A program made the translations under genes and the position numbers. Positions 1-64,000 of a DNA stretch of 64,000 nt are shown here, piece by piece. The first letter of the stretch is position 1, and every line of letters begins with the position of its first letter. The notes beneath the pieces are model-generated. The model was not told the DNA's origin, made no database searches, and saw only the letters and a program-made list of their open reading frames with translations. The stretch covers positions 310,001-374,000 of the forward strand of contig NW_027139264.1 in assembly GCF_035084215.1 (NCBI RefSeq), read 5' to 3'. Source of the DNA: Heptranchias perlo (Eukaryota).

Positions 1-578
1 AGTCTGCAGCATTGATTTGGACTCCTGATAGAGTCCCTCTATGCTGGCAGAGCAAGAACAAGAAACATACAGAAATCCACACGTTTTTATACAGATCAAT
101 AGGGGTTGGAACATACTTAATGAGGGTCAACACCAATCATTAGCCGGGCATAGGTTGCCATGCGAGGTTACATTATTTCCGGCCAATCATAGATAATCAT
201 GTGCTGACCATGTTGCTGTTAGACATCAAAGGGGATACTTCCTCACCTTCCAACTTGGAATGTTCTTCCCTGTTCCTTCTGTTCCTTATCTCCCAACCTG
301 GAATGTCTTTCAACTTTGGCTAAGCTCGTTACCGAGATTGATCTGCCATAAACATGGAGACATTCAGACCAGTCCTTGACTCACATCAAAGACCTATCAT
401 TGATAAGACAATGCAGGCCTGCTGACGAAGCAAACATATGGCCCAGCAGGAGGGCCAGGCCACCTGTATCAATCTCAGTTACTAACTAATTAACCCTTTC
501 TAACCATTTTGCATTCTGCTTCTTTGCCACGTAGGCATCTTAATATTTTACTGAAAACTGACCACGTAGGGATTCTCA
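1..578 (-). mobile_element. Possible LTR (U3 part) inserted into the Penelope element; runs off the window start
   Basis: The Penelope ORF is cut off after ...HEDG by sequence that starts TG (TGAGAATCC) on the minus strand. A minus-strand TATAAAAA lies at ~84-91 and a CCAAT at ~134. The other end and the TSD are outside the window. Confidence 0.35.
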
Positions 579-1282
579 AGGCCGTCCTCATGGGTGCGGA
601 ACTTGGCTATCAATTTCTGCTCGACGATTTTGCGTTGTCGTGTGTCTCGAAGGCCGCCTTGGAGAACGCTTACCCGAAGATCGGAGGCTGAATGTCCTTG
701 ACTGCTGAAGTGTTCCCCGACTGGGAGGGAACCCTCCTGTCTGGCGATTGTTGCGCGGTGCCCGTTCATCCGTTGTCGCAGTGTCTGCATGGTCTCGCCG
801 ATGTACCATGCTCTGGGGCATCCTTTCCTGCAACGTATGAGGTAGACAACGTTGGCCGAGTCACAGGAGTATGAACCATGTACCTGGTGGGTGGTGTCCT
901 CTCGTGTGATGGTGGTATCTGTGTTGATGATCTGGCATGTCTTGCAGAGGTTGCCGTGGCAGGGTTGTGTGGTGTCGTGGTCGCTGTTCTCCTGAAAGCT
1001 GGGTAATTTGCTGCGAACGATGGTCTGTTTGAGGTTAGGCGGCTGTTTGAAGGCGAGTAGTGGAGGCATGGGGATGGCCTTAGCGAGGTGTTCATCGTCA
1101 TCGATGACATGTTGAAGGCTGCGAAGAACATGGGGTAGTTTCTCCGCTCCGGGGAAGTACTGGACGACGAAGGGTACTCTGTTGGTTGTGTCCCATGTTT
1201 GTCTTCTGAGGAGGTCTATGCGATTTTTCGTTGTGGCCCGTTGGAACTGTTGATCGACGAGTCGAGCGTCATATCCCGTTCT
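579..1282 (-). mobile_element. Penelope-like retroelement fragment, GIY-YIG endonuclease C-terminus
   Basis: ORF 548..1069 contains PCHGNLCKTC, VVYLIRCRKGCPRAWYIGET..LRQRMNGH and EQKLIAKFRTHEDG, the typical Penelope GIY-YIG domain. The frame continues upstream to ~1280 and is truncated at both ends. Confidence 0.92.
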
Positions 1283-2903
1283 TATATATAGATTATATAT
1301 ACAGTGGCGTGGGTTTATATATAGAGTGGTGTGAGTGAATCTATAGAGTGGTGTGGGTTTATGTATGGAGTGGTGTGGGTTTATGTATGGAGTGGTGTGG
1401 GTTTATATATAGAGTGGTGTGGGTTTATGTATAGAGTGGTGTGGTTTTATATATAGAGTGGTGTGTGTTTATATATAGAGTGGTGTGGGTTTATATATAG
1501 AGTGGTGTGGGTTTATATATAGAGTGTTGTGTGTTTATCTATAAAGTGGTGTGTGTTTATATATCGATTGTTATGTGCTTATCTATAGAGTGGCATGTGT
1601 TTATATCTCGAGTGGTTTGTGTTTATCTATTGAGTGGTGCGTGTTCATATATAAAGTGTGTGTTTATATATGGAGTGGTGTGTGTTCATCTATAGATTGT
1701 TATGTGCGTATCAATAGCATGGTGTGGGTTTATGTATAGTTGTATGGGTTTTTTATTGAGTGGTGTGGGTTTATATATAGTGGTGTGTGTGTTTATATAC
1801 AGAGTGGTGTGGGTTTATATATAGAGTGGTGTGGGTGAATCTGTAGAGTGGTGTGGGTTTATGTATAGAGTGGTGTGGGTTTATATATAGAGTGGTGTGG
1901 GTTTATATATAGAGTGGTGTGGGTTTATATATAGAGTGGTGTGGGTTTATATATAGAGTGGTGTGGGTTTATATATAGAGTGGTGTGTGTTTATATATAG
2001 AGTGGTGTGGGTTTATATATAGAGTGGTGTGGGTTTATGTATAGAGTGGTGTGGGTTTATATATAGAGTGGTGTGGGTTTATATATAGAGTGGTGTGGGT
2101 TTATATATAGAGTGGTGTGGGTTTATATATAGAGTGGTGTGCGTTTATATATAGAATGGTGTGGGTTTATATATAGAGTGGTGTGGGTTTATATATAGAG
2201 TGGTGTGTGTTTATATATAGAGTGGTGTGGGTTTATATACAGAGTGGTGTGGGTTTATATATAGAGTGGTGTGTGTTTATATATAGAGTGGTGTGGGTTT
2301 ATATATGGAGTGGTGTGGGTTTATATATAGAGTGGTGTGGGTTTATATATAGAGTGGTGTGGGTTTATATATGGAGTGGTGTGGGTTTATATATGGAGTG
2401 GTGTGGGTTTATATATGGAGTGGTGTGGGTTTATATATGGAGTGGTGTGGGTTTATGTATAGAGTGGTGTGGGTTTATATATAGAGTGGTGTGGGTTTAT
2501 ATATAGAGTGGTGTGGGTTTATATATAGAGTGGTGTGGGTTTATATATAGAGTGTTGTGGTTTTATATATAGAGTGGTGTGGGTTTATATATGGAGTGGT
2601 GTGGGTTTATATATAGAGTGGTGTGGGTTTATATATAGAGTGGTGCGGGTTTATATATAGAGTGGTGTGGGTTTATATATAGAGTGGTGTGGGTTTATGT
2701 ATAGAGTGGTGTGGGTTTATATATAGAGTGGTGTGGGTTTATATATAGAGTGGTGTGGGTTTATATATAGAGTGGTGTGGGTTTATATATAGAGTGGTGT
2801 GTGTTTATATATAGAGTGGTGTGTGTTTATATATAGAGTGGTGTGGGTTTATATATAGAGTGGTGTGGGTTTATATATAGAGTGGTGTGGGTTGATATAT
2901 AGA
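1283..2903. repeat. 22-bp minisatellite (AGAGTGGTGTGGGTTTATATAT)n, ~70 copies
   Basis: Period is directly visible (unit starts at 1867, 1889, 1911). Units are more degenerate at 1520-1790. Confidence 0.97.
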
Positions 2904-2904
2904 T

Positions 2905-5303
2905 TGTTGTGGCTGAGTCCTGAAGGACATTGCTGCCAGACTGGGCCTGCGGCAGGTGGTGAGCGAACCAACACGAGGGAAAAACTTACTTGACCTCGTC
3001 CTCACCAATCTACCTGTTGCAAATGCATATGTCCATGACAGTATTAGTAGGAGTGACCACCGCACAGTCCTCATGGAGATGAAGTCCCGTCTTCACACTG
3101 AGGACACCATCCAACGTGTTGTGTGGCACTATCACCGTGCTAAATGGGATAGATTCAGAACAGATCTGGCAGTTCAGAACTGGGCATCCATGAGGCGCTG
3201 TGGGCCATCAGCAGCAGCAGAATTGTATTCCAGCACAATCTGTAACCTCATGGCCCGGCATATTCCTCACTCTATCATTACCAACAAGCCAGGGATTCAA
3301 CCCTGGTTCAACGAGGAGTGTAGAAGAGCATGCCAGGAGCAGCACCAGGTGTACCTAAAAATGAGGTGCCAACCTGGTGAAGCTACAACTCAGGACTACA
3401 TGCATGCTAAACAGCGGAAGCAACATGCTATAGACAGAGCTAAGCGATTCCACAACCAACGGATCAGAACAAAGCTCTTCAGTCCTGCCACATCCAGTCG
3501 TGAATGGTGGTGGACAATTAAACAACTAACGGGAGGATGAGACTCTGTAAACATCCCCATCCTCAATGATGACGGAGTCCAGCACGTGAGTGCAAAAGAC
3601 AAGGCTGAAGCGTTTGCAACCATCTTCAGCCAGAAGTGTCGAGTGGATGATCCATCTCGGCCTCCTCCCGATATCCCCACCATGACAGAAGCCAATCTTC
3701 AGCCAGTTCGATTCACTCCACGTGATATCAAGAAACGGCTGAGTGCACTGCATACAGCAAAGGCTATGGGCCCCGACAACATCCCAGCTGTAGTGCTGAA
3801 GACTTGTGCTCCAGAACTAGCTGCGCCTCTAGCCAAACTGTTCCAGTACAGCTACAACACTGGCATCTACCCGACAATGTGGAAAATTGCCCAGGTCTGT
3901 GCTGTCCACAAAATCCAATCCGGCCAATTACCGCCCCATCAGTCTACTCTCAATAATCAGCAAAGTGATGTAAGTCGTCGACAGTGTGATCAAGCAGCAC
4001 TTACTCACCAATAACCTGCTCACCGATGCTCAGTTTGGGTTCCGCCAGGACCACTCAGCTCCAGACCTCATTACAGCCTTGGTCCAAACATGGACAAAAG
4101 AGCTGAATTCCAGAGGTGAGGTGAGAGTGACTGCCCTTAACATCAAGGCAGCATTTGACCGAGTGTGACACCAAGGAGCCCTGGTAAAATTGAAGTCAGT
4201 GGGAATCAGGGGGAAAACTCTCCAGTGGCTGGAGTCATACCTAGCACAAAGGAAGATGGTAGTGGTTGTTGGAGGCCAATCATCTCAGCCCCAGGGCATT
4301 GCTGCAGGAGTTCCTCAGGGCAGTGTCCTAGGCCCAACCATCTTCAGCTGCTTCATCAATGACCTTCCCTCCAAGATAAGGTCAGAAATGGGGATGTTCG
4401 CTGATGATTGCACAGTGTTCAGTTCCATTCGCAACCCCTCAAATAATGAAGCAGTCTGAGCCCGCATGCAGCAAGACCTGGACAACATCCAGGCTTGGGC
4501 TGATAAGTGGCAAGTAACATTCGCACCAGACAAGTGCCAGGCAATGACCATCTCCAACAAGAGAGAGTCTAACCACCACCCCTTGACATTCAACGGCATT
4601 ACCATCGCCGAATCCCCCACCATCAACATCCTGGGGGTCACAATTGACCAGAAACTTAACTGGACCAGCCATATAAATACTGTGGCTACAAGAGCAGGTC
4701 AGAGGCTGGGTAGTCTGCGGCGAGTGACTCACCTCCTGACTCCCCAAAGCCTTTCCACCATCTACAAGGCACAAGTCAGGAGTGTGATGGAATACTCTAC
4801 ACTTGCTTGGATGAGTGCAGCTCCAACAACACTCAAGAAGCTCGACACCATCCAAGATAAAGCAGCCCGCTTGATTGGCACCCCATCCACCACCCTAAAC
4901 ATTCACTCCCTTCACCACTGGCGCACAGTGCCTGCCGTGTGTACCATCCACAGGATGCACTGCAGCAACTCACCAAGGCTTCTTCGACAGCACCTCCCAA
5001 ACCCGCGACCTCTACCACCTCGAAGGACAAGAGCAGCAGGCACATGGGAACAACACCACCTGCACGTCCCCCTCCAAGTCACACACCATCCCGACTTGGA
5101 AATATATCGCCGTTCCTTCATCGTCGCTGGGTCAAAATTCTGGAACTTCCTTCCTAACAGCACTGTGGGAGAACCATCACCACACGGACTGCAGCGGTTC
5201 AAAAAGGCGGCTCACCACCACCTTCTCAAGGGCAATTAGGGATGGGCAATAAATGCCGGCCTCGCCAGAGACGCCCACATCCCATGAACGAATAAAAAAA
5301 AAA
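2905..5303 (+). mobile_element. 5'-truncated non-LTR retrotransposon (CR1/L2-group), degenerate EN-RT ORF2 with A-rich tail
   Basis: PTRGKNLLDLVLTN...SDH (endonuclease end), KAMGPDNIP, QFGFR, GVPQGSVLGP and FADD are spread over frameshifted ORFs. Ends in AATAAAAAAAAAA at ~5291-5303. Confidence 0.93.
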
Positions 5304-5332
5304 GATAAAAAGGCACTGAGGATGGTTAAAAC

Positions 5333-8300
5333 AACAACAACTTGCATTTATATAGCGCCTTTAATGTAGTAAAATGTTGCCAAGAAGAGTACTAAGCCTG
5401 AGGATTGGGAGAGTTTTAGAAACCAGCAAAGGATGACCAAAAAATTGATAAGAAGGGAGAAAATAGAATATGAAAGTAAACTATCAAGAAATATAAAAAC
5501 GGATTGTAGGAGCTTCTACAAGTGTGTAAAAGGGAAGAGAGTAACAAAAGTAAACGTTGGACCCTTTGAGGCTGAGACTGGAGAAATTATAACGGGGAAT
5601 CAGGAAATGGCAGAGACGTTAAACAAATATTTTGTATGTCTTCACAGTAGAAGCATGTCAGAAATAATGGGGAATCAAGGGGCTAATGAGAGTGAGGAAC
5701 TTAAAGTAATTAATATCAGTAGAGAAAAACTACTGGAGAAACTAATGGGACTAAAAGCCAATAAATCCCCTGGACCTGATGGCCTACATCCAAGTGTTCT
5801 AAAGAGGTGGCTGTGGAGATAGTGGGTGCATTGGTTATGATCTTCCAAAATTCCTGAGATTCTAGAACGGTCCCAGTGGACTGGAAGGTGGCAAATGTAA
5901 CCCCGCTATTCAAGAAAGGAGGGAGAGAGAAAACAGGGAACCACAGACCAGTTAGCCTGACATCAGTCGTCGGAAAAATGCTGGAATCCATTATTAAGGA
6001 AGCGGTAACAGGGCACTTAGAAAATCATAATATGATTAGGCAGAGTCAACATGATTTTATGAAAGGGAAATCATGTTTGACAAATGTATTGGAGTTTTTT
6101 GAGGATGTAACTAGCAGGGTAGACAAAGGGGAACCAGTAGATGTAGTATATTTGGATTTTCAAAAGGCATTTGATAAGGTGCCACATAAAAGGTTGTTAC
6201 ACAAGATATGGGCTCATGGGGTTGGGGGTAAAATATTAGCATGGATAGAGGATTGGTTAATGGACAGAAAACAGAGATTAGGGATAAACGGGTCATTCTC
6301 AGGTTGGCAGGCTGTAACTAGTGGGGTGCTGCAAGGATCAGTGCTTGGGCCTCAGCTATTTACAATCTATATTAATGACTTAGATGAAGGGACCAAGTGT
6401 AGTATATTGAAGTTTGCTGATGACAAAAAGCTAGGTGGGAAAGTAAGCAGTGAGGAGGACACAAAGAGTGTGCAAAGGGATATGGAGAGTTAAGTGAGTG
6501 GGCAAGAAGATGGAGTATAATGTGGGGAAATATGAGGTTATTCACTTTGGTAGGAAGAATAGAAAAACAGAATATTTTTTAAATGGTGAGAAACTATTAA
6601 ATGTTGGTGTTCAGAGAGATTTGGGTGTCCTCATACAAGTGACACATAAAGTTAGCATGCAGGTACAGCAAGCAATTAGGAAGGCAAATGGCATGTTGGC
6701 CTTTATTGCAAGGGGATTGGATTACAAGAATAAGGAAGTCTTGCTACAGTTGTACAGGGCTTTGGTGAGACCTCACCTGGAGTATTGTGTACAGTTTTTG
6801 TCTCTTGATCTTAGGAAGGATGTTCTTGCCTTGGAGGCAGTGCAGTGAAAGTTCACTAGATTGATTCCTGGGATGAGAGGGTTGTCCTATGAGGAGAGAT
6901 TGAGTAGAATGGGCCTATACTCTGTGGAGTTTAGAAGAATGAGAGGTGATCTCATTGAAACATAAAAGATTCTGAGGGGGCTCGACAGAGTAGATGCTGA
7001 GAGGTTGTTTCCCCTGGCTGGAGAGTCTAGAACTAAGGGGCACAGTCTCAGGATAAGAGGTCGGCCATTTAAGACTGAGATGAGGAGGAATTTCTTCACT
7101 CAGAGGGTTGTGAATCTTTGGAATTCTCTACCCCAGAGGGCTGTGGATGCTGAGTCATTGAGTATATTCAAGGCTGAGATCGATAGATTTTTGAACTCTA
7201 GGGGAATCAAGGGATATGGGGATCGAGCGGGAAAGTGGATTTGAGGTTGAAGATCAGCCATGATCTTATTGAATGGTGGAGCAGGTTCGAGGGGCCGTAT
7301 GGCCTACTCCTGCTCCTATTATTCTTAAAACGTCCCATGGCGTTTCACAGCAGCATTATCAAACAAAATTTGACACCGAGCCACATGAGATATTAGGACA
7401 GGTGACCAAAAGCTTGGTCAAAGAGGTAGGTTTTAAGGAGCATCTTAAAGGAGGAGAGAGAGGTAGAGAGGCGGAGAGGTCGTGGAAGGAATTCCAGAGC
7501 TTAGGGCCGAGGTAGCTGAAGGCATGGCTGCCAATGGTGGAGCGATTAAAATCGGGGATGCACAAGAGGCAAGAATTGGGAGAGCGCAGAGTTCTTGGAT
7601 GGCTGTAGGGCTGGAGGAGGTTACAGAGGGAGGGAGGGGTGAGGCCATGGAAGGATTTGAAAACAAAGATGAGAATTTTAAAATCGAGACTTTGCCAGAC
7701 CAGGAACCAATGTAGATCAGTGAGCACAGGGGAGTTGGGTGAACGGGATTTGGTGTGAGTTAGGATACGGGCAGCAGAGTTTTGGATGAGCTCAAGTTTG
7801 TAGAGGGTGGAAGATGGGAGGCTGGCCAAGAGAGCATTGGAATGGTCAAGTCTCGAGGTAATAAACATAGATGAGGGTTTCAGCAGCAGATGGGCTGAGG
7901 TAGGGGCGGGGACGGGCGGTGTTACGAAGGTGGAATTAGGTGGCCTTGATGATGAAGCAGATATGGGGTCAGAAGCTCCTCTCAGGGTCAAATAGGACGC
8001 CAAGGTTGTGAACGGTCTGGTTCAGCCTCAGACAGTGGCCAGTGAGAGGGATGGAGTCGGGGGTCTCGGGAACGGAGTTTGTGGTGGGGACCGAAGACAA
8101 TGGCTTCAGTCTTCCCAATGTTTAATTGAAGGAAATTTCTGCTCATCCAATACTGGATGTTGGACAAGCAGTGTGCCAAATCGGAAACAGTGGAGGGGTC
8201 GAGAGAGGTGGTGGTGAGGTAGAGCTGAGTGTCGTCAGTGTACTTGTGGAACCTCACGTTTTTTGGATGATGTTGTCGAGGGGCAGCGTGTAGATAGGAG

Positions 8301-8811
8301 GGGACCAAGGATAGATCCTTGGGGAACTCCAGAGATAACGATGCAGGAGCAGGAAGTGAACCCACTGCAGGTGATTCTCTGGCTACGACTGGATGGACAA
8401 GAATGGAACCAGGCGAGGGCAGTCCCACCCAGCTGGATGACGGAGGAGAGGCATTGGAGGAGGACGGTGTGGTCAACCGTGTCAGAGGCTGCAGACAGGT
8501 GGAGAAGGATGAGGAGGGATAGTTTACCACGGACACAGTCACAGAGGATGTCATTTGTGACTTTGATAAGGGCCGTTTCAGTGCTGTGACAGGAGTGGAA
8601 ACCTGATTGGAGGGATTCAAACATGGAGTTGCGGGAAAGATGGGCACGGATTTGGGAGACGACAACACGTTCAAGGACTTTGGAGAGGAAAGGGAGGTTG
8701 GAGACGGGGCGGGAGTTTGCAAGGACAGAGGGGTCAAGGGTGGGTTTTTTGAGGAGGGGGTGATGACGGCAGATTTGAAGGGGAGGGGGACAGTACCTGA
8801 GAAAAGAGAAC
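5333..8811 (-). mobile_element. L2-type LINE (3' tail 5333-5380, body 7327-8811) interrupted by a nested CR1
   Basis: Minus-strand RT motifs: RPVSNLPFLSKVLERVV, QSGFHSCHSTETAL, SGVPQGSILGPLL, YTDDTQLY, SRLDHSNALL. The (TTG)n tail at 5330-5345 continues at 7327. A 31-bp direct repeat flanks the whole block. Confidence 0.88.
5385..7326 (+). mobile_element. 5'-truncated CR1 LINE nested in the L2
   Basis: KSPGPDGLHP, WKVANVTPLFKKG, YLDFQKAFDKVPH, FADD, RPHLEYCVQF and RNFFTQRVVNLWNSLP, with stops and frameshifts. CR1 3' UTR ends ...CCTACTCCTGCTCCTATT. TAAAAYGT is present on both flanks. Confidence 0.93.
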
Positions 8812-9479
8812 AAGATAAAAAGACATTGAGGATGGTTAAAACCAAGATCAGGAAGAAAATTAGTCGTAAACAAGTGGGTTATAAAAGTTGGAAGAGAGTT
8901 GACATTTCTATCTCGGACAAGAGGAGCAGCAGACCAGGACGGTCAGGGTAGAAGAGGCAACAGACCTTTCAGATGATGTGACCCAGGTTCTCTCGGAGGA
9001 AAGTGAGAAGGCGGCTGGATATAATGTGTTAAGTTGAGTCATTATGTTTACATTTAGAAATAAAAGAAGTTCGAGTCTTTGTCCTCCTCGCTTCCTGAGT
9101 CACATTGAGAATAAAAATAGAAGCTGAGACAAGTTGTACAACTGGTTGTGTGAATCAGACTGTGCAGAGAGTCTGTCAAGGCAGGTTTGGTCAATTAATG
9201 TGGGAAAAAATAGTCAACAAATTTAACAATTGGCATTCCAGGTGGGAGAAAAGGTACAGAGGGTTCTTGGGTCATGTAAGAATAACACGGTATGATCAAA
9301 TGTAGAAACAATACATCAATACAGAAAAGGAATTAATTCAAATATATCTGCTTCCTGAGTCAATCATAATTAGAAACACTGAGACAAGCTGACAGGTAAA
9401 TCTGCAACCTGGGATATCGAAACACAAAAGTCGAGATGGAAACAGAGCAAACTAATCTTTCCCGCACTCTCCCTGACTG

Positions 9480-10275
9480 TCTCCCCACAGCCCTCTGTCA
9501 ATCACAAACTGATCCCACTGTCCCGCCCTCTCCAAAGCCCTGTTTCAATCCCAAAATAACTACAATGCCCTGCGCTCTCCCCATAGTCCTGTATCAATCC
9601 AAAACTAATCCCACTGTCCCACTCTCTCCCCATAGCTCTGTATCAATCCAAAACTAATCCCACTGCCCCACTCTCTCCCCATAGTCCTGTATCAATCCCA
9701 AACTAATCCCACTGTCCCACTCTCTCCCCATAGCCCTGTATCAATCCAAAACTAATCTCACTGCCCCGCCCTCTCCCCATAGCCCTGTATCAATCCCAAA
9801 CTAATCCCACTGCCCCGCCCTCTCCCCATAGCCCTGTATCAATCCCAAACTAATCCCACTGCCCCACTCTCCCCCCATCGTCCTGTATCAATCCAAAACT
9901 AATCTCACTGCCCCGCCCTCTCCCCATAGCCCTGTATCAATCCAAAACTAATCTCACTGCCTCACTCTCTCCCCATCGCCCTGTATCAATCCAAAACTAA
10001 TCTCACTGCCTCACTCTCTCCCCATCGCCCTGTATCAATCCCAAACTAATCCCACTGCCCCACTCTCCCTCCATAGCCCTGTATCAATCCCAAACTAATC
10101 TCACTGCCCCACTCTCTCCCCATAGCCCTGTATCAATCCCAAACTAATCCCACTGTCCCCACTCTCTCCCCACAGCCCTGTATCAATCCAAAACTAATCT
10201 CTCTGTCCCACTCTCTCCCCATAGCCCCGTGTCAATCCTAAACCAATCCCTTGGCCCTGCTCTCTCCCCAGGACC
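9480..10275. repeat. ~49-bp minisatellite (GCCCTGTATCAATCCCAAACTAATCCCACTGCCCCACTCTCTCCCCATA)n
   Basis: About 15 tandem copies. Same unit as 63400-64000, and similar to a CR1 3' segment (compare 10800-10850). Confidence 0.95.
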
Positions 10276-10399
10276 CTGTAGCTGGTACTTGGGGTGGGGA
10301 TCCACTGTCAGTTCATGGCCGGTGGGGTGGTCCGCACCCCTGGGGTCTCCCTGTCTTTTGTCCGCCACATTCCCGGGGCCATGTCAACCCTCTCCACTT

Positions 10400-10724
10400 T
10401 GACCGATTTTCACTGCTCCCTTCCCCCTCTGTTATTCTGCTGTCACCATTTCCACCTCCTCTGCCCACATTTGTCCAATTATCACCTCCTTTTGCCATTT
10501 AACCACTCCTGCTCCCCGCCCTACCACAGACCTTCCCTTTTGTTCTTTCCCTTTTGCCTGATTGCACTTGTTTAAAAGCTGTTCACCTCTCCTCTCGACA
10601 GTCTCTGTCCACAGTCTGAGTCACAGAACCAGTTGCACAACTCAGTTCTGATGAAAGGTCATCGACCTGAAACGTTAACTCTGTTTCTTTCTCCACAGAT
10701 GCTGCCTGACCTACTGAGTATTTC
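10400..10724 (+). mobile_element. Penelope-like element 3' UTR / pseudo-LTR remnant
   Basis: A pyrimidine-rich stretch is followed by TTCTGATGAAAGGTCATCGACCTGAAACGTTAACTCTGTTTCTTTCTCCACAGATGCTGCCTGACC, a terminal motif typical of vertebrate Penelope elements. Confidence 0.7.
10644..10680 (+). ncRNA. Minimal type I hammerhead ribozyme motif (Penelope-type)
   Basis: Stem I AGUU (10644-47) pairs with AACU (10677-80). Core CUGAUGA at 10648-54 is followed by an extra A. Stem II is AGGUC/AUC/GACCU, then GAAA at 10669-72 and the palindromic stem III AACGUU. Predicted cleavage after GUU at 10676. Confidence 0.75.
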
Positions 10725-10744
10725 ATAGTGGTATCTCAGTATAG

Positions 10745-11155
10745 TTCAGCACAGAAGGAAGTCATTCGGCCCATCGTGCCTGTGCTAGCTCTTTGAAAGA
10801 GCGATCCAATTAGTCCCACTCCCCTGTGTTTTCCCTATAACCCTGTAAATCTTTCCCCTTCAAGTATTTATCCAATTCCCATTTGAAAGTTACTATTGAA
10901 TCTGCTTCCACCGCCCTTTCAGGCAGTGCATTCCAGATCAGAACAATTCACTGTATAAAAAAATGTTTCCTCATCTCCCCTCTGATTCTTTTGCCATTAA
11001 CCTTAAAACTGTGTCATCTGGTTACTGACCCCTCTACCACTGCAAACAGTTTCTGCTTATTTACTCTGTCAAAACAATTCATGATTTTGAACACCTCGAT
11101 CAAATCTCTCCATAACCTCCTTTGCTCAAAGGAGAACAACCCCAGTTTCTCCAGT
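10745..11155 (-). mobile_element. CR1 LINE 3' fragment
   Basis: Reverse complement of the conserved CR1 3' end (GLFSFEQRRL..DLIEVFKIM...HFFIQ) plus the 3' UTR. Confidence 0.85.
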
Positions 11156-11201
11156 CGCTCGAGCATTATCTGTTTTTATGTCTGATTTCCCCCAACCGCA
11201 G

Positions 11202-11466
11202 TGTTTTGCTTTCGAGCTGGCCACAGAACTCGGCGGGGAAAGTACGGAGAGACGCAGAAATGGTTTCTTTTCTGAATGACTTGGAAACAGAGGCCGGAGA
11301 GGGTGTGAACGAAGATGGGCCTGAGCTGGTAATTCCCAAAGTTAGAGAGCAACTGTGCGTTCTGCCTCGATACATCGAGGCAATAGGTCACGAAAGGTTT
11401 GTTGAATTCTACGCGCAGGGAGGGAGAGGGCGAAGGTTTGATGATTTCCAATCTCCGCCAAACTAG
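11202..11466 (+). CDS. Putative terminal coding exon of an unidentified gene (pro-peptide-like)
   Basis: Unique sequence preceded by branch-like CTGAT (~11182) and acceptor tttcccccaaccgcAG (11200-11201). Open frame VLLSSWPQNSAGKVRRDAEM...GRGRRFDDFQSPPN* of 87 aa. AATAAA at 11578-83 followed by a GT-rich stretch. No homolog recognised. Confidence 0.45.
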
Positions 11467-12084
11467 AACTGACTTCGCAACATGAAAAAAACTCCCGAGA
11501 CGGGAGCATTTTCCATCACTTTTTAAGATGCTCTCCTGCCTTCAGCCTTCAGCAAGATGTTGGAAGAAATCCAGACAAATAAAAATTGTTGTGCACCAGA
11601 CCAGCCTTCATTTTTGTTGCTTCCCGCTTTATAAAAATTTCCGTTTCATCGCAATTTGCGATGTTGTCCCAAACGATTGCAACTAAGCAGGTTCCACTGT
11701 ATCATTCTGGGGAATCTGCACTGCACCCCCTCCAAGGCCAATATATCCTTCCTGAGCTGCAGTGTCCACAACACAAGATAGTACTCCAGATGGGGACTAA
11801 CCAGAGCTCTGGACAACAATATTGCACATTAGCCTGAGAGGGGGAGGTGTGCGAGGGGTTAAATCATCCAAAACACTCATTTTACAGATATTTGATACAT
11901 ATTTATTATGCTGGTAAGCAATGGTTAATTCAAGTAACCCGCTCTAATCCACCGGACTTTGAAACTGTTTGTAGGCAGTATTGAGCATCCCATAATTAAA
12001 CAGCTTGAAGCAAGGTTACAGTTAGTGAGCTCGAGGCCAAACACAGTCTTAATGAGACCTTCCACTCTCCGGGATTCTTACCCC

Positions 12085-12655
12085 ATTCCCCTCACCCCGA
12101 ACCCCACACCCTGAACCCCTCACCCTGAACCCCTCACCCTGAACCCCTCACCCTGAACCCCTCACCCTGAGCCCCTCACCCTGAACCCCTCACCCTCCCC
12201 TCACCCAGAACCCTCACCCCGAGCCCCTCACCCTGAGCCCCTCACCCTGAACCCCTCACCCTGAACCCCTCACCCTGAACCCCTCACCCTGAGCCCCTCA
12301 CCCTGAAACCCTCACCCTGAACCCCTCACCCTGAGCCCCACACCCTGAACCCCTCACCCTGAACCCCTCACCCTGAGCCCCTCACCTTGAATCCCTCACC
12401 CTGAGCCCCTCACCCTGAACCCCTCACCCTGAACCCCACACCCTGAAGCCCCTCACCCTGAACCCCTCACCCTGAACCCCTCACCCTGAAGCCCACACCT
12501 TCCCCTCACCCTGAACCCCTCACCCTGAGCCCCTCACCCTAAACCCCTCACCCTGAGCCCCTCACCCTGAGCCCCTCACCCTGAACCCCTCACCCCTCAC
12601 CTTCCCTTCACCCCTCACCCCTCACCCCTCACCTTCCCCTCACCCTGAACCCCGC
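12085..12655. repeat. 14-bp minisatellite (CACCCTGAACCCCT)n, ~40 copies; G4-prone on the minus strand
   Basis: 14-nt period (12121, 12135...). Lies within the inferred 3' UTR of the zinc-finger gene. Confidence 0.95.
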
Positions 12656-12657
12656 AC

Positions 12658-12785
12658 CTGTGCACAAATTGGCTGCTGCATTTGCCGACAGCAGTGACGA
12701 CACGTTAAAAAGTATTTCATTTTCTGTGAGGCACTTTGGAACATCCTGAGGTCATGAAAGGTGCTTTAAATAAATGCAAGTTCTT
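12658..12785 (+). mobile_element. SINE 3' tail fragment (Deu-SINE/L2-type tail)
   Basis: CTGTGCACAAATTGGCTGC...CACTTTGGAACATCCTGAGGTCATGAAAGGTGCTTTAAATAAATGCAAG. The same tail recurs at ~45410-45510, 46470-46590 and 63080-63210. Confidence 0.7.
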
Positions 12786-12929
12786 TTTCTGTCCTTCTTT
12801 CGAACATGTTCTCTTGTTGCTTGTGTCAGAAGCTTCCTGGCTGCAATGTCTCCTGTGAAGGTTGTACCTCTTGGCAGCAGTCAACGAGTTGGGAGAGTTG
12901 AAGCTGAGAAACTATGGTTTATATATTGT

Positions 12930-13320
12930 GGGGCAGAAATCCATCTCGAGCGGAAGCGTGAAACGGGCAGTATGGCCAATGGAACCCAATATCGGGCCGG
13001 GCGTATAACGGGCGGTATAGCCAATGGAACCCAATATCGGGCCGGGCGTATAACGGGCGGTATAGCCAATGGAACCCAATATCGGGCCGGGCGTATAACG
13101 GGCGGTATAGCCAATGGAACCCAATATCGGGCCGGGTGTATAACGGGCGGTATAGCCAATGGAACCCAATATCGGGCCGGGCGTATAACGGGTGGTATAG
13201 CCAATGGAACCCAATATCGGGCCGGGCGTATAACGGGCGGTATAGCCAATGGAACCCAATATCGGGCCGGGCGTATAACGGGTGGCTGATGCGCTGCCGC
13301 CCAAGTTGGATTTCTACTCC
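12930..13320. mobile_element. MITE (PIF/Harbinger-like ends) with an internally expanded 45-bp repeat
   Basis: Imperfect 14-bp TIRs: GGGGCAGAAATCCA (12930-43) and TGGATTTCTACTCC (13307-20; reverse complement GGAGTAGAAATCCA). Confidence 0.7.
12972..13285. repeat. 45-bp CpG-rich tandem repeat, 7 copies, two CCAAT per unit
   Basis: Unit ATAGCCAATGGAACCCAATATCGGGCCGGGCGTATAACGGGCGGT. CCAATGGAAC recurs at 12976, 13021, 13066, 13111, 13156, 13201 and 13246. Confidence 0.97.
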
Positions 13321-14438
13321 TGCGTCTGGTGACGTTTCAGGAGACGAGGTGAAGTCCTTCTCACACGCCCAGCATTTGGAGAGCTCCTCCCCTCAGAGGG
13401 CGCGCCGATCCCGCGAGAGGTCGGAGGGGTAACCGAGTGACCGGAGGCGGGTGGGGGAGGGGTCGAACCGGACCTCGCCGCACGGCGCCGGAACAGCTGC
13501 GACCGCCGGCTGAAGGCCCGCCGAGGCCACTCTGAGTGGATGCGCTCGTGGACCAGGAGGGCCGTCGAGCGGAGGAAGGCCTTCCCGCACATCGAGCACT
13601 TGTAGGCCTTGTCCCCGCTGTGCAGGCGCTGGTGGTTCAGGAAGCTGTAGGCGCGGGCGAAGGCCTGGTCGCACAGCGTGCACTTGTAGGGCCGCTCGCC
13701 GGTGTGGACGCGCCGGTGGACGGTGAGGCTGTACGGCCGGGAGAAGCTCTTCCCGCACACCGAGCACAGGTGCTGCTTCGGTGGGCGGGGGGAGGAAGAG
13801 GAGGAAGGTGAAGGGTCCCCGTTGGGACCAGGGGTCTTCGCCTGGGCCGGAGATCTGTCGGAGCTTTCCCCGGAGTGGCAGCACCTGTGCGTGGAGAAGG
13901 GTGACAGGTGGCTGTACATCTTGGCGCAAATGGGGCACTTGTAGATCTTCATGCCGGTGTGGACCCGCTGGTGCATCAGTAGCGAGGAGGAGCGGACGAA
14001 GCTCATGGGGCAGGCCAAGCAGCGGTAGGGCTTCTCCCTCATGTGGATGCGCTGGTGGACCAGCTGGTCGGAGGAGCGGGCAAAGGCCTTGTGGCACACC
14101 GGGCAGGCGAAGGGCTTCTCGCCAGTGTGGAGACGCTGGTGCTGGCGCATGGCGTAGAGCCAGGCGAAGGCCTTGTGGCACACGGGGCAGGTGAAGGGCT
14201 TGTCACCGGAGTGTACCCGCTGGTGCTGGCGCAGGCCGGAGGGCTGGGCAAAGGCCTTGCCGCAGGTCGGGCACTGGAACTGCTTCTGCCCCAGGTGGAT
14301 GTAGCGGTGGATCTTGAGGTTGGAGGGGCGGCTGAACATCTTCCCGCAGTCGGGACACTGCACCCTCTTGTCCCCCCGGGGGGCGCGCTCGCCCCCTGGC
14401 AGGTCGGAGGGCGGGGAAACAGCGGTTTGCGGATCCAT
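13314..14438 (-). CDS. C2H2 zinc-finger protein, ~374 aa, 6+3 Kruppel-type fingers, no KRAB/SCAN/BTB visible
   Basis: First in-frame ATG at 14438 (MDPQT...). Fingers CPDC, CPTC, CPVC, CPVC, CLAC, CPIC (degenerate), then an S/P-rich spacer, then CSVC, CTLC, CSMC, with TGEKP-like linkers. Intact, GC3-rich ORF. Minus-strand AATAAA at 11902-11907. Confidence 0.92.
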   Translation of the reverse strand: MDPQTAVSPPSDLPGGERAPRGDKRVQCPDCGKMFSRPSNLKIHRYIHLGQKQFQCPTCGKAFAQPSGLRQHQRVHSGDKPFTCPVCHKAFAWLYAMRQHQRLHTGEKPFACPVCHKAFARSSDQLVHQRIHMREKPYRCLACPMSFVRSSSLLMHQRVHTGMKIYKCPICAKMYSHLSPFSTHRCCHSGESSDRSPAQAKTPGPNGDPSPSSSSSPRPPKQHLCSVCGKSFSRPYSLTVHRRVHTGERPYKCTLCDQAFARAYSFLNHQRLHSGDKAYKCSMCGKAFLRSTALLVHERIHSEWPRRAFSRRSQLFRRRAARSGSTPPPPASGHSVTPPTSRGIGAPSEGRSSPNAGRVRRTSPRLLKRHQTQE

Positions 14439-14830
14439 TCTCCCTCCTGCCCTTGCGACGAGGAACAAGACTCCGCACTTTGGGGGGAGGCGAGGGTGGA
14501 AAATGAGCAACAGGAGACTCCGCACAAAGGACGAGGCAGCGAGGGCAGTGGATCTCAGGCAAAGCACGCTGCCCAAATCCTGGGCACGAAAGAGCCCCTA
14601 CTCCGGATGCATTTCCCTTGCTGAAGATCAGAGGAGGACGAGTTCAACAGGACAACTCAATTGCCAGGCAATGCCAATGCTCCACCCCCCACACTGGGTC
14701 CGGGCTAGTTGGACAAGGCAGGAGAACGTCTCTTCGTTGTCAACAGCTGCCCCTCTCCAAATCCAACCAATGCCGACACCTTGCACGGACTGTCTCGGAG
14801 AACGGGTGGCTTTTCCATCCCACCACTCAC

Positions 14831-14877
14831 CAAGGGGGCTCAGCTGGGTCCTTCGACTCCTCGCGTCTCCTCCAAAA
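14831..14877 (-). other. Putative 47-nt 5' UTR exon of the zinc-finger gene
   Basis: Minus-strand acceptor gttcatttgtttcatttgtttctcAG (14879-78) and donor TTG|GTGAGT (14830). A downstream acceptor cctcctctgatcttcAG (14622-21) opens the coding exon at 14620. Confidence 0.55.
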
Positions 14878-14904
14878 CTGAGAAACAAATGAAACAAATG
14901 AACA

Positions 14905-15365
14905 CTTTAGGAAGGATGTCAAGGCCTTGGAGAGGGCGCAGAGGAGGTTTGACGAGAATGGTACCAGGGATGCGGGGCTGTCCAGAGGTTGGGGTTGTTC
15001 TCCTCAGGGCAGAGAAGGTGAAGGGGAGATTTGGTGGAGGTGTTCAAAATTATGCAGGGTTTTGATCGAGCAAATAAGGAGAAACCGTTTCCACTGGCAG
15101 AAGGGTCGCAGGTTGAAGATAACTGGCAAAAGAACCAGAGGCGACATGAGGAAATATATTTTCATGCAGCGAGTTGTTCTGATCTGCAATGCACTGCCTG
15201 AAAGGGTGGTGGAAGCAGATTGCTTTTCAAAAGGGAATTGGATAAATACATGAAGGGGGGAAATTTGCAGGGGAATGGGACTAATTGGATAGCTCTTTCA
15301 AAGAGCCAGTACAGGCACGATGGGACGAACGGCCTCCTTCTGCTCTGTATCAATCTATGATTCTA
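14905..15365 (+). mobile_element. CR1 LINE 3' fragment
   Basis: ERAQRRF...KRTRGDMRKYIFMQRVVLICNALPERVVEAD followed by a (TCTATGAT) tail. Confidence 0.85.
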
Positions 15366-16230
15366 TATCTTTATCTGCTGCCAAGGCAACTGTACACGAT
15401 GGGATATTGATGGGTAAGTCACACCCCCGTGTACGGTGCCCGGGGAGAACTCCCCTGCTCTTCTTCGAAATAGTGCCGTGGAATCTTTTACGTTCAACTG
15501 AGAGCGCAGACGGGGTCTCGGATTAATGCCTCATCTGAAACACAGCACCTCTGACAGTGTAGCACTCCCTCAGGACTGCCCCTCCGACAATGCAGCACTC
15601 CCTCAGTACTGCCCCTCCGACAGTGCAGCACTCCCTCAGGACTGCCCCTCCGACAGTGTAGCACTCCCTCAGTACTGCCCCTCCGACAGTGCAGTGCTCC
15701 CTCAGCACTGTCCCTCAGAAAGTACAGCGCTCCCTCAGTACTGCCCCTCCGACAATGCAGCACTCCCTCAGTACTGCCCCTCCGACAGTGCAGCACTCCC
15801 TCAGGACTGCCCCTCCGACAGTGTAGCGCTCCCTCAGTACTGCCCCTCCGACAGTGCAGCACTCCCTCAGTACTGCCCCTCCGACAGTGCAGTGCTCCCT
15901 CAGCACTGTCCCTCAGAAAGTACAGCGCTCCCTCAGTACTGCCCCTCCCACAGTACAGCGCTCCCTCAGTACTGTCCCTCCCACAGTGCAGCGCTCCCTC
16001 AGTACTGCCCCTCCCACAGTACAGCACTCCCTCAGTCCTGCCCCTCCGACAGTGCAGCGCTCCCTCAGTACTGCCCCTCCCACAGTGCAGCACTCCCTCA
16101 GTCCTGCTCCTCCGACAGTGCAGTGCTCCCTCAGTCCTGCACTGGAGTGTGAGCCAGGATTATCTGGTCAAGTGTCTGGAGTGGGAGTTGAACTGATAAC
16201 CTCGGACTCAGGTGTGAGTGCGCTCCCCAC
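15366..16230 (-). mobile_element. Deu-domain SINE with an internal 33-bp tandem expansion (15540-16140, ~18 copies)
   Basis: tRNA-like head on minus at ~16170-16230. Unit CAGTACTGCCCCTCCGACAGTGCAGCACTCCCT. Deu-like GATGAGGCATTAATCCGAGACCCCGTCTGC on minus. Confidence 0.75.
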
Positions 16231-16499
16231 AGAGAGACGGCTTCATCAAAGCGATTCTGGACTCTGTGTCCACCACTGGTTTTGAAAAGGGGATTTCTTA
16301 ATAACTCGCTGCATGAAAAAAGTCCCTTTATTCTTTTCTGATTGATATTAAGTTTGCGCCTTTTTTCAAAACTCTGAAATTTAAGTTTCTCTCATCTCTC
16401 CTCCGAGCTCATCCCATTCAGACCAGGATCAGTCTCTTTGTAGCTTTCGAATGCAACTTTATCTTGGCTGTGATCTCACCCACTCCCTCCCCCTGCCTT

Positions 16500-19400
16500 C
16501 CTTCACTCTGTCACTCTCACACACACACTCACTCCCCCCTCTCCCTCCCTCCCTCCCACTCTCACATACACACTCACTCCCCCCTCTCCCTCCCTCCCTC
16601 CCACTCTCACATACACACTCACTCCCCCCTCTCCCTCCCTCCCTCCCTCTCTCACACACACTCACTCCCCCCTCTCCCTCCCTCCCTCCCACTCTCACAC
16701 ACACTCACTCCCCCCTCTCCCTCCCTCCCTCCCACTCTCTCACACACACTCACTCCCCCCTCTCCCTCCCTCCCTCCCTCCCACTCTCACACACACACTC
16801 ACTCCCCCCTCTCCCTCCCTCCCTCCCTCCCACTCTCACATAAACACTCACTCCCCCCTCTCCCTCCCTCCCTCCCACTCTCACACACACACTCACTCCC
16901 CCCTCTCCCTCCCTCCCTCTCACTCTCACATACACACTCACTCCCCCCTCTCCCTCCCTCCCTCTCACTCTCACAGACANNNNNNNNNNNNNNNNNNNNN
17001 NNNNNNNNNNNNNNNNNNNNNNNNNNNNNNNNNNNNNNNNNNNNNNNNNNNNNNNNNNNNNNNNNNNNNNNNNNNNNNNNNNNNNNNNNNNNNNNNNNNN
17101 NNNNNNNNNNNNNNNNNTCCCCCCTCTCCCTCCCTCCCTCCCACTCACACACACTCACTCCCCCCTCTCCCTCCCTCCCTCCCACTCTCACATACACACT
17201 CACTCCCCCCTCTCCCTCCCTCCCTCCCACTCTCACATACACACTCACTCCCCCCTCTCCCTCCCTCCCTCCCACTCTCTCATACACACTCACTCCCCCC
17301 TCTCCCTCCCTCCCTCCCACTCTCACACACACTCACTCCCCCCTCTCCCTCCCTCCCTCCCACTCTCACACACACACTCACTCCCCCCTCTCCCTCCCTC
17401 CCTCCCACTCTCACACACTCACTCCCCCCCTCTCCCTCCCTCCCTCCCACTCTCACATACACACTCACTCCCCGCTCTCCCTCCCTCCCTCCCACTCTCA
17501 CAAACACACTCACTCCCCCCTCTCCCTCCCTCCCTCCCACTCTCACATACACACTCACTCCCCCCTCTCCCTCCCTCCCTCCCACTCTCACATACACACT
17601 CACTCCCCCCTCTCCCTCCCTCCCTCCCACTCTCACACACTCACTCCCCCCTCTCCCTCCCTCCCTCCCACTCTCACATACACACTCACTCCCCGCTCTC
17701 CCTCCCTCCCTCGCACTCTCACAAACACACTCACTCCCCCCTCTCCCTCCCTCCCTCCCACTCTCACATACACACTCACTCCCCCCTCTCCCTCCCTCCC
17801 TCCCACTCTCACATACACACTCACTCCCCCCTCTCCCTCCCTCCCTCCCACTCTCATACACACTCACTCCCCCCTCTCCCTCCCTCCCTCCCACTCTCAC
17901 ATACACACTCACTCCCCCCTCTCCCTCCCTCCCTCCCTCCCACTCTCACATACACACTCACTCCCCCCTCTCCCTCCCTCCCTCCCACTCTCACATACAC
18001 ACTCACTCCCCACTCTCCCTCCCTCCCTCCCACTCTCACACACACACTCACTCCCCCCTCTCCCTCCCTCCCTCTCACTCTCACACACACACTCACTCCC
18101 CCCTCTCCCTCCCTCCCTCCCACTCTCACATACACACTCACTCCCCCCTCTCCCTCCCTCCCTCCCACTCTCTCATACACACTCACTCCCCCCTCTCCCT
18201 CCCTCCCTCCCACTCTCACACACACACTCACTCCCCCCTCTCCCTCCCTCCCTCCCACTCTCACATACACACTCACTCCCCCCTCTCCCTCCCTCCCTCC
18301 CACTCTCTCATACACACTCACTCCCCCCTCTCCCTCCCTCCCTCCCACTCTCACATACACACTCACTCCCCCCTCCACCTCCCTCCCTCCCACTCTCACA
18401 GACACACTCACTCCCCCCTCTCCCTCCCTCCCTCCCACTCTCTCATACACACTCACTCCCCCCTCTCCCTCCCTCCCTCCCACTCTCACACACACACTCA
18501 CTCCCCCCTCTCCCTCCCTCCCTCCCACTCTCTCATACACACTCACTCCCCCCTCTCCCTCCCTCCCTCCCGCTCTCTCTCCCTCCCTCCCTCCCACTCT
18601 CCCTCCCTCCCTCCCGCTCTCTCTCCCTCCCTCCCTCCCACTCTCACATACACACTCACTCCCCCCTCTCCCTCCCTCCCTCCCGCTCTCTCTCCCTCCC
18701 TCCCTCCCACTCTCCCTCCCTCCCTCCCGCTCTCTCTCCCTCCCTCCCTCCCACTCTCTCATACACACTCACTCCCCCCTCTCCCTCCCTCCCTCCCACT
18801 CTCACATACACACTCACTCCCCCCTCTCCCTCCCTCCCTCCCGCTCTCTCTCCCTCCCTCCCTCCCACTCTCCCTCCCTCCCTCCCGCTCTCTCTCCCTC
18901 CCTCCCTCCCACTCTCTCATACACACTCACTCCCCCCTCTCCCTCCCTCCCTCCCACTCTCACATACACACTCACTCCCCCCTCTCCCTCCCTCCCTCCC
19001 ACTCTCCCTCCCTCCCTCCCCTCTCTCTCCCTCCCTCCCTCCCACTCTCACATACACACTCACTCCCCCCTCTCCCTCCCTCCCTCCTCCCACTCTCTCA
19101 TACACACTCACTCCCCCCTCTCCCTCCCTCCCTCCCACTCTCACACACACTCACTCCCCCCTCTCCCTCCCTCCCTCCCACTCTCACATACACACTCACT
19201 CCCCCCTCTCCCTCCCTCCCTCCCACTCTCACACACACACTCACTCCCCCCTCTCCCTCCCTCCCTTCCTCCCACTCTCTCATACACACTCACTCCCCCC
19301 TCTCCCTCCCTCCCTCCCACTCTCACACACACTCACTCCCCCCTCTCCCTCCCTCCCTCCCACTCTCTCATACACACTCACTCCCCCCTCTCCCTCCCTC

Positions 19401-22400
19401 CCTCCCTCCCACTCTCACATACACACTCACTCCCCCCTCTCCCTCCCTCCCTCTCACTCTCTCATACACACTCACTCCCCCCTCTCCCTCCCTCCCTCCC
19501 ACTCTCACACACACACTCACTCCCCCCTCTCCCTCCCTCCCTCCCACTCTCACACACACACTCACTCCCCCCTCTCCCTCCCTCCCTCCCACTCTCACAC
19601 ACACTCACTCCCCCCTCTCCCTCCCTCCCTCCCACTCTCACATACACACTCACTCCCCCCTCTCCCTCCCTCCCTTCCTCCCACTCTCACATACACACTC
19701 ACTCCCCCCTCTCCCTCCCTCCCTCCCACTCTCACATACACACTCACTCCCCCCTCTCCCTCCCTCCCTCCCACTCTCACATACACACTCACTCCCCCCT
19801 CTCCCTCCCTCCCTCCCACTCTCACATACACACTCACTCCCCCCTCTCCCTCCCTCCCTCCCACTCTCACATACACACTCACTCCCCCCTCTCCCTCCCT
19901 CCCTCCCACTCTCACATACACACTCACTCCCCCCTCTCCCTCCCTCCCTCCCACTCTCACACACACACTCACTCCCCCCTATCCCTCCCTCCCTCCCATT
20001 CTCACACACACACTCACTCCCCCCTCTCCCTCCCTCCCTCCCACTCTCACATACACACTCACTCCCCCCTCTCCCTCCCTCCCTCCCACTCTCACATACA
20101 CACTCACTCCCCCCTCTCCCTCCCTCCCTCCCACTCTCACATACACACTCACTCCCCCCTCTCCCTCCCTCCCTCCCACTCTCACATACACACTCACTCC
20201 CCCCTCTCCCTCCCTCCCTCCCACTCTCACATACACACTCACTCCCCCCTCTCCCTCCCTCCCTCCCACTCTCACATACACACTCACTCCCCCCTCTCCC
20301 TCCCTCCCTCCCACTCTCACACACACACTCACTCCCCCCTATCCCTCCCTCCCTCCCATTCTCACACACACACTCACTCCCCCCTCTCCCTCCCTCCCTC
20401 CCACTCTCACATACACACTCACTCCCCCCTCTCCCTCCCTCCCTCCCACTCTCACATACACACTCACTCCCCCCTCTCCCTCCCTCCCTCCCACTCTCAC
20501 ATACACACTCACTCCCCCCCTCCCTCCCTCCCTCCCACTCTCACACACACACTCACTCCCCCCTCTCCCTCCCTCCCTCCCACTCTCACATACACACTCA
20601 CTCCCCCCTCTCCCTCCCTCCCTCTCACTCTCACACACACACTCACTCCCCCCTCTCCCTCCCTCCCTCCCACTCTCAGATACACACTCACTCCCCCCTC
20701 TCCCTCCCTCTCTCCCACTCTCACATACACACTCACTCCCCCCTCTCCCTCCCTCCCTCCCACTCTCACATACACACTCACTCCCCCCTCTCCCTCCCTC
20801 CCTCTCACTCTCACACACACACTCACTCCCCCCTCTCCCTCCCTCCCTCCCACTCTCTCATACACACTCACTCCCCCCTCTCCCTCCCTCCCTCCCACTC
20901 TCACATACACACTCACTCCCCCCTCTCCCTCCCTCCCTCCCACTCTCACATACACACTCACTCCCCCCTCTCCCTCCCTCCCACTCTCACATACACACTC
21001 ACTCCCCCCTCTCCCTCCCTCCCTCCCTCTCACTCTCACATACACACTCACTCCCCCCTCTCCCTCCCTACCTCCCTCCCACTCTCTCATACACACTCAC
21101 TCCCCCCTCTCCCTCCCTCCCTCCCACTCTCACACACACACTCACTCCCCCCTCTCCCTCCCTCCCTCCCACTCTCACATACACACTCACTCCCCCCTCT
21201 CACTCCCTCCCTCTCACTCTCACATACACACTCACTCCCCCCTCTCCCTCCCTCCCTCCCACTCTCACATACACACTCACTCCCCCCTCTCCCTCCCTCC
21301 CTCCCACTCTCACATACACACTCACTCCCCCCTCTCCCTCCCTCCCTCCCACTCTCACATAAACACTCACTCCCCACTCTCCCTCCCTCCCTCCCACTCT
21401 CTCATACACACTCACTCNNNNNNNNNNNNNNNNNNNNNNNNNNNNNNNNNNNNNNNNNNNNNNNNNNNNNNNNNNNNNNNNNNNNNNNNNNNNNNNNNNN
21501 NNNNNNNNNNNNNNNNNNNNNNNNNNNNNNNNNNNNNNNNNNNNNNNNNNNCTCACATACACACTCACTCCCCCCTCTCCCTCCCTCCCTTCCTCCCACT
21601 CTCACATACACACTCACTCCCCCCTCTCCCTCCCTCCCTCCCACTCTCACACACACACTCACTCCCCCCTCTCCCTCCCTCCCTCCCACTCTCACACACA
21701 CACACACTCCCCCCTCTCCCTCCCTCCCTCCCACTCTCACACACACACTCACTCCCCCCTCTCCCTCCCTCCCTCCCACTCTCACATACACACTCACTCC
21801 CCCCTCTCCCTCCCTCCCTCCCACTCTCACACACACACTCACTCCCCCCTCTCCCTCCCTCCCTCCCACTCTCACACACACACTCACTCCCCCCTCTCCC
21901 TCCCTCCCTCCCACTCTCACATAAACACTCACTCCCCCCTCTCCCTCCCTCCCTCCCTCCCACTATCTCATACACACTCACTCCCCCCTCTCCCTCCCTC
22001 CCTCCCACTCTCACACACACACTCACTCCCCCCTCTCCCTCCCTCCCTCCAACTCTCTCATACACACTCACTCCCCCCTCTCCCTCCCTCCCTCCCACTC
22101 TCACATACACACTCACTCCCCCCTCTCCCTCCCTCCCTCCCACTCTCTCATACACACTCACTCCCCCCTCTCCCTCCCTCCCTCCCACTCTCACATACAC
22201 ACTCACTCCCCCCTCTCCCTCCCTCCCTCCCACTCTCACACACACTCACTCCCCCCTCTCCCTCCCTCCCTCCCACTCTCACACACACACTCACTCCCCC
22301 CTCTCCCTCCCTCCCTCCCACTCTCACACACACACTCACTCCCCCCTCTCCCTCCCTCCCTCCCACTCTCTCATACACACTCACTCCCCCCTCTCCCTCC

Positions 22401-25400
22401 CTCCCTCCCACTCTCACACACACTCACTCCCCCCTCTCCCTCCCTCCCTCCCACTCTCACATAAACACTCACTCCCCCCTCTCCCTCCCTCCCTCCCACT
22501 CTCACACACACACTCTCTCCCCCCTCTCCCTCCCTCCCTCTCACTCTCACATACACACTCACTCCCCACTCTCCCTCCCTCCCTCCCACTCTCACACACA
22601 CACTCACTCCCCCCTCTCCCTCCCTCCCTCCCACTCTCTCATACACACTCACTCCCCCTCTCCCTCCCTCCCTCCCACTCTCACATACACACTCACTCCC
22701 CCCTCTCCCTCCCTCCCTCCCACTCACACACACACACTCACTCCCCCCTCTCCCTCCCTCCCTCCCACTCTCACATAAACACTCACTCCCCACTCTCCCT
22801 CCCTCCCTCCCACTCTCACATACACACTCACTCCCCCCTCTCCCTCCCTCCCTCCCACTCTCACATACACACTCACTCCCCCTCTCCCTCCCTCCCTCCC
22901 ACTCTCACATACACACTCACTCCCCCCTCTCCCTCTCTCCCTCCCACTCTCACACACACACTCACTCCCCCCTCTCCCTCCCTCCCTCCCACTCTCACAT
23001 ACACACTCACTCCCCCCTCTCCCTCTCTCCCTCCCACTCTCACACACACACTCACTCCCCCCTCTCCCTCCCTCCCTCCCACTCACACACACACACTCAC
23101 TCCCCCCTCTCCCTCCCTCCCTCCCACTCTCACATAAACACTCACTCCCCACTCTCCCTCCCTCCCTCCCACTCTCACATACACACTCACTCCCCCCTCT
23201 CCCTCCCTCCCTCCCACTCTCACACACACACTCACTCCCCCCTCTCCCTCCCTCCCTCCCACTCTCACATACACACTCACTCCCCCCTCTCCCTCCCTCC
23301 CTCCCACTCTCACATACACACTCACTCCCCCCTCTCCCTCCCTCCCTCCCACTCTCACATACACACTCACTCCCCCCTCTCCCTCCCTCCCATACACACT
23401 CACTCCCCCCTCTCCCTCCCTCCCTCCCACTCTCACACACACACTCACTCCCCCCTCTCCCTCCCTCCCTCCCACTCTCACACACACACTCACTCCCCCC
23501 TCTCCCTCCCTCCCTCCCACTCACACACACACACTCACTCCCCCCTCTCCCTCCCTCCCTCCCACTCTCACATACACACTCACTCCCCCCCTCTCCCTCC
23601 CTCCCACTCTCACATACACACTCACTCCCCCCTCTCCCTCCCTCCCTCCCACTCTCACACACACACTCACTCCCCCCTCTCCCTCCCTCCCTCCCACTCT
23701 CACACACACACTCACTCCCCCCTCTCCCTCCCTCCCTCCCACTCTCACATACACACTCACTCCCCCCTCTCCCTCCCTCCCTCCCACTCTCTCATACACA
23801 CTCACTCCCCCCTCTCCCTCCCTCCCTCCCACTCTCACATACACACTCACTCCCCCCTCTCCCTCCCTCCCTCCCTCCCACTCTCACATACACACTCACT
23901 CCCCCCTCTCCCTCCCTCCCTCCCACTCTCACATACACACTCACTCCCCCCTCTCTCCCTCCCTCCCCTCCCACTCTCTCACACACACACTCACTCCCCC
24001 TCTCCCTCCCTCCCTCCCACTCTCACACACACACTCACTCCCCCCTCTCCCTCCCTCCCTCCCACTCTCACATACACACTCACTCCCCCCTCTCCCTCCC
24101 TCCCTCCCACTCTCACACACACTCACTCCCCCCTCTCCCTCCCTCCCTCCCACTCTCACACACACACTCACTCCCCCCTCTCCCTCCCTCCCTCCCACTC
24201 TCACATACACACTCACTCCCCCCTCTCCCTCCCTCCCTCCCACTCTCACATACACACTCACTCCCCCCTCTCCCTCCCTCCCTCCCACTCTCACACACAC
24301 ACTCACTCCCCCCTCTCCCTCCCTCCCTCCCACTCTCACACACACACACTCACTCCCCCCTCTCCCTCCCTCCCTCCCACTCTCTCATACACACTCACTC
24401 CCCCCTCTCCCTCCCTCCCTCCCACTCTCTCATACACACTCACTCCCCCCTCTCCCTCCCTCCCTCCCACTCTCTCATACACACTCACTCCCCCCTCTCC
24501 CTCCCTCTCTCCCACTCTCTCATACACACTCACTCCCCCCTCTCCCTCCCTCCCTCCCACTCACACATACACACTCACTCCCCCCTCTCCCTCCCTCTCT
24601 CCCACTCTCACATACACACTCACTCCCCCCTCTCCCTCCCTCCCTCCCTCCCACTCTCACACACACACTCACTCCCCCCTCTCCCTCCCTCCCTCCCACT
24701 CTCACATACACACCCACTCCCCCCTCTCCCTCCCTCCCTCCCACTCTCACATACACACTCACTCCCCCCTCTCCCTCCCTCCCTCCCACTCTCACATACA
24801 CACTCACTCCCCCCTCTCCCTCCCTCCCTCCCACTCTCACATACACACCCACTCCCCCCTCTCCCTCCCTCTCTCCCACTCTCACATACACACTCACTCC
24901 CCCCTCTCCCTCCCTCCCTCCCTCCCACTCTCACACACACACTCACTCCCCCCTCTCCCTCCCTCCCTCCCACTCTCACATACACACCCACTCCCCCCTC
25001 TCCCTCCCTCCCTCCCACTCTCACATACACACCCACTCCCCCCTCTCCCTCCCTCCCTCCCACTCTCACATACACACTCACTCCCCCCTCTCCCTCCCTC
25101 CCTCCCTCCCACTCTCACACACACACTCACTCCCCCCTCTCCCTCCCTCCCTCCCACTCTCACACACACACTCACTCCCCCCTCTCCCTCCCTCCCTCCC
25201 ACTCTCACATACACACTCACTCCCCCCTCTCCCTCCCTCCCTCCCACTCTCACATACACACTCACTCCCCCCTCTCCCTCCCTCCCTCCCACTCTCTCAT
25301 ACACACTCACTCCCCCCTCTCCCTCCCTCCCTCCCACTCTCACATACACACTCACTCCCCCCTCTCCCTCCCTCCCTCCCTCCCACTCTCACATACACAC

Positions 25401-26641
25401 TCACTCCCCCCTCTCCCTCCCTCCCTCCCCACTCTCACATACACACTCACTCCCCCCTCTCCCTCCCTCCCTCCCACTCTCACATACACACTCACTCCCC
25501 CCTCTCCCTCCCTCCCTCCCTCCCACTCTCACACACACACTCACTCCCCCCTCTCACTCCCTCCCTCCCACTCTCACATACACACTCACTCCCCCCTCTC
25601 CCTCCCTCCCTCCCACTCTCTCATACACACTCACTCCCCCCTCTCCCTCCCTCCCTCCCACTCTCACATACACACTCACTCCCCCCTCTCCCTCCCTCCC
25701 TCCCTCCCACTCTCACATACACACTCACTCCCCCCTCTCCCTCCCTCCCTCCCACTCTCACATACACACTCACTCCCCCCTCTCCCTCCCTCCCTCCCAC
25801 TCTCTCATACACACTCACTCCCCCCTCTCCCTCCCTCCCTCCCACTCTCACACACACACTCACTCCCCCCTCTCCCTCCCTCCCTCCCACTCTCATACAC
25901 ACACTCACTCCCCCCTCTCCCTCCCTCCCTCCCACTCTCTCATACACACTCACTCCCCCCTCTCCCTCCCTCCCTCCCACTCTCACACACACACTCACTC
26001 CCCCCTCTCCCTCCCTCCCTCCCACTCTCATACACACACTCACTCCCCCCTCTCCCTTCCTCCCTCCCTCCCTCCCACTCTCACACACACACTCACTCCC
26101 CCCTCTCCCTCCCTCCCTCCCACTCTCACATACACACTCACTCCCCCCTCTCCCTCCCTCCCTCTCACTCTCACATACACACTCACTCCCCCCTCTCCCT
26201 CCCTCCCTCCCACTCTCACACACACACTCACTCCCCCCTCTCCCTCCCTCCCTCCCACTCTCACATACACACTCACTCCCCCCTCTCCCTCCCTCCCTCC
26301 CACTCTCACACACACACTCACTCCCCCCTCTCCCTCCCTCCCTCCCACTCTCACACACACACTCACTCCCCCCTCTCCCTCCCTCCCTCCCACTCTCACA
26401 TACACACTCACTCCCCCCTCTCCCTCCCTCCCTCCCACTCTCTCATACACACTCACTCCCCCCTCTCCCTCCCTCCCTCTCACTCTCACATACACACTCA
26501 CTCCCCCCTCTCCCTCCCTCCCTCCCACTCTCACATACACACTCACTCCCCCCTCTCCCTCCCTCCCTCCCACTCTCACATACACACTCACTCCCCCTCT
26601 CCCTCCCTCCCTCCCACTCTCACATAAACACTCACTCCCCA
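16500..26641. repeat. 45-bp C-rich minisatellite (CCACTCTCACATACACACTCACTCCCCCCTCTCCCTCCCTCCCTC)n, >200 copies, with assembly gaps
   Basis: 45-nt period (19681, 19726...). N gaps at 16980-17117, 21418-21551 and 26642-26796, so the true length is uncertain. Confidence 0.97.
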
Positions 26642-26984
26642 NNNNNNNNNNNNNNNNNNNNNNNNNNNNNNNNNNNNNNNNNNNNNNNNNNNNNNNNNNN
26701 NNNNNNNNNNNNNNNNNNNNNNNNNNNNNNNNNNNNNNNNNNNNNNNNNNNNNNNNNNNNNNNNNNNNNNNNNNNNNNNNNNNNNNNNNNNNNNNNCACA
26801 CACTCACCGTCAGTCTCTCACACACACAATCTCACACTCGCTCAATCTCACAATCACATCCACTGTCACGATCTCACACTGACTCACACACACAGTCGCA
26901 CACTCACTCGCACACACTCACTCACTCACTCACTCAGTCAGTCAGTCTCAGACCCTCTCCCTCTGGCCAACCGTCTCTCTCCCG

Positions 26985-29900
26985 CTCACCTGTCCTCCTC
27001 TCTCTCCCCCTCACCTTTCCTCCTCTCCCTCCCTCACCTGACCTCCTCTCTCTCCCCCTCACCTGTCCTCCTCCTCTCTCTCCACCTCAGCTGTCCTCCT
27101 CTCTCTCCCCCTCACCTGTCCTCCTCTCTCTCTCCCCCTCACCTGTCCTCCTCTCTCACCCTCACCTGTCCTCCGCTCTGTCTCACCCTCACCTGTCCTC
27201 CTCTCTCTCCCCCTCACCTGGCCTTCCCTCTCTCCCCCTCACCTGTCCTCCTCTCTCTCTCCCTCACCTGTCCTCCTCTCTCTCCCCCTCACCTGTCCTC
27301 CTCTCTCTCTCCTCACCTGTCCTCCTCTCTCTCCCCCTCACCTGTCCTCCTCTCTCTCCCCCTCACCTGTCCTCCTCTCTCTCCCCCTCACCTGTCCTCC
27401 TCTCTCTCCCCCTCACCTGTCCTCCTCTCTCTCTCCTCACCTGTCCTCCTCTCTCTCTCTTCACCTGTCCTCCTCTCTCTCCCCCTCACCTGTCCTCCTC
27501 TCTCTCCCCCTCACCTGTCCTCCTCTCTCTCCCCCTCACCTGTCCTCCTCTCTCTCCCCCTCACCTGTCCTCCTCTCTCTCTCTTCACCTGTCCTCCTCT
27601 CTCTCCCCCTCAACTGTCCTCCTCTCTCTCTCCTCACCTGTCCTCCTCTCTCTCTCCTCACCTGTCCTCCTCTCTCTCCCCCTCACCTGTCCTCCTCTCT
27701 CTCCCCCTCACCTGTCCTCCTCTCTCTCCCCCTCACCTGTCCTCCTCTCTCTCCCCCTCACCTGTCCTCCTCTCTCTCCTCCTCACCTGTCCTCCTCTCT
27801 CTCCCTCACCTGTCCTCCTCTCTCTCCCCCTCACCTGTCCTCCTCTCTCCCCCTCAACTGTCCTCCTCTCTCTCCCCCTCACCTGTCCTCCTCTCTCACC
27901 CCCTCACCTGTCCTCCTCTCTCCCCCTCACCTGTCCTCCACTCTCTCCCCCTCACCTGTCCTCCTCTCTCTCTCCTCAAATGTCCTCCTCTCTTTCCCCC
28001 TCACCTGTCCTCCTCTCTCTCCCCTCACCTGTCCCCCTCTCTCTCTCCTCACCTGTCCTCCTCTCTCTCCACCTCACCTGTCCTCCTCTCTCTCCCCCTC
28101 ACCTGTCCTCCTCTTTCTCCCCCTCACCTGTCCTCCTCTCTCTCTCCTCACCTGTCCTCCTCTCTCTCCCCCTCACCTGTCCTCCTCTCTCTCTCCTCAC
28201 CTGTCCTCCTCTCTCTCCCCCTCACCTGTCCTCCTCTCTCTCTCCTCACCTGTCCTCCTCTCTCTCCCCCTCACCTGTCCTCCTCTCTCTCTCCTCACCT
28301 GTCCTCCTCTCTCTCCCCCTCACCTGTCCTCCTCCTCTCTCTCCCCCTCACCTGTCCTCCTCTCTCTCCCCCTCACCTGTCCTCCTCTCTCTCCCCCTCA
28401 CCTGTCCTCCTCTCTCTCTCCTCACCTGTCCTCCACTCTCTCCCCCTCACCTGTCCTCCTCTCTCTCTCCTCACCTGTCCTCCTCTCTCACCACCTCACC
28501 TGTCCTCCTCTCTCCCCCTCACCTGTCCTCCTCTCTCTCTCCTCACCTGTCCTCCTCTCTCTCCCCCTCACCTGTCCTCCTCTCTCTCTCCTCACCTGTC
28601 CTCCTCTCTCTCCCCCTCACCTGTCCTCCTCTCTCCCTCTCACCTGTCCTCCTCTCTCTCCCCCTCACCTGTCCTCCTCTCTCTCCCCCTCACCTGTCCT
28701 CCTCTCTCACCCCCTCACCTGTCCTCCTCTCTCTCCACCTCACCTGTCCTCCTCTCTCTCCCCCTCACCTGTCCTCCTCTCTCTCCACCTCACCTGTCCC
28801 CCTCACCTTTCCTCCTCTCTCCCCCTCACCTGTCCTCCTCTCTCTCCCCCTCACCTGTCCTCCTCTCTCTCTCCCCCTCACCTGTCCTCCTGTCTCTCCC
28901 CCTCACCTGTCCTCCTCTCTCTCCCCCTCACCTGTCCTCCTCTCTCTCCCCCTCACCTGTCCTCCTCTCTCTCCCCCTCACCTGTCCTCCTCTCTCTCCC
29001 CCTCACCTGTCCTCCTCTCTCTCCCCCTCACCTGTCCTCCTCTCTCTCCCTCACCTGTCCTCCTCTCTCTCCCCCTCACCTGTCCTCCTCTCTCTCCCCC
29101 TCACCTGTCCTCCTCTCTCTCTCCCCCTCACCTGTCCTCCTCTCTCTCTCTCTCACCTGTCCTCCTCTCTCTCCCCCTCACCTGTCCTCCTCACTCCCCC
29201 TCACCTGTCCTACTCTCTCTCCCCCTCACATGTCCTCCTCTCTCTCTCTCTCACCTGTCCTCCTCTCTCTCCCCCTCACCTGTCCTCTCTCTCTCCCCCT
29301 CACCTGTCCTCCTCTCTCTCCCCCTCACCTGTCCCCCTCACCTTTCCTCCTCTCTCCCCCTCACCTGTCCTCCTCTCTCTCCCCCTCACCTGTCCTCCTC
29401 TCTCTCCCCCTCACCTGTCCTCCTCTCTCTCCCCCTCACCTGTCCTCCTCTCTCTCCCCCTCACCTGTCCTCCTCTCTCTCCCCCTCACCTGTCCTCCTC
29501 TCTCTCTCCCCCTCACCTGTCCTCCTCTCTCTCCCCCTCACCTGTCCTCCTCTCTCTCCCCCTCACCTGTCTTCCTCTCTCTCCCCCTCACCTGTCCTCC
29601 TCTCTCTCCCCCTCACCTGCCCTCCTCTCTCTCCCCCTCACCTGTCCTCCTCTCTCTCCCCCTCACCTGCCCTCCTCTCTCTCCCTCACCTGTCCTCCTC
29701 TCTCTCCCCCTCACCTGTCCTCCTCTCTCTCCCCCTCACCTGTCCTCCTCTCTCTCCCCCTCACCTGTCCTCCTCTCTCTCCCCCTCACCTGTCCTCCTC
29801 TCTCTCCCCCTCACCTGTCCTCCTCTCTCTCCCCCTCACCTGCCCTCCTCTCTCTCCCCCTCACCTGTCCTCCTCTCTCTCCCCCTCACCTGTCCTCCTC

Positions 29901-30000
29901 TCTCTCCCTCACCTGTCCTCCTCTCTCTCCCCCTCACCTGTCCTCCTCTCTCTCCCCCTCACCTGTCCTCCTCTCTCTCCCCCTCACCTGTCCTCCTCTC
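26985..30000. repeat. ~25-bp pyrimidine-rich minisatellite (CCTCACCTGTCCTCCTCTCTCTCCC)n, ~120 copies
   Basis: Direct periodicity with a variable (CT)n length. Almost every unit contains CTCACCTG (CAGGTGAG on minus). Confidence 0.97.
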
Positions 30001-30039
30001 TCTCTCTCTCCTCTCTCTCTTTCTCCTTCTCTCTCTCTC

Positions 30040-30140
30040 CGTGACGGAGCCTCTGACCGTCTCCCCAGAGTGCACCGGGGCCGCGGGCGGACCGCTTTCC
30101 GAGCCGCGCGGCCTTGTGGGTAATGAACACCGCCATTGCT
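30040..30140 (-). promoter_or_regulatory. CpG-rich patch; putative promoter/first non-coding exon of the zinc-finger gene
   Basis: Essentially the only unique CpG-dense stretch between 16.5 and 39.6 kb. Minus strand has AATGGCGG (YY1-like), TTACCCACAAGGCCGCGCG (ZNF143/Staf-like), CGGAAA and a donor-like ACG|GTCAGA at 30057. Confidence 0.45.
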
Positions 30141-33100
30141 GCTCCCAGACTGACCAAAACACCAGACAGACAGGGGGGAATCTCACCATCAGTGACCGCT
30201 CCCAGACTGACCAAAACACCAGACAGACAGAGGGGAATCTCACCATCAATCACCGCTCCCAGACTGACCAAAACACCAGACAGACAGGGGGGAATCTCAC
30301 CATCAGTGACCGCTCCCAGACTGACCAAAACACCAGACAGACAGGGGGGAATCTCACCATCAGTGACCGCTCCCAGACTGACCAAAACACCAGACAGACA
30401 GGGGGGAATCTCACCATCAGTCACCGCTCCCAGACTGACCAAAACACCAGACAGACAGGGGGGAATCTCACCATCAGTCACTGCTCCCAGACTGACCGAA
30501 ACACCAGACAGACAGGGGGGAATCTCACCATCAGTGACCGCTCCCAGACTGACCAAAACACCAGACAGACAGAGGGGAATCTCACCATCAGTGACCGCTC
30601 CCAGACTGACCAAAACACCAGACAGACAGGGGGGAATCTCACCATCAATCACCGCTCCCAGACTGACCAAAACACCAGACAGACAGAGGGGAATCTCACC
30701 ATCAGTGACCGCTCCCAGACTGACCAAAACAACAGACAGACAGAGGGGAATCTCACCATCAATCACCGCTCCCAGACTGACTAAAACACCAGACAGACAG
30801 AGGGGAATCTCACCATCAGTGACCGCTCCCAGACTGACCAAAACACCAGACAGACAGGGGGGAATCTCACCATCAGTGACCGCTCCCAGACTGACCAAAA
30901 CACCAGACAGACAGGGGGGAATCTCACCATCAGTGACCGCTCCCAGACTGACCAAAACAGCAGACAGACAGGGGGAATCTCACCATCAATCACCGCTCCC
31001 AGACTGACCAAAACAGCAGACAGACAGGGGGGAATCTCACCATCAGTCACTGCTCCCAGACTGACCAAAACACCAGACAGACAGGGGGGAATCCAACCAT
31101 CAGTCACCGCTCCCAGACTGACCAAAACAGCAGACAGACAGAGGGGGGAATCTCACCATCAATCACCGCTCCCAGACTGACCAAAACAGCAGACAGACAG
31201 GGGGGAATCCCACCATCAGTCACTGCTCCCAGACTGACCAAAACACCAGACAGACAGGGGGGAATCCCACCATCAATCACCGCTCCCAGACTGACCAAAA
31301 CACCAGACAGACAGGGGGGAATCTCACCATCAGTCACCGCTCCCAGACTGACCAAAACACCAGACAGACAGGGGGGAATCCCACCATAAGTCACCGCTCC
31401 CAGACTGACCAAAACAGCAGACAGACAGGGGGGAATCCCACCATCAGTCACTGCTCCCAGACTGACCAAAACACCAGACAGACAGGGGGGAATCTCACCA
31501 TCAGTCACCGCTCCCAGACTGACCAAAACACCAGACAGACAGGGGGGAATCCCACCAAAAGTCACCGCTCCCAGACTGACCAAAACAGCAGACAGACAGG
31601 GGGGAATCCCACCATCAGTCACTGCTCCCAGACTGACCAAAACACCAGACAGACAGGGGGGAATCTCACCATCAGTCACCGCTCCCAGACTGACCAAAAC
31701 AGCAGACAGACAGGGGGGAATCTCACCATCAGTCACCGCTCCCAGACTGACCAAAACACCAGACAGACAGGGGGGAATCCCACCATCAGTCACCGCTCCC
31801 AGACTGACCAAAACAGCAGACAGACAGGGGGGAATCTCACCATCAGTCACCGCTCCCAGACTGACCAAAACACCAGACAGACAGGGGGGAATCCCACCAT
31901 CAATCACCGCTCCCAGACTGACCAAAACAGCAGACAGACAGGGGGGAATCTCACCATCAGTCACCGCTCCCAGACTGACCAAAACAGCAGACAGACAGGG
32001 GGGAATCCCACCATCAGTCACCGCTCCCAGACTGACCAAAACACCAGACAGACAGGGGGGAATCTCACCATCAGTCACCGCTCCCAGACTGACCAAAACA
32101 CCAGACAGACAGAGGGGAATCTCACCATCAGTCACCGCTCCCAGACTGACCAAAACACCAGACAGACAGGGGGGAATCTCACCATCAGTCACCGCTCCCA
32201 GACTGACCAAAACACCAGACAGACAGGGGGGGAATCTCACCATCAGTCACCGCTCCCAGACTGACCAAAACACCAGACAGACAGAGGGGAATCTCACCAT
32301 CAGTCACCGCTCCCAGACTGACCTAAACACCAGACAGACAGGGGGGAATCTCACCATCAGTCACCGCTCCCAGACTGACCAAAACACCAGACAGACAGGG
32401 GGGGAATCTCACCATCAGTCACCGCTCCCAGACTGACCAAAACACCAGACAGACAGAGGGGAATCTCACCATCTGTCACCGCTCCCAGACTGACCAAAAC
32501 ACCAGACAGACAGAGGGAAATCTCACCATCAGTCACCGCTCCCAGACTGACCAAAACACCGGACAGACAGGGGGGAATCTCACCATCAGTGACCGCTCCC
32601 AGACTGACCAAAACACCAGACAGACAGAGGGAAATCTCACCATCAGTCACCGCTCCCAGACTGACCAAAACACCAGACAGACAGAGGGGAATCTCACCAT
32701 CAGTGACCGCTCCCAGACTGACCAAAACACCAGACAGACAGGGGGGAATCTCACCATCAATCACCGCTCCCAGACTGACCAAAACAACAGACAGACAGAG
32801 GGGAATCTCACCATCAGTCACCGCTCCCAGACTGACCAAAAAACCAGACAGACAGGGGGGAATCTCACCATCAGTGACCGCTCCCAGACTGACCAAAACA
32901 CCAGACAGACAGAGGGGAATCTCACCATCAATCACCGCTCTCAGACTGACCAAAACACCAGACAGACAGGGGGGAATCAAACCATCAATCACCGCTCCCA
33001 GACTGACCAACACACCAGACAGACAGAGGGGGGAATCTCACCATCAGTCACCGCTCCCAGACTGACCAAAACACCAGACAGACAGGGGGGGAAGCTCACC

Positions 33101-36100
33101 ATCAGTGACCGCTCCCAGACTGACTAAAACAGCAGACAGACAGGGGGGAATCTCACCATCAATCACCGCTCCCAGACTGACCAAAACACCAGACAGACAG
33201 GGGGGAATCTCACCATCAATCACCGCTCCCAGACTGACCAAAACACCAGACAGACAGGGGGGAATCTCACCATCAATCACCGCTCCCAGACTGACCAAAA
33301 CACCAGACAGACAGAGGGGAATCTCACCGTCAGTCACCGCTCCCAGACTGACCAAAACACCAGACAGACACCGGGGAATCTCACCATCAATCACCGCTCA
33401 CAGACTGACCAAAACACCAGACAGACAGGGGGGAATCTCACAATCAATCACCGCTCCCAGACTGAGCAAAACACCAGACAGAGAGAAGGGGAATCTCACC
33501 ATCAGTCACCGCTCCCAGACTGACCAAAACACCAGACAGACAGGGGGGAATCTCACCATCAGTCACCGCTCCCAGACTGACCAAAACACCAGACAGACAG
33601 GGGGGAATCTCACCATCAGTCACCGCTCCCAGACTGACCTAAACACCAGACAGACAGGGGGGAATCTCACCATCAGTGACCGCTCCCAGACTGACCAAAA
33701 CAAGAGACAGACAGGGGGGAATCTCACCATCAATCACCGATCCCAGACTGACCAAAACACCAGACAGACAGGGGGGAATCTCACCATCAGTCACTGCTCC
33801 CGGACTGACCAAAACACCAGACAGACAGGGGGGAATCTCACCATTAATCACCGCTCCCAGACTGACCAAAACACCAGACAGACAGGGGGGAATCTCACCA
33901 TCAGTCACCGCTCCCAGACTGACCAAAACACCAGACAGACAGAGGGGAATCCCACCATCAGTGACCGCTCCCAGACTGACCAAAACACCAGACAGACAGG
34001 GGGGAATCTCACCATCAGTCACCGCTCCCAGACTGACCAAAACACCAGACAGACAGGGGGGAATCTCACCATCAGTCACTGCTCCCAGACTGACCAAAAC
34101 ACCAGACAGACAGGGGGGAATCTCACCATCAGTCACCGCTCCTAGACTGACCAAAACACCAGACAGACAGGGGGGAATCTCACCATCAGTCACCGCTCCC
34201 AGACTGACCAAAACACCAGACAGACAGGGGGGGAATCTCACCATCAGTCACCGCTCCCAGACTGACCAAAACACCAGACAGACAGGGGGGGAATCTCACC
34301 ATCAGTCACCGCTCCCAGACTGACCAAAACACCAGACAGACAGAGGGGAATCTCACCATCAGTCACCGCTCCCAGACTGACCAAAACACCAGACAGACAG
34401 GGGGGAATCTCACCATCAGTCACCGCTCCCAGACTGACCAAAACACCAGACAGACAGGGGGGGAATCTCACCATCAGTCACCGCTCCCAGACTGACCAAA
34501 ACACCAGACAGACAGAGGGGAATCTCACCATCTGTCACCACTCCCAGACTGACCAAAACACCAGACAGACAGAGGGAAATCTCACCATCTGTCACTGCTC
34601 CCAGACTGACCAAAACACCAGACAGACAGAGGGAAATCTCACCATCAGTCACCGCTCCCAGACTGACCAAAACACCAGACAGACAGGGGGGAATCTCACC
34701 ATCAGTGACCGCTCCCAGACTGACCAAAACACCAGACAGACAGAGGGAAATCTCACCATCAGTCACCGCTCCCAGACTGACCAAAACACCAGACAGACAG
34801 AGAGGAATCTCACCATCAGTCACCGCTCCCAGACTGACCAAAACACCAGACAGACAGGGGGGAATCTCACCATCAATCACCGCTCCCAGACTGACCAAAA
34901 CACCAGACAGACAGAGGGGAATCTCACCATCAGTCACCGCTCCCAGACTGACCAAAACACCAGACAGACAGGGGGGAATCTCACCATCAGTCACCGCTCC
35001 CAGACTGACCAAAACACCAGACAGACAGGGGGGGAATCTCACCATCAGTCACCGCTCCCAGACTGACCAAAACACCAGACAGACAGGGGGGGAATCTCAC
35101 CATCAGTCACCGCTCCCAGACTGACCAAAACACCAGACAGACAGAGGGGAATCTCACCATCAGTCACCGCTCCCAGACTGACCAAAACACCAGACAGACA
35201 GGGGGGAATCTCACCATCAGTCACCGCTCCCAGACTGACCAAAACACCAGACAGACAGGGGGGGAATCTCACCATCAGTCACCGCTCCCAGACTGACCAA
35301 AACACCAGACAGACAGAGGGGAATCTCACCATCTGTCACCGCTCCCAGACTGACCAAAACACCAGACAGACAGAGGGAAATCTCACCATCTGTCACCGCT
35401 CCCAGACTGACCAAAACACCAGACAGACAGAGGGAAATCTCACCATCAGTCACCGCTCCCAGACTGACCAAAACACCGGACAGACAGGGGGGAATCTCAC
35501 CATCAGTGACCGCTCCCAGACTGACCAAAACACCAGACAGACAGAGGGAAATCTCACCATCAGTCACCGCTCCCAGACTGACCAAAACACCAGACAGACA
35601 GAGGGGAATCTCACCATCAGTCACCGCTCCCAGACTGACCAAAACACCAGACCGACAGGGGGGAATCTCACCATCAATCACCGCTCCCAGACTGACCAAA
35701 ACAACAGACAGACAGAGGGGAATCTCACCATCAGTCACCGCTCCCAGACTGACCAAAACACCAGACAGACAGAGGGGAATCTCACCGTCAATCACCGCTC
35801 CCAGACTGACCAAAACACCAGACAGACAGGGGGGAATCTCACCATCAATCACCGCTCCCAGACTGACCAAAACACCAGACAGACAGAGGGGAATCTCACC
35901 ATCAGTCACCGCTCCCAGACTGACCAAAACACCAGACAGACAGGGGGGAATCTCACCATCAATCACCGCTCCCAGACTGACCAAAACACCAGACAGACAG
36001 AGGGGAATCTCACCATCAGTGACCGCTCCCAGACTGACCAAAACACCAGACAGACAGAGGGGAATCTCACCATCAGTCACCGCTCCCAGACTGAACAAAA

Positions 36101-39100
36101 CACCAGACAGACAGGGGGGAATCTCACCATCAATCACCGCTCCCAGACTGACCAAAACACCAGACAGACAGGGGGGAATCAAACCATCAGTCACCGCTCC
36201 CAGACTGATCAAAACACCAGACAGACAGAGGGGAATCTCACCATCAATCACCGCTCTCAGTCTGACCAAAACACCAGACAGACAGGGGGGAATCAAACCA
36301 TCAATCACCGCTCCCAGACTGACCAACACACCAGACAGACAGAGGGGCGAATCTCACCATCAGTCACCGCTCCCAGACTGACCAAAACACCAGACAGACA
36401 GGGGGGGAAGCTCACCATCAGTGACCGCTCCCAGACTGACCAAAACACCAGACAGACAGGGGGGAATCTCACCATCAATCACCGCTCCCAGACTGACCAA
36501 AACACCAGACAGACAGGGGGGAATCTCACCATCAATCACCGCTCCCAGACTGACCAAAACACCAGACAGACAGAGGGGAATCTCACCGTCAGTCACCGCT
36601 CCCAGACTGACCAAAACACCAGACAGACACCGGGGAATCTCACCATCAATCACCGCTCACAGACTGACCAAAACACCAGACAGACAGGGGGGAATCTCAC
36701 CATCAATCACCGCTCCCAGACTGACCAAAACACCAGACAGAGAGAGGGGGAATCTCACCATCAGTCACCGCTCCCAGACTGACCAAAACACCAGACAGAC
36801 AGGGGGGAATCTCACCATCAGTCACCGCTCCCAGACTGACCAAAACACCAGACAGACAGGGGGGAATCTCACCATCAGTCACCGCTCCCAGACTGACCAA
36901 AACACCAGACAGACAGGGGGGAATCTCACCATCAATCACCGCTCCCAGACTGACCTAAACACCAGACAGACAGGGGGGAATCTCACCATCAGTCACCGCT
37001 CCCAGACTGACCAAAACACCAGACAGACAGGGGGGAATCTCACCATCAATTACCGATCCCAGACTGACCAAAACACCAGACAGACAGGGGGGAATCTCAC
37101 CATCAGTCACTGCTCCCGGACTGACCAAAACACCAGACAGACAGGGGGGAATCTCACCATTAATCACCGCTCCCAGACTGACCAAAACACCAGACAGACA
37201 GGGGGGAATCTCACCATCAGTCACCGCTCCCAGACTGACCAAAACACCAGACAGACAGAGGGGAATCCCACCATCAGTGACCGCTCCCAGACTGACCAAA
37301 ACACCAGACAGACAGGGGGGAATCTCACCATCAGTCACCGCTCCCAGACTGACCAAAACACCAGACAGACAGGGGGGAATCTCACCATCAGTCACTGCTC
37401 CCAGACTGACCAAAACACCAGACAGACAGGGGGGAATCTCACCATCAGTCACCGCTCCCAGACTGACCAAAACACCAGACAGACAGGGGGGAATCTCACC
37501 ATCAGTCACCGCTCCCAGACTGACCAAAACACCAGACAGACAGGGGGGGAATCTCACCATCAGTCACCGCTCCCAGACTGACCAAAACACCAGACAGACA
37601 GTTGGAGAATCTCACCATCAGTCACCGCTCCCAGACTGACCAAAACACCAGACAGACAGAGGGGAATCTCACCATCAGTCACCGCTCCCAGACTGACCAA
37701 AACACCAGACAGACAGGGGGGAATCTCACCATCAGTCACCGCTCCCAGACTGACCAAAACACCAGACAGACAGGGGGGGAATCTCACCATCAGTCACCGC
37801 TCCCAGACTGACCAAAACACCAGACAGACAGAGGGGAATCTCACCATCTGTCACCGCTCCCAGACTGACCAAAACACCAGACAGACAGAGGGATATCTCA
37901 CCATCTGTCACCGCTCCCAGACTGACCAAAACACCAGACAGACAGAGGGAAATCTCACCATCAGTCACCGCTCCCAGACTGACCAAAACACCAGACAGAC
38001 AGGGGGAATCTCACCATCAGTGACCGCTCCCAGACTGACCAAAACACCAGACAGACAGAGGGAAATCTCACCATCAGTCACCGCTCCCAGACTGACCAAA
38101 ACACCAGACAGACAGAGGGGAATCTCACCATCAGTCACCGCTCCCAGACTGACCAAAACACCAGACAGACAGGGGGGAATCTCACCATCAATCACCGCTC
38201 CCAGACTGACCAAAACAACAGATAGACAGAGGGGAATCTCACCATCAATCACCGCTCCCAGACTGACCAAAACACCAGACAGACAGGGGGGAATCTCACC
38301 ATCAATCACCGCTCCCAGACTGACCAAAACACCAGACAGACAGGGGGGAATCTCACCATCAATCACCGCTCCCAGACTGACCAAAACACCAGACAGACAG
38401 AGGGGAATCTCACCATGAATCACCGCTCCCAGACTGACCAAAACACCAGACAGACAGGGGGGAATCTCACCATCAGTCACCGCTCCCAGACTGACCAAAA
38501 CACCAGACAGACAGGGGGGAATCTCACCATCAGTCACCGCTCCCAGACTGACCAAAACACCAGACAGACGGGGGGAATCTCACCATCAGTCACCGCTCCC
38601 AGACTGACCAAAACACCAGACAGACAGAGGGGAATCTCACCATCAATCACCGCTCCCAGACTGACCAAAACACCAGACAGACAGGGGGGAATCCCACCAT
38701 CAGTGACCGCTCCCAGACTGACCAAAACACCAGACAGACAGGGGGGAATCTCACCATTGATCACCGCTCCCAGACTGACCAAAACACCAGACAGACAGGG
38801 GGAAATCTCACCATCAATCACCTGTCCCAGACTGACCAAAACACCAGACAGACAGGGGGGAATCTCACCATCAGTGACCGCTCCCAGACTGACCAAAACA
38901 CCAGACAGACAGGGGGGAATCTCACCATCAGTCACCGCTCCCAGACTGACCAAAACACCAGACAGACAGAGGGGAATCTCACCATCAATCACCGCTCCCA
39001 GACTGACCAAAACACCAGACAGACAGAGGGGAATCTCACCATCAATCACCGCTCCCAGACTGACCAAAACACCAGACAGACAGGGGGGAATCTCACCGTC

Positions 39101-39620
39101 AGTCACCGCTCCCAGACTGACCAAAACACCAGACAGACAGGGGGGAATCCCACCATCAGTGACCGCTCCCAGACTGACCAAAACACCAGACAGACAGGGG
39201 GGAATCTCACCATTGATCACCGCTCCCAGACTGACCAAAACACCAGACAGACAGGGGGAAATCTCACCATCAATCACCTGTCCCAGACTGACCAAAACAC
39301 CAGACAGACAGGGGGGAATCTCACCATCAGTGACCGCTCCCAGACTGACCAAAACACCAGACAGACAGGGGGGAATCTCACCATCAGTCACCGCTCCCAG
39401 ACTGACCAAAACACCAGACAGACAGAGGGGAATCTCACCATCAATCACCGCTCCCAGACTGACCAAAACACCAGACAGACAGAGGGGAATCTCACCATCA
39501 ATCACCGCTCCCAGACTGACCAAAACACCAGACAGACAGGGGGGAATCTCACCGTCAGTCACCGCTCCCAGACTGACCAAAACACCAGACAGACAGGGGG
39601 GAATCCCACCATTGATCAGC
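30141..39620. repeat. 57-bp minisatellite (CTCCCAGACTGACCAAAACACCAGACAGACAGGGGGGAATCTCACCATCAGTCACCG)n, ~165 copies, with higher-order duplications
   Basis: 57-nt period. Variant patterns recur at offsets of 456, 801 and ~3316 bp. Confidence 0.98.
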
Positions 39621-40164
39621 CGGGATGCGCTGTGAAGCTGGATCGCTTTCATGCCTCGATCTTCCGTGAATATCCAAGTGGAATTGGATGAGAGAGAAAA
39701 GAGAATCCAGTTCCCGATCAAGAGACATTATTATCCGGGAAGTGTCCAGTTCCCCCATCGATTCCCCGTTACATTTGAGACTGATGGGCTTCCATGAGGA
39801 ATTGTCACTTGGCCCAGGTTGTTCTTCAGCAGCTCGAATTCCATTCCACTCAGAGATTCTTTTTACAAAGAAAACTGTAAAATACTTTTAGTTTCAGGAA
39901 AATCAACAAGTTCCCACAAAGTAAATGCGCGACCCACAGGGCTGATTGGAGAGGAATCAGTGGGTGATTGAAACTCACAGCTCAGCAAGGAGTCTTTCCC
40001 CTTCTGAGTGTCAGAGAATTGTCCCCCAACAGCCCGTGACTTTCCATCTATTTCAATTAACGATCATAAAATCATGGACTGGAATGTGTAATTTCCTAAT
40101 GTGCCCCCTCTCCCCACACAACCTGCTTCCCCCCCAGTCCAGGGGCGCTGATCGCCGAGGGACA

Positions 40165-41650
40165 CAGGACACAGGAACAGGAATCGGCCATTTCGCCTCT
40201 CAAGCCTGTTCTGCCATTCATTGAGATCCTGGCTGATCTGTGAGCTGACTCCAGACACCAGCCTTATCCCCACATCCCTTTATATCTTTGGTTACCACAA
40301 ATCTATCAAACTCAGATTTAAAACCAATGGAGCGAGCATTAACTGCCGATTGCGGAAGAGAGTTCCAAACTTCTACCGCCCTTTGCGTCACTCCTGAAAG
40401 TCCTGGCTCTAATTTTTAGACTGTGTCCCCTTGTCCTGGACTCCCCAACCAGCGGAAATAGTTTCTCTCAATCTACCCGATCAGTTCCCCTTAATATCTT
40501 GAAAACTTCGATCAAATCACCCCTTAATCTTCTAAATTCCACAGAATACAATTCTAGTTTGTGTAATCACTCCTCGTAATTTAACCCTTGGAGCCCAGGT
40601 ATCATTCTCGTAAATCTACACTGTACTCCCTTCCTAAGGTGCGGTGCCCAGAACAGTACTCCAGGTGTGGTCTAACCAGGGCTTTGTACAGCTGTATAAC
40701 TTCTACCCTCTTGTATTCTAGTCCTCTAGATATAAAGGCCAGCATCCCATTAGCCTTTTTGATTATTTTCTGCACCTGTCCATAACATTTTAATGATCTA
40801 TGTACAGGGGCCCTTAAGTCTCTTTGGACCTTCACTGTTTCCAGCTTTTGACCATTTAGAAAGTACTTTGATCTCTCCTTTTTAGGTCCAAAGTGGATGA
40901 TCTCACATTTGCCTACACTGAAATCCATTTGCCACAGTTTTGCCCATTCACATAATCTATTAATATCTCTGTAATTTTATGCTTCCATCTGCACTGCTGA
41001 CAATGCTGTCTTTCTTTCTGTCATCATCAATACAGTGAATAGTTGAGGCCCCGACACAGATCCCTGTGGGACACCACTAGTCACATCCTGCCTATTTGAG
41101 TACCTGCCCATTATCCCTACTCCCTGTCTCCTGCCGCTCAGCCAATTTCCTAACCAGATCAATAATTTGCCCTCAATTCCATGAGCTTCAACTTTAGCTA
41201 ACATTCTCTTATGAGGGACTTTATCAATTTCCTTCTGGAAGTCCATATAAACAACATCCATAGACATTCCCCCATCCATTACTTGAGTCACCTCTTCAAG
41301 GCATGACCCTTTACAAATCCATGATGGCTCTCTCTGATCAGCTGAAAATTCTCGAGGTGTTCAGTCACTCGATCCTTAATTATAGACTCTAGTAATTTCC
41401 CAACAACAGATGTTAGGCTAACTGGTCTATAATTCCCTGGTTTCTCTCTCTCACCTTTCTTAAATTGTGGAGTGACGTGTGCAATTTTCCAATCTAAAGG
41501 AACGGTTCCTGAATCGAGAGAACTTTGGAAGATTATGGTTAGAGCTTCTGGAATGTTCTCACCGACTTCCTTCAAAACCCTGGGATGGAAACCATCTGGT
41601 CCTGGGGATTTGTCACTCTTTAGTGCCATTATTTTCTTCATTACTGTTAA
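40165..41650 (-). mobile_element. Degenerate CR1 LINE 3' half with internal deletions
   Basis: KSPGPDGFHP, NYRPVSLTSVVGKLLE, YMDFQKEIDKVPH, GVPQGSVSGP and RPHLEYC in broken minus-strand ORFs. Confidence 0.9.
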
Positions 41651-42673
41651 TTATGGTCCCTGATTCAGAATTAGTTTCCTACATAATTAGATGGAGAATA
41701 CTGTTGGGAAAATAAAAATGGTCTCTTTCATCCATTAAAAAAAGCCCGGTGCCCGGACGCTGAGGTTCTGCACGAGACTGTAATGCAAGACTTCTGGCTT
41801 GGCACTTGAATTTAAAAGCTCCTTCCTAGGCCCATGATCTGCTTGCCACTCCCTCCCTCTTCAGGCCTCCGTTCTGCTGCTGCTCCCTACCTCTACCCCA
41901 GGGCCCCATTCTTTACTGGTCTCTCCGTCTCTCACACTGCTCCTCATTTGATTTTTCCCGACTGCTCCCGCTTCTGTTTGCTCTCCTATGCTGTACGATC
42001 CTTGGCTGCCCCGCTGCCCCCATCTCTCTCCAGGCGGACACCCTCCCCAACCTCTCCCTCTCTCAAGTCCCTGCTTTCCTCACAAAATCTGGGCCCGAAA
42101 TTCCTTTGGGGAGTGGGGTGGTGGCAGAGGCAATGTAATCGGGGCTGGATTCTGGAACTGGACCCGGCTGCTCCAGGTCTCCATCCCTTTTTTCCCCCAA
42201 AGTTGGGAAATTTCACCGAGAGTGTGAGGGGTCACCTCTTGTGTCCTTTCCACCCCCCTCCACCCCCACTCCATGCGGACATCATTGGAAGAGATGGGAC
42301 TGTAAACATGGCACCATCCATCAGAACTCCCTCAGTTCCGCTCCCCAGTGCCCCCCAACACTAAGTACTCCTGTAGGGTCCGTATCAGGACTAGATCCCG
42401 GTGGAAGTGACCAAAAGCACTTTACAGTGAAGGATTTTGGACTTTTAAATACCAGTTTTAAGGATTAATTACCTGCTAAAGGAGCTGAGTTTGGTTAAAA
42501 GTATTAATTCAACATCGGAACTGTTGAACTGACTGTTCAAGGCGGCATGCTGGGCAGGTTGGCCACGTTGGAAAAGTGTTATTCGAACTGCCTGGAAGGC
42601 TAGAGATAAGGAGGCCTTGAAATATTGTGGGAGACCATCGTAAACACCAGGTGATGTTTTTGTAGTCTCAGTC

Positions 42674-43367
42674 CCCTCAGATAATGAAGCAGTCCGTGCC
42701 CGCGTGCAGCTCGACCTGGACAACATCCAGGCTTGGGCTGATAAGTGGCAAGTAACATTCGCACCAGACAAGTGCCAGGCAATGACCATCTCCAACAAGA
42801 GAGAGTCTAACCACCTCCCCTTGACATTCAACGGCATTACCATCGCCGAATCCCCCACCATCAACATCCTGGGGATCGCCATTGACCAGAAACTTCACTG
42901 GACCAGCCATATAAATACTGTGGCTATGAGAGCAGGTCAGAGGCTGGGTAGTCTGCGGTGAGTGACTCACCTCCTGACTCTCCAAAGCCTTTCCACCATC
43001 TACAAGACACAAGTCAGGAGTGTGATGGAATACTCTCCACTTGCCTGCATGAGTGCAGCTCCAACAACACTTAAGAAGCTCAACACCATCCAGGACAAAG
43101 CAGCCCGCTTGATTGGCACCCCATCCACCACCCTAAACATTCACTCCCTTCACCACCGGCGCACTGTGGTTGCAGTGTGTACCATCCACAGGATGCACTG
43201 CAGCAACTCGCCAAGGCTTCTTCGACAGCACCTCCCAAACCCGCGACCTCTACCACCTAGAAGGACAAGAGCAGCAGGCACATGGGAACAACACCACCTG
43301 CACGTTCCCCTCCAAGTCACACACCATCCCGACTTGGAAATATATCGCTGTTCTTTCATCGTCGCTG
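42674..43367 (+). mobile_element. 3' fragment of the same LINE family as 2905-5303
   Basis: Near-identical to 4436-5128 (DLDNIQAWADKWQVTFAPDKCQAMTISNKR...). Contains an in-frame TGA. Confidence 0.92.
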
Positions 43368-43850
43368 TAACAACAACAACAACAACAACAACCTGCATTT
43401 ATATATCGCCTTTAACGTCCCAAGGCACTTCACAGGAGCGATTATCAAACAAGACTTGACACTGAGCCACGTAAGGAGATGTTCGGACAGGTGACCAAAA
43501 GCTTGGTCAAAGAGGTAGGTTTGAAAGAGCATCTTAAAGGAGGAGAGAGAGGTGGAGAGGCGGAGAGGTTCAGGGAGGGAATTCCTGAGCTGAGGGCCGA
43601 GGCAGCTGAAGGCACGGCCGCCAATGGTGGAGAGATTAAAATTGGGGATGCGCAAGAGGCCAGAATTGGAGGAGTGCAGAGATCTCGGAGCGTTGTAGGG
43701 TTGGAGGAGGTCACAGGGATAGGGAAGGGCGGGACCAGGGAGGGATTTGAACACATGGAGGAATTTTAAAATCGAGGTGTTCCCGGATCGGGAGCCAATG
43801 TAGGTCAGCGAGCACGGGGTGGGTGGGGAACGGGTGACAGGGAGGGAAGG
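43368..43850 (-). mobile_element. L2 LINE 3' fragment with (TTG)n tail
   Basis: Similar to 7327-7740; GGRAFSCLGPQLRNSLP motif. Confidence 0.85.
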
Positions 43851-44439
43851 GAACACCACATTTTCTGGATGCTATTGGGTAGTTTCTGGGTCATACTTTG
43901 TAGTCGCCTGAGCAAGAGTAAGTGGGCTTGAGCAATCGAATGATACTCCAATACCTGTGGCCAGTGGGGTGACTCGGCTGGTGTCTCAGGATTGGAGGTA
44001 GACTGGACTGTAACCCAAAGAGACTGTGCACAGAGGGTCACCAGTCACTGTTTTAGACACTCTCTGTGCTGGGTGGTTAAAAGCCACTTTAAACTGATCC
44101 CAACTGGGGTGATGGTTGTAGGGCCGCGACATGTGGCCTCAGGGCCCCTGGGTTAGGGAGGGGACTGTTATCCCCACTCTAAATCAAACAGTGTTGGAAC
44201 TGTGCGTGTCTGGACATCGGACGGGCCAGGATCTGGCCAGGCTGTGTTGAAAAGCCTATTGATGCTTAGTGTCAAGGCTCACAGGTGTTTAATGGTCACT
44301 GGGGCGATATACTGGAGAGTGACCCCTGTCTGTGGAACCCTATCCAGCAAGAGGTTAATGGATTCAAGAGAGGAGGAGGAGGAGAGAAGGGAGTTGGTGA
44401 GGGAAGGAGTGTCGAGAATTTGCTTTCGATTCAGTGCTT

Positions 44440-44745
44440 GAAATCCGTATTCTAACTCGCACCAAGTCCCGTTCTCCCATCACCCCCTGCGTTCGCTGAC
44501 CTACACTGGCCCCCGGTCCGGGAACGCCTCGATTTTAAAATTCTCATCCTTGTTTTAAATCCCCCCATGGTCTCGCCCTCCCTATCCCTGTAACCTCCTC
44601 CAGCCCTACAACCCTCCGAGATCTCTGCGCTCCTCCAATTCTGGCCTCTAGCGCAGCCCCGATTTTAATCGCTCCACCATTGGCGGCCGTGCCTTCAGCT
44701 GCCTCGGCGTTAAGCTCTGGAATTCCGTCCCTAAACCTCTCTGGT
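44440..44745 (+). mobile_element. L2 LINE 3' fragment
   Basis: CTGACCTACACTGG...GGCGGCCGTGCCTTCAGCTGCC...CTCTGGAATTCC, same family as 7327-7800 in the opposite orientation. Confidence 0.8.
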
Positions 44746-44934
44746 TCTCCAGCAGTCTCCCTCAGGATTCCTGTCTTCTTCCTTCCTGTCTCCACACAGT
44801 TCCTGAATCCCCTTCTGTCCGTGATTCTGGCTCCCCTTAAATCCTCTCTTTGGTCTCCTTCCTCCTGCTCTGTGCTCTGAGGTGTCTCCCTGTACACTGT
44901 TTTATTGTAAGTTGCTGTACACAGTCAAAACATC

Positions 44935-45385
44935 ACATTGGAACATAGGAACAGGAGGAGGCCATTCAGCCCCTCGATCCTGTTCCGCCATTCAATTAGA
45001 TCATGGCCAATCTGCATCTCAACTCCATCCTTGGTGCCATATCCCTTAATAACCTTGCCGAACAAAAATCGATCAATCTCAGTTGTGAAATTTTCAATTG
45101 ACCCCCAGCCTCAACAGTTTTTTGGGGGAGAGAGTTACAGGTTTCCACTCCCCTTTGTGTGAAGAAACGCTTCCTGACATCACCCCTGAACGGCCTGGCT
45201 CTAATTTTAAGGTGACGCCCCCTTGTTCTGGATTCTCCCACCGGAGGAAATAGTTTCTCTCTATCTACAATATCAAATCCTTCAATGATCTTAATTACAG
45301 CACCCGTTAATCTTCTGCACTCAAGGGAATACAAGCCTAGTCTGTGCAACCTGTCCTCATAATTCAACCCTTTCAGCCCCCGGTA
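44935..45385 (-). mobile_element. CR1 LINE 3' fragment
   Basis: [18 protein letters not shown]...RKRFFTQRGVETCNSLPQ. Confidence 0.88.
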
Positions 45386-45621
45386 TGAAAGTACTTCTCA
45401 TAATGAATGGCGTTTCCGACATTACAACAGTGATGACACTTTCACATTACTTCACTTTCTGTGAAGCGCTTTGGGACATCCTGAGGTTGTGAAAGGTGAT
45501 GTATAAAAAGATCTTTTGTTCTTTCCGAACCTTCTTGTGCTGCTTCAGCAGGGTGACACTGAAATCGAAGCAGATTCGAAGCCTGCCCCCCCGTTCCCAC
45601 CTTCACCTCACAGCAACACAA

Positions 45622-45740
45622 TGGACTTTGGACTGTCCGATGTCCGATGTGTTGCTCAGGCCCACGACTGACTTTTATTTCTGAGCAAACACTGCCCGTT
45701 TATTATAGTCTCTGAGCGGGTCAAGGCCAAAGTGAACTCT
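45622..45740. promoter_or_regulatory. Candidate enhancer module, copy 1 (HNF4-, forkhead- and NR5A-like sites)
   Basis: TGGACTTTG at 45622-30 (HNF4 core), then GCAAACA, GTTTAT and TCAAGGCCA. 45662-45740 is duplicated at 46969-47047. Confidence 0.4.
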
Positions 45741-46004
45741 GTGTGTCCGATTGTGGGGAGAATGAGCTGCTGACTCTTCAATAATCAACTGGTGCTCGAG
45801 GCAAAAATACTCACAGTGATGTTGATCTGGGTGAATTAGAATAAATTGGCATCGAAGCAAATTCACAGACAGATTTTTATGTTAATTTTCAATGCACCGT
45901 CTTCGAGTCGCGCTTAACATGAGGCTCCTCAGAACAGCAATCCATGAGGATAACAGAGCATTGAACAATGTCACCAAATCCAGTCAGTGGACGTCATGCT
46001 CAAA

Positions 46005-46440
46005 CTGAGGGGGAGGGGGAAAGGGGAAGGGGGAGAGCATGGGGGAGGCAGAGGGATACGATGTGGGAGAGCGGGAGGGAGAAGGAGAGGGGGAGGGAGA
46101 TGGAGAGAGGGAGGGGGAGGAGATGGGAGTGGGAGATAGTGAGGGGTAGGGAGATGGGAGGGAAAGGGATGGGGAGGGAGAGGGGACGGGGATGGAGAAG
46201 GAGAAAGAGAGGTGGAGGATTGGGTAGAATTGTGCAGGGAGAGGGGGAAGGAGGGGATATGAGGAGGGAGGGGGGAATTGGATGAAGAGAGGGAGAGGAA
46301 GGGAAAGGAGATGGGGAGTGGAAGAGGACAAGAAGGGAGATGAGGAGGGGGAGGGAGAGGGAGATGGGAGTGAGAGGGTGGGACAGGGAGAGAGGGATGG
46401 TGGGAGGGAGAGGAGGAGGAGGGGACGGGGAGGGAGAGCG
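46005..46440 (+). repeat. G/A-rich low-complexity purine tract
   Basis: About 430 nt, almost entirely G and A. Confidence 0.9.
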
Positions 46441-46968
46441 AGTCGGGAGATTATCTGGCCATTAACTCGTTGCTATTGGTGGGATCTTGCTGTGCGCAAA
46501 TTGGCTGCCGTGTTTCCTACATTAAAACAGTGACTACACTTCACTAATACTTCACTGTCTGTAAAACTCTTTGGGAGGTCCTGAGGTGGTGAAATCACAA
46601 TAGGAATGTGAGTCTCTCTTTTCTTTGTGGTCCCATTGCCAGTGAGAGTCGGTGCATTGGGAAGAGAATGGGAGGGGTGAAAGTGGGAGTCTGGAATAGA
46701 CCATTGAAATACAGGGGGTGTAACCAGATGCAATGGTTTGGTGTTAATACTGGGCTGGGCCTCAGTGTGAACCCCTGCTGTAAGATGCAGGCTCAGACTC
46801 CACTCCCTGGGACCCAGTGATCAGAACAAGTCCCTCCATTCTAACTGGATCTGGTTATCAGACCTGCTGCACACAAGCACCAATAAGTAGCTTCAGACTC
46901 GAGTGGTGTTGAAAAGCGCAAGAGATTAAGTTACTGTTACAGCAGCTTCTCTCCTGGTTAATCCGTGT

Positions 46969-47047
46969 CCATGACTGACATTTATTTCTGGGCAAACACT
47001 GCCTGTTTATTGTAGTCTCTGAGCACGTCAAGGCCAAGGTGAACTCT
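46969..47047. promoter_or_regulatory. Candidate enhancer module, copy 2
   Basis: 79-bp ungapped match to 45662-45740 with 8 mismatches. GCAAACA, TGTTTAT and TCAAGGCCA are retained. Confidence 0.4.
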
Positions 47048-47164
47048 AAGGGGTCGATTTTAACCCCATGAACGGGTGGGTTTGGGTGCAGGTGGGAAGG
47101 TAAAAATTGTAAAAATCTAAAACCCGCCTTCAAACCGACCACTTCCGGTTTTAACGGCATGGAA

Positions 47165-50100
47165 CCATAGAAAAGATACAGCACAGAAGGGGGCTATTCG
47201 GCCCATCGTGTCCGTGCCGGCTCGAAGAACAACCAGGTGCCCATTCTAGTCCCACCTTCCAGCACCCGGTCCGTAGCCCTGCAGCTTACAGCACTTTAGA
47301 TGCAGGTCCAGGTACTTTTTAACAGAGTTGAGGGTCCCTGCCTCTACCACCAATTCGGGCAGCGAATTCCATACACCCACCGCCCTCTGGGTAAAAGAGT
47401 TTTTCCTCATGTCCCCTCTAATCCTTCCGCCAATCAGCTTAAAGCTATGTCCTCTAGTTCTTGAACTCTCCACTAGGGGAAACAGGTATTTCCTGTCTAC
47501 TCTATCTGGGCCCCTCATAATTTTGTACACCTCAATCAAGTCTCCCCTCAGCCTCCTCTGCTCCAAGGAAAACAACCCCAGCCTATCCAATCTCTCCTCC
47601 GAGCTGCAATTTTCAAGCCCTGGCAACATTCTTGTAAATCTTCTCTGCACTCTCTCCAGAGCAATTACGTCCTTCCTGTAATGTGGTGACCAGAACTGCG
47701 CACAATACTCCAGCTGTGGCCTGACCAGCATTTTATACAGTTCCATCATTACATCCCTGATTTATTATTCTATGCCTCTGCTAATAACGGAGAGCATTCC
47801 GTATGCCTTCTTCACAACCTTATCGACCTGTACTGCCACCTTCAGGGACCTGTGCACATGCACTCCAAGGTCTCTCACTTCCTCTACCTCTCTCAATATA
47901 TTCCCGTTTACTGCGTATTCCCTTTTACTGTTTGCCCTCCCTAAGTGCATTACCTCACGCTTCTCCAGGTTGAACTCCATTTGCCACTTTTCCGCCCACT
48001 CCACCAACCCATTGATATCTTCTTGGAGTCTGCAGCTATCCTCTTCACTATCAACTGCACGGCCAATTTTTGTCGTCTATAAATTTGCCAATCATGCCCC
48101 CTACATTCAAGTCCAAATCATTAATATATACCACAAACAGCAAGGGACCCAACACTGAGCCTTGTGGCACACCACTGGAAACGGATTTCCATTCTCAAAG
48201 ACATCCATCGACTTTTACCATTTGTTTCCTGTTACTGAGCCAATTTTGGATCCAATTCACCACATTTCCCTGTATCCCATGGGCTTTTACCTTTCTGACC
48301 AGTCTGCCATGTGGGACCTTGTCAAATGCCTTACTAAAATCCATGTGGACATCACTCTCATCAATCCTCCTTGTCACTTCCTCAAAGAGTTTAATCAGAT
48401 TTGTAAGGCATGACCTTCCCTGAACAAATCCATGCTGACTATCCCTGATTAAACCATGCCTTTCCAAGTGACAGTTTATCCTATCTCTCAGTATTGATTC
48501 TAATAGTTTGCCCACCACCGAGGTAAGACTGACCGGCCTATAATTGTTCGGCCTTTCCCTCGTACCCTTTTTAAACAACGGTATTATGTTTGCAGTCTTC
48601 CAGTCCTCCGGTACCTCCCCTGTATCTGGTGAGGATTGGAAAATGATCCTCAGAGCATCCGCTATTTCCTCACTGGCTTCCTTCAATAGCCTGGGAAACA
48701 ATCCATCCAGCCCTGGTGACTTATCAAATTTCAAGGATTCCAGTCCCTCTAGTACTTCCTCTCTCGTTATGTTTATTTTATCCAATATTTCACACCTCTC
48801 CTCTTTAACGACTACGTCCAGATCATCCCTTTCCCTTATGAATACGAAGACAAAATATTCATTTAAAACCCTACCCACATCCTCTGCTTCTGCACACAAG
48901 TTACCCTTATCGTCCCTGATAGGTCCCACCTTTTCCTCAGCTATCCTCTTGTTCTTAATGTACTGATAAAACATCTTTGGGTTTTCTTTAATCTTACTCG
49001 TTAATATTTCTTCATGCCTGCTCTTTGCTTTCCTTATTTCCTTTTTTACGTCATCCCTGTACTTTCTATACTCCTCCAGGCTTTCTGCAGTATTTAGTTT
49101 TCTGTGACAGTCATAAGCTTTCTTTTTCTGCTTTATCTTGCCCCGTATACTTCTAGACAACCAGGGGGCTCTAAATTTGGCAGTGCCACCCTTTTTCTTT
49201 GAGGGGACGTGTCTGCATTGTACCCGTAGAATTTCACTTTTTAGTGCCTCCCACTGGCTTGCCACTGATTTCTCCTCAAGGAGTTGTGTCCAGTCCACTT
49301 CTGCCAAATCACCTCTAAGTTCTGTAAAATTTGCCTTCCCCCAATTTAAAACATTTACTCCTGATTTAACACTGTCCCTTTCCATAATAATGCTAAAACT
49401 AACTGAATTGTGGTCACTATCCCCATTATGGTCACCCACTGTCACTTCACCCACTTGCCCATCTTCATTTCCCAGGACTAAATCTAGAATTGCATCCCCT
49501 CTTGTTGGGCTTGTCACGTACTGGCTAAAAAAGTTCTCCTGGACACCAATCAAGAATTTTGCGCCCTCTGTGCCCCTCACACTGTTTGAATCCCAGTTGA
49601 TGTTAGGGTGGTTGAAGTCCCCTACTATTATTGCCCTCTTATTTTTGCACTCAGAAATTTGCCTACATATTTGTTCTTCTATCTCCCTTTCGCTATTCGG
49701 GGGTCTAGAGTACACTCCTAGTAGTGTGACTGCCCCTTTTTTATTCCTTAGCTCAACCCATACGGCCTCGATTGATGATCCATTTAGCACATCATCCCTT
49801 CTCACAACTCTAATTGATTATTTAACCAATAATGCTACCCCCCTCCTTTTATATCACCCACTCTATCCTGCTTGAACACTCTATATCCAGGGATATTGAG
49901 CTGCCAGTTATCCCCCTCTTTAAGCCAGGTTTCCATTATAGCAATGATATCATGCTGCCACGTGTCTATCTGTGCCCTTAGCTCATCTGCTTTGTTTGTA
50001 ATACTCCTTGAATTGAAGTATATACCCTTTAACCCCGTCAAATTCCTGCGCTGAACACTATTTAACCTTTGCTTTTTTGCATTTCTGAGTCGCTAACTAC

Positions 50101-50490
50101 GTCACTAACTGCTTTTCTACTTTGCGTTTCCTGGTCTGAATTTGTCCTATCTGTACCTGCCCTTTGGTTCCCATCCCCCACCATACTAGTTTAAACCCTC
50201 CCCAACACAACTAGCAAATGTCCCCACGAGGATACTGGTCCCGGTTCTGCTTGGGTGCAATCCTTTCATCTTGTACAGGTCCCGCCTTTCCCAGAATCGG
50301 TCTCAATGCCTCAGGAATTTAAACCCCTCCCTCCTACACCATCTCTCAAGCCACGCATTCATCTGGTCTATTCTCCTATTTCTGCTCTCGCTGGCATGTG
50401 GCACTGGGAGTAATCCTGAGATTACTACTTTAGAGGTCCTGCTTTTTAATTTATTTCCTATCTCCCAATATTCTGCTTGCAGGACCTCAT
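47165..50490 (-). mobile_element. Long CR1 LINE: 3' end of ORF1 (SGNH esterase-like) plus a nearly complete but frameshifted ORF2 (APE endonuclease + RT)
   Basis: ORF1 KVVISGLLPVP..RNRRIDQMNAWLERWCRREGF. ORF2 YFNSRSITNK..ETWL, VGDFNHP, SDH, YRPVSLTSVVGKLLE, DFSKAFDKVPH, through to the 3' end RPQLEYCAQFWSP. Confidence 0.95.
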
Positions 50491-50601
50491 CTGTTTTTTT
50501 TTTACAATACTTCACACTAAATTGTGGGAGTACGACTTAGGTTCAAACTAGTAAAAGGCGACTTGGGACAGACGTCAGGATGATATCTTCCTCATGCTAA
50601 A

Positions 50602-50770
50602 GCCTCGATTTTAACCTAACCTGTCCAGAGGGAATGGGATGGATTTGGTTCAGCTTCAATGGAGCGTAAAATCGGGCAGGGTATAAATAGGGCGAACCAT
50701 GTGACCTGTTACTAAACGGGGAACAGAGAGGAGACAATAGGAGGGAGTCCACAGTTAAAGTCAGAGGTCC
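50602..50770. mobile_element. Short MITE-like element
   Basis: Imperfect inverted ends GCCTCGATTTTAAC ... GTTAAAGTCAGAGG. A related end GGGGTCGATTTTAAC is at 47050. Confidence 0.45.
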
Positions 50771-51711
50771 TGTGGTGGGATAAAGTTGATGTAGATAGGG
50801 TGGAGTCAGCTTGGAGCATCAACCAACTGATGTCCAGGTTCGGTGACAGGGTGTGGAGGGTGAGTGAGTCCAGAAGCTATTTGAAGGGTAGATTATCGGA
50901 GGACGCACTGCTGGGGGGGATTTCCGTGGGGATGAAGAGTCAGGAGGTTTGGAGAATCGATCGCAGAGCAGAAGAACGATGGTGAAGATGGAGGTCACTG
51001 TAAGATCTAGAAGCAGCGGAGGAATGGACTTCGGCCAAGGGGAGTGAATTTCTGGCCAGGAACCAGACTGTAGAAAAATAAAGCTGATAAACCAGTAGTA
51101 CAGTCATAAACTCAGCAGGTAATAGCTGGGGGATGGGCTGTGGGCTGGACAAAGTTACCTTAACTCTTAAGCAGCTGAGTCTTCCAGTGCAGTAGCGTAG
51201 TGTTGAGAAGTCGAGGAATTTAGAAGCCAAATTTGAGCAAAGATCCAGTTTTCTCTGATGTAAACAAAGAGCAGGCCCGGTCGGGGAATGGGCAGTGGGC
51301 CCAGGTAAGTTTAAACTTGCAGCTTGAACTTGTGGGTAGGGGTAAAATGCACCCACTATTAGAGCCAGGGAACTTAACCAGTGGAAGAGAGGAGATTGGG
51401 GGAGAAAGGGCAAAGGATGGCAATGGATGACCAAGGATAGGATTGTCCAGCAAAGGAGCTCCCGAGGGAGCAGCCAGCCCAGGAGCCATCTTGTTAACAG
51501 TAGGAATCGTAGGAACATAACATTGTACAGCACAGAAGAAGGCCATTTGGCCCATCATGCTATGCTGGCTCTCTGAAAGCGCTACCCACTTTCTTCTGAC
51601 CTTTGCCCAGACTCTTTTAAAAAGAAAAATTAAAAAAAATATTTATCCACTTTCCTTTGAGCAGCTATTGTGGGACCTGTTCCCCCCACTGGTCGGGCAG
51701 TCTGACCAATG

Positions 51712-51869
51712 ATTTCCTGCTCCAGAACTCCTGGGAGCTCCTAACGGAAGCTGCCACTTCACCAAGCTCTGAGCTTCTAGCTAGTAAAATGAATGGTGGG
51801 AGAATCACGGCTGAGGAATTTTCCAACGTGGGCTAGTGGTGTCCGCTTGGAGCATTGAAGCAGGAAATC
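51712..51869. mobile_element. Short MITE-like element
   Basis: Perfect 11-bp inverted ends GATTTCCTGCT / AGCAGGAAATC. Confidence 0.45.
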
Positions 51870-52051
51870 CCAGCCTCCGTCTCCGAACATCCCTCTCCAT
51901 TAACAAAATTCCCTCTAATCTCTCCCTTTGCTCTTGACCTTAAATTTATGCCCTCTAGTTTCCGACTTACTGACCAACGGAAAGTGTTTATTCTCTTTAT
52001 TTTACCAAACCCCTGATAGTTTGGACCCCTCTATCAGATCCCCTTGACCAT

Positions 52052-52716
52052 TAGCAATTAGGAAGGCAAATGGTATGTCGGCCTTTATTACAAGAGGATT
52101 TGAGTGCAGGAGTAAAGATGTCTTACTGCAATTATACAGGGCCTTGGTGAGACCACACCTGGAGTATTGTGTGCAGTTTTGGTCTCCTTACCCAAGAAAG
52201 GATATACTTGCCGTAGAGGGAGTGCAACGAAGGTTCACCAGACTGATTCCTGGGATGGCGGGATTGTCGTATGAGGAGAGATTGAGTCGACACGGCCTGT
52301 ATTCTCTAGAGTTTAGAAGAATGAGAGGTGATCTCATTGAAACATACAAAATTCTTACAGGGCTCGACAGGGCAGACGCAGGGAGGATGTTTCCCTTGGC
52401 TGGGGCGTCTAGGACCAGGGGTCACAGTCTCAGAATAAGGGGTAGGTCATTTAGGACTGAGATGAGGAGAAATTTCTTCACTCAGAGGGTGGTGAATCTT
52501 TGGAATTCTCTACCCCAGAGGGCTGTGGAGGCTCAGTCATTGAGTGCATTCAAAACAGAGATCGATAGATTTCCAGATATTAAAGGCATCAAGGGATATG
52601 GGGATAGTGCAGGAAAATGGCGTTGAGGTAGGAGATCAGCCATGATCTTGTTGAATGGTGGAGCAGGCTCGAGGGGCCGGATGGCCTACTCCTGTTCCTG
52701 TTTCTTATGTTCTTAT
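52052..52716 (+). mobile_element. CR1 LINE 3' fragment
   Basis: ORF 52075..52626, LVRPHLEYCVQFWSP...FFTQRVVNLWNSLP, plus the 3' UTR. Confidence 0.93.
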
Positions 52717-52779
52717 CTCTGTACCAGTGAAAAGAATCCCAGTCTGTTCTCATAACTCAAGCCTCTCATCGGAACCTCG

Positions 52780-53402
52780 GTGTAGGAGGAGGCCATTCAG
52801 CCCCTCGAGCCTGTTCTGCCATTCAATTACATCATGGCTTGATGCATATCTTAACTCCATCTACCAGCCTTGATTCCGTATCCCTTAATACCCTTACCTG
52901 ACAGAAATCCATCAATCTCAGTTTTGAAATTTTCAATTGACCCCCAGCCTCAACAGCTTTTTGGGGGAGAGAGTTCCAGATTTCCACTCCCCTTTGTGTG
53001 TGGAAGAGTTTCCTGACATCACCCCTGAACGGCCGAGCTCTAATTTTAAGGTTATGCCCCCTTGTTCTGGACTCCCCCCACCGGAGGAAATAGTTTCTCT
53101 CTATCTCCCCTATCAAATCCTTTAATCATCTCCAACACCTCAATTGGATCACCCCTTAATCTTCTACACTCAAGGGAATACAAGCCTCGTCGATGCAACC
53201 TGTCCTCATAATTTAACCCTCTAAGCCCCAGTATCATTCTGCTAAATCTCCAAGGCCAATCTATCCTTCCTGAGGTGCGGTTCCCAGAACTGAACACAGT
53301 ATCTCCAGATGTGGTCTGACCAGAGCTCTGAACAGCTGGAACATAACTTCCTCCCCTTTGTATTCCAGCCCCCGAGATAAAGGCCAACGTTCCATTAGCC
53401 AT
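52780..53402 (-). mobile_element. CR1 LINE 3' fragment
   Basis: Same subfamily as 44935-45385; frameshifted. Confidence 0.88.
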
Positions 53403-53534
53403 TCCATTTTTGTAGCTGTCCACCAGATTCCCTGGGATCGCCCGAGCAAATCTCTTCCCGACCTTCTCCGTGAGCTTGACATCCTCTTCAACACATGGTA
53501 TCCAAAATCGGACGCAACGTCCTCACTGTGGCCT

Positions 53535-54348
53535 AATATGGGAAAATGTGAAGTCATCCACTTTGGGAGGAAAAATAAAAAAGCAAAATATTATTTGAAT
53601 GGAGAAATAATACAAAATGCTGCGGTAAAGAGGGATCTGGGTGTCCTCCTACATGAAACACAAAAAGTCAACATACAGGTGCAGCAGGTAATCCGGAAGG
53701 CAAACGGAGTATTGGCCTTTATTTCTCGGGGGATGGAGTATAAAAGCAGGGAAGTCATGCTACAACTGTACAGGGTGCTGGTGAGACCACACCTGGAGCA
53801 CTGCGTACAGTTCTGGTGACCTTATTTAAGGAAGGACATACTTGCATTGGAGGCAGTTCAGAGAAGGTTCACGAGGTTGATTCCGGGTATGGAAGGGTTG
53901 TCTTATGAGGAAAGATTGAACAGGTTGGGTCTATACTCATTGGAGTTTAGGAGAATGAGAGGAGATCTTAAGAAAAATACAAGATTCTGAGGGGACTCGA
54001 TAGGGTAGATGCTGAGAGGACGTTACCCCTCATGGGGGAATCTAAAACTAGGGGGCATAGTCTCAGAATAAGGGGTTGCCCGTTTCAGACGGAAATGAGG
54101 AGGAATTTCTTCTCCCAGAGGGTTGTGAATCTTTGGAATTCTTTATCCCAAAAAGCTGTGGAGGCTGAGTCATTGAATACATTCAAGGCTGAGTTCGACA
54201 AATTTTTGGTCAGCAAGGATATGGGGAAAGGGCGGGAAAGTGGAGTTGAGGTGAAAATCAGATCAGCCATGATCTCATTGAATGGCGGAGCAGGCTCGAG
54301 GGGCTGAATGGCCTACTCCTGCTGCTATCTCTTATGGTCTTATGGTCT
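53535..54348 (+). mobile_element. CR1 LINE 3' fragment ending ~90 bp before the alpha1 exon
   Basis: KCEVIHFGRKN...RPHLEHCVQFW*, followed by a (TCTTATGG) tail. Confidence 0.92.
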
Positions 54349-54435
54349 AACCAGGCTCAGCATTAGCCGTTTCCACTTTGAGTTACTTATGATTAACGTC
54401 ATTTTTGAGACTGGTTTCTGTCTGTGATCCTGCAG

Positions 54436-54696
54436 ATTTCCACATCCTCGCATTTTACTACATACTGAGCCGTGGCGGGGCCGAGATGCCCGAGTACAGC
54501 TTGGTCGCGATGCTCGATGACTATGAGATAGTGTATTTCGACAGCACCCTGCAGCGGACTGTGCCCAGACAGCAGTGGATGGCCGACTCCTTCGACAACC
54601 ATCACTGGGACGCCATCGCCATCACAATGGCGGGGTTCCATGGTCTGGTCAGAGGAAACACCGAGATATTTTACCGACAGCAACACGGTGCCTCGA
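54436..54696 (+). CDS. Nonclassical MHC class I heavy chain, alpha1 exon
   Basis: Acceptor ...gatcctgcAG, donor GA|GTGAGT, 261 nt, phase 1/1. (D)FHILAFYYIL...PEYSLVAMLDDYEIVYFDS...VPRQQWM...HWD matches the class I alpha1 pattern. Confidence 0.93.
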
Positions 54697-54949
54697 GTGA
54701 GTATCCTCACAGAGCCGGTGCAGCTATCGACTGACAGGAGGAAAGGATTTGTATCCATATAGAGCCTTATCCTGTCTCGGAGAAATGTCCCGAACCACTT
54801 TACACCCATTAAATGACTTGGGATGACCTGGTCATTGGCACTATCTGGGAGTAACATGGCAGACATTTTCTGCACAGCAAATGGCAATGAGATGATTGAT
54901 TTGTTCATCTGTTTTTATTGGTGTGGATTGAGGGAGAAATGGGAGCAAT

Positions 54950-55312
54950 AGGTTCTTTTTATGTTCATTTGAACAGGAAGACGGGGCCTCGATTTAACGT
55001 CTCATCTGAAGGACGGCATCTCCGACAGTGCAGCACTCCCTCAGTACTGCCCCTCCGACAGTGCAGCACTCCCTCAGTACTGCCCCTCCGACAATGCATC
55101 ACTCCCTCAGTACTGCCCCTCCGACAGTGCACCGCTCCCTCAGTACCGCCCCTCCGACAATGCATCACTCCCTCAGTACTGCCCCTCCGACAATGCATCA
55201 CTCCCTCAGTACTGCCCCTCCGACAATGCATCACTCCCTCAGTACTGCACTGGAGTGTCAGCCCAGATTATGCGCTGAAATCTCTGGAGTGGGGCCTGAA
55301 ACCACGACCTTC
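54950..55312 (-). mobile_element. Deu-domain SINE with a 33-bp tandem expansion (55020-55250)
   Basis: Head GAAGGTCGTGGTTTCAGGCCCCACTCCAGAG and Deu core GATGAGACGTTAAATCGAGGCCCCGTC on minus. Same 33-mer as 15540-16140. Confidence 0.8.
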
Positions 55313-55887
55313 TTACTCTCGCCTCTAGTTCAGAAGGTTGTGGGTTCAAGTCCCACTCCAGAGACTGGAACACAAAATCTCGGCTGGCACTCCCAGTACA
55401 GCACTGAGGGAGGGGCAGCACTGTGGGAGGGGCAGCACTGAGGGAGGGGCAGCACTGTGGGAGGGGCAGCACTGAGGGAGGGGCAGCACTGTGGGAGGGG
55501 CAGCACTGAGGGAGGGGCAGCACTGTGGGAGGGGCAGCACTGTGGGAGGGGCAGCACTGAGGGAGGGGCAGCACTGAGGGAGGGGCAGCACTGAGGGAGG
55601 GGCAGCACTGAGGGAGGGGCAGCACTGAGGGAGGGGCAGCACTGTGGGAGGGGCAGCACTGTGGGAGGGGCAGCACTGAGGGAGGGGCAGCACTGTGGGA
55701 GGGGCAGCACTGTGGGAGGGGCAGCACTGAGGGAGGGGCAGCACTGAGGGAGGGGCAGCACTGAGGGAGGGGCAGCACTGTGGGAGGGGCAGCACTGAGG
55801 GAGGGGCAGCACTGAGGGAGGGGCAGCACTGTGGGAGGGGCAGCACTGTGGGAGGGGCAGCACTGAGGGAGGGGCAGCACTGAGGGA
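55313..55887 (+). mobile_element. SINE head running into a 17-bp minisatellite (GWGGGAGGGGCAGCACT)n, ~28 copies
   Basis: B-box-like GGTTCAAGTCCC at ~55343. The array at 55400-55887 is a half-unit version of the SINE 33-mer. Confidence 0.8.
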
Positions 55888-56339
55888 TTTGATGTGAGCA
55901 CCTTGAACGTTGGAATGAAATCATCGCTGCCACTTGTTTCTCCTCTTCTAAAGCTGCGTTGCCAGGGTTACTAACAAACAGATGAAATCAGGACAGGCGG
56001 GTCCATCAAGCCTGTCCTGTCTTGGCACGGTGAAACAACACACACACACACACCATCAGCACCCTCTCCCTCCCACAGTCACACAATCTCCTGGGAGAGG
56101 CCAAAGAAAGAGGATGAAACTGAGGCCAAGTTAGGAAAGCAAACACTCTGGGAGATTCCTCTGCGACCCCCCCCCCCAGGGAATCGAGGAAGGTGCAGGA
56201 GATCACAGTGTCTGATATCACTGGTCCCCATTAACCCCACACACCTCCTATAACTCGAGATACTTTCTATTGGTCGCCAGTCCCCTTTCCAACACTTGCA
56301 GTCCACCCACACACACTGTGCATGCAGGCAACTTGTTCA

Positions 56340-57625
56340 TCGAATCACAGAAAGGTGACAGCACGGAAGGAGGCCATTCGGCCCATCGAGTCCGTGCTGG
56401 TTCTATGCAAGAGCAATCCAGCTCGTCCCACTCCCCTGCCCTATCCCTGTAGCCCTGCAAATTTTTTCCTTTCATTACTTATCCAGTTCCCTTTTGAAGT
56501 CCACGATTGAATCTGCCTCCACCATCCCCTCGGGCCGTGCATTCCAGATCCTAACCACTCGCTGTGTAAAAAAGTTTTTCCTCAAGTCACCTTTGGTTCT
56601 TTTGCCAATCACCTTAAATCTATGACCTCTGGTTTTTAACCCTTCCGTCAATGGGAATAGTTTCTTCATGATTTTGAACACCTCTATCAAATCCCCTCGC
56701 AACCGTCTCTGTTCCAAGGAGAACAACCCCAGCTTCTCCAGTCTATCCACATAACTAAAGTCCCTCATCCCTGGAATCATTCTGGTAAATCTATTCTGCA
56801 CCCTCTCTAAGGCCTTCACATCCTTCCTAAAGTGCGGTGCCCAGAACTGGACACAATACTCCAGTTGTGGCCGAACCAGTGTTTTATAAAGGTTCATCAT
56901 GACTTCCATACTTTTGTACTCTATGCCTCTTTTTAAAAAGCCCAGGATCCAGGATGCTTTTTTAACCGCTTTCTCAACCTGCCCTGCTACCTTGAATGAT
57001 TTGTGCACATATACCCCCAGATCTCTCTGTTCCTGTACCCTTTTAGAATTGTGCCCTCCAGTACCTCTTCTATATCAATTTTTAGCCCATCCAGTATCTT
57101 AACTATATCTTCCTTTACCGAGACTCTGGCAGCATCTTCTTCCTTGGTAAAAACAGATGCAAATTACTCATTTAGTACCTTGGCCATCTCCTCTGCCTCC
57201 ATGAGTAGATCTCCTTTATGGTCCCTAATCGGCCCCACCCCTCCTCTTACTACCCGTTTACTGTTTATATGCCTGCAGAAGACTTTTGGATTCCCTTTTA
57301 TGTTGACCGTCAGTCTATTCTCAGACTCTCTCTTTGCCCCTCTTATTTCCTTTTTCACTTCCCCTCTGAACTTTCTATATTCTGCCTGGTTCTCACTTTT
57401 ATTATCAACCTGATATCTGTCATATGCCCCTTTTTTCTGTTTCATCTTACTCTCTATCTCTTTTGTCATCCAGGGAGCTCTGGCTTTAGTTGCCCTCCCT
57501 TTCCCCCTCGTGGAGACTGTACCCGAACCATCTCCTCTTTAAAGGCCGCCCACTGTTCAATTACAGTTTTGCCTGACAATCTTTGATTCCGATTTACCCG
57601 GGACCAGATCTGTTCTCATCCCGTT
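56340..57625 (-). mobile_element. CR1 LINE fragments with an internal deletion
   Basis: RPQLEYCVQFWAP...FFTQRVVRIWN (56475..57008), and NIKGNPKVFCRHINSKR..VGPIRD (57164..57469). Confidence 0.9.
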
Positions 57626-57729
57626 GAAATTCCAGAGATCGATGACTCTCTGTGACAATCTAACCTATTGCTAAGGTTAAAGTCCAAGACAGCAGGACAT
57701 AAATGGAACCTCAACGTAACACAGCTGCT

Positions 57730-58242
57730 TAGGAGCATCGAAAGAGGAAGAGGCCATTCAGCCCCTCGAGCCTGCTCCACCATTCATTTATATCATGGCT
57801 AATCTGCACCGTAACTCCATTTTCCAGCCTTTGCTTCCTATCCATCGATACCCTTACCTAACAAAAATTTAACAATCTCAGTCTTGAAAGCTCCAATGGG
57901 CCGCCAGCATCCCACAGCCTTTTGGGGGAGAGAGTTCCTGATTCCCACTCCCCTTTGTGTGATAAAGTGCTTCCTGATTTCACTCCTAAATGGCCTGGCT
58001 CTAAATCTAAGATCTTGATTCCCCCACCTGAGGAAATAGTCCCTCTGGAATTCCCTCCCTAAACCTCTCCACCTCTCTCTCCTCCTTTAAGATGCTCCTT
58101 CAAACCTACCTCTTTGTCCAAGCTTTTGGTCACCTGTCCTAATATCTCCTTATGTGGCTCAGTGTCAAATTTTGTTTGTCAAGTGCCTTGTGATGTTTTA
58201 CTCCGTGAAAGGCGCTATATAAATGCAAGTTGTTGTTGTTGT
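57730..58242. mobile_element. CR1 3' fragment (-) followed by an L2 3' tail (+)
   Basis: CR1 3' UTR reverse complement at 57730-58040. The L2 tail ...GGCGCTATATAAATGCAAGTTGTTGTTGTTG ends ~55 bp before the alpha2 acceptor. Confidence 0.8.
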
Positions 58243-58297
58243 ATGTACCCGATCGAACCCTTTTCACATTTTCAATTGACTTGAGTTGTTTTTCCAG

Positions 58298-58573
58298 GTG
58301 TTTTCTTTGTCCAGGGAATGTGTGGCTGCGAACTGAACAGCGACAACTCCACGGAGGGGTTTATAAAGTTTGGATATGACGGGGAGGACGCGTATGTTTT
58401 TGACAAGGACAGATTGAGTTGGATTGCGGTGAATCCAGAGTTCCAGACTTTAGCAGACCGGTGGAATGCGAACACCTTCATGAACAAATACTTCAAGACC
58501 CTGTTGGAAAAGGACTGTGTGAAGTGGCTGCTGATATACCTTCGGGCTGGGCGAGAAGCACTACAGAGGAAAG
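58298..58573 (+). CDS. Nonclassical MHC class I heavy chain, alpha2 exon
   Basis: Acceptor ttgtttttccAG, donor AAG|GTACCT, 276 nt, phase 1/1, in frame with alpha1. VQGMCGCEL...FGYDGED...W...RWNAN...LEKDCVKWLLIYLRAGREALQRK, with the C101-C164 pair. Confidence 0.96.
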
Positions 58574-58879
58574 GTACCTCGAGCGAGCGGGAACTGGAGG
58601 TGCCGGACAGGCAAAGTTTATATTCCCAGTCTGCACCTGGCCTCAGTACCCCTTGGGGTGGGTGGGGTCGGGATGGGGGAGATAATCGGGCAGGTGACCT
58701 AAATCCGATGACCTACTCAGTCTCCCCGGCTGGAAAGCCCGTGCGTGTTGACATCGGGTGAGAACGGGGTTCAACTAAGTTGTAATACCCCCATGGTTGA
58801 ATAGCGTCCTGGTCCTCACTGTGAAGGCTCACTCGTGAACACTGGGTGCTTGTGTGCGTTACCGGAACGTGACCCGTTA

Positions 58880-60910
58880 CATGGAATTTACAACACAGAA
58901 ACAGGCCATTCGGCCCAACAGGTCTATGCCAGTGTTATTGCTGCACCCTCCCTACTTCATCTCCCCCGATCAGCATATCCTTCTATTCCTTTCTCCCTCA
59001 TGTGTTTATCCAGCTTCCCCTTAAAGGCATCTGTGCTATTCGCCTCAACTACTCCTTGTGAGAGCGAGCTCCACATTCAAACCACTCTCTGAGTTTCTCC
59101 TGAATTCCCCATTGGATTTATTAGTGACTCTCTTATATTTATGGCCCCTCGTTCTGGCCTCTGCCACAAGTGGAAACATCGGGGGAAAAATTTGGATGTG
59201 GCCGTTTTTGGGCGGGGGCAGCGTGATGTGCTTTACCCCGTGTCCAATGGTCCCGGCGCAGGCAGGATGCAAGTTTCGACCCACCCGAGGACCGACCTGC
59301 GATCAGCGTTCCATCCCAGGCCTTGCACCTGGAATCAATGCAATTCACACTTTCCACCACCAGAGGGAGTCTAATCTCTTAAAGGGAGGATGTTTATCAG
59401 AAATCTCTTAAAGGGAGCTGGTACCTGTTATTTGCTGAAAATAACAGTCTGCACGGAGTCTGAACGGAGATCAGACATCGCACATGTAAAACACAAATGC
59501 AGGTCCCATCCCTATGTTAACACACTGATGAGTTCTGTTAAAACATTGAATAAAGGTTGCGCACTACTAAATCCCACATCCTCCAATCTGCACACCAGAC
59601 CTCACCAATCTGCCGACCTTAGTTGGTACCAGGCCTGTGAGAGTGCATGCACCAGGGTTCTCTGCTGATGCACTAGAGGCCTTGGTGCAAGAGGTGGACA
59701 GAAGGAGGGACATCCTATCTCCGCAGTGGGGGGAAGGGAGGGGGGGGTGCAAGAGGCCCTCCAGACAGATATCCAAAAGGCAGTGGGAGGCAGTGGGGGA
59801 TGAAGTCAATGCCAGGCTCACAGCATCATGAACATGGATACAGTGCAGGAAGAAGTTCAATGCTTTGACATGAGTGGTCAAGGTGAGTAAGGTCAACTGT
59901 CAAGTGGTGTCTCCAACCAACTGCTCCACACACGACACCCCCATCACCCACATACCAACAAACTCTTTCCATCAGTACTCAACTCTTCCCATCAGATGCT
60001 TCCTCTCACCCTCACACATTACCACTGTTTCAAGCCGTCCACCCACAACTCACAGGCCACACACACTGGCAGCTATTCAACCATGACAGGCACATCACCC
60101 AGACACAGGAGAAGGTGGCGCATATCAAGAGGCAGCAAGTGGCAGTGACATTCAGCCCCTCGAGCCCGTTCCACCATTCAATGAGATCATGGTGGACCTG
60201 TGACCTAACTCCATATACCCACCTTAGCCCCATATCCCATAATACCCTTGGTTCACAGAAATCTATCAATCTCAGATTTAACATTCACAAGTGAGCTAGC
60301 ATCAACTGCCGTCTGTAGAAGAGTGTTCCAAACATCTCCCACCCTTTGTGTGAAGAAGCATTTCCTAACTTCACTCCTGCACCTCCTGGCTCTAAATGTT
60401 TCGCGATGTCCCCGTGTCCTCGTATTCAAATGTAGGAGACCTCCGAAAACAGTTACAAATGTCTCCGCAGCCAGAAGCAATAATCCAGCAACTAACCTGT
60501 AAATCCTGCATGGTCCCTTTAAATAGCGCTGGTGGGGGGTCCTCCAGGAACTGTAAGACACGTTCAGATGGTCGGGGTTAAGATTGTGCGTTGAGTTGAG
60601 CGTTAAGTCCCGAAATGGTGTCTATCACTTTAAATCAGCTTTGCACACTGATTGAAGCCATTTTCTCCCTACTTTACATGATTCCAGTGTTCGTTATCTG
60701 CGCCTGCGCTAACTCCGATACCAAGATGGTGTCTGGCGCACGTCACGCAGGAAATGTGCGTGCGCATCCGAGATGCGATCTTGGATGTCGGAGAGGCCGT
60801 CTCGCGCCGAAACAACGGGCGCTACACGGCCCTATTTAGCGCCCATCTTCCCTACGTCTATCCTATCAAACCCTTTCATAATCTTAACGACCTCTATCAG
60901 GTGACCCCTC
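58880..60910 (-). mobile_element. CR1 3' fragment (58880-59180 + 60845-60910) split by a Harbinger insertion
   Basis: Rejoining the flanks gives the continuous CR1 sequence AGTGGAAAC-ATC-TTCCCTACGTCTATCCTATCAAACCC. Confidence 0.75.
59181..60844 (+). mobile_element. Non-autonomous PIF/Harbinger DNA transposon with a decayed Myb/SANT-like (trihelix) gene
   Basis: 3-bp TSD ATC at 59178-80 and 60845-47. Ends GGG...CCC with degenerate TIRs. APGFSADALEALVQEV..RRDIL...QWEAVGDEVNA...*TWIQCRKKFNAL, with donor AAG|GTGAGT at ~59884. A small CR1 piece is nested at ~60148-60420. Confidence 0.82.
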
Positions 60911-61055
60911 AGCTGAACTCCGGTGAACTCCAGCTGTCTCTCAGCATCAGTCATCTGCCTTCAGGCCGAGAAAATTGATGGTGGTGGGCGGGGAAGAAAT
61001 GAAGGCAAAAGAAGAGAACTTGTCACCGATTGTACTCTTTGTTTAAATCTCTCAG

Positions 61056-61328
61056 TCGCCCCTGAGGTGTTTATTGGGAAGAGGAGTGACGGGGACAGAG
61101 TGCTAAGGGTCTCCTGCCTTGTGTCGGGGTTCTACCCCTGGGCCATCGAGGTGACTTGGTTGGGGAATGGCGAGGAGATCGCTGACATTGAATCCAGTGA
61201 CGTGCTGCCCAACCAGGATATGACCTATCGGGTACTGAAAACGATCGAGCTGAGTGGAGACGACAGGAAGAGCTACTCCTGTCATATCGAGCACGCCAGC
61301 CTCCTGCGGGGGATCAACGTACCCTGGG
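61056..61328 (+). CDS. Nonclassical MHC class I heavy chain, alpha3 (C1-set Ig) exon
   Basis: Acceptor aaatctctcAG, donor TGGG|GTGAGT, 273 nt, phase 1/1. VAPEV...VSCLVSGFYPWAIEVTW...VLPNQDMTY...YSCHIEHASL...VPW. Confidence 0.96.
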
Positions 61329-61389
61329 GTGAGTGGCAAATCGGGGGGGGGTCCTCAGGGCTTTTCCCCGTGTCTTGGGGGCCCACAGG

Positions 61390-62735
61390 GTCCATCCCCA
61401 TGCCTCTGGGTCATTCCCCGTGCCTCTGGGTCATTCCCCGTGCCTCTGGGTCCTTCCCCGTGCCTCTGGGTCATTCCCCGTGCCTCTGGGTCATTCCCTG
61501 TGCCTCTGGGTCATTCCCTGTGCCTCTGGGTCCTTCCCCGTGCCTCTGGGTCCTTCCCCATTCCTCTGCATTCTTCCCCATGCCTCTGGGTCATTCCCTG
61601 TGCCTCTGGATCATTCCCCGTTCCTCTGCATCCTTCCCTGTGCCTCTGGGTCATTCCCTGTGCCTCTGGATCATTCCCCGTGCCTGTGGGTCCTTCCCCG
61701 TGCCTGTGGGTCCTTCCCCGTGCCTGTGGGTCCTTCCCTGTGACTCTGGATCATTCCCTGTGCCTCTGGATCATTCCCTGTGCCTCTGGGTCCTTCCCCG
61801 TGCCTCTGGATCATTCCCTGTGCCTCTGCATCCTTCCCTCTGCCTCTGGGTCCTTCCCTGTGCCTCTGGATCATTCCTCGTGCCTCTGCATCCTTCCCTG
61901 TGCCTCTGGGTCCTTCCCCGTGCCTCTGGATCATTCCCCGTGCCTCTGCATCCTTCCCTGTGCCTCTGGGTCCTTCCCTGTGCCTCTGGATCATTCCTCG
62001 TGCCTCTGCATCCTTCCCTGTGCCTCTGGGTCATTCCCCGTGCCTCTGCGTCCTTCCCTGTGCCTCTGGGTCATTCCCCGTGCCTCTGGGTCATTCCCCT
62101 TGCCTCTGGGTCCTTCCCTGTGCCTCTGGGTCATTCCCCGTGCCTCTGGATCATTCCCCGTTCCTCTGCATCCTTCCTCATGTCTCTGCATCCTTCCCTG
62201 TGCCTCTGGGTCATTCCCTGTGCCTCTGGATCATTCCCTGTGCCTCTGGGTCATTCCCCGTGCCTCTGGGTCCTTCCCCGTGCCTCTGGGTCCTTCCCTG
62301 TGCCTCTGGATCATTCCTCGTACCTCTGCATCCTTCCCTGTGCCTCTGGATCCTTCCCCGTGCCTCTGGGTCCTTCCCCGTGCCTCTGGGTCATTCCCCG
62401 TGCCTCTGCATCATTCCCCGTGTCTCAGGGTCCTTCCCCGTGCCTCTGGATCATTCCCCGTTCCTCTGCATCCTTCCCTGTGCCTCTGGGTCCTTCCCTG
62501 TGTCTCAGGGTCATTCCCTGTGCCTCTGCATCCTTCCCCGTGCCTCTGGGTCATTGCTGTGCCTCAGGGTCCTTTCTTGTGTCTCTGCGTCCTTCCCCAC
62601 TTCTCTGGATCCTCCCATGTGACTCTAGGTCATTCCCTGTGACTCGAGGTCATTCCCTGTGCCTCAAGGTCATTCCCTGTGCCTCAAGGTCATTCCCTGT
62701 GCCGCAGGGTCCTTCCCCATGTCTCTGCATCCTTC
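61390..62735. repeat. 20-bp minisatellite (TGCCTCTGGGTCMTTCCCYG)n, ~65 copies
   Basis: Exact 20-nt register is visible across the 60-nt lines. Starts ~60 bp after the alpha3 donor. Confidence 0.97.
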
Positions 62736-62739
62736 GGGG

Positions 62740-63210
62740 GAGCGCTGCACTGTCAAAGGGGCAGTACTGAGGGAGTGCGGTACTGTCGGAGGGTCAGTAC
62801 TGAGGGAGAGCTGCACTGTCGGAGGGTCAGTACTGAGGGAGAGCTGCACTGTCGGAGGGTCAGTACTGAGGGAGAGCTGCACTGTGGGAGGTGCCATCTT
62901 TCAGATGAGATGTTAAGTCAAGGCCCCAACTGCCATCTCAGGTGGAGGTGAAACATCCCATGACATTATTTCGAGGATGAGCAGGAGAGTTATCCCCAGT
63001 GTCCTGGCCAATATTTATCCCTCAATAAACATGAATATAAAAAAAGTGATCTGATCATTATCACATTGCTGGTCGTGGGATCTTGCTGTGCGCAAATTGG
63101 CTGCCGGGTTTTCCACATCACAACAGTGACTACACTTCAAAATAGTTTAATTGGCTGTAAAGTGCTTTGAGACATCCTGAGCTCATGAAAGGTGTTATAT
63201 AAATACACCT
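62740..63210 (+). mobile_element. Deu-domain SINE (33-bp unit x4-5, Deu core and tail)
   Basis: GTACTGAGGGAGAGCTGCACTGTCGGAGG repeats, then CAGATGAGATGTTAAGTCAAGGCCCC, CCTGGCCAATATTTATCCCTCA and the tail CTGTGCGCAAATTGGCTGCC. Confidence 0.8.
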
Positions 63211-63399
63211 CTTCCTTTTCTCTTTCAATAGCACATGCCCACCTTTCACGGTGTTACACTGAGCAAAATCCCCTTCAATTTACCCAATAGCACAATTGGT
63301 AAATGACCTGCCCAATGTGGAACAAAGACGGACAGACCAGAGGGTCCCAGATTTAACCCCTGGCCTCTGCTGAGTGGGAGGATTTCAATTGGAGAGACT

Positions 63400-64000
63400 G
63401 CCCTTTCCCCATAGCCCTGACTCAATTCCAAACTAATCCCACTGCCCCACTCTCTCCCCATAGCCGTGTATCAATCCCAAACTAATCCCACTGCCCCACT
63501 CTCTCCCCATAGCCCTGTATCAATCCCAAACTAATCCCACTGCCCCACTCTCTCCCCATAGCCGTGTATCAATCCCAAACTAATCCCACTGCCCCACTCT
63601 CTCCCCATAGCCCTGTATCAATCCCAAACTAATCCCACTGCCCCACTCTCTCCCCATAGCCGTGTAACAATCCCAAACTAATCCCACTGCCCCGCGCCCT
63701 CCCCATAGCCCTGTATCAATCCCAAACTAATCCCACTGCCCCACTCTCTCCCCATCGCCCTGTATCAATCCCAAACTAATCCCACTGCCCCACTCTCTCC
63801 CCATAGCCCTGTATCAATCCCAAACTAATCCCACTGCCCCACTCTCTCCCCATCGCCCTTTATCAATCCCAAACTAATCCCACTGTCCCGCTCTCTCCAC
63901 ACAGCCCTGTATCAATCCCAAACTAATCCCACTGCCTCACTCTCTCCCCATAGCCCTGTATCAATCCCAAACTAATCCCACTGCCCTACTCTCTCCCCAT
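63400..64000. repeat. 49-bp minisatellite, same unit as 9480-10275; runs off the window end
   Basis: 49-nt period (63463, 63512, 63561...). Confidence 0.96.

Follow-up and report, generated by a model that had tools for sequence, protein, structure and literature searches.

The window analyzed here comprises 64,000 nucleotides of contig NW_027139264.1 (positions 310,001 to 374,000) in the Heptranchias perlo assembly GCF_035084215.1 (G000), and carries an MHC class I gene, here called X, downstream of a zinc-finger open reading frame and satellite blocks (Table 1). Three class I exons, each flanked by AG and GT and all in phase 1, splice into a stop-free alpha1-alpha2-alpha3 chain. Together with the transmembrane exon, they give the layout of an MHC class I heavy chain, an alpha1-alpha2 platform followed by a C1-set alpha3 domain. 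A preliminary description of this DNA, made from the letters alone, had proposed these exon sizes, the common phase and the uninterrupted chain, and had suggested that splicing be checked; boundaries, frame and a spliced RNA-type contig agree with it. This contig (run X5, 1,438 nt) joins all three exons at the called boundaries, and represents support from one sample, with runs X5, X7 and X13 presumed to be RNA as no run is recorded as such. The spliced transcript bears the allele of another copy of the gene, not that of the window. The alpha1 exon of the window encodes a threonine (A at 54660), where 11 of the 12 copies in the assembly encode alanine.

Table 1 Features of the window and of associated loci in the assembly
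Feature	Position	Strand	Remarks
C2H2 zinc-finger ORF	13317..14597	-	427 codons between stops; amplified together with X
Satellite blocks, 45-, 25- and 57-bp units	17118..39612	.	Recur upstream of copies in the window's contig
Single remaining ~2.2-kb direct repeat	44746..46963	+	Deletion junction 46963/46964
alpha1 exon	54436..54696	+	261 nt
alpha2 exon	58298..58573	+	276 nt; protein identical in 12/12 copies
alpha3 exon	61056..61328	+	273 nt; C1-set Ig domain
TM/cytoplasmic exon	G000:C1097:375387-375577		Intact; 1.4 kb past the window end
UFA-like gene	G000:C1101:256-263 kb		Separate from X

Loss of the leader exon

The gene had been described as intact, which does not hold for the window copy. 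Its ATG and leader exon are absent, as 3,302 bp were lost between direct repeats of 2.2 kb. In intact copies, two such repeats, approximately 90% alike, surround a 1,080-bp spacer that carries the ATG and a 52-nt leader exon. The signal-peptide exon expected of a class I heavy chain is kept in 7 of the 12 copies, and the deletion was mapped in the other five, on four contigs and with several mosaic repeat patterns. We found no leader exon for the window copy in the 364 kb of upstream contig, which holds only the leaders of two other copies. A scan for alternative leaders (window positions 39600-54435) returned six ATG-to-donor candidates, of which one, at 43869, is moderately hydrophobic; this candidate is also present in an intact copy and shows no sign of use as a leader. 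Recombination between the two flanking direct repeats is the likely cause of the loss, and would be a simple way for a class I gene to die. With its leader exon deleted, the window copy is likely non-functional, and being probably dead it carries little weight in itself.

Probable amplification of X

The assembly contains 12 near-identical X copies, arranged in tandem units of 140-180 kb with TRIM and zinc-finger genes. The zinc-finger ORF recurs complete in 10 places (99-100%), and once more in two parts at the ends of a contig. Only two amino-acid variants were seen in alpha1 among the 12 copies, and none in alpha2. High groove polymorphism, as in class Ia genes, was not seen in X, judged from the 12 assembly copies and the cross-species rows. 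On contig C1080, one X copy lies ~120 kb from the UGA gene, and on contig C1101 another sits together with UDA, UCA/UEA-like and UFA-like genes.

The X copies likely result from recent tandem amplification of a satellite-rich unit of 140-180 kb. The competing explanation, that assembly errors (retained haplotigs or collapsed repeats) produced both the 12 copies and the leader deletion from one intact gene, would account for the placement of all copies on short, unplaced, satellite-rich contigs, for the single repeat mosaic shared by two deleted copies (that of the window and the third copy of C1105), and for the DNA contig of run X1, which shows only G at 54660. We consider it very unlikely, as two contigs carry three tandem copies each with introns that differ by 1-2%, the alpha1/alpha2 exons of UGA, UFA and UDA occur once each in the genome versus 12 times for X, and the deletion is found in five copies whose mosaics differ. 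The depth of the run X1 contig over the X exons (440-630) lacks a single-copy baseline, and therefore no copy number was drawn from it; the real number may differ from 12. The 12 copies bear on the statement that such genes are single- or low-copy.

Phylogenetic placement

Database searches found proteins orthologous to X in 17 species of sharks and rays, with an alpha1-alpha2 identity of 67-80% where measured. X was monophyletic at 95-100 in all five trees, with X and UGA forming separate clades at 95-100. X, UGA and UFA, the last being one long-branch row, fell into one clade in four alpha1/alpha2 trees, at UFBoot values of 100, 99, 99 and 97, as counted by bipartition in trees without CD1, MR1 or W-type sequences. 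The sister of X is unstable: X with UGA received 88, 81 and 39, X with UFA received 80 on alpha1 alone, and the alpha3 tree did not group X with UGA. UDA and UCA/UEA formed separate clades and did not cluster with X.

Both X and UGA are present in at least five species. The UGA orthologue of this genome is another gene, which matches the nurse shark UGA structure 9CH4 at E 4e-141, and the separate UFA-like gene on C1101 matches the published nurse shark UFA sequence (8GM8) by eye. Since the genome has its own UFA and UGA orthologues, and the identity of X to the latter is only 46%, X is neither of the two. By its sequence, X is a nonclassical class I lineage in the UFA/UGA clade, distinct from both. 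The preliminary description had wavered between a known lineage (UBA-UFA) and an unassigned one: the trees argue against UAA, UBA, UCA/UEA, UDA, UFA and UGA, and for a separate lineage. Clustering inside classical UAA with conserved anchors, the case that would have spoken against the original call, was seen neither in the trees nor in the alignment.

UFA and UGA have been treated previously (PMC10751288, PMC12562908), and in the white-shark table of PMC10751288 each class Ib locus carries a gene id and the bare label “MHC-Ib”, which does not set an X orthologue apart. CD1-like class I molecules have been described in sharks before, with lipid binding reported, and the X lineage would add a third member. 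No description of a third CD1-like shark lineage was found in the searchable literature, which excludes the paper behind 8GM8/9CH4 and the UDA/UEA papers.

Peptide anchors and the groove

Residues are given in HLA-A2 numbering, hand-checked via the published UGA/HLA-A2 alignment (PMC10751288 supplement) and a gap-free X/UGA alignment. The nine positions that anchor peptides in classical class I molecules read F7, H59, Q84, A123, L143, R146, W147, L159 and Y171 in X, compared to YYRLTKWYY in the class-Ia-like gene of the same genome; the conserved anchors of UAA are absent. The lysine-to-arginine exchange at R146 is conservative, and is also found in frog and teleost U-type rows. All nine assignments had been made by eye beforehand and proved correct on the checked alignment, as did the listed groove residues and the beta2m-interface residues Q96, D119, G120 and D122 of the window copy. 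Q96, G120 and D122 occur in 14 of 14 lineage rows (one row with R117), and D119 in 9 of 14. The presentation of hydrophobic peptides via non-canonical anchors would fit the retained W147 and Y171 and the intact class I fold, but no X row that covers Y7, Y59, R/Y84, T143 and Y159 has kept them, unlike UDA and the class-Ia-like genes, and we give this reading a very small probability indeed.

Groove hydrophobicity was expressed as the mean Kyte-Doolittle value over 36 positions, which we take to be those of the HLA-A2 groove, and is a measure by sequence position, not in three dimensions. X reaches 1.22 (0.92-1.38 over 14 rows, with two charged residues), compared to 0.56 for UGA (6 rows), 0.53 for UFA-like (1 row), -0.02 for class-Ia-like (5 rows) and -0.63 for UDA (7 rows). 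Among UCA/UEA-like rows, the highest values go up to 1.02, within the lower part of the X range. The X groove is thus predicted to be more hydrophobic than those of UFA or UGA, and the earlier call of a nonclassical class I molecule with a hydrophobic, anchor-less groove is now supported in numbers. Across X rows, 20 of the 36 groove positions are invariant versus 59 of 142 elsewhere, and F7, H59, C99 and W167 are fixed, unlike in UGA. The bulky aromatics F7, Y9, F70, F116, F156 and W167 could fill the X groove instead of lining it.

A closed or empty groove, with X acting as a receptor or receptor ligand that presents no antigen (HFE-, FcRn- or MIC-like), is unlikely in our judgement. Strong non-polymorphic conservation and the many large aromatic groove residues are consistent with it. 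So is the fold ranking, in which HFE comes second among the cluster representatives (Z 24.2), level to within 1 Z with chicken CD1-1, ZAG and a marsupial class I molecule. However, the small groove-floor residues G97, C99 and A123 are invariant in 14 of 14 X rows, which suggests that groove space has been kept, and the closest relatives of X are reported lipid binders.

Putative lipid presentation

UFA and UGA bind CD1d-like lipids, according to a personal communication (PMC12562908, section 2.1). Lipid presentation by X is plausible from its groove residues, and is strengthened by the kinship with UFA and UGA. Intact X copies would enter the ER and bind beta2m, load lipid without TAP or peptide anchoring, and reach the cell surface. 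In the five genera seen, the UGA tail terminates in YNxV, with a splice isoform and Pristiophorus as exceptions. In the X copies of this assembly, no tyrosine was found in the tails, and with it no CD1-type YxxΦ motif. This endosomal tail motif is present in CD1b, CD1c and CD1d but missing in CD1a, whose lipid sampling takes place at the surface or in early recycling compartments. Since the X tail lacks the YxxΦ motif of UGA, we propose that X would follow the CD1a route and meet its lipids there rather than in late endosomes.

Taken together, we favor, with some confidence, the view that X is a conserved elasmobranch class I molecule, likely paired with beta2m and carrying lipid in a non-polymorphic hydrophobic groove, with a window copy that is likely non-functional. 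A more far-reaching reading is possible but doubtful: elasmobranchs would possess, beside UFA and UGA, a third ancient, unnamed lipid-presenting lineage whose groove exceeds theirs in hydrophobicity and whose tail carries no signal for endosomal sorting. Sharks would then divide the survey of lipids among cell compartments, as mammals do with CD1a versus CD1b/d, and in this species the lineage would be amplified ~12-fold, with leader exons gained and lost through the repeats as a means of adjusting gene dosage. Where CD1 and lipid presentation came from is an open question, which UFA and UGA have just pushed back to the root of the jawed vertebrates. If true, a third lineage predating the shark-ray split would mean that lipid-type class I had already diversified, and a comparison of X with UGA and UFA could show directly whether groove shape and trafficking have diverged in the way they did among CD1 isoforms.

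Comparison with known class I systems

Shark UGA (PDB 9CH4), a CD1-like class Ib molecule of the same clade, is nearest to X in both sequence and fold. It is the best solved-structure match by alpha1 (E 4e-22, followed by UFA at 6e-10) and over the whole chain (E 2e-70), and matches the X model (pLDDT 88) with Z 27.2 and an RMSD of 3.1 Å over 262 aligned residues; an earlier model from a 13-row alignment (pLDDT 42) was set aside. The two share the groove motifs T66-x-AGFHG, G97 and M152-N-x-YFK-x-L159-LE-x-DC, and differ in the tail motif. Shark UFA (PDB 8GM8) has also lost the anchors, but is more distant, with ~30% identity and a fold Z of 21.8. CD1 (chicken CD1-1 and human CD1d, Z 24.0 and 22.0) resembles X in its class I fold, apolar groove, lack of polymorphism and lack of peptide anchors, at an identity of 21-26%. 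The fold likeness of X and CD1 is common to all class I molecules. An ESM Atlas search returned generic class I clusters only.

MR1 is the best sequence match of alpha2 alone (human MR1 E 2e-21, UGA 2e-17), ranks above UGA by Foldseek E-value, and gave rise to the label “MHC class I-related gene protein-like” carried by the database entries. These likenesses, and the YF1 structures among the fold matches (Z 25.1), would fit the binding of small metabolites or lipopeptides, as in MR1 or chicken YF1 with its N-myristoylated ligands. Against this, the alpha1 match to MR1 is distant (E ~1e-4), the X groove has just two charged residues, and the basic residues that we take to be the MR1 ligand contacts (K43, R9 and R94) align to T, Y and G in X. 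Likewise, at HLA positions 45 and 97, where MR1 has presumed ligand-contact Lys and Arg, X has T/I/A/C and G. We regard this reading as improbable, and the lipid-carrying groove as the better account. Finally, shark UAA/UBA, UCA/UEA and UDA belong to the same superfamily and class Ib cluster as X but to other clades, with at most 34% alpha1-alpha2 identity, and UDA and the class-Ia-like genes retain the peptide anchors that X has lost.

Gene structure and lineage placement

The class I gene of the window belongs to a nonclassical lineage of sharks and rays, here called X. Its three exons lie exactly where the preliminary description placed them, with AG/GT ends in phase 1, and splice into a stop-free alpha1-alpha3 chain with MHC_I and C1-set domains (Pfam). 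The introns are filled with remnants of LINE-type endonuclease/reverse-transcriptase sequences and with a number of short tandem repeats. HLA-A2 numbering was transferred by hand via the published HLA-A2/shark UGA alignment (from the accessible part of PMC10751288, supplementary file 10) and a gap-free X/UGA alignment. With this mapping the proposed anchor, groove and beta2m-contact residues all hold, R146 being a merely conservative change at a peptide-anchor site.

Coordinates of the window's gene and related features
Feature	Location	Strand	Remarks
alpha1 exon	window 54436-54696
alpha2 exon	window 58298-58573
alpha3 exon	window 61056-61328
TM/cytoplasmic exon	1.4 kb beyond window end		intact
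Leader deletion junction	window 46963/46964		3,302 bp including ATG gone
LINE-type remnant	window 48198-49817	-
TRIM gene (RING, B-box, PRY-SPRY) of amplified unit	G000:C1097:84402-96089	-	recurs near 239 kb, 409 kb
UGA orthologue	G000:C1080:362981-370609	-	single; ~120 kb from leader-bearing X copy
Class Ib cluster	G000:C1101:13.8-263 kb		UDA, about five UCA/UEA-like genes, UFA-like gene
Tandem leader exons	G000:C1486:21342-42529		three full, one partial; ~7-kb spacing
Tandem leader exons	G000:C1105:294956-302396		two; ~7-kb spacing
Orphan alpha3 exon	G000:C519:9955		near-identical to next
Orphan alpha3 exon	G000:C576:24070

The nearest database proteins (99-100%) are from Heptranchias perlo and labelled 'MHC class I-related gene protein-like'. 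A further 16 species, 10 of them sharks and 6 batoids, each have a single orthologue, isoforms aside, except Pristiophorus with two; the 12 orthologues measured show 67-80% identity across alpha1-alpha2. In the PDB, X is best matched by 9CH4, an entry titled shark UGA, while shark UFA is represented by 8GM8. Identity with UGA was ruled out by a separate gene on contig C1080, which hits 9CH4 at E 4e-141 and shares 46% identity with X, and identity with UFA by a distinct UFA-like gene on C1101. Of the 26 class I sequences used as queries in the accessible part of the 2023 supplement (PMC10751288), none was closer to X by eye than UGA.

Trees (JTT+G4, UFBoot) were calculated from 51 of 114 usable rows, every fourth UCA/UEA-like row being kept, and from a second set of 28-29 chosen rows; CD1, MR1 and W-type sequences are absent from both. 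X is monophyletic (UFBoot 95-100) and forms a clade with UGA and UFA (97-100 on alpha1/alpha2). X pairs with UGA at 88, 81 and 39, and with UFA at 80 on alpha1 alone; its alpha3 does not cluster with that of UGA. The preliminary description had suggested that the gene may belong either to a known UBA-UFA lineage or to an unassigned one; the trees place it within the UFA/UGA clade, as a lineage separate from both. X occurs in both sharks and rays, and published UGA sequences come from nurse shark and skate; the X/UGA split therefore predates the shark-ray divergence.

A structure model from a 124-row alignment (pLDDT 87.7) is predicted to resemble 9CH4 most (Z 27.2, rmsd 3.1 Å; other class I ≤25.6), with chicken CD1-1 at Z 24.0, human CD1d at 22.0 and UFA at 21.8. 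Foldseek E-values put MR1 chains first for this model; the highest listed TM-score was that of 9CH4 (0.80).

Amplification and leader loss

For every X exon, seven contigs together yield 12 matches at 98-100%, against one occurrence each of UGA, UFA and UDA; twelve is an assembly count, which haplotigs may inflate and collapse may deflate. The window (G000:C1097:310001-374000) lies on a contig built of roughly three tandem 140-180 kb units, in each of which satellites accompany a class I gene, a TRIM gene and a C2H2 zinc-finger gene; about 41% of this contig, C1097, is tandem repeat. The zinc-finger gene is present in 10 full copies. On contig C1203, where no X exon was found, it is split over both ends, which suggests one circularised array unit. 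X copies differ by 0.3-0.5% in exons and 0.9-1.4% in flanking intron, and the expansion is therefore recent.

Beyond the class Ib cluster lie a long 37-bp satellite and then a leaderless X copy. The alpha3 exon of UDA was not found on that contig; the two orphan alpha3 exons possibly represent it. Contigs C1050, C1057, C1161, C1438, C1654 and C526 carry about eleven class-Ia-like genes of UAA/UBA type; their alpha3 exons are nearly identical, and one of the genes has a stop in alpha2. In Scyliorhinus torazame, the accession numbers of the X and UGA proteins are almost consecutive and belong to one contig, which weakly hints at a conserved neighbourhood.

The feature is real and its residues were read correctly; the description as intact fails for the window's copy, which is missing the ATG and leader exon. 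Other copies carry a leader exon of 52 nt, which sits 10.8 kb upstream of alpha1 inside a 1,080-bp spacer flanked by two direct repeats (~2.2 kb each, ~90% identity); the window retains one repeat only. Leader searches found the exon in 7 of the 12 genes. In all five others the upstream DNA crosses a single repeat without the spacer, in several mosaic patterns, and we infer that recombination between the repeats caused the deletion. A product without signal peptide would likely not enter the ER, and the window's copy is probably dead. Database model P0020 (269 aa), which has the Thr variant of the window, begins at an internal Met. Elsewhere there are tandem duplicates of the leader exon, and leader number ranges from 0 to ~4 per X gene.

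Orthologue models (P0007-P0016, P0027, P0137-P0141) have no credible leader in any species except Heptranchias and Pristiophorus. This likely reflects poor annotation through low expression, although true leader loss may be the cause.

In run X5, a single sample that the tool guessed to be RNA, a 1,438-nt contig abuts all three exons at their boundaries, so the X family is spliced as predicted. It runs 88 nt past alpha1; this extension has no placement on window 46450-55000 and in size alone fits a leader plus 5' UTR. The contig has G at 54660, against A in the window, so the dominant transcript does not come from the window's copy, whose minor transcripts could go unseen as assembled contigs drop rare variants.

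Groove properties and comparison with known CD1-like molecules

Hydropathy averaged over an HLA-A2-based list of 36 groove-facing positions was 1.22 for X, 0.56 for UGA, 0.53 for UFA-like, 0.22 for UCA/UEA-like (-0.43 to 1.02, 78 rows), -0.02 for class-Ia-like and -0.63 for UDA sequences. Within X, 20 of the 36 groove positions are invariant, compared with 59 of 142 elsewhere, and the anchors read FHQALRWLY in all rows but three carpet sharks with W147L. Judged from these alignments, the X groove is fixed and apolar and has been maintained over the elasmobranch radiation. Binding of unusual peptides seems very improbable, and a closed groove with a receptor function unlikely. Metabolite or lipopeptide binding would accord with the alpha2 of X matching MR1 best, but the basic contacts of MR1 are absent, and this reading is distinctly improbable. 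We rather favour that intact X copies would make a product that pairs with beta2m, goes to the surface and carries lipids, by analogy with reports for UFA and UGA.

In the accessible parts of two papers, UFA is mentioned as CD1-like, unpublished and located in the UDA/UEA cluster (PMC10751288), and UFA and UGA are named as a pair of CD1-like genes in single or low copy, with CD1d-like lipid binding by personal communication (PMC12562908). No description of a third CD1-like shark lineage was found in the literature searched, outside which most subscription papers fell; 9CH4 was released in March 2026, and the paper belonging to it may well already describe X, at somewhat less than even chances. 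The X gene is already annotated automatically in public genomes. We are highly confident that the gene represents a lineage of its own within the UFA/UGA clade and that the window's copy is leaderless; X is an apparently unnamed third member lineage of the shark CD1-like clade, amplified in Heptranchias perlo. UGA tails terminate in YNxV, which is a YxxΦ motif, except in two Pristiophorus models and one splice isoform, whereas the X tail in the Heptranchias perlo genome is without tyrosine. The missing sorting motif suggests that lipid loading of X may occur outside late endosomes.
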